A stretch of DNA of 64,000 bases from Saccostrea echinata. Lineage: Eukaryota. Each line of letters starts with the position of its first letter. Position 1 is the first letter of the stretch. Below the pieces are notes generated by a model. The model had not been told where the DNA came from and did no database searches. It worked only from the letters and a program-made list of their open reading frames with translations. This document shows, piece after piece, positions 1 to 64,000 of the stretch. Both the position numbers and the translations under genes were made by a program. The stretch spans positions 6,262,001 to 6,326,000 of the forward strand of contig NW_026889764.1 of assembly GCF_033153115.1 (NCBI RefSeq), written 5' to 3'.

Positions 1-13200: not shown

Positions 13201-16185
13201 ATCCACGCATAACTATTAATACTCTGAGTAAACATCTTCAAGACACACGGCAAAATCGTATAAATTTGAAACTTTAAAATTCAGGCCAGATTTGATGAAG
13301 GTATCCCTGGCAAAACATAGAAATACCTTATACAGCACTGCTAAGTCTAAATGAAGACGGCGGGGCTTAATTAATTATGCAGGAAATATTTACTGTGACA
13401 TCAAAGAAAAAAAGCGATTCCTTACAATACCAGAAAATGAAATAATTTACGATTTTAAACTGTTTATAAGTAATCAACTACATTTAAAAAAGTACTGCCG
13501 GCTGCTTTCGTGAAATAAAGAGCATTACTTAATAAATACATAAAATACTTGGCCCAGTAAGTTGAAATTTAAACTAATAAAATGCAAATTCTATTTAAAG
13601 CAGCAGCACTTTCCAGAAACTACAAGCTTTGTAAAAACAATTTATCACTTAAATTTTTACGGTAATCTGAATCAGGATAAGCCCTTGCGATACTGAAATT
13701 TGTTTATGACCCCCATGCAGTACATATTGTATGCATTTATCATGCACTGACTGTCAAATAAGGTGACCAAACTAAATTCAATACAGACTGTGGTATACAT
13801 TCTTATTTCAATTAATATTTAAATCATGTGATAATATTATTGTTTTACAAAAATAAATTCAGTTTAAAAATGTATCTATTTCTGCATTTCTTTATTCCGT
13901 TGATTTCTTCCTTAACTTTCCTTCTTCCTAGCCGCGAGACTATGCACGTAGTTAACAAATATTAACTATAGTTTGATATAGTATCAACATTTTAATATTT
14001 TTATCAATGTTTTACCTAAGTGAATCTAAGTATTTTTACTTTCAATTTTAAATTGTTATATATTATTTGCATTTTTTTAAATATAAAAATAAAATATTAC
14101 CTGTATTCAAAAGTATATAACATATTGCTTTCACAAAATTGTATGGAATTTAAGAAATATTAATGCTCCAAATCTCAAAAATGTTCTAAAGCAAAGGGTC
14201 ATAGAAAACCAAAGGATCAGTTATTTTATTACTATAGTAAACTGTGGTTAACTACAGTAAACTATTGTTAACTAAAGTAACTTAACTATTGTTAATTAAG
14301 TAAACTGTTGTTAACTACAGTAAATTATTGTTAATTATAGTAAATTATTGTTAACTAATATTAACTTTGTTTGATATTATCCAAATCTTGATAGCTTAAT
14401 GTCTTTAAATGTTTTATCAATTTTATTTTTTATCGTTCTAATCTTCTTTGCTTCAACAGATTTTTATGAATATATGTTTTGAATATCCTCATTTGAATAT
14501 TATTCAACATTTTTACTTCATTGAATACTAGAATCTTTACAGAAAGCTGTATTACAAGTAATATCAAGACTCATAGAGAGATCATAACCGAATAGATATC
14601 ATTTGTTTTGTCTCTCAGGATTTAATCATAATTATCATTTGTTTACAGATATGTGGTCCTGCCCCCATTGTACCTTTAGCATCGAAGGATACAAGTCAAA
14701 ATGTTCAATCTGTGGGTCACAAAAAGGTAAGAATTTCCAGAAATTGGAAATGATGGATGTTAGCAAAGCAAAAAAAAAAAAAGAAAAAAAAACCTAAATG
14801 ACGTGACTATGATCATTAAACTTACTGAACAAGAGGATGCAGACTTATCCACTTTTGAAAATGTTAGCGTTGGATATATTTTCATTGGTAATTTTCAGGG
14901 TTCTGGTTTCGGGGGACACAGCGAAAGAAGACGGAGAGGGGGACGCTCGAAATACGGAAAAGCGACTGATGAGGAAGTGCGCATCGTCCTTCTGGGAAAA
15001 ACTGGAACGGGTAAAAGCGCTACCGGGAATACCATCTTGAATGACGATTTCTTTGACTCCACAACATCTGGCACTTCTGTGACATCGCGTTGCACCAGCA
15101 GACATGCCCATAGGTTTGGCAGGGACATTCAAGTTGTGGATACACCAGGGATATTTGATACCAACGTCCCAAATGATAGAGTTCAGAGAGAAATTGTCAA
15201 ATGTATCGGAATCACCGCCCCGGGTCCACACTGTTTTCTTCTTGTCTTCGGACTTTCCCGTTTTACGCAAGAAGAAGAGGAAAGCGTTAACCACTTTGTC
15301 AGTTACTTTGGAAGGAAGGTTTTTCGACATTTCGTCATCCTCTTTACAAGAAAAGATGATCTGGATCACCACAGCTTGACATTGGATGATCACATTCGAA
15401 CTGTTCCAAAGAGTCTGCAATCAATCATACAGGAGTGTAACAATCGCTGTATTGCCTTCAACAACCGAGCTACAGGGTCCGAACGACAAGATCAGGTAGA
15501 AGATCTTCTAGAGATGATCGACGACATTGTTCGCAAGAATCATGGAGATTGTTACACAAATGATATGTACTCTGAGGCTGAAAAGGTTATGAAACAAAGA
15601 CAATACCAAATAAAAGGGAAGAAAAGGGAACGACAACGTGAGCGAGAAAGAAAAGAAATCGAACGTGAAATAGAGCAGAAGTACAAACGCCAAATGAGCG
15701 GTCACTCTCGAAACCAAAATGCACTAGAAAATCGAGTTACAGAGCTGGAATCTAAACGAGACTACTATATGAGTCGGTCTTCAGAACTGAACAAGGAGAT
15801 CCATGAGCTCGAGGACGAGATAGAAAACGAAAGAAGACAACATGGTTCTCCTAGCTCCCATCTTTTAAAGAAACTCAGGAATTTAGAAGACGAGCGTACT
15901 AGATTGGGATCCGGAAAAGAGAAGGAAATGGAGGGGGAGATAGAAGATCTCAGACAAGAGCTCAAACGCATGCACAAGCACTCAAAAAAAATGACAAAGG
16001 AGAAAGACAGAATGTATCAAGAAAAGCTGGAAGAGCATGACCGGAGGTTTAGAGAGATGGAGAATGCACGTCACGAGGTAAGGCAGGAAGTAGAGACTGG
16101 TTCCGGTAATGTGGGAGAGGCTCTTCTTGGTGGTATGATGGTCATAGGGAAGCTAATATGGAAAGGAATACAGATGATCTTTTAA
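10249..16185 (+). CDS. GIMAP: GIMAP/AIG1-family GTPase paralogue 1 with N-terminal RanBP2-type zinc-finger exons (exons 10249-10252, 11106-11207, 14649-14726, ~14899-16185); possible frameshift at the exon 3/4 junction
   Basis: G1 GKTGTGKS, G3 DTPG, conserved box GPHCFLLV..SRFT, G4 TRKD, then a coiled coil and hydrophobic C-terminus. Upstream exons encode WLCNGCTHSD..CVQC and WSCPHCTFSI..CSIC. The acceptor reads cag|GGTTCT versus cag|GTTCT in paralogue 2. Confidence 0.85.
11765..12450 (+). mobile_element. Helentron/HINE-type non-autonomous element with ~79-bp internal repeats (in GIMAP1 intron 2)
   Basis: aacaagatgtgtttgtgaaaca start, internal aaggtca-rich tandem units, (acag)n microsatellite and a terminal hairpin. 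An inverted relative lies at 25093-26250. Confidence 0.75.
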
Positions 16186-16387
16186 TAGTTGAGTACTTCA
16201 ATTTTCAGCTGCATTTAAATATTTTTTATAGACAAATGGGAAGACCAAGCACTTTTATTTGGAATGAAAACTGTTTTGTTTAATTGTTATTCTACTTTCT
16301 ACATTACTGTACATTATAGAATTAAAATATTCTGTAAATTGTTATTGTACTTTGTACATCTATACTTATAAATTAATAAATTTTGCA

Positions 16388-16459
16388 AATAAACTCCGAG
16401 ACGGGTGCACCAGAGTTCTTATTAATAAGAACTCTGGTGCACCCGTCTCGGAGTTTATT
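16388..16459. repeat. Perfect 72-bp palindrome
   Basis: aataaactccgagacgggtgcaccagagttcttatt followed directly by its exact reverse complement. Confidence 0.95.
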
Positions 16460-17208
16460 AACTCCTCTATGAAAACACAAGATGATGTCCATAAACTTTA
16501 TTCAGATTTCACTCGCAAGGTAAGTATCGTACATTACATTAAAAGTCTATTCTCATTTTCTAACAACAGCCATGAAATAGCAAAACGGTGAGTACGGTGA
16601 CGTTCCATTTGGAGTTACTGACAACTTTTAATGAAAGTGACAACAAGCAATAATCATTTCTTTATTTCATAAAACGTCATCACTGAATTAATCAATCAAA
16701 ACATGATTTAAAAGAACTGTTGTTATAACCGATTAAAAAGGGGAATGTGCAAATTGTTTTCCTCATTCACCGATCTTAATATTGACGGAAACTTCTAGAA
16801 CATCATATAGCATCGAGCCCGATTTTAAAACGAAAAACGAGGCGATTATAGCTGCATGAACATAAAAAAAGCTTCTGTGTGAATGGTCATTTAAATAATG
16901 GTAAATCATTGATAACACTATAAGTTGTGAATATATTTATATATCGAAAGACTATTAGTAGGTTTTCTTAATAAATTTGTATATTCCTCACTGTGAGCAT
17001 ACTGGCAACAAACCTGAAGTACAATTTGTACTTCGTAATACATTTGCTTACATGAAAAGAGAAAATTAATGAATAAGGTATTGTTCAAATACAATTAAAG
17101 CTGTAAAATTTTTGTGCTTTAATCAACACATTTCAGTTTTTTTTCTGAATACAGTCTTTTGTATCAAATACTTGGCCTTTTCATAGGGCGTTAAAAGCTA
17201 ATGTTTAC

Positions 17209-17261
<53 letters not shown>

Positions 17262-19489
17262 AGAAGAAGAAGAAAAATCATTTCATCATTTAAATGTGCA
17301 TATTCACTGCTTTTATCCTTGACAGAAATGAAATTAGAGCTCCTGAAGTACAATATCCATGACATTACATAGTATAACAGGTTTCACAATAAACGTCAAT
17401 TAATGAAATTGTTATTTTTCAACTTTTTACAAAGGGGGGGGGGGGTACGTCTACTTCTGCTCCAAAGCTAAATGCAAGATTTTGAACAAAGTATTTGTTC
17501 CTGCTACATGTAAAAACCTGTAGCATGTCAGTAAAAACAACAATATATACATTATGTATTACTGGAATTTTCTGTCGGTAGTTGTATAAATTTCTACAAA
17601 GTCATTATCTATCATCCCTGAAAGTTCGTTGATTCTATCTTTAACCGTTCTTTTTTAAAACCGCTTGCGCTTTAAGAATAGAGCTGTCCCTGAAATATCA
17701 CAGTGCAGCAGCAATAGTAACTTCTCTGAACTACCTAGATATGACGTCATAATAGCATATGACGTCATGTTACTGCAAACTTGAGCTGACATGACGGGGA
17801 GAGTGTCAAAAATTTTACATTCCTGTCTTATGACATGTAAAAAATAATTTAAACTTGATGTTGAAGTCAGCTGTCTGGATTGTTTATAAACTTCAATATA
17901 ATTGTGAAAATTTGCATTGACATCATGATTTCTTTCTCTTGTCTGCTATATAGCGTAATCAAGCAGAATCCGCAGAAAAAGTTAGAATTGATACATCATG
18001 TAAAAATAAGACTGGCAGAAGTGATTAATAAGGATAAATTAAAGATATTCTGTGTGAATCTACGAGAGTACTATGTTCTCTAATTGAATCTTGCTGGAGG
18101 ATAATTTGAATTATAGTCTAATTTGCATAAATTGCAGTAAATTGCAATACACTCATATGTGTGGGTAAGATGTTCTCGTGAAATAAATACTATATAAAAA
18201 AAAATTCAGACTTGCCTCAGCACTTTAAATAAACAATACGATACAATTAATTTATTCATATAACAAAAAAGTTCACAATGATTTGTTTATCACTTATGCC
18301 GATGTAAGTTGTGTGCAACATATTGGAAATGTTACAAGTGACCGTCACGAGATCACGGAAGTCATGTGACATCACAAAAATATATATGTTAATCTGATCC
18401 TACCTGATAAACTATCTTCGCAAATTGGCTTTACATATATACATAAATTTCAAACTGAAATCACAACACAGACCAGTATTTTTTTAAGTGTGTGCATTTT
18501 AAGACTTCGAACAGTGTGTGCATTTTAAGACTTCGGACAGCCTTAATATAGCCGCGTGGACAAAATGTGAAATAAGAAACAGAAAACCGGTTTATTCGCA
18601 ACAGGAAATAATGCTGGCAAAATTACAAAAAAAAGTTCAATCCTATAAGTAATTTCTCATTCATTGTTGAAAGTTTCATGAAAACTGTTGAGAGATCCAT
18701 GAGAAACTGCCTGCACAAAATCGATTAAAAAAATTAGCCGCGCTTGTTGCAAAGCAACAAATTAGTCTTTCATCTAAGTTTCAAGGAAATGAGATCGAGA
18801 GATTCTTGACGAGAAATGACGAGATGTCAGACGTCGTCAGTAACATGTATCAATGATATCTACGCTGATTTATTACATTTATTACTACTTTCTGAGTGAC
18901 CGGAAGTGATGTGATTTGACGGCATTTGATGACCACTTTAGCTGCTATTTGTTCTTTCAAACAATTTTTCTTTTATGATGCTTACTGCTTCTCAATACTT
19001 TTGGAGATACCAGGAAAATCTTTTTGTCTCCTCTAGCTCCCCAATTTAAGGGGCCAACCCCTATTTGTTATATCAGTTGAAAGACTGTGTCATTCTGTAC
19101 AACTTTTCTTCTATATGTATTCTCAAAATATTTACAGGTAGAGATATATTATGAAAAGATAACTTTTTGAATAGTTTATAAGTGCAAAAAGTTAATTAGC
19201 AGGATTTTGAAATTTTAAATTATATTATTCAAACTATTTTACAAAAAAAATAAGCTCGTGTTTATTGTTTTGATTACATCTGGTAAAATATGAAAAATGT
19301 TAAAGTGATTAGCCCGAAAGTGACAATTTAAGCGCATGAAGATCAAATTATTTATACGTTGCTCGGTAAGATGCACACTGATTCCCCCATCCCCAGTTTA
19401 GTTGCGATTTTGAGTAGTCCTATATGAGTAGTTATCTAAAATATACTTCACAAAAATCTTCGATATAACTCATGTATCGAGTGACATAC

Positions 19490-20310
19490 CTGAATTAGAT
19501 CGTTGTTGAACACTAAGTACAAGAAAGTAGAGAACATCCCTCCCTGTCTCACACCTTGGGAGACAGGAAACCATTCAGAGTATGTTTAATTAACAGCAAC
19601 AGGACAGGAAGTGTCAGTGTGACAGTCATCAGTGAGAGACAGCAAGAGGCCGGATATTCCCAACTTGAGTTCATGTCTCCAGATAGTGTCAAATACCTTC
19701 TGGGTATCTTGGAAGGCAACATAAACTGGACTTCCGTATTTAATATTGCGAAATATTGTCTCTTGTAAGTTGAAGGAAGCAGTGATACATGCCACCTTTT
19801 GCTGGAATCCTTGTTGTTGGGGATTGTGGAAACGATTATTTTGCAAACAGAATGTTTTTATTCTCGTGAATAACAGCTTTTGGAAACATTTCAAAGAGAC
19901 AAGGGAGTAAAGCAATTGGTCTGTAGATTTTCTAGGTTTAATGCTGCCTTTGTAGATCGCAGTGATTAGATCGCGCCTCCATGTTGTGGGCACGTTCCCT
20001 ATCTTTATGAAGGAGTAAAAAAGGTGAGCAAAACATTTAGTTAGGCATAATCCTCCGTAAATAAAGGGTTCATTCTGAATGCCATTGAGCCCTGGGACTT
20101 TTCTTCGCTTGATGGTAGAAGTGATAGGATGGATCTCCTCGGGAGTTATTGAGCCTCCAGGTATCGAAGATCCCCTGTCGAAATGAATTGGTCGTTTTAT
20201 TTCTTAATATGATGCATGACCTTTCGATAGTGCTTTTAAAAGGTAAATCATAATGACTACTGTCATTAAAATTGTAAACATTTTCGAGGTGTTGTGCGAA
20301 ACACATACCA
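19490..20310 (-). mobile_element. Decayed non-LTR retrotransposon (LINE) reverse transcriptase fragment
   Basis: Minus-strand motifs ITAIYKG, QQGFQ, VYVAFQDTQKVFDTIW, plus an RQGG.FS-like segment, with frameshifts. Confidence 0.75.
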
Positions 20311-23300
20311 AGAAAATATAACCATCAATTGTCGCCCGGGAAGTAAATGAAGTAAAATTTTGATCACCAAACCGCCTCGATTTGTGGCATACGTCTGAAT
20401 GATCGAGACTATAGTCGAGAAGATTTACGGAAAACTTCTAATAAGATGAAAATCGAACAAATACGATACCGTTTTAAACTTTACCATTTCCTCAAGTAAC
20501 TGTTGGCTGCATATTTCTAAATTAGAATCAGACAAATGTATCACCTATCATCAAAAATATATTTGACTTAGTGAATATAAAACTCAAACGGTGTAACGTA
20601 CGTTTTTATGCGACAAGTAAAATTTTATGTTCTGAAAATGGGACATGTCGTTTTGTCGATAGTAAATGATAAGCAACTTTGTATATTGCAGATGAAAAAC
20701 ATATATATTTTAGTGGAAGTAAATATATTATGTATCTCTTAATTAAAGGGAAAGAATCTTTTTAATGTATAGTTTACCTGAATAACTTCTACCTCAATCC
20801 CATACACCAAAACGTAAATTCAAATGTGTAGAGCAGCCCGGTTATCCGGGCTGCAATAACTTCAAATGGGTAATCGTATGTTTTTACAGTCTATTTTATT
20901 TCAGTGAAAATTCTGCAGTTTCGTGGACGTTGATGGTGAATTAATTCCCAAAACTAGCGCAGGTCACATTCGGAGACTTCGTTGATACTACTGATTACTT
21001 TTGTCATATACCGATCATACTCTTAGTTAATTAACTTGTAACCAATGTTTCTTTTAGCGCACTTGTAGTATCTGAAAGACTCGTGTCGCATTCTTCCATG
21101 GCGACCTTCACAAAATCCAAACTTGACCTTTTTTCACGTTCTAGGGAATGTAATATTTTCCCATTTGGTGTCCACTCAGGTTTAAATAAGGTCTGTGTAA
21201 ACCATTAGGTATGGACAAGGATGCAGCACTGTACAGCACGGCATGTACATTTAAATCACACCAAAATGAACTGACATCGTCAATAGAATTTATTAAATAT
21301 CTTTTCTTAAAAACTGTACAATTTAATCTTCAATAACCATTTCAAATTATTTAACTTTCCTACTTTTCACCTTACTCCATGCGGAAAGCGCGAATTAAGA
21401 TTCACATAATACATAACATTTCACATCAATATTTAGCACTATCGGTGATTGCAGATGATCCGATGTAAGAAAAAAAGATCCCTCTTTGTATACTGTTAAA
21501 GTGGAAAATATTGGTTTTATTTTCATGTCTGCGATCGAAGCATTTTCCGGGAACATTAAGCCATCGTTAATATTGTCGACAAAACTACATAGCATCCATA
21601 TATCTATTCACTTTAAAAGCATGTTTTCCTATTTCGTAAAAGTAAAATAGTAATTTATTGAAAATCATAAGATGACCATTTAAAATCATAAGATAACCAT
21701 AGGTTATAACAATTGCGGGTAAAAGTTAGTTTCTTGATGCGTTTGTTTCCAATAATATTTTAAAGAATTGTTCATTCATTTGCAAATATTTAGTTATGAA
21801 AAATTTGGTGACCATGAAATTATACCATCTTTTACAGGAAATCGTGAGATATTAAACACGTGAAATTAATGACGTTTACGGTATATGATATTGTTTTACA
21901 TGTTTATAAAAACCTCACTACGTAGTAAATAGTTTAAAGTAGTTTGTGTCTGAATGAAGGTATAATGTGAACCTAATGCAGAGATATCAATGCCAGGGCA
22001 TCCACGTCGTTCCGTATTACAAATTCTTTTAAAAACGTAGATTGATGCAGGTTTGATCTAAGCTTATCAGCATTTAGGAAACTGACATTGAAATCATCTG
22101 GCAACGAAAAATAATTGAATAAAGCATCAAGGATGTTTAATTTATTTATATTAAACTGAATGCTACTAAATGAGGGGAGGTAAACACCAAAAATGTACAG
22201 AGATCGCTTGTGCGAGCCCGAGCGTATTAACTCAATAGTCCTAATATGCCAAATGAATCCATATCAGGTATTTCACGCACTGAAGAAAGTAAGTCTTTTT
22301 ATACATGACAGTAAACATGACACCAATACTACCTCTACCTACAAAATATTCACAAGTACAGTCAACACCAGATTCAGTTCGTCAAAAACACATAATTATA
22401 GTCTTCGGAATTTCGATGGGAACTGCTAATTTATTAGCCAACCTTTCTTATAATCCTATGAAGCAGAATTTATCCAAAAACTTCTACACGAGAAGATAAA
22501 AACACTTGCTATGGCCCTCAACTCAACATTCAGATTTATCAACGACTTTATCAACTACAGTGTACCAATAGCTACTTCAATTCATTTATTTGTTTGTTAT
22601 TTGTTTGTTTATCTTCCTTCAAGATTTTTCACTCAAATTTAAAAAATGCAACCACTTGCCGGTGGACAGCTGCCTTTAAACCTTTACTCAGCACTTCCTG
22701 CCCTTGAGCAGTGAGTGATCTTTTTCGTGTCGGTACCTACTGTGACGCGGAACCTCGGTTTCCTAACCAAAAAAAAGTTTACTATAGTGATAACTTTGAC
22801 ACTATGAAAACTATAGTGATACATGTAACTTTGACACTTTGATTTTCCATAGTGATAAATATGAAAACTTTGATTTACTATAGTGTTAACTTTGACACTA
22901 TGAACACTTTGATTAACTCTAGTGACCACTATGAAAACTTTGGTTTACAATGGCGATCACTATGAAAACTGATTTACTATAATGATCACTTTGACACTTA
23001 GAAAACTTTTAAATACTATTGTGTTCACTGTGAAAACTTAGATTTATAAAAGTTGTCACTCAAATATATTTTATATCATTGAGGTAACTCTACATTATAT
23101 GTCTTGTTTACATACTTGATAGCATTAAATTATGCTATTTACTATAATATAAAAAAGATCAATTTAAATAAAAGCTAAACAATTTTCATTTTAGAAATGT
23201 TATTAAGTTGAAGTCTTTGAACACCCATAGTTTATTGTTTTCAAAAAGTATAACATTAAAAATAAAATTGAATGCCAAAAATGAATTGCATGCAAAGTGC

Positions 23301-23561
23301 ATGGGATAATTTGAAATCTTTCGTAAATTGAGATAATCTGCAAAACTGGATAATACCAATGTTGTGAAATCGAATAACTTCTATATGTATATCACAGAAA
23401 ATAATATACTGTGGTAATAATTTTTTAACTTTTTTAAAATATCTAGAGACTTCATGTCTAAAACTTTTATAAACCATAATGCTGAGTTTGAAATTTTGAT
23501 TTACCAGTGTGTAAAGGTTGCAACTTTGATTATATTGATCACTCTGATAACTATAGTAAAA

Positions 23562-23730
23562 TCATCCAAAGGACCGGTCTCCGCGACGCGGAATCTTGAT
23601 TGATACTTTCTCATCCAAAGGACCGGTCTCCGCGACGCGGAATCTTGATTGATACTTTCTCATCCAAAGGACCGGTCTCCGCGACGCGGAATCTTGATTG
23701 ATACTTTCTCATCCAAAGGACCGGTTTTCG
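23562..23730. repeat. 49-bp tandem repeat (~3.4 copies), apparently SINE-derived
   Basis: Unit tcatccaaaggaccggtctccgcgacgcggaatcttgattgatactttc at 23562, 23611, 23660, partial at 23709; resembles the SINE body at 31690-31730. Confidence 0.85.
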
Positions 23731-23929
23731 CGTCACAAAGTTGATTCGATTCCTTATTCAACAGCTCTAGAACAATTGCTCTAACTACTGCGCCACGCGA
23801 TTGACTTCTTCAATTTATTTGTCGACTCTATCTCAGTAAATTTGAAAAAAAAAGAAACCACAGAGTATGCTACATCTGTTTCATATTGGATGTTTTACTG
23901 ACTAAGGACGACTTTTGTCCTTTTACTGA

Positions 23930-24850
23930 ATTACGACTACCCCATACCATCCAATGTGCAACGGACTCGTTAAAAAGTTTAATTCAACACTAAAACAAAT
24001 GCTTAAAATGATGTTCGCAAAGAGGCCCAAGGACTGGGATAAATATATCTAAATCCATTACTGTTCGCATATTGTGAGGTTCCAAAGGAAAGTCTCGGGT
24101 TTTCTCCATTTGATCTTTTGTATGAACATAATGATGATTCTTAATGAGTTAATAACTAAAGATATTCCCGATGAAGAAGTCAAAACTACATATCAATATG
24201 TCTTTGTTCTGAGAGAAAGACTTGAAAAACATGCAAAATCGCCCATGAGAATCTAGAAAATGCTAGAAAACGTCAATGCAAATATTACAATAAGAAAACA
24301 AACAACCGTCAAATGAAAGGAGATAAAGTGTTAGTCGTCCGTCCAACGAAGTCTAACAAACTTCTCATTTCTGGAATGCGGAATGGAACTAATAGTGTCA
24401 TACGGAAGACTGGACCTATAAATTACAAGATTGACCTAGGAGGCAAGACGAAAACGTATCAAGCAAATCTGTTAAAAATTATATCGAAAGAGATGAATCT
24501 AAAGTTGAAGGTTTAACAGCATGTGCAGCTTCTCTCATAGATTTCAGTGATGAAGTCACCAATGAAGCACAAGATTCAATTTTGCTGCCATCAGGAATTC
24601 AAACAGAATCAGTGAAGGATATTCATTTTGCAGAACGCCTTACGCCAGAGCACCAAGATGTGGAGTTTCTATGTGAACAATTTAGTGAAGTTTTTATTGA
24701 CATTCCTAGAGGAACAAAGTTCAAAATCGAATTTACATTGACTTAACCGATGACAGTGAAACATATTCAGTCATACCGTTTCAGAATCGTAGCAATAAAA
24801 GGAAGTGATAGCGTGGGAGCAGACTATCTAAGTCGGCAGTAAACGACAGT
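23930..24850 (+). mobile_element. Decayed Gypsy-like integrase / pol remnant
   Basis: RTTPYHP..NG..KKFNSTLKQML..RPKDWDKY and GDKVLV motifs broken by frameshifts and stops. Confidence 0.7.
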
Positions 24851-25092
24851 AGTAGATAATTCAATGTATGTATGTAGATTACTGTAAATACGTTCAGAAT
24901 TTCAAATATTGTGTCTAAGAGTGACTGTTCTGGAAAAAAATTGTACAATTTTCTTTTAGGGTGTAACAATCAATAGTTTAACCCTTTGGGTACCCCTTGT
25001 ATTTCGTACAAGTATTACCCTTCAGTACCTCTTTATTAGCACCAAGAATTCTTTGCAAAAAAAAGCTCAGCCGATAGGTAACAATAGCTACT

Positions 25093-25465
25093 GTTTTTAT
25101 GCCCCCGTATCGAAGATTCGGGGGTATATAGTTTTTGCCCTGTCCGTCCGTCCGTCTGTCTGTCTGTCTGTCTAGCTGTCTGTCTGTTTGTCCGCAAAAA
25201 CTTTAACATTGCCCATAACTTTTGATTGGTTGGAGCTATGGCTTTCATATTTCACATACGTATTTCTTGTGACAAGACCTTTCTTTGGTTACCACCATAT
25301 TTGACATTTTGACCTTGACCTTGGAGTTTGACCCAGTTTTGCATTTTTTTCCCCAATTTTAACCTTGGCCATAACGTTTGAACAATTGGAGCTAGGGATT
25401 TCATACTTCACACGTGTAATCCTTGTGACATAACCTTCCTTTGGATACCAACAACTTTGATCCCT

Positions 25466-25496
<31 letters not shown>

Positions 25497-26250
25497 AAAA
25501 AACTTTAACCTTGGCCATAACTTTTGAACGGCTGGTGCTAGGGCTTTTATACTTCACATATGTAATCATTGTGACAAGACTTTCCTTTGGATTGAAACAA
25601 CTTTGACCCTTTGACCTTGAAGTTTGACCTACTTTTGGAAAACTTTAACCTTGCCCATAACTTTTGAACCGTTGGTGCTAGGGCTTTCATACTTCACACA
25701 TATAATCCTTGTGACAAATCCTTCCTTTGGATGCGAACAATTTCGACCCTTTGACCTTGACCTTGGACTTTGACCTACTTTTGGAAAACTTTAACCTTGA
25801 ACACAAATTTTGAAAAGTCGTTGCTAGGGCTTTCAATTTAACATGTTTTTTTTCCTTCTGACAAGACCTTCCTTTGGATACCAACAGTTGTAATCCATTG
25901 ACCTTGGCCTTTGAGGTTGACCTTCTTTTGAAAAAATTCAACCTTGGTCATAACTTTTGAACGATTGGTGCTTCAGCTTTCATATTTCACCTGTATTTTT
26001 CTTGTGAGAAGGCCTTTCCTTAGGCACCATTAATTTTGACCATTTGACCTTGACCTTGATGTTTGACTTACTTTTGAAAAACTTTAACCTTTTCTATATC
26101 TATTCAATGGTTGCTGCTAGGGCTTTCATATTTCACAGGCATATTCCTTGAGACAAGACCTTACTTTGGGTACCAACATATTTGATTTGCATTTGAGAAA
26201 GTTTAACCTTTGCTATAAGTTGCATCAGTGTTTCACAAACACATCTTGTT
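25093..26250 (-). mobile_element. Helentron/HINE-type element with ~79-bp tandem repeats
   Basis: Terminal hairpin cccccg..cgggggt, (tccg)n/(tctg)n microsatellite, tgaccttgacc units, and end tttcacaaacacatcttgtt. Reverse-complement relative of 11765-12450. Confidence 0.8.
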
Positions 26251-26719
26251 ATTGTATTTTTTTCACTGTATTTCTTTTTCATGTATGAGTGGTAGTAAAT
26301 GATCAAAAGTACTGTCCGCCATACAAACTGTTTGATGATAATGAAAATAGCTTAGTGTTTACAAATAATATTGAACTCATACATTACTAAGTGGTTATTA
26401 ATTAAAGCCAAGTAAAATAAAAGGATAGTATTTCCATACGTAGTGTAAAAAAATTTACTGATTAAGGAGGGTTAATGTTTTAGCAACATGCTGAGGAGTG
26501 CACTGTATTGATGATGGTGATAACGATGAAGTCGATGGTGACGACAAGGCTTATGAAGACGATGTCGATGATGATGATGTCTACGAAGTACATGTAGCGG
26601 GAATCATTAATACTAGTGCCACTGATCCCCAACAGCAGTCCAGGATTACAGCCCAGGAGGTTGATGGATAGTGTAGGACTACTGAAAGAGTACTTTCGTA
26701 TAGACGAAATATGAAGATA

Positions 26720-27060
26720 ACGAACGGTATTCAATCTCGAAAGTCCAATGAATCGATACGAATTTGAAGCAGAGCAAACAAGGACCTCAAAATTTAGAAA
26801 TGGGATCAGGTGTCATGGACGAGTGAGCATCTCCTGCCGACCGGTCACACTCGCCGTGTGCTCCTTGTCATGATCGGGAAAACCCCCCGGAAATATCCGT
26901 AGACAGTTCAGTGTATAGATAATTACCTAATAATCAGTATGAAAAACGACAGTCAGCATTTGACTCAATGACATGTTGTATGTGCTGTCAAGGTCATTGT
27001 ATCGACCGAAAAACCTGCGAAAAGATGACATCATACGAGACTGTTGATATCCTTATAGTT
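26720..27060 (-). mobile_element. Penelope-like retroelement fragment (related copies ~32190-32565 and ~51000-51390)
   Basis: Shared gagcatctcctgccgaccggtcacac core. The 32439-32645 copy encodes YGVYVSQLIRYARACS, typical of the PLE RT C-terminal region. Confidence 0.6.
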
Positions 27061-28609
27061 TTTTTGTTATTTGCACCCCTCTTTTTAAGTGAAAGAAGTA
27101 CTTAAATTTGATAGCACAGGTGGTGACACTGTTTGAATATTATTTGAACATTTTTTTCATTGAAAATAATATTTTTGATGATCATTTGAGTGAGTGTGTG
27201 TGAATCTTTGGACTACCATGATAATTCACTGCTGAATTTATTCGTTTTGGCCTCAGACTGGTACTCCCTTACGTTCAGACATCTTAGGGATTGCAGATAT
27301 ACCTTGGTAGCCTTACGTGAAGTTTCACATCCAAGTACGTGTGTACGATAATCACTTTGTAGTTGTTCGATTTCTGTTTGAAGCGACTCATTTTTTGACT
27401 TGAGATTAGTAATAATTCGTCTGAGATTCTGGATCATTTTTGTACCACCTAATTGAACTTTTTTCTAACTATAAGTTAGCTTCTCTTTGCAGAAGTGTTT
27501 GAATGGTGGAGCGCATTTCAATTACCCAATTTTTTGGAAAATCGTTTTGTTCATGTTTAGATTAATCAAATACATTAGACAAAAGAAAGCATCATCATTA
27601 CAAAATATATACATACAAAGTCAAACAGTCTCTGGCATATTTTACTACTCTCGAACTACGTTTGGAAGATTTCCTCAATGTTAAATTATCTGAAGGACAC
27701 CTTTCTATTTCTTTGGCCTTTTAACAAAGGGCATCGCTATAGTCTATAACTAAATTACACCTCTTTAACCGAAAGAGATAAACGAAAGAGTGAAATATGG
27801 AGATAACGAACAGTAATCAAGCTTAAAAGTCCATTGAAACAATACAAAACAGGAGAAAAGTCTCCGGAAATTTTTTTAAAAAGTTGAGGAACGAGGGTAT
27901 GGACTTGTGCGTTTTATGTTTGCATTCATACACGCACGGTAAAGCAGCCAATCAGAATCATCCTAAATATTTCATAACGTAATGAACAACTGCGCGGCGA
28001 ACGAGAATCGAACCTGGGCCTCCCAATCAGAGAGAAAGTTTTACCACTAGGCTACCGTTACTGGTGACGAATGAAGAAAAAGTTTTACACCACTCCTACA
28101 ACTCAAATTTCATTGAAAACGACAATGGCAAAAAGTATTCTAACACTCAACCATTTATAAACAATAGACTCAAATTAATGTCATTGTAAATGCTGATTTT
28201 CCTAAAAAGTAAAGATAAAGTAAATTCATTGTCTTTTCTGGGAAAGGGAAACTTATTTTTGTCTAATTCTTCCCTCCAAAGAACACATGCAACGGAATTT
28301 GATGATTACTAATATTTTGTTAAATGAAATTGGGAAGATTATAGGCAAACGAACTTATTAAAATAATTTTAATGATTTGCAAGTATAAAATAAAGAGTTG
28401 ATTTTTACTTGTCAAGGATTTTCCCCATTTTTTCCTGTACATTAGATAAACTCAGTTTGGCTGGTTTATCCTATTTAGCGAGGAAGGAAGTGAACACAAC
28501 AGAGAAATACAAAAATACCATTCTCAAGAGCTAGGTTTAGAATACGGAAAAGCATTGAAGAGGAAAGCCAATATTGTTTTGTAGCGAATAAACTTGAAAA
28601 GTTACTGGA

Positions 28610-30544
28610 ATGGGTAAGTTTTTAAGTCCATTTCTTGATGTACTTCACTTTTCATCGGAAATTTCAGGTTTAATTAAGCATTACCTCTAAAATAGATATA
28701 CCTTATTTTTGCTTGCAAGGTAGGAAGACTCTAGGTATACAGTAATTATATTTAATCATTTTCATTGCATATATCATCAGGCTGGCATAAAACATATTCT
28801 TGGTATACCCGGCAGAAAAATTGTCTCTATGAATATGAGGAGAGGTACATCTTAAAAAAACTGTAATAATCTACCCAACAGGAAACATAAAAAGGAGTCG
28901 TTTTCTTTTAAAATATTAGATATTAGACAATTGTGTATACATGTATGTTCATTTTTTAGATAAAAGTATTTTTATGTAAAACAGAACATAAACCCACTTT
29001 ATGTGATGTAACAAAAATGTATTCATATTTCAGATTTTTTTTATCCTTAGTAAACTATAAATTCGTTTTCGAAAATTTGAACACTTGAAATGTGCCTTTT
29101 TGTTTTGCACATTCAAAGTATATGCCTGGATTTAACAGATTACTTTCATTAGAGTTAAACACTGGCATTTTTGGATTTTTACGTCTTTCACGATTTGTTC
29201 ATTATTTCATAAACGAATCCTATAGGTTTTGATAGATATATATTATTGACAATTTTGTATGTATAAAATTTTTTAATCATTTTGCATGGCAATTATTCTA
29301 CTAGTAAGTTACTCAACTATAAAGTTGATGGAACTGATCCTTTTGATTGTCAATAAAATATGTCCAAAACAAGGATTATTTAGGTCTGCCAAAAAAAAAT
29401 TATCGCAATTCTTCGAATTTCTTTAAAAAGAACTTTTCTAGTATTTGTTGTTTTTTTTTATTTCTATGAGGAGAAATCTAATAAAGTTTTAAAAAATCAG
29501 AGAATCTTATGTAAATTAGTTATCGGTATAATACCGTTATATGTACATTTTTAATTTTTACATTTTTTTTTAAAGATACATATTTAATTTACAAGATCAT
29601 TTAATCCTAAAATGCCATAAACCCAGTTTTCAGGGACATGCTTAACTTGTTACAGAAAGAATCTATGCGTTGTTTTATTATTATTTCAGCCTCAAAATAC
29701 TGGCTGTGCAATGGCTGTACACACTCCAATGAACATAGCCGTAAGAAATGTGTGCAGTGCGGGAGCAAGAATGGTCCCAGAGGTGACAATGGTAATACAT
29801 ATAATTATACATAATTGATAAATTTGTCAGATAATTTAGTGATTTCAAAGCCAAATTACAGGCTGCAGGCATTGCTTAATCTAATGACCTCCTAAGTATT
29901 ATAACAAATGTTTGGAAAACTGGATTATAAAGAATATTAAAGCTATCATTGTTTTATTTGGAAAAAACTATGCAAACAATTGAGATCTGAACAACTAAGA
30001 AAAATTTGTGACAATCAAATTACATGCATATATATTAGCAACCTGCGAAATAGTTACATGTATAAAGCAAGTACCAAAAGTGGACAAAAATCTATTTTGA
30101 GACCAACACATGACACGAGGATTTATCTAAACAACACGAGGAAATTTTTCATCGAAACCGGCGCATAACTAAGGACGTAATGTTTCAAACTCTGAGTAAA
30201 CATCTCCAAGAAACACGACAAAATCGTATAATTTTGACACTACTAATGTACTTTCGTTTAAAATTCACTCCAGACTTTCTTTGGAAGTTATCTAAACATT
30301 GATTTGATGAGGGTATCCCTAACAAAAACAACTATAGTAAACTATATTGTACTGTTAATTATAGTTCACTACAGTATCAAAGTTCGTACTATTAGAATAG
30401 AAAATCAAAGTTTTACTTATCTAACGATTACGAATCTAAGTATTATAACTTTGAATTTCAAATTGTTATATATTATTTTCTCCGATTATTACATGCCAAT
30501 TTTTATCCCCTCGTAACGAAGTTGGAGGGGATACAGTAATGTGC

Positions 30545-30588
<44 letters not shown>

Positions 30589-33500
30589 AACGGCAGTCTC
30601 GAAAACTATAATTTATTTCGGGGTCGATGTGCTGATGCTCCGCTTTGCGGTGCCCTTGTTTATATTAAAATGAAATATTACATCTATACAAAATGTATTA
30701 AGAAATTATTTTTAAGATTGTCCCCATAGTATGAAATTTAAGAGATAACAAGGTTCTACATCTCAGAAGATTTTCTAGAGTTCAGTGTCATAGTAAATCA
30801 AAGGATTAAGTATTCACTAAAGTACACTATAATTAACTACAGTAAACTGTAGTTGCATGTAACTATTGTTGACTACAGTAAACATTTTTTAGATAAGGAA
30901 GTTTTGTTTGGTATTAACCAAAAATTGATGATTTGATATCTTTAATTTTTGATTTTTAAAATTTATCTATATATTTATTCATTCATTTTTTGAAAACTTT
31001 ATTCTTTATTTCTTACCCCTCTTATCTTCTTTGATTCAACAGATATTATGTACATATAATTATGTTTTTAAATAACCTTATTTGAATATTATTCAACATC
31101 CTTATTTCACTAAAAACTGGAATTGATTTTTTACAGATAGCTACCGGTATATTACAAGCAATATCAAGACTTATAGGGAGATCAATACCTAATAGGTACC
31201 ATTTCTCTCGTGATTTAATCATAACTATCGTTTGTTTACAGACATGTGGGCATGTCCCCAATGCACCTTTAGCAACGAAGGATATAAGTCAAAATGTTCA
31301 GCATGTGGATCACACAAAGGTAAGAATTTTCAAAAATTAAAAATGATAGACTTTACTTCTCTTCATGTTAGCATAACAAAATAAATCTACAACTGACAGA
31401 AGCATAATCATCAAACTTATTGAAAGAGAGGACGCGGATGATATTTACTTTTGAAAAATGCTAACATCGGATTGAAAAGCAAAACTATATGTACATAGTA
31501 CACATCTTGATTACAAGTAAAACGTATGTATTTGTTTGTTCGTTTGTTGTTTAACTTCCCTCAGAGAAATTTTTACTCATATTGAGACGCCACCACTTGT
31601 CTGTAGAGGGCTGCAAATTTAGATCTGTACTCGGCATTTAGGGCCTTTGAGCAGTGCGGGATGATCTTTTTACTGCCAGCACCTACTGCGACACGAGACC
31701 TCGGTTCATACGGTCTCATCATCCGAAAGAAAGGTCTCCATAGTCCGCAGTGGGATTCGAACCCACGTCGTAAGGATCAACTCCTTACTTTGCGACCTCA
31801 GAGCAAACGCTCTAGCCACTGCAAGAGCTCGTTCCGTGATCGGAAGGTCGTGTGTTCGAATCACGGCCGCGGCTGACTTAAGTCGATAAAAAATTAGGTA
31901 GCAACTCTTCGCCAAGGGATTTGAAGTGAAAGTTGCGACTCTTTCGGATGAGTCCTTAAAAACCGAGGTCTCGTGTCACAGTAGACGTTGGCACGATAAA
32001 ATAAATCTCACTGCTCAATGACCCTGAGTGCCGAGTAAAGGTCTAAATTTGAAGCCCTTCACGGTATATGGTAAGATCTCTATATTAGTGAAAATTCTCG
32101 AATGGGATGTAAAACGACATGAAATATATGGAGATTACAAACAAGCTCAAAAGTCCATTAAATATTACAAAATAGGAGCAGAGCAAACACCGACCTCCAA
32201 AACATCAGAGGTGAGATCCGGTGCCATGAAGGAGTGAGCATCTCCTGCCGACCGGTCACACCCGCCTTCTGCTCCTTGTCAAGATCGGGAAATAACGGAA
32301 AAATCCGTCGACAATTCAGTGTGTATATAATGGCCTAACAATTAGTATGAAAAACGTCAGTCAGCATTTGACTCAATGATAAATTGTATTTGCTGACAAG
32401 GTCATTGTATCGACCAAAGAACTTACGAAATGATGACTTTAAACAGACTGCTGATATTCTTTCATCAACTTGTTTGTCAATAATTTACCTCGTTTTAGAA
32501 ATTGTACATACGTAGAACATGCTCTTGCGTATCGAATCAACTGAGAGACATAAACCCCGTATAACATACAATCAATCAAACAGTCTAACCACTGCGCCAC
32601 GCGGGCGACTGTATATATTTGTTTTTTGAAAGTAGAGTATATCAACTAATGTCAATCAGTTATTTTTTATTTTCATTGATATTTTTCAGGTTCTGGTGGC
32701 GGGGGTCACAGCGCAAGAGGTCGAGGAGGGGGGCGATCGAAATACGGAAAAGTGACTGATGATGAGGTGCGCATCGTCCTTTTAGGAAAAACCGGAACTG
32801 GAAAAAGCGCCACCGGAAATACAATCTTAAATGGTGATTTCTTTGATTCCACAACGTCTGGCTCTTCTGTGACATCGCGTTGCACCAGCAGACATGCCGA
32901 AAGGTTTGGCAGGGATATTCAAGTAGTAGATACACCAGGGATATTTGATACCAATATCCCAAATGATAGAGTTCAGAGAGAAATTGTCAAATGTATTGGA
33001 ATCACAGCCCCAGGTCCACACTGCTTTCTTCTTGTCCTCGGACTTTCCCGGTTTACACAGGAAGAAGAGGAAAGCGTTGATCACTTTGTCAATTACTTTG
33101 GAAATAAAGTTTTTCGACATTTCATCATTCTCTTCACCAGAAAAGATGATCTGGATCACCACGGCTTGACATTGGACGATCACATTCGAACTGTTCCTCA
33201 AAGTCTGAAATCAATCATTCGGAAGTGTGACAATCGCTGTATTGCCTTTAACAACCGAGCTACAGGGCCCGAACGACAAGATCAAGTAGAGGATCTTCTA
33301 GAGATGATAGACGACATTGTTCGGCAGAATCATGGAGATTGTTACACAAACGACATGTACTCTGAGGCTGAAAAGGTTATGAAACAAAGACAATACCAAA
33401 TAGAGAAGAAAAGGGAACGACAGCGTGAGCGAGAAAGAAAAGAAATCGAACGTGAAATAGAGCAGAAATACAAACATCAGATAAGCGGTCACTCTAGAAA

Positions 33501-33972
33501 CCAAAATGCTCTAGAAAACCGAGTTGCAGAGCTGGAATCTAAACGAGACTACTATATGAGTCGGTCATCAGATTTGAACAGGGAGATCCATGAACTCGAG
33601 GACGAGATAGAATACGAAAGAAGGCAACATGGTTCTCCTAGCTCCCATCTTTTAAAGAAACTCAGGAATTTAGAAGACGAGCGTACTAGATTGGGATCTG
33701 GAAAAGAGAAGGAAATGGAGAGGGAAATAGAAGATCTCAGAGTAGAGCTCAAGCGCATGCACAAGCACTCCAAAAAGATGGCAAAGGAGAAAGACAGAAT
33801 GTACCAAGAAAAGCTGGAAGAGCATGACCGGAGGTTTAGAGAGATGGAGAATGCACGTCACGAGGTAAGGCAGGAAGTAGAAACTGGTTCCGGAAATGTG
33901 GGAGAGGCTCTTCTTGGTGGTATAATGACCATAGGAAAGCTAATATGGAAAGGAATACAGATGATGATTTAA
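28610..33972 (+). CDS. GIMAP: GIMAP/AIG1-family GTPase paralogue 2, intact 488 aa: 2x RanBP2/NZF zinc finger - RG linker - AIG1 GTPase - coiled coil - amphipathic tail (exons 28610-28613, 29690-29791, 31242-31319, 32690-33972)
   Basis: All phase-1 GT..AG junctions join in frame: MASKYWLCNGCTHSNEHSRKKCVQCGSKNGPRGDNDMWACPQCTFSNEGYKSKCSACGSHKGSGGGGHSARGRGGGRSKYGKVTDDEVRIVLLGKTGTGKS... Confidence 0.9.
31530..32115. mobile_element. Two tRNA-derived SINE copies in inverted (head-to-head) orientation
   Basis: B-box gggattcgaaccc (minus copy) and gtgttcgaatc (plus copy); the bodies are mutually reverse-complementary. Further fragments at ~22590-22770 and ~37585-37680. Confidence 0.7.
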
Positions 33973-35464
33973 TATTTGTGCACTTTACTTTGACAGTTGC
34001 ACTCAAAATCTTTCCTGTTTTGTTTGTTTGTTTTTGGGAGGGGGATTTGGTTTTGAGAAATCGCATGGGACTACATATTTTTTTTAAGAGCGAAAAGTGT
34101 TTTATTCAATTGTTACTTTACATTCGAATTGTACATTTTAAACTTGTAGATTAACTGTAAAATGTTCTGATTTCAAGATGTTTAAAATGTTCATCGTAGC
34201 AATCTCACAGGCGTGGTGGACGAGGTCGCGGTAGAGGAAGGTCACGTAGAAGCCATATTAACCACGAAATTCCACCTGGTTAGTTCTGGATGCTGACAGT
34301 CTTGTTTTCTATTGTTTGAAATATACAATGAAACTAAATAAATTATACAATTACTTGCATTGATTTGTGTTATCTGCTCCATTTGTCACAAACTTTATTT
34401 GTACCTATTAAAACTTGAAAAAAGAGAAATTTTGAAATAGATTGATTTATTGACCTTGACACCTGACCTGCTTATATAATTCATTTGTATTCCAAATTAT
34501 CATTATCATAATATCTTGCTAGGTAGTATATCTTTTAAGGAAGGTTTTGCGTTTAAGCATGTGCAATGTTTGCCAAAATATATACTTTAATTTAATCCTG
34601 TCCCATTCAAGATTTCTTTGCTGTAAACGGACACCACTTTGCATGAACTTAAAGACATACACGCTATATAAACGCGACTTTTTAAGGAAACAAAATGATT
34701 AAATGATTTGAGAAACATGATATGTAATAAAAATAATACTTTCCATAAAGTTTTACTAAATAAGTCGTTGTAATTACTGAACAATTAAGCAAAATCAGGA
34801 ATTAAGAAAGGAGTCTTTTCAAGAATATTGATGAAGGAAGTGCGTAAACAGAATATAGATACGCATGTCCGCAAGAAATCAAGGATGAGGAAGTACGTTG
34901 CATTTTGACTACAATTATGAATAAGAGGTTAATATCTGCCATTACAGAGTAGATGGTTAATACTGGATGTTTTAAAATATAAGTATCTTTAAGCATTAGA
35001 CGTGTGTAATCTATATCAAACGTTATTTGTATACTAAACGGCCTAACTCGTTTTCTGTTTATCAATCTAAAAGTAGCGACGGTGTCACATGATGCATTAA
35101 TTTAAAGAGAGGCATTACTTTCCTGGCAGGAAAATAAATAATTATAATTTGAGACCTTTATAACACGTTAATTTTCAGTTGTGTAATTTACAGTATTTTT
35201 GTAGCTTTATTTGGTAAGCAAAATATATAAATTTCAGACTTTATTTTTAACTGACGCAAGTTATAGCGTTTATATCTTTAACATTCCATATCATTTTTTG
35301 TAGCAAAGACATAATTTTTAAACGATTTCAAAGTGTCATGTCCCAGCAATTGTGTCCCTGGGAAAAGAAGTGTCTTAAATCTCTTTTTATTGAAAACAAA
35401 ATTAAAATTTCACTAGTTTTAGCATTGACACGAATTCTGACGGATAAACAGTCGTAATAATATC

Positions 35465-35506
<42 letters not shown>

Positions 35507-36932
35507 TATCCAATAGAGTTTCAAATCAAATTACCAAATGATTGTTTACAGAATTACGTAGATTTTTTTATATATATACTTTTTTTAATCCATTTGAAAT
35601 CTACAACATTCATCCCCTATAACACATATGAAATCTTTTTAAAAGGCGGAAGAATACACAATAGGAACTAAAATACTTTTAATACACTAGGAACATAAGA
35701 ATGTATATAAATGTAGTTTTGGCTCAAAGGCAATTTAATTGAAAAAAAAAAAAACAGTTTACCTATTGAATTGTTGTAAGAGTATAAAATTCATTTTATA
35801 TTAAATATTCATTTTTACGCCAAAAAGGCTCTTACCACACCTGCTCTGAAAAATTTATTACAAGATAAAAGGAAATAATCATTTATGAAGAGAGAAAATT
35901 AGAGAATGTAAATATAAGCATTGAATCTTTATTTTTGGGTGTCATTGGTCGTATAACAGCACCTGTCCGTGCCGGAAATATTTAATTTACGATCGACAAC
36001 ATCCAAACATAAGAATTCGATGCTTACGGTCATATATGACTTATTTTTTTATAAGTTCAGACTGATTAAAATTAGAAAGATCTTTCTATTTGTTTTATTA
36101 CTTTATATAAAGATAGGACTTTCCTGTAAATTACACAATTTAAATCAATCTCGTTTAAAGGTATTAGACATTCAAAACAATTACCTACATATATTTATTT
36201 ACCGACTTCGCATTTAGTTAACAGACCCAGTTTAAAATCAATTTAACGATGGAATTGTGAGGTTCAAGTTCAAAATCGGGGAAAATTTTGATTTGAACGT
36301 AAATAACATATATCGTGTTTATCTACACTCAATCTCGTATTTTTATTTTTTAGCTCAGATACGCCAAATATAGCTTTAAATGAAACTTAAACTGACTACA
36401 TCAATGTACAATGTATTTGTTAATTTTCGGGGAGAATATTTATATGCATCTTTGGCAATGCTGTAGCAATTCTTCATATTGCAATATTAACCACTCATGA
36501 TCTAGAAAAGACTTTAAGCTAGGAATTCACGATTTTCTAAATCTAACCAGTTTTATGCAGAAAATAGAATATTTATAGCATTTGACGTGTACGGAACATG
36601 ATATAAACTAAGATGCTTAATATTTGGACGGAGTCCAATTGTCCAGTTGTGTCTTGTATTGCCAGAAAAGACAAGGAAATTACCAGAAAAATTAATTGAC
36701 ACAAGGAAACAACATTCATGAAATAATTATTTCCAGTATTATAAAACATACTAGTTAGAGAATGTTTTATTTAAAATTTGCAACTCAATAAATCAAAATT
36801 CCTCCGACTTCATTGTATAAATTAATGATTCTCTAATCATGTGTGCCAGTAGTGATTTCAACGGAGGTAGGATTTTCATAGATTTATTGTTTAATATACC
36901 TTTTTGACGGTTGGTTCTAAAAGTCAGTGTCA

Positions 36933-37075
36933 NNNNNNNNNNNNNNNNNNNNNNNNNNNNNNNNNNNNNNNNNNNNNNNNNNNNNNNNNNNNNNNNNNNN
37001 NNNNNNNNNNNNNNNNNNNNNNNNNNNNNNNNNNNNNNNNNNNNNNNNNNNNNNNNNNNNNNNNNNNNNNNNNNN
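36933..37075. other. Assembly gap
   Basis: Run of N. Confidence 0.99.
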
Positions 37076-38387
37076 TTGACAGTTTAGTCTGTATAAAAAT
37101 TTATGCACGATGTTCTATTTATGTTGTAGTAAATTATCAGTGAATTGATTTAACGATTTGGCAGGGAATTTGGAAGAAGATATCTTTCTCATAAGATTAG
37201 TTTAATTTTATCAATAAATTGGTTTTTATAGGATGAACTATCTGAATTTGCTATACTCTTTAAGCATCCTAGGTTAAAGTTTTTAGAACACATTTATTTT
37301 CCAAGAAAAATGCTGTATACATGTACTTGCATAATTCGACCAAAATTACAAGGACGATGCATCTAGCAATACCTGCTATCATTCAAGCGTCGGATGCTAC
37401 ATTTGATCTACGTTTCCTGGATGATAAACTAGTTTAGACATTTCGGTGCAGAAACCTAACCCAATCAGTTTTTAACCAACCTTGCACGATAGATATATGA
37501 CCATATTTGGAAGCTTACAATTTGGTCATACTTTGGATGCTGCGTGTGACCTGTATTATTTGGATGATCAGATTCAAGTCCCTCATTGCTCAATGGCCCT
37601 GAATGCCGAGTATAGGTCTAAATTTGAAGCCTTTCGCCGATTTATGATGATGTCTCTATATGACTGAAACTTTCTCGAATTTATTCAATCAATCAATATT
37701 TTGTTAGTGGTTACCATGGCTGTTGATTAATGATAAAGTAATTTCATTTATAATTTAATGAATGTAAGGTCATCCACTAATACTTTGATGCAGACATATG
37801 CATGGTCTATGTTTTCATGATTAAAGTTCTAAGCACATTCGTTTTTTTTTCATCTTATAAGATTTTACATTATCAATATAGATTACATTCGGCAAAAAAA
37901 AAAAGGGGGGGTAATGTTTCCTTTTTAAACACATATCGCAACGTAGTTTATTTTCTTATACTCTCTATATAATTGAAGGACATTTGTATTACTTTGATAA
38001 TGGCAAATGACGCTGAAAGTTTTAGGAAATATCAACTAAAACTATATTCATTTAGGTATATTTCTCTTTGAATAACTCAAGGATTTTCATCGTTGGATAT
38101 CTATTTAAAACCAATATTTTTATATACTGATATTTGTTTTTGTCTAAGAACATCTGATGGTACTACCAGTTTAAATTAAAAATACATGTATCTTGAAAAA
38201 TCATCAATGGGCAAGGTACTTTAAAAGGTACGTTGCGCATGACCCTAAGAACTAAAATGTATAAACAACGAAGTAGATGAAATGTTCGTAAAGATTCTAA
38301 TTCATAGCCAAAATCATAGATTACAATTTTCCATGGAAACTAATAAAGAACTCTGTGCCGTCCACTCAGATCATTTTCAGAATGCTA

Positions 38388-38459
38388 CATCGTCGGAACC
38401 CACGGGTTTTCTCTCCGTTACACTACATTCAACGAGAAAACCCGTGGGTTCCGACGATG
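38388..38459. mobile_element. 72-bp minimal MITE with 26-bp perfect TIRs and 9-bp TSD
   Basis: catcgtcggaacccacgggttttctc / gagaaaacccgtgggttccgacgatg, flanked by agaatgcta on both sides. Confidence 0.85.
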
Positions 38460-38550
38460 AGAATGCTAGTACATGTATACAACTGTGTTTCTCGTGAATA
38501 CTTTACAAATAAGTCTGAACACGAAATGCAGTTATATTAACTATTCAAAG

Positions 38551-39836
38551 GATATGGTGGAGGCCACAAACATCCAAAGAGAGGAAGAGGGCGCTCCAAA
38601 TACGGAAAAGGTGTAGATAATGAAGTACGAATTGTTCTTCTCGGAAAGACCGGAACAGGAAAAAGCGCCACCGGAAACACTATTTTAAACGGTGATTTCT
38701 TTGATTCTTCGACTTCTGGCTCTTCTGTAACGTCACTTTGTACTAGCAAACATACCCAACGGTTTGGCAAGGATATTCAAGTTGTTGATACACCAGGAAT
38801 ATTTGATACCAATGCCCCAAATGATGTTGTTCAGAGAGAAATTGCAAAATGTATCGGAATCACTGCTCCTGGTCCGCACTGTTTTCTGCTTGTCCTCGGA
38901 CTTTCCCGCTTTACACAGGAGGAAGAGGAGAGCATTGGTCACTTTGTTACATACTTTGGAAAGAAAGTATTTCGATATTTCATCATACTCTTTACCAGAA
39001 AAGATGACCTAGATCACCACGGCTTGACATTGGACGATCACATCAAAAGTGTTCCGCCAAGTCTGAAATCAATCATTCGAAAGTGTGACAATCGCTGTAT
39101 TGCCTTCAACAACCGAGCCACAAGCCCCGAACTGCATGACCAAGTAGAAGATCTTCTAGAAATGATAGACGAAATCATGCGCCAGAATCAAGGAGAATTT
39201 TACAGCGATGAGTTGTACACAGAGGCAGAGAAAGTGATGAAACACCGACAATATCAAATTGAGAAAGAGAGAGAACGGGAGAAAGAGCGAGAGAGAAAGA
39301 ATATTGAAAGAGAATTAGAGCAGAAATATAAAAGTCACATGGGAGCTCATATCCAGAACCAAAGCGCTCTAGAGCACCGCGTCGCAGAGCTTGAGTCCAG
39401 AAAACACTACCAATCTAGCCGAACACCTATACTTCAGCGAGAAATAAGTGAGCTAAAGGAGCAGATTGATTACGAGAGACGCCAGTATGGGAAACCAAGT
39501 TCCAACCTTTTGACCAAACTCAAACAACTTGAAGACGAGAGGGTAAGCATGGGGTCTATGACAGATAATGCAATGGAGGAGGAGATAAATGACCTCCGTA
39601 AAGAACTAAAACATATGAAAAAACACTCCAAGGAAATGGAGGAGGAAAGGGACCGATCTATCCAAGAAAAGCTACAGGAGCATGAGCAGAAGTTCAGTCA
39701 GTTGGAAAATCCTCGTCAGGAGGTTAGAAAGGAAGTAGAAAGTGGTTCTGGACTCGTGAATGAGGTTTTGATGGGCGCTATAGTGTCTGTTGGAAAGGTT
39801 GCATGGAAAGGAGTAAAATGGCTATTCAATTTCTAA
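38551..39836 (+). CDS. GIMAP: GIMAP/AIG1-family GTPase paralogue 3, terminal exon (upstream exons not located)
   Basis: Acceptor ttcaaag|GATATGG. Open frame GYGGGHKHPKRGRGRSKYGKGVDNEVRIVLLGKTGTGKS..DTPG..TRKD is continuous with ORF 39024-39836. Confidence 0.88.
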
Positions 39837-41834
39837 AACTAAATATTTTAAAAAATATCAACAAGTGTATCATGTATTACGTACTTGTAGTTAACTTTTA
39901 AATAATTCCTTATCGACCTGCAAAAATAATGTTGAATAAAGATATTGTAACCATTGTCTAACTGAAAATATATATTAAATTAGTCTGTGGAATAAAATTA
40001 AAGTTAATGTGTTACATATATGGAATTGAAGTGAAAGAAAAATGAAATCATAAAAAAGTTAAGAATAAGATGTGGACATGGAGACTCCAAGAGGGAAGTA
40101 AACACGATTAAGGGCTGACTTGTGCAGCTGCTTAGAATCAAAACAAATTTTAATTCGAATGTGGAATGTTATTTGGATTTACATTAATTAAAGGTAACCT
40201 TGATGGTTTTTTTTTTTTTTTTGAAATATTATATATAGGCTATATTTAACAATGTTTTGACAATGTATTTAAAGGTTTATCTCGTAGAGTCTAGGGAATA
40301 TTAGACTCTTGTAAAGTTCTTCCTTGTATAGAATGAAGAGTGCTTGAAAGGTCATAAAATATCAAGTCTTTATAAGGAAATGAATATTAACTCGAAGGTG
40401 GATTGCGTAATTTTCAATTGGTTAATATTTATAGAAATAATATTTTGTAAAGTTAAATCATGATTTTCCTTATATAATCATGTTTTTTTAATTATGTATC
40501 TCAGTTGGAGGAGACCTTATATATATAGGCTTTCCTCGTGTTGAATTAAGAAATCACTGTCTACCTTATTGGGAATGCGAGGGCATTAACGACAATTGAA
40601 AACGTCGAAAAATTTGACAATTGCATGACAGGCGAATAATAATTAACTGTCGTTAATATCTCTGGCATACCCAACAAACTAGACAGTGATTCTTTATACT
40701 GTTATATTTACATTTTTTTAAGTTATTAATTTTTACTCGCAAAATAGCTCCTTAATAATAATTGAGAAAAATAATTGAAGGTGAAATATCCCTCTGCTCT
40801 AAATTTCACCATTTAAAAAAAAAAAATCCCAACATTGCTTTTCATCGACAACAATAGCATTAGATTCAAATGGAAAATAGTTTGAAGTATGAAACGTCGC
40901 TTACTTTTTCAGAAATGAATATTATGTCTAATCATGATATGCAGAAAATTTGATATGGTGAACAGAAAGATCAATAATTTATCTCAACATAAAATTTAAA
41001 ATATGAGGTATATATGAAATTAATATTTACTATCATACCTATCTAATTCACATTAGAAAACATAATGAAGCGTTGCTTTTTAAATCAGAATATCACATTG
41101 TTTTCTGTACTTGTAAAATAAAAAAGCATCCCTCTACAAGAGTTTCTTTCCATCTACAGGAGTTAGCGTTCTTCAAAATATTTTTTGTGAAAAAAAAAAT
41201 AATTTATTGATTGTAAAAAGTCTGGTTAGTCTGCATCTGAAATTTCTGTAACAATTAAAGATTATATGTTAAGAGATAGAAATATCTCAATTTTAACAGT
41301 TTAAAGGAACTGAGCATAAATGTTTTAGGTAAACTATTAATATAAGTAATTATTATATAGTCTATTTATAGTCCCTATATAATCTATACAAACGCAAACA
41401 GTTCATAACACTACATATTCACCGGATTTTAAGCCGTATTCACCGGAGGGTCGGTGCGCGTGCAGCGGCATTGTGACGTCACAATCAACACCTCAAACAA
41501 CGTTGTAAACAACGGTTGCAACGGCCGGAGCCAGCTGTGTATCTGAGCAGGAAAAACATTAACCAAACCTATCGCAGGATTATTTTCTAAACATTTCGAT
41601 TTCTTACAAACAGCAAAAGGAAAACACGGAAGCACATGTAATCTGGACATTTTTTTTAGTTTTCCACGACAGAAGTTTGTAAATGAAAGTGGTATCATCA
41701 TGCAGCCTTCAATGTCTTATTCATTTGTAATGGTGGATGATTTATAGTGTCTATATATGTTATTAAATCTTTGTTATTTATTACCATGTATCTAGTCACG
41801 TATTAATATGAATAATTATTGTAATATTGTGTTG

Positions 41835-44800
41835 TGTAACATTATACTATTATTATTATATTATTATACTACATTTAATGTCGGGTTCGTTGCCGACTTT
41901 GCGCGTGTGTCAGGCCGTTCGGGACAACGTCTGGACGTCTGTTAACGGCCTGACCACCGTGACGTTCGCAACGGCCAGATTAGATCAGTGCTTGCCTGAG
42001 ACAAGCTGCGAGTAGGTATCCACCATCCCCTAGACTTGTAATATTGTTAATTGTCACTTATTTATTTATTTCATTTAATAAACCTTTGTTAACCGTTATA
42101 AATGTTTTTCTCTCTGTAAATCACTGAATCTGGATTTATACATGGAAACGGACAGGTTTCCCGTTACATTTTTGGGGGCTCGTCCGGTGATTTACAGTTG
42201 AGAACATTTTTCGGTCTATTGTAAAAAAAAAAAAAAAGAAAGAACCAAACGTATCAACAATTTATGTTCAGAATTTTAGGTGGTATCTAAAGAAAAACAT
42301 TTTTTTTCTACATTGTATTTTTATGGTTTAAATGGCGTCAACACTTTTCAGTAATCTGTCCAACAAATTTAGGCAATGGTTTAGCTTTCATGAACCGGAA
42401 GCAAGGGCTAGTACTAGTGAAGAAAGGAGCGGATCTCACGGAAATAAAAATATTTCCAACAAAACTCAGGAAATTCAAAATCAGCACAATTTCTGGGATG
42501 CGGACATAAGATCAGATAGACCTACATGTATTCAAAGACCAATTGTTAACAATGACATACCTGTTACATATTTCGTGGAAAATAAAGAAGTTCATGCTTC
42601 TTGTAATGTTAGGCCTAACGCTAGTGTACCACACCGACAAGAAAACCATGGGGTTTTTCAAACAAGTCTGGAAAACGGTCACAATGTAGGGTTTGAACGA
42701 AATGTTCAGAACAATTTTGACTCGTATCTGAGTGATAACATGTCCAATCCATATGAAAAACTGTCACAAAGTAGCTCAGCTTCACAGCATGTTTTCAATC
42801 GAGGCGATCACGTGACACAAAACGGGTACTGGGGTACAGAAAGGGGAGATAAAAACGACCCATATTACTCTGGTCGAACCAGGGGAAATTATTTTGCACA
42901 TAGTACACCTATGACAAATATTCAAAATCGAAATGTGGTGTCGAATTTTGAAACAAATAAAACTCCTTATCGGGAGGTTACAAACAAAATGCAATATTTT
43001 GAGCCAGAAAATAAAATTGAAAGTGAAAGAGAAAATTACTTTTTCTCAAGATGCGGACAAGATAATGTCACTTCTCCGTATCCGAGATGGTCAGATGGGG
43101 ATCAAAATTCATTAAATTACCCCTCCCCAAATGTTCACTACAGTTCAGGGTCGAGAGTAGAAAATGATTATTTCGCTGAAAATAAATACGGCGCGCAGTC
43201 GGTCTATCCATTAGACTCGGAGGTTCGAACACCTTACCGGAATTATTTTGATCGGAATGATCAAAGACCTCCTGTTCAACATTCTTTTGAACAAATGAAA
43301 AACATGCCCAACAATGTAAAAAATTTTCAGAATTCTGAATGTCGTTTGATAAATGATAGTTTTAGCAAACAAATGTTTCCAACAGGTGCGCAAAAGTTCG
43401 AAGGCCCTGATCAATTGAATGAAAATAATTACTTTCTAGATCAAAGACGTAGACAAAGAAAAGAAAAAGAACCTGATCTTTTTACCGGAGAAAACGTGGA
43501 ATGGGCAGATTATATTTGCCAGTTTGAACAGGTGTCACTCTGGAACAAATGGTCAGGAAGCGAAAAAGCAGCACAACTCGCAATGAGTTTACGAAGTGCT
43601 GCTCAGCGAATTCTCGGTGATCTGTCTCGTGATCAGTTAACAAACTATGAATCTCTAAAATCAGTTCTAACGCAAAGATTCAATCCCTTAGAGCGCGAGA
43701 CTGCTTTCCGCTGCGAGTTCCGGAACGGAAACGACTTTCAGGAGAGACAGCAGCTGACTATGGCTACTCTTTAAAAAGACTAGCTACTCGCGCATTTCCG
43801 ACAATACCAGTTTCACTTCGTGAGAGTATTGTTCTTGAACAGTACATTAACGGACTAGGTAGTCAAGAAATAAGAAGACATGTGCAATTTGCACACCCTA
43901 CTACGTTAGACAGGGCTATATCTCTTGCACCAAAACATACTGAAATTCAGTCTGTCCGAGCGCTGAAAGCAACAAACGAGTCTAATAATCTTGAAAATAA
44001 AAGACCTTCAGAATTAGAAAAATCGCTTGCTCTGATGCAAAAATCTATTCAAAAATAACAGAAAGAGACAACCAAAATGGCAGAATAATTTCTCGCCGTA
44101 CGCAAGATGAAACTCGAAAGAAAATTGTCAAATGCTATAACTGTAACCAAACAGGCCACATTAGTAAATTTTGCCCAAAGTCACAAACACCCATACTTGC
44201 ATCAAGTCCTAGAAAGGTTACATTTTCGGATTCTGTCTCAAAATCTGGTGATTTAAACTAAATGGGGCTGAGCTCGGGACCAAAAGCCCAGCCCACAACG
44301 ATTTAACTACTGAAAATTTGACAAGGCCCTCTGTAAGGTTGTCGGCAATCTCTAAGAGTTGTTGGTTTTCTGTTGTTGAGATTGGTGGTTTGAGCGCAAA
44401 CATGCTCATTGATACCGGCTCATCGGTGTCTCTGTTATCAAAGGAGATATATGAGACTTTGAGTTTCAGACCGATCTTAACAAAAGTCGCAGACAAGTTA
44501 ACCACAGCTGACGGTGAACCCCTGCGTGTTTGTGGGAAATCGAATTTCCCGCTCCGAATGAATGGAGTAAATTTTAATTACCCATTGCAATTATAATTGC
44601 AGAATTGGGTGATCTTCATGGTATATTGGGATTAGATTTTTTGTCTGACAACGAAATTGTAGTGGATACTTGTAGAGGAATTTTGATGTCCTCTCACTTT
44701 CAAATTCAGTTATGCTGGGAAAATAGTTTAAATCATACGTGTGCAAGAGTTCAGATTTCTGAAAATGTTCGAATACCACCTAGGTCTGAGATGTTTATTA

Positions 44801-46538
44801 CTGGCAATGTCAAAGGTAATATTTCGGATGATGTGACGTGCATCTTAGAGCCAGATAGGGACCAGACAGGACATGATGTCCTCATACCTAAATCAATTGT
44901 CAACATCACAAAATCATCTGTGGTGTTTTCTGTCCTTAATCCTACTGACAATGATATACATTTGAAAAAAAATAAATGCATAGCTAGTATACAAGCTGTA
45001 GATTATATCATAGACAATGATGATTGCAAAGGTTCAGGAGTAGAAAATAAAGATATGTCTTTACAATCAAGTGTACCAGATAATTTGCAATCGCTGCTAG
45101 AAAATGTGTCAAATAAACTTTTATCTCTTGAGAAAAACGAGTTGAAACATTTTGTTTTACAATATTTTGACGTTTTTGTCGGATCTGACGGAAACTTAGG
45201 CCGAACTGACCTCACTGCTCATAAAATTGACACAGGGGGCGCGAAACCGATTAAGCTACCCCCAAGACGACTTCCAATATCTCAGCGAGATGTTGCTGAG
45301 CACGAAATAGAAAATATGTTACAGAAAGGAGTAATAGAACCTATTAATTCTCCATGGGCTTCGCCCATTGTTCTAGTAAAGAAAAAGGACGGCTCAACGC
45401 GTTTTGCGTAGATTATCGGCGCTTAAATGCTGTCACTGTGAAAGACGCATATCCACTGCCTAGAGTGGATGAATCTTTTGATTCACTAGCCGGTGCCAAA
45501 TATTTCTGCACACTCGACTTAGCCAGCGGATACTGGCAAGTGGTCATGCATCCCGATGATAGACAAAAGACAGCCTTTGCTAGTCATAAGGGATTATATG
45601 AATTTACGGTAATGCCTTTCGGACTGTCAAATAGTCCGGCAACGTTCGAACGATTAATGGAGATTGTACTTTGCGGACTCCAGTGGGAGAAATGTCTAGT
45701 CTATTAAGACGATGTCATTGTTTTTGGAAAAACTTTTCAAGAAACTTTAGAGAATTTAAGATCAGTTTTCGACCGATTTAGGAGCGCAAAGTTAAAACTG
45801 AAACCTAAGAAATGCGTTCTTTTCAAAGACGAAGTATCATTTCTCGGTCACGTAGTCTCAGCTAACGGCATTCAGTGTGATCCGACGAAAATTATCGCGA
45901 TTAAGGAATGGCCGGTATCCGAAAACATTTCGGATGTCAGAAGTTTTCTGGGACTTGCGTCGTATTATCGTAAATTCATATACAATTTCTCATCTATCGC
46001 TTACCCTTTAACAAGACTAACACAGAAAAATAAACCATTTGAATGGACCGCAGAAAGTGAAAATGCTTTCACTACTCTTAAAAAGTTACTGACAGATACC
46101 CCGATACTATCATATCCTGACATCAAGGAAACGTTTATTCTTGATACCGATGCTAGCGTATTTGGCGTTGGTGCAGTCTTATCGCAGATACAAAACGGTC
46201 AAGAAAAGGTTATAGCGTACGGAAGTAAAAGACTGTCCAAATCTCAAAGCAAATACTGCACTACGTATCGCGAACTTTTTCATTAAACACATTTTCTCCT
46301 TCGTACCGACCATTCGTCTCTCCTTTGGCTGAAGAATTTTAAAGAACCGGAAGGGGTGTTGGCCCGATGGCTTTCCTTTCTAGAGACGTACGATTTCGAG
46401 ATTAAACATAGGAAAGGTTCTCTGCATGGAAATGCAGACGGTTTATCTAAACGCCCCTCGCGCCGATGTAAGAGATTTGATTGTAACCAATGTTACGGTA
46501 CCTTGCCAAGCAGCAAAGACAATATCTCACAATACCAA
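41835..46538 (+). mobile_element. Truncated, decayed Ty3/Gypsy LTR retrotransposon (5' LTR, PBS, gag, protease, RT, RNase H; no integrase or 3' LTR)
   Basis: LTR end gttaca at 42168 (start tgtaac at 41835 or 41247). PBS TGGGGGCTCGTCCGG at 42173-42187. gag with CYNC..GH....C knuckle, LIDTGS protease, SPWASPIVLV/LDLASGYWQ/MPFGL RT with a stop in Y*DD (45705), TDAS RNase H; several frameshifts. Confidence 0.93.
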
Positions 46539-47550
46539 CAGGCGCGTAGCCAGAATAGAAATGATGTGTACGCAGAGAACGGCAGGGGTTGGGTGGGGTG
46601 CGTGAGTCTTGAAACACCCCCCCCCCCCCCAGTGTTTAAGGGCTCTGGTCAGGCACGTTATGTAGCTTTTGCCAGCCAGGAAAAAATTACAACTTTAAAA
46701 ATTTTGTCAAGCAAGGACGAAAAAGGAAGATTGTCAAAATTCGAAGTCCCATTTCTTGTGTGTGTGTGTTTGTTGAAGGGGGGAGGGGTGTCGATCATCT
46801 TTCACAAACCAAATTTTTATTAATACATTACCAAATTACCATGATTTAACAATGGTGCAACAAACAGTGGGGGTCCACCCTTTCAATGTACATTTCTTCA
46901 ATAGTAAAAGGTTACGTTTTGGGAATAAATAGTGGGGAGGCTCCCCTGATACTACGTGCCTGCTGGTGAGGGCCCAGAAGCTCCGGAGTTTTACCAAATA
47001 TTTCATTCATTTTCTTGAAATATAAAAATTATGCCATTTAGTTTTTGTTTAGGAAATAAAAGACATAGTTATATTCATTGTTTTAACGAAAATTAATATT
47101 CCATGGAAACTCATTGTACATATAATTGAGGCTAAAATTTAACCGATTAACTGGTATATAATCATTCTTAACGTTTAAAAACATACAAAATTTTAATTAT
47201 GAACAAAAAATATCGTATTTTAAATCATACTAGTAGATCATAGCATTCAACGATGCGGCTGAAATTTATTTTTTCAAAGATCTTTAAAAAAAAATATCAA
47301 TGTATGGTAGAACAATGACAAAATAATGAATGATTAAATAAAGGATTTCAGATTTTATCATACAGCCACGATAATTTAAAATTTAAATCGACACAGTATG
47401 ACACAGAATAATTTGAAACACGAATATTTTTTGGATGGTATTGAGATTTTTTTTCTCCGAATAATTCTCTCTTTTTTCTTATCTTTTTTTTCTTTTCTGA
47501 AAATGATGTGTACGCACTTGCGTATTTGCGTATAGGCAGCTACGCGCCTG
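46539..47550. mobile_element. MITE with CAGGCGCGTAGC TIRs and 5-bp TSD (accaa), containing a nested relative at 46650-46962 (TSD ctggt)
   Basis: TIRs caggcgcgtagc / gctacgcgcctg; nested caggcacgt / acgtgcctg; direct 5-bp flanks visible. Confidence 0.8.
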
Positions 47551-47673
47551 ACCAAGACTTTGTTGACTAAAGCATTTAAAAACATTATAAAAACGTTATA
47601 AAAACATCAAAATGATTATTTCATAAACTCTTGTTCTGACTAGTGGATCCTTTTTCTTACATATGGCAAGGAA

Positions 47674-48138
47674 TATGGCTGTGTATTGAGCAAAATATTT
47701 CGATAAGATACGATATTTTATAAAGCGATATGCGATATATTGGATTCTTTAACAAGTCTGTCAAAAAAGTCTTGTATACCATTTAATCCATAGATTTGAT
47801 AAAAACTGGGTGTTTTATTACCAAATTGGAAGTTCATGTTTCACTGTCTTTACAAAGTACACTTCAAATTCAAACTTTTAGTGATTGTAAAACTAACATG
47901 TTAAAATATAGTTGTCTATGTATTTTGTAAATAGTTATTTAAGATGTGCTATCTCCTTAATGTTTATTTCATTATTGATCATTTTTAATTCAAAACAGTT
48001 AAAAATAACCTTTGATGACTGAAATTCCCAACTTTTTCACTGAATTATAAGAAAAACTGTCTGCCCGATACGTATTGAAAGTTAATTTTCGATACGATAC
48101 ATTCCTGAATATTCGATACGTATATTGACACAGCCCTA
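47674..48138. mobile_element. hAT-type MITE with 8-bp TSD
   Basis: Ends tatggctgtgt / acacagcccta, TSD gcaaggaa, subterminal cgata motifs. Confidence 0.8.
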
Positions 48139-48406
48139 GCAAGGAACGGAGAGCTTAGTACAAAACGATGTTCCCTATTTTAAAAGATGAGTGAATTACG
48201 CCCAGTACAGTAATGTGACAGTAATACAGTTATACCGAGCCTCAAAGAACAGCCAACATTATACTTCGATAAACCCACACAAAGTAACTGTATTAGAATA
48301 ACCTTAATTTTTTCTGACTCCTATATCAACTGAATATAAAATTCAATCAGTTGCCGTGCGACTTTGTTGTCTTCATTGACCGATTTAATCTCTTTACAAT
48401 AATATT

Positions 48407-48734
48407 CAGGCCCGTAGAACGCGGGGGAGGGGGGCGCCCCTTTTTCTAAGTGAAGTATTTTGTTGTAGTAAATGTTCATTTAGATGCTTGTTGTTCCGAC
48501 CCCCATTTTTTGTTGCTGTAAGGTCGAGCACTGTTGTCAAATTCAAGGATTTGAAGAAAAAAACACCAAAAAGTAAAAGAAAGGTCCAACATGCCCCCCC
48601 CCCCCCCAACAACACCACCATGAAATAACATTTTGGAGTTTGGACAGTTGGACACTTTAGCAGTTTTTTTTTTAAATTTTATTTTTAAATATTATTTTGC
48701 TTGTCAGATTTTTTGGGAGGTTGCTACGGACCTG
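48407..48734. mobile_element. MITE with CAGGCCCGTAG TIRs and 5-bp TSD (atatt)
   Basis: caggcccgtag / ctacggacctg flanked by atatt. Confidence 0.75.
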
Positions 48735-48847
48735 ATATTTTCAACAACTTGAAATTCTCTGGCTATTCAAGATGAAAGACTTGTTCCATCAACATTTTTT
48801 GTCAATTTTCTTGCCATTGATCACATTCTATGTAATGAAATCCTATA

Positions 48848-51800
48848 CTACGCTTGACATAGCTCTAATTCATCATCCTGAAATAGAGCAGCTATCCCTT
48901 TAGATTCTATTCTTTTGTCGAGCTTATCAACATCATCCTTAAAACTAGCACTGTGTGTTGATTGCAGCGCAAATAGATTGTCCAACTTTGTTAAGTCTGG
49001 TCTATATCCGTCAAATTTAAACTGTATAGGAGAGAAGCCCAGATTTTGAAGAGGTCCGACCATTTCACTTCCACTGTTCTTAGGCAGAAATGACACGAAG
49101 AGAAGTCTAGCGGGATAAACTTCATCGTGATACTTTTTAAACATCTCCGCAAAACTATAAAACAAGAAATATCAAATTCATCGGCCAAGAAAGAAAATAC
49201 TTATTACTTCCATAACGTAGTCAAAAGTTAGATATGATGTAAAGGAATAATTAGAGCTAGTGGGTTCTATTGGAGATAAGAACATTTCCTTAAATAAATG
49301 ATAATTAAATTTCTAAGCTTACTGCATATTGGTAGTTTGTTCCTTTTCAACTTCTTCCTCGTCTGTGACAATCACAAAAGTCTTCACCACTTCCTTCCTC
49401 TGAAAAAACGGAAGTAATGCCGCTGCCGGGCACGTGCCTCCCCCAGCCTTTACCTCCATAGCTAGATTGCTAACTTCTTGAACTGTGCTAGGAACGTATG
49501 GAGCGGCATGACTTTCGTCATCGAAGAAGACTAATTTAGCAGATGTAATGACGGCGAGGATACCGGCGATGATAGAACTGGTGCGGATGGCTACATCCAT
49601 TGACCCGGACTTGTCCCCGAGTATGACAACCGGCGAGTCCAAGGAAAGCCTGATAGGGACATAACAAAAACATAATATTATTTTAATCCAGTGGAAAGGG
49701 GAGAAAACGTTCTTGAGTTGTTTAAATATTGCTATTATTCTTCAACTCTGTCATATCTCTAAAATATTCAATATTTTTTTTATTTGTAGTTACCATGTAT
49801 GATATATAATTTACATTGCACTGCTTTTTAAAAAATTAATCCAGCGACAATATCTATTGCAAAATGCAGCTGTAAAATGGTAAGTAGGACTAAATTTGTA
49901 TAGTCTGTCCCAAATGAGCATTTCCACCACGTTTTAAACGATATCAAATAAATTTTGATTTGTTTTCAAAGAAAATATCATATAACATCTTTTGAGCATT
50001 TGTTCAATTGGCTAAACATGAGACAAAATTAATTTAAAAAATCAAAGCGGCTACCTTATATTTGCAAGACGTTCCTGAGCAATATCTGAAAGCTTTGTTG
50101 AAAATGTTGCAATGTCTGGGTTGGGTGTATACATTATTTCCCCTGGGCCCTCTGGTAGGCCTTCCCAATCCCAGGACTGCAAAATCCGCCTCATTTGCTC
50201 ATACTCCTCCTCTGGGTTTTGTGGTTCACCTGCCTGTAATAGCCGACACATAAGAATACGTTCGAGGAGCTTTCCAAGCGCCAGAGTGACTGGATCTCCT
50301 TTCTTCAGACGGCTATCTAATTCCCTGTCTACCTGTGGACATTTCAGTTCCTCGTAATACCTTAAAAAAAAGTCAATCGATCCACATTTTTTGTAAGGAA
50401 TGTGTAATAGAGACGGTAAACAATGTGTAATCAATGGAAAGTATAAGATTATTTTAATATACATAAAAACTATAATAGTTCCCAATTTTTGCAAATATTT
50501 GGCGAGATAATCATAATATAGATGAAAAGATATATTACAGTAGTTTTGTTTTTGTCAAGGTAAAATTCTCAATCATCTGTATTTTACTATGTATACACGA
50601 TGACGTATCGCATACAATACAAGCATATTTTGTAAACATAGCTTTAAAGAATATTCTTAAATAATATCCCCCAAAGACTCTTATAACGAATAAATTAAAC
50701 TTGTTACACGATCATAACGCATTAAAACAGCATGAAATCTGTTTTATTTCTATTGTTAACCAATGTCACTCAATAGCATCCATTTCCCATGAAAGATTTT
50801 CTGCCCATGACCAAGCATATCTCACCACAAACCGACCTAGGTCCATTTCCATGGCAATGATGGCCATATTGAATATTGCATGCGCTACTACATTTTTCGG
50901 TTATCATTTATACTGTGAAGTTCATTAGGATTGTCCAAGCCATCTTTGATTACTAAATATGTCCCCCAACTTCATTAAGGGTAACATGAAATGAAAAAAG
51001 TGAAGATAACGAATAGTGATCAATCTTAAAAAAATCTACGAAAAATACAAGTCTGTTTGCAGAGTATAAAACACGGGCCTCCGGAAATTCCAGAGGTGGG
51101 ATAAGGTGCCTAGAAGGAGTAAGCATCCCCTGTTGACCTGACACACCCCGGCCCCTTTGAGACCAATGTATTGGTCATGTAGACGGAACATTCCTTAGTC
51201 AAATTCAGTATAAAAACAAAGGCCTTACAATTGGTATGAAACACGTCAGCAAAAATACGACCCAGTAGGTTAGATTTGTTAAAAAGGTCATTATAACGAC
51301 CAATGCTTAATTTAAACGAGGTTGTTGAACTCCCTGTAACACCAACTTATCTGGCAGTAGACTGCTCGTACTCAGAGGATGCTCTTGAGTATCAAAAATA
51401 AATATGTGCATTATCGTGCTGAAATTGACAAGTAAAATAAGAATTTAAACCATAAAATTGTATCCATTTTTTCCTCGCGTTGTGCTATTTTTCCTTTTAT
51501 TTCGTCTGTCAAGTGGGCAATAAATGATCTAACTTTGGTGTACGGGATATTATGATCCTGTAGTATTTCATTAATGTTGCTCTGTGTGATGCTCCGAGAC
51601 TTGAACACTAGACTATCCTCTGGTGGGGACTCTCCAAAACAGAAAGGTAAAAACCACGGAACAGAAAAATCCTGCCAAAAAAAGTAAAATCCATCCCAAT
51701 ATATCTGTATACATGTGGAATGGTTGTCAACTTTTCAATGAGTATTAAAATTAAGTGGCAATTTTTGAAAAATGGAAAATATAATGATTGATTTAAATGT

Positions 51801-53293
51801 ACATTAAATAAATACATGTACATGATATATGTTTATCTATATTCCATTCTAAATTTTCTTTACGATATATCGTAAAGAAAATTTAGAATGGAATATACAT
51901 GTACTATCAGAGTGGATTCTAAACGGTTTGCACATCAAGTGTTATCGTCATATGCATATGAAAACAATATCATATTACCTTGGTTGGATGAAAATGACAT
52001 ATGTCAGCCAGCCTTTTCCAAAGATCAACAGGAAAGTGGAGAGCAAAGAATTCCAACTCCTGTTTAGTTAAGGTGCGTGTCCAACGCTTCACGTGCTTAC
52101 ATACCGCGCCACTAGCTGATCCAGTCTGTAAAAGAATGTGCACATTTACAAGCATGCACAGCAGAAAGCTCATTTACTATTTGTTTTATGAAATACAACA
52201 GAGAATTAAAAAAAAAGTTTCCTGTCGCATTTGACTGTGATGTTTTACCGAGGGTTTCATTTTCATCAAGTTGTCTATGTCGGATTTCAGTTTTCCCATC
52301 GTGCTCGGTTTCACATTATTTTTCTGAATTTGAAGTCTCTTGTGTTTCTTTTCAAACGCTCTTGCTTGTCTGCCCGAGTCCAATAAAACGACTGCTTTTG
52401 ACACCTCCACAACACCGAACAGGTTTTTTCTTTGTAAAAGTGTCTCTGCCAACTCGTGGTCCCCGCGCGCCCAGGCAGCAGCCAACGCCTTGACTTTAGA
52501 ATCTTTCATTAGATAAGAAAAGCATAAGCCATTCTGAATAAAGATATTGCTCTGGATATCAAACATATTAGAAACAAACTTAAAAGCTGTAAATAAAAAT
52601 GTATGTTTGTTCCCTGTGCGCTGTATATTGTAAATGATTTTAGTTAATCACAGCCCAGTCAACTCCTTTTCTAATCCCTTCTGATTTTTTTTTAATTTCT
52701 TTTATTTATTCATTCATTTATGAATTATTATTTTTGTGAATTTGTGTCTTCGATTGATGGCCTCGGAGTAGAAATAATGAGAGCATAGCTTTGAAATATG
52801 AGTTCTTAACAATTTCATAGTGAACTTATTGTCTATTTCATAAAATTTTTAAATATCGTAGTTAACGTACTTCAGTCAGTCCTGGTAAATGTAGTTCGAC
52901 TTGTCAAACATTTCCTTTCCAAACCAAAAATAATGTTGTCTTTTTTTCTCTGGTATTTTGTATAAAAAAATCATATGTATAAAAAAAAATTTAAAGTAAT
53001 TTTAAGAAATGGTCCTATAAATCAATTTTTTACTTACGTTGTGGGACCTCAACTTTCCACTTTTCCATCGTTCGTATTGCAGCACAGTAGAGAGACCAGT
53101 TTTCCGTTTGTTCTTTAAAATGTAGATCAAATTTAACATTTTTGGTGAAGAATCCGACTGGATCATCCTGCAGCTCTATCTCTGAATCATTCCCTATCTC
53201 TTCATGCTCTCCAATCGTTCCGTTGGGCTTACGAATTCTTCTTGATCCGCTCCTTCCACCCTTGTGTCCACGCCCCCTTCTCTGTCCAGGCAT
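48848..53293 (-). CDS. Uncharacterised Ro60/TROVE-like helical + vWA (MIDAS) protein, 633 aa, 7 exons (53293-53038, 52586-52249, 52125-51979, 51671-51451, 50360-50055, 49649-49323, 49154-48848)
   Basis: All junctions are GT..AG and in frame. vWA MIDAS motifs VVILGDKSGSM, GGGTCP and FVIVTDEE are arranged as in Ro60 (DVSASM, GGTD, VFTDNE). RG-rich N-terminus. Confidence 0.8.
51838..51897. repeat. Perfect 60-bp palindrome in an intron
   Basis: tatattccattctaaattttctttacgata followed by its exact reverse complement. Confidence 0.93.
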
Positions 53294-53801
53294 TTTCTCA
53301 ATATGGATAAGATTTTTGACTTTTTAGCAACTTGTTACTATCAAAATACTACACTTTACCTTTAAATGCAAATATCGGGAAAAGATAAACTAAGTAAACA
53401 CGTATCTAGATTACGCAACATGAAGAAATACTCATAAAACTTTTCTATATAGACATTTCACATATTTGCGTCATTTTGTTATTTTCCTGTCTATTTATTC
53501 TAAGGACTTATATACTAATACACAATTCCCTGGTTATTCACGTAAATGCATTTACAAACCCATCCTTATTGAATATTTTAAATGAGTACTGAACACATTT
53601 CTTGAGCGAATTAATAAATTGAATACTGTCCACTCTCCTGACTTAGAGGTGAGAAAATGAAATGTTGACGGTGTTAGTCTAGACAGTAGACTCTAAGTGC
53701 AGTGTGTCATATGATTGGCTTTTATTCTCTCGATTTAGAGATACAGGATATTTTTAAAACCCCGTTAATACGAAGAATGTTCAACATTATTGAAATCTGA
53801 T
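53294..53801. promoter_or_regulatory. Putative bidirectional promoter region between the vWA gene and CLN3
   Basis: Divergent start codons ~510 bp apart; E-box-like gtcatatg overlapping a reverse CCAAT (attgg) at ~53706-53717. Confidence 0.5.

Positions 53802-64000: not shown

Follow-up and report, generated by a model that had tools for sequence, protein, structure and literature searches.

A molluscan GIMAP GTPase with tandem RanBP2-type zinc fingers, a putative ubiquitin-directed scaffold on membranes

GIMAPs, NZF proteins, and related designs

The closest described relatives of the oyster protein considered here are human GIMAP7, GIMAP4, GIMAP5, and GIMAP2. In structural alignments, its G domain is 37–44% identical to theirs with an rmsd of 1.6–2.4 Å, and it shares the G1–G5 motifs, the conserved box, and the following helices. 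The human proteins lack N-terminal fingers, and PF00641 appears in none of the vertebrate GIMAPs listed, in agreement with what a first-pass annotation of this DNA had stated for mammals. The oyster protein also differs in that its stalk of helices is far longer, its tail is amphipathic where theirs is transmembrane, and one isoform has an RG-rich tail. Salmonella and Pseudomonas become coated with GIMAP6, which also binds GABARAPL2 (PMC9111091); the GIMAP6-GABARAPL2-GIMAP7 system offers a parallel of a GIMAP recruited to intracellular bacteria with a link to autophagy. An ATG8-family protein directs GIMAP6 to its targets, whereas the oyster GIMAP would use a built-in, putative ubiquitin-binding finger; ubiquitin is unmentioned in the searched portions of PMC9111091. 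According to a second paper (PMC12558955), GIMAP4/5/6 promote the fusion of lysosomes with parasite vacuoles.

NZF fingers are described by four Cys, a Trp, an Asn, the pair T-(F/Y), and a third residue that is typically hydrophobic (PMC11372445). The NZFs of HOIP, NPL4, TAB2/3, HOIL-1L, TRABID, and CAPN15 share the four Cys, Trp, Asn, and TF with the second oyster finger. Nearest in design is CAPN15, with tandem N-terminal NZFs before an enzyme, which guide it to ubiquitinated membrane proteins (PMC12805371). The oyster protein differs from these in the Ala at its third signature position, in the TH of its first finger, and in the fusion to a GTPase; its sequence gives no indication of a linkage preference. 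Other N-terminal fusions are described in invertebrates: in Biomphalaria (death, CARD, kinase, ARM, or Hint modules) and lancelet (CARD-AIG1-Hint), sensor or adaptor modules lie N-terminal to AIG1 in tandem, fast-evolving arrays. The papers on these multidomain proteins name no zinc finger or RanBP fusion.

GBPs and IRGs combine a GTPase, a long helical stalk, and a C-terminal membrane anchor, a design which the oyster protein resembles, as it does their immune setting. However, they belong to other GTPase families. GIMAP structures rank first in the structure search, GBP1 (14% identical) does not come up until rank 44, and no GBP- or IRG-type G domain gave a Pfam match in the 488-aa oyster protein. 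The fold is of the GIMAP7/2/5 kind, which lends no support to the proposal that it could remodel membranes in GBP/IRG fashion; membrane remodeling is not required by the evidence.

Gene structure, splicing, and paralogues

The gene was found in a 64-kb stretch of Saccostrea echinata DNA (the window). Four spliced exons encode the 488-aa protein, with an open frame confirmed across 28610–33972 on the + strand and the order two RanBP2-type fingers, RG linker, AIG1/GIMAP GTPase, coiled coil, and amphipathic tail (Table 1). All exons have GT-AG ends and phase 1 throughout. The first-pass annotation had joined the finger exons in frame onto the AIG1 exon, and the three joints (28612>29689, 29790>31241, and 31317>32688, each GT..AG) are indeed present in contigs of 4/4 runs, which are transcript assemblies from three samples and two studies whose RNA status is presumed, none being recorded as RNA. 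The spliced protein is identical to RefSeq XP_061179406.1 (P0001 in our protein collection); RefSeq already carries the gene model and its Pfam labels. The joint 28612>29689, whose shorter side spans 44–64 letters, places at least 40–60 nt of 5′ UTR upstream of 28610. In a 1,913-nt contig from run X1, the last exon and the 3′ end account for 1,672 letters, and the remaining 241 are compatible with the upstream exons. The longest contig ends at 34359, ~20 nt after an AATAAA signal.

A predicted alternative last exon swaps the amphipathic helix for an RG-rich tail of 27 residues, with indirect transcript support at this locus. RG-rich alternative tails of this kind are annotated in isoforms of three oyster genera.

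Table 1. Features of the finger-GIMAP gene and its paralogues in the window
Feature	Position	Strand	Basis
Exon 1 coding end (ATG+G)	28610..28613	+	Translation, joint 28612>29689
Exon 2, phase 1-1, finger 1 (TH...Q)	29690..29791	+	Contig joints, Pfam
Exon 3, phase 1-1, finger 2, NZF type (TF...A)	31242..31319	+	Contig joints, Pfam
Last exon of isoform 1, AIG1 exon	32690..33972	+	Contig joints, Pfam
Gly/Arg-rich linker	32690..32769	+	Disordered in model, pLDDT <50 at residues 64–83
AIG1/GIMAP GTPase with G1–G5 and conserved box (Arg182)	32770..33387	+	Pfam, structural alignment
Long charged helices, residues 283–445 (predicted coiled coil/hairpin)	33352..33840	+	Alignment-based model
Isoform 1 tail with an R-x-E-V-E-x-G motif and an amphipathic helix	33865..33972	+	Sequence analysis
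Alternative intron	33865–34199	+	Begins at isoform 1 tail
Alternative last exon, RG-rich tail (predicted)	34200..34283	+	In-frame GT-AG, orthologous annotated isoforms, indirect contig evidence
AATAAA signal	34337..34342	+	Position before longest contig's end
Paralogue 1	10249..16185	+	Exon layout like that of the finger-GIMAP gene
Paralogue 1 finger exons	11106–11207, 14649–14726	+	Sequence, Pfam
Paralogue 3	36839..39836	+	GTPase exon 38551–39836; likely first exon 36839–36866

Both finger exons recur in paralogue 1, as had been noted, but in decayed form. Asp replaces the invariant Asn in one, Ile replaces it in the other, the PF00641 scores (21.4 and 19.3 bits) fall below the cut-off of 27, and the homologous last acceptor carries one extra G, is out of frame, and reads into a stop. 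The extra G may be an assembly error. No contig in the four runs covers the finger exons and joints of paralogue 1, which says nothing on expression. Paralogue 3 has no finger exon in its readable sequence. Between paralogues 1 and 2 (2 being the finger-GIMAP gene), dN/dS is 0.09 for the finger exons and 0.11 for the G domain; the coiled-coil value, computed with a one-codon indel left unaligned, was dropped as invalid.

Protein features and their distribution among molluscs

The motif W-x-C-x2-C-x3-N-x6-C-x2-C, said in the first-pass annotation to be encoded twice, occurs in its strict form exactly twice in the six frames of the window. Both occurrences lie in the finger exons, which score 31.0 and 31.7 bits against PF00641, above the cut-off of 27. 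The W before the first Cys, the Asn between the pairs, and the four Cys are intact in both fingers; TF follows the second Cys in finger 2 only, finger 1 reading TH, with Gln at the third signature position. In finger 2, this third residue, located at the second CxxC, is Ala. A Nup153 finger also has Ala there, while solved NZFs have Ile (HOIP NZF1) or Met (NPL4). The ubiquitin-binding signature originally claimed for finger 2 therefore stands in its TF and is weaker than claimed in its third residue, the Ala appearing to be a weak variant. Overall, the identification of finger 2 as an NZF is supported, and it is a putative ubiquitin binder. A predicted complex of residues 1–66 with the oyster's own ubiquitin scored 0.01 in a run made without control folds, and was given no weight in either direction.

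The signature has been kept among bivalves, as 28 GTPase-proximal fingers, selected and intact, show: Thr is present in 28/28, Phe or Tyr in 27/28, and a hydrophobic third residue in 28/28, with the adjoining surface positions variable. The kept TF shows that a binding surface is conserved; it says nothing of a membrane or pathogen target. Ala occupies the third position in 10 of 12 GTPase-proximal fingers of the oyster/mussel lineage, and I, M, L, or V does so in scallop, abalone, and subfamily B fingers (see below). Abalone isoform X1 has two fingers in an equal layout, with finger 2 reading TY...I.

The AIG1 match is strong (241 bits, E 8e-72), and G1–G5 are all there as GKTGTGKS, a switch-I Thr, DTPG, TRKD, and AFNN. 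Between G3 and G4 lies the conserved box, PGPH...R182, whose Arg aligns with that of GIMAP7/4/5/2, is invariant across 34 aligned proteins, and is, we presume, an arginine finger. Residue 100 of GIMAP7 was set aside as a marker of activity, since L100Q raises activity twofold. Single-sequence folding was poor (pLDDT 57) and was replaced by an alignment-based model, which predicts helices at residues 283–375, 380–396, and 400–445. The coiled coil and amphipathic tail proposed earlier both hold up in these predictions: the tail of isoform 1 has a hydrophobic moment of 0.51, and its peak hydropathy of 1.12 is too low for a clear transmembrane helix. An amphipathic tail was found in 17/17 proteins measured (moment 0.43–0.71), and it is kept in abalone and both subfamilies. 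There was no acidic LIR-like motif outside the G domain of the oyster protein.

Four oyster genera, mussels, scallops, pearl oyster, and abalone all have the finger-GIMAP fusion, which, judging from these sequences, is old. A second finger-bearing subfamily (B) accounts for 4 of the 39 AIG1 loci fetched from the S. echinata genome and has orthologues in oysters, pearl oyster, and scallops; its fingers, such as that of XP_061187029.1, have the canonical pair TF or TY, and their third residue is I, V, L, or M. Linkers are RG/RGG-rich in oysters, basic in scallops, and acidic without RG in subfamily B. Fingers are lost or decayed in paralogues 1 and 3, P0184/5/7/8, P0128/9, and P0025, and an Ostrea isoform skips finger 2. 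Because fingers are often lost and were absent within ~8.5 kb upstream at 35 of the 39 other AIG1 loci fetched, ubiquitin sensing would be dispensable for GIMAP function generally. On the question of one or several origins, the data weakly rejected an exclusive clade made up of the finger-bearing rows and the oyster kin nested among them (p-AU 0.023) but did not reject one also including the finger-less L001/L002/L004/P0111 (p 0.16), in trees whose deep branches lack resolution. A SAM-like N-terminus, seen by eye in P0111 and two gastropod proteins, had no Pfam match. One scallop GIMAP carries tandem PARP14-type RRM domains in the N-terminal slot otherwise held by fingers.

In the literature searched, no description of a finger plus AIG1 architecture was found, nor any mention of the gene identifiers, and every score in a second Atlas search was <0.9. 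Three points, as read from the sequences, go beyond the first-pass annotation: the splice switch to an RG tail, a second subfamily of NZF-GIMAPs, and a range that spans molluscs.

Proposed mechanism and alternatives

Our preferred reading, to which we give slightly less than an even chance, is that the protein is a ubiquitin-directed GIMAP scaffold on membranes, assembling where ubiquitin and membrane coincide. Finger 2 would bind the Ile44 patch of ubiquitin, and would do so weakly, as measured NZF affinities are 4–350 µM. GTP-dependent dimerization of the G domain, together with the long helices, would cluster several fingers and provide avidity, and the C-terminal amphipathic helix would dock the assembly on the bilayer. 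On phagosomes, pathogen vacuoles, bacteria, or damaged organelles that carry ubiquitin, the protein could then act as a scaffold or tether and so promote lysosomal or autophagic clearance; this would parallel mammalian GIMAP4/5/6, which use other targeting means. Splicing to the RG-rich exon would remove the anchor, and the protein would be redirected to a compartment that is either soluble or rich in RNA. In favor of this reading are the splicing seen in all four runs, the NZF features of finger 2 and their conservation, the second finger-bearing subfamily, the low finger-exon dN/dS, the amphipathic tails, and the precedents of GIMAP6, GIMAP4/5/6, and CAPN15. Against it stand the Ala of the oyster/mussel lineage, the missing TF in finger 1, the frequent loss or decay of fingers, and the absence of an acidic LIR-like motif outside the G domain.

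A possible but more doubtful alternative is a signaling adaptor whose finger reads ubiquitin chains on signaling or cell-death complexes (IAP, TRAF, or LUBAC type), or a specific ubiquitinated partner, to control hemocyte survival without coating pathogens. Signaling adaptors make up most of the NZF relatives of finger 2 with solved structures (HOIP, TAB2/3, HOIL-1L, and TRABID), and CARD or death domains fill the N-terminal slot in other invertebrate GIMAPs (PMC7053062, PMC12373286). A study of bacterial challenge (PMC4133350) shows oyster GIMAP transcripts shifting with IAPs and proposes a role in apoptosis. Yet an adaptor role alone leaves the widely kept amphipathic tail unexplained, and the 488-aa protein has no death-fold domain.

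We consider it unlikely that the protein is directed mainly to RNA (viral RNA or stress granules) through finger 1 together with the RG-rich linker and alternative tail, with ubiquitin secondary. The RNA-binding fingers of RBM5 and RBM10 are the best solved matches of finger 1, and the RG-rich or basic linkers of oysters and scallops, the annotated RG-rich tails, and the scallop RRM protein are all consistent with this view. In sequence comparison, however, both fingers lack the aromatic and basic residues that directly follow the Asn in RBM5, RBM10, and ZRANB2: finger 1 has E-H-S-R and finger 2 E-G-Y-K, against F-R-K-R and F-K-R-R in RBM5/RBM10, so the RNA docking suggested earlier for the fingers finds no backing in finger 1. 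Finger 1 orthologues reading TF...V (Mytilus californianus) and TY...Q (one C. virginica copy) point to an NZF origin instead, and the subfamily B linkers are acidic and free of RG.

Still less probable is that the fingers regulate GTPase activity by binding a protein partner other than ubiquitin; this could be a small GTPase akin to Ran, a ubiquitin-like modifier, or the G domain of the same protein. The Ala at the third position fits such a partner, and a Nup153 two-finger construct tops the solved matches of finger 2, among which HOIP NZF1 and NPL4 also figure. LV in place of TF is the mark of Ran-binding fingers such as those of Nup153/RanBP2; the Nup153 fingers compared have LV or CV, as opposed to TH and TF in fingers 1 and 2, and in the orthologues from scallop, abalone, and subfamily B the TY/TF pair is complete and is accompanied by I, M, L, or V. 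That the fingers are functionless passengers is very improbable: symmetric phase-1 exons are prone to shuffling and several copies have decayed, but the low finger-exon dN/dS, the conservation of the motif over bivalve orders and one gastropod, and the constitutive inclusion of the finger exons in all four runs disfavor it.

Extending the ubiquitin-directed scaffold to the phylum, we tentatively put forward, as a speculative and rather doubtful proposal, that molluscs since at least the bivalve-gastropod split may have kept a family of self-targeting immune GTPases, with ubiquitin sensor, oligomerizing engine, and membrane anchor in one chain. These would coat ubiquitin-marked pathogens or vacuoles, and one splice event would switch them between two forms, one on membranes and the other RG-tailed and in RNA granules.

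The novelty of the architecture is limited in that N-terminal fusions are common among invertebrate AIG1 proteins. Nevertheless, how GIMAPs are targeted to membranes is largely open, and invertebrate GIMAPs are nearly without a known mechanism. Given a natural NZF-GIMAP fusion, a 30-residue peptide and a single double mutant would suffice to test a direct link between GIMAPs and ubiquitin, and the tail-swapping splice would allow the protein with its anchor to be compared with a natural form that lacks it. For farmed oysters, mussels, scallops, and abalone, these proteins are candidates for effectors of cell-autonomous immunity.

Structure and transcripts of the middle AIG1 gene

The window carries a tandem array of three AIG1 GTPase genes, all on the + strand. 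The four joined exons of the middle gene give an open frame of 488 aa with GT-AG ends and phase 1 joins, which bears out the first-pass proposal that the finger exons splice in frame onto the AIG1 exon. Each small exon passed the PF00641 cut-off alone, and the last exon scored 241 bits against the AIG1 profile. All three joints were present at the predicted ends in contigs of 4/4 transcript-assembly runs (3 samples, 2 studies), and although the RNA status of these runs is only the tool's guess, exact GT..AG joints fit spliced transcripts. In run X1, a 1913-nt contig placed 1672 letters on 32688-34359, and the remaining 241 fit the upstream exons. The protein (P0001) is RefSeq XP_061179406.1, "GTPase IMAP family member 4-like" of Saccostrea echinata; its gene model was thus already machine-annotated. 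Structure, splicing, motifs and conservation of the gene are established, and its fusion of a RanBP2-type, NZF-like finger module to a GIMAP is real, expressed and old.

In S. cucullata (X2), M. gigas (X3/X4), C. angulata (X3) and O. edulis (X1/X2), annotated isoforms depart from the last exon at a shared residue and run into an RG-rich end, for which the middle gene has in-frame splice sites. Run X2 has contig breaks at 33864 and 34198/34227. At 34217 the depth sums to 63.8, more than the two contigs listed account for (28.5 + 24.5), while 33886 and 34232 have a single contig each; this pattern fits a small junction contig. The 33864>34200 joint was absent among the rows listed (67 others are not among them), so that for this gene the RG-tail isoform is inferred. 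The retained, amphipathic-tail form appears directly in contigs. Such a tail-swapping splice of an NZF-GIMAP has apparently gone unremarked so far.

Both finger exons do recur in paralogue 1, as had been reported, but Asn is lost from both fingers. Since duplication, these exons show a dN/dS of 0.09 (G domain, 0.11), indicating purifying selection. One extra G at the last acceptor leads to a stop, and in-frame alternatives have poor pyrimidine tracts; this paralogue is either decaying or misassembled. Its RefSeq model, P0002, inserts 8 residues at the last junction, unexplained by GT-AG at homologous sites. Contigs of low depth show transcription of paralogue 3. Its first exon appears to be finger-free, the sole phase-1 candidate fitting the contig junction letters, with a short N stretch in the intron unreadable.

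Features of the window and further finger-bearing loci
Feature	Position	Strand	Remarks
Middle gene, exons	28610-28613, 29690-29791, 31242-31319, 32690-33972	+	exons 2 and 3 encode fingers 1 and 2
Middle gene, alternative tail	donor after 33864, acceptor 34199/34200	+	in-frame; then 27-residue RG-rich exon
Paralogue 1, RefSeq model P0002	14726-14900	+	site of unexplained insertion
Paralogue 3, putative first exon	36839-36866	+	
LTR-retrotransposon-like element	42332-46823	+	several broken frames; RT and RNase H matches
Multi-exon gene, exons	48848-52647	-	one exon with weak VWA_CoxE match, 25.5 bits, under cut-off
Gln/Gly/His/Pro-rich frame	1871-2653	+	hydrophobic start resembling signal peptide; no Pfam match
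Interspersed repeats in introns/flanks	11760-12410, 27790-27850, 31700-32590		very high contig depth drawn from elsewhere in transcript assemblies
L016-L019	G000 (S. echinata genome) C51:7.42 Mb; C29:27.97-28.00 Mb		four further NZF-GIMAP genes

Finger signatures and their distribution

PMC11372445 defines NZFs by four Cys, Trp, Asn, T-(F/Y) and, within the second CxxC, a residue that is typically hydrophobic; their affinities span 4-350 uM. The first-pass annotation had assigned finger 2 the ubiquitin-binding signature; its TF pair stands, but the third residue is Ala, whereas among its solved relatives HOIP NZF1 has Ile and NPL4 Met. A Nup153 finger, also a solved relative, shares the Ala but has LV in place of TF. 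Judged by its sequence, finger 2 probably binds ubiquitin. Finger 1, with TH and Gln at the signature positions, is probably a diverged NZF, since its orthologue reads TF...V in Mytilus californianus and, in one C. virginica copy, TY...Q.

Among GTPase-proximal fingers of 12 subfamily A proteins (the middle gene's type) and 16 of subfamily B (the L016-L019 type), Thr is present in 28/28, Phe/Tyr in 27/28 and a hydrophobic third residue in 28/28, a count that excludes decayed or finger-1-only proteins (P0002, P0006, P0011, P0025, P0097, P0128, P0129, P0184, P0185, P0187, P0188), P0163 (annotated start inside the finger) and near-duplicates. In a scallop branch of subfamily B (P0184, P0185, P0187, P0188), the four Cys are kept and Thr, Asn and the hydrophobic residue are lost together. 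Annotated isoforms skip finger 2 alone in Ostrea edulis (P0006 vs P0263) and abalone (P0328 vs P0329), possibly a second splice switch.

The S. echinata genome gave 56 AIG1 matches and 27 PF00641 matches at E <= 0.05. Six of the latter, including the two window fingers by which the window was selected, lie directly upstream of a same-strand AIG1, against 0.005 expected by chance (P = 5e-9, tandem copies collapsed to three clusters). Each of L016-L019 (4/39 fetched loci) carries a single canonical finger (TF...I, TY...V, TY...V, TY...L), an intron within AIG1 and a longer amphipathic tail. In trees, these loci cluster with orthologues from pearl oyster and scallops, separately from the window genes (SH-aLRT 99; smaller trees 82/72, 82/60). 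A single origin followed by losses could not be distinguished from repeated gains.

PF00641 was recorded on 6/120, 5/40 and 2/82 matches in three listings, all bivalve; that it appears on no vertebrate row among the matches listed agrees with the earlier claim that mammalian GIMAPs lack such fingers. By pattern scan, 34/231 collected proteins have a finger N-terminal to G1; carriers occur in Saccostrea, Magallana, Crassostrea, Ostrea, Mytilus, Pecten, Argopecten, Ylistrum, Mizuhopecten and Pinctada. A tail-only profile run against 1.84 billion representatives gave 26 matches at E <= 0.001; among the eight of these examined is an abalone (Haliotis rubra) GIMAP in which isoform X1 combines a pair of fingers (TL...V, TY...I) with a tail of this type. 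In the nearest Atlas cluster (score 0.97), 14% of the 64 members, which are mostly Mollusca, carry PF00641. These searches were anchored on mollusc sequences, and the range outside molluscs is not inferable from them. Beside these, a scallop GIMAP (P0311, Argopecten irradians XP_069138931.1) and its cluster have two PARP14-type RRM domains (PF23085, 104 bits) in the NZF slot and a tail of the same type, and P0111, P0220 and P0224 are GIMAPs with a helical N-terminal module, SAM-like by eye and without a Pfam match.

Predicted architecture and a proposed role

In a model of P0001 derived from a 34-sequence alignment (mean pLDDT 85, pTM 0.65), both fingers are predicted to fold; a disordered linker spanning residues 64-83 leads into the G domain, which is followed by three helices (283-375, 380-396, 400-445) and by short ones in the tail. 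Its closest structures are human GIMAP7, 2, 5, 1 and 4, then Toc34 and septins; GBP1 ranks 44. G1-G5 and the conserved-box Arg182 are all intact. With a moment of 0.51 (96th percentile within the protein; 0.43-0.71 in 17/17 proteins measured), the tail is amphipathic, and its hydrophobicity is too weak for a clear transmembrane helix.

GIMAP dimerisation is driven by GTP. In our proposed mechanism, finger 2 would bind ubiquitin weakly, G-domain dimers and the stalk would supply avidity and the tail would dock the protein on a membrane; together, these would therefore lead to assembly on ubiquitin-marked membranes. We hold this whole chain tentatively, at slightly short of an even chance. Related work offers precedents, with GIMAP6 coating intracellular bacteria and binding GABARAPL2 (PMC9111091), GIMAP4/5/6 promoting lysosome fusion with parasite vacuoles (PMC12558955) and CAPN15 reaching ubiquitinated cadherin via N-terminal NZFs (PMC12805371).

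Fusions of AIG1 with CARD, death, kinase, ARM and Hint domains are among those reported (PMC7053062, PMC8857920, PMC12373286), so a new module at the N terminus fits the pattern of this family. A role as a signalling or apoptosis adaptor is unlikely, though the best placed of the alternatives. That the protein is an RNA-directed GIMAP is quite improbable: RBM5/RBM10 RNA-binding fingers are the best matches of finger 1, but their post-Asn aromatic and basic residues are absent from it. We give slightly less credence still to a non-ubiquitin partner of the fingers, and hardly any to the finger exons being passengers.

We found no description of an NZF/RanBP2-GIMAP fusion in literature on GIMAP/AIG1 with zinc fingers, ubiquitin binding or bivalves, mostly at title and abstract level, though supplements may list the domain. 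By term search, "RanBP" and "finger" are absent from the main texts of the three fusion papers, and RanBP, PF00641, IPR001876 and zinc from six supplements of PMC7053062. L016-L019 are better first candidates than the middle gene for a ubiquitin-binding test.
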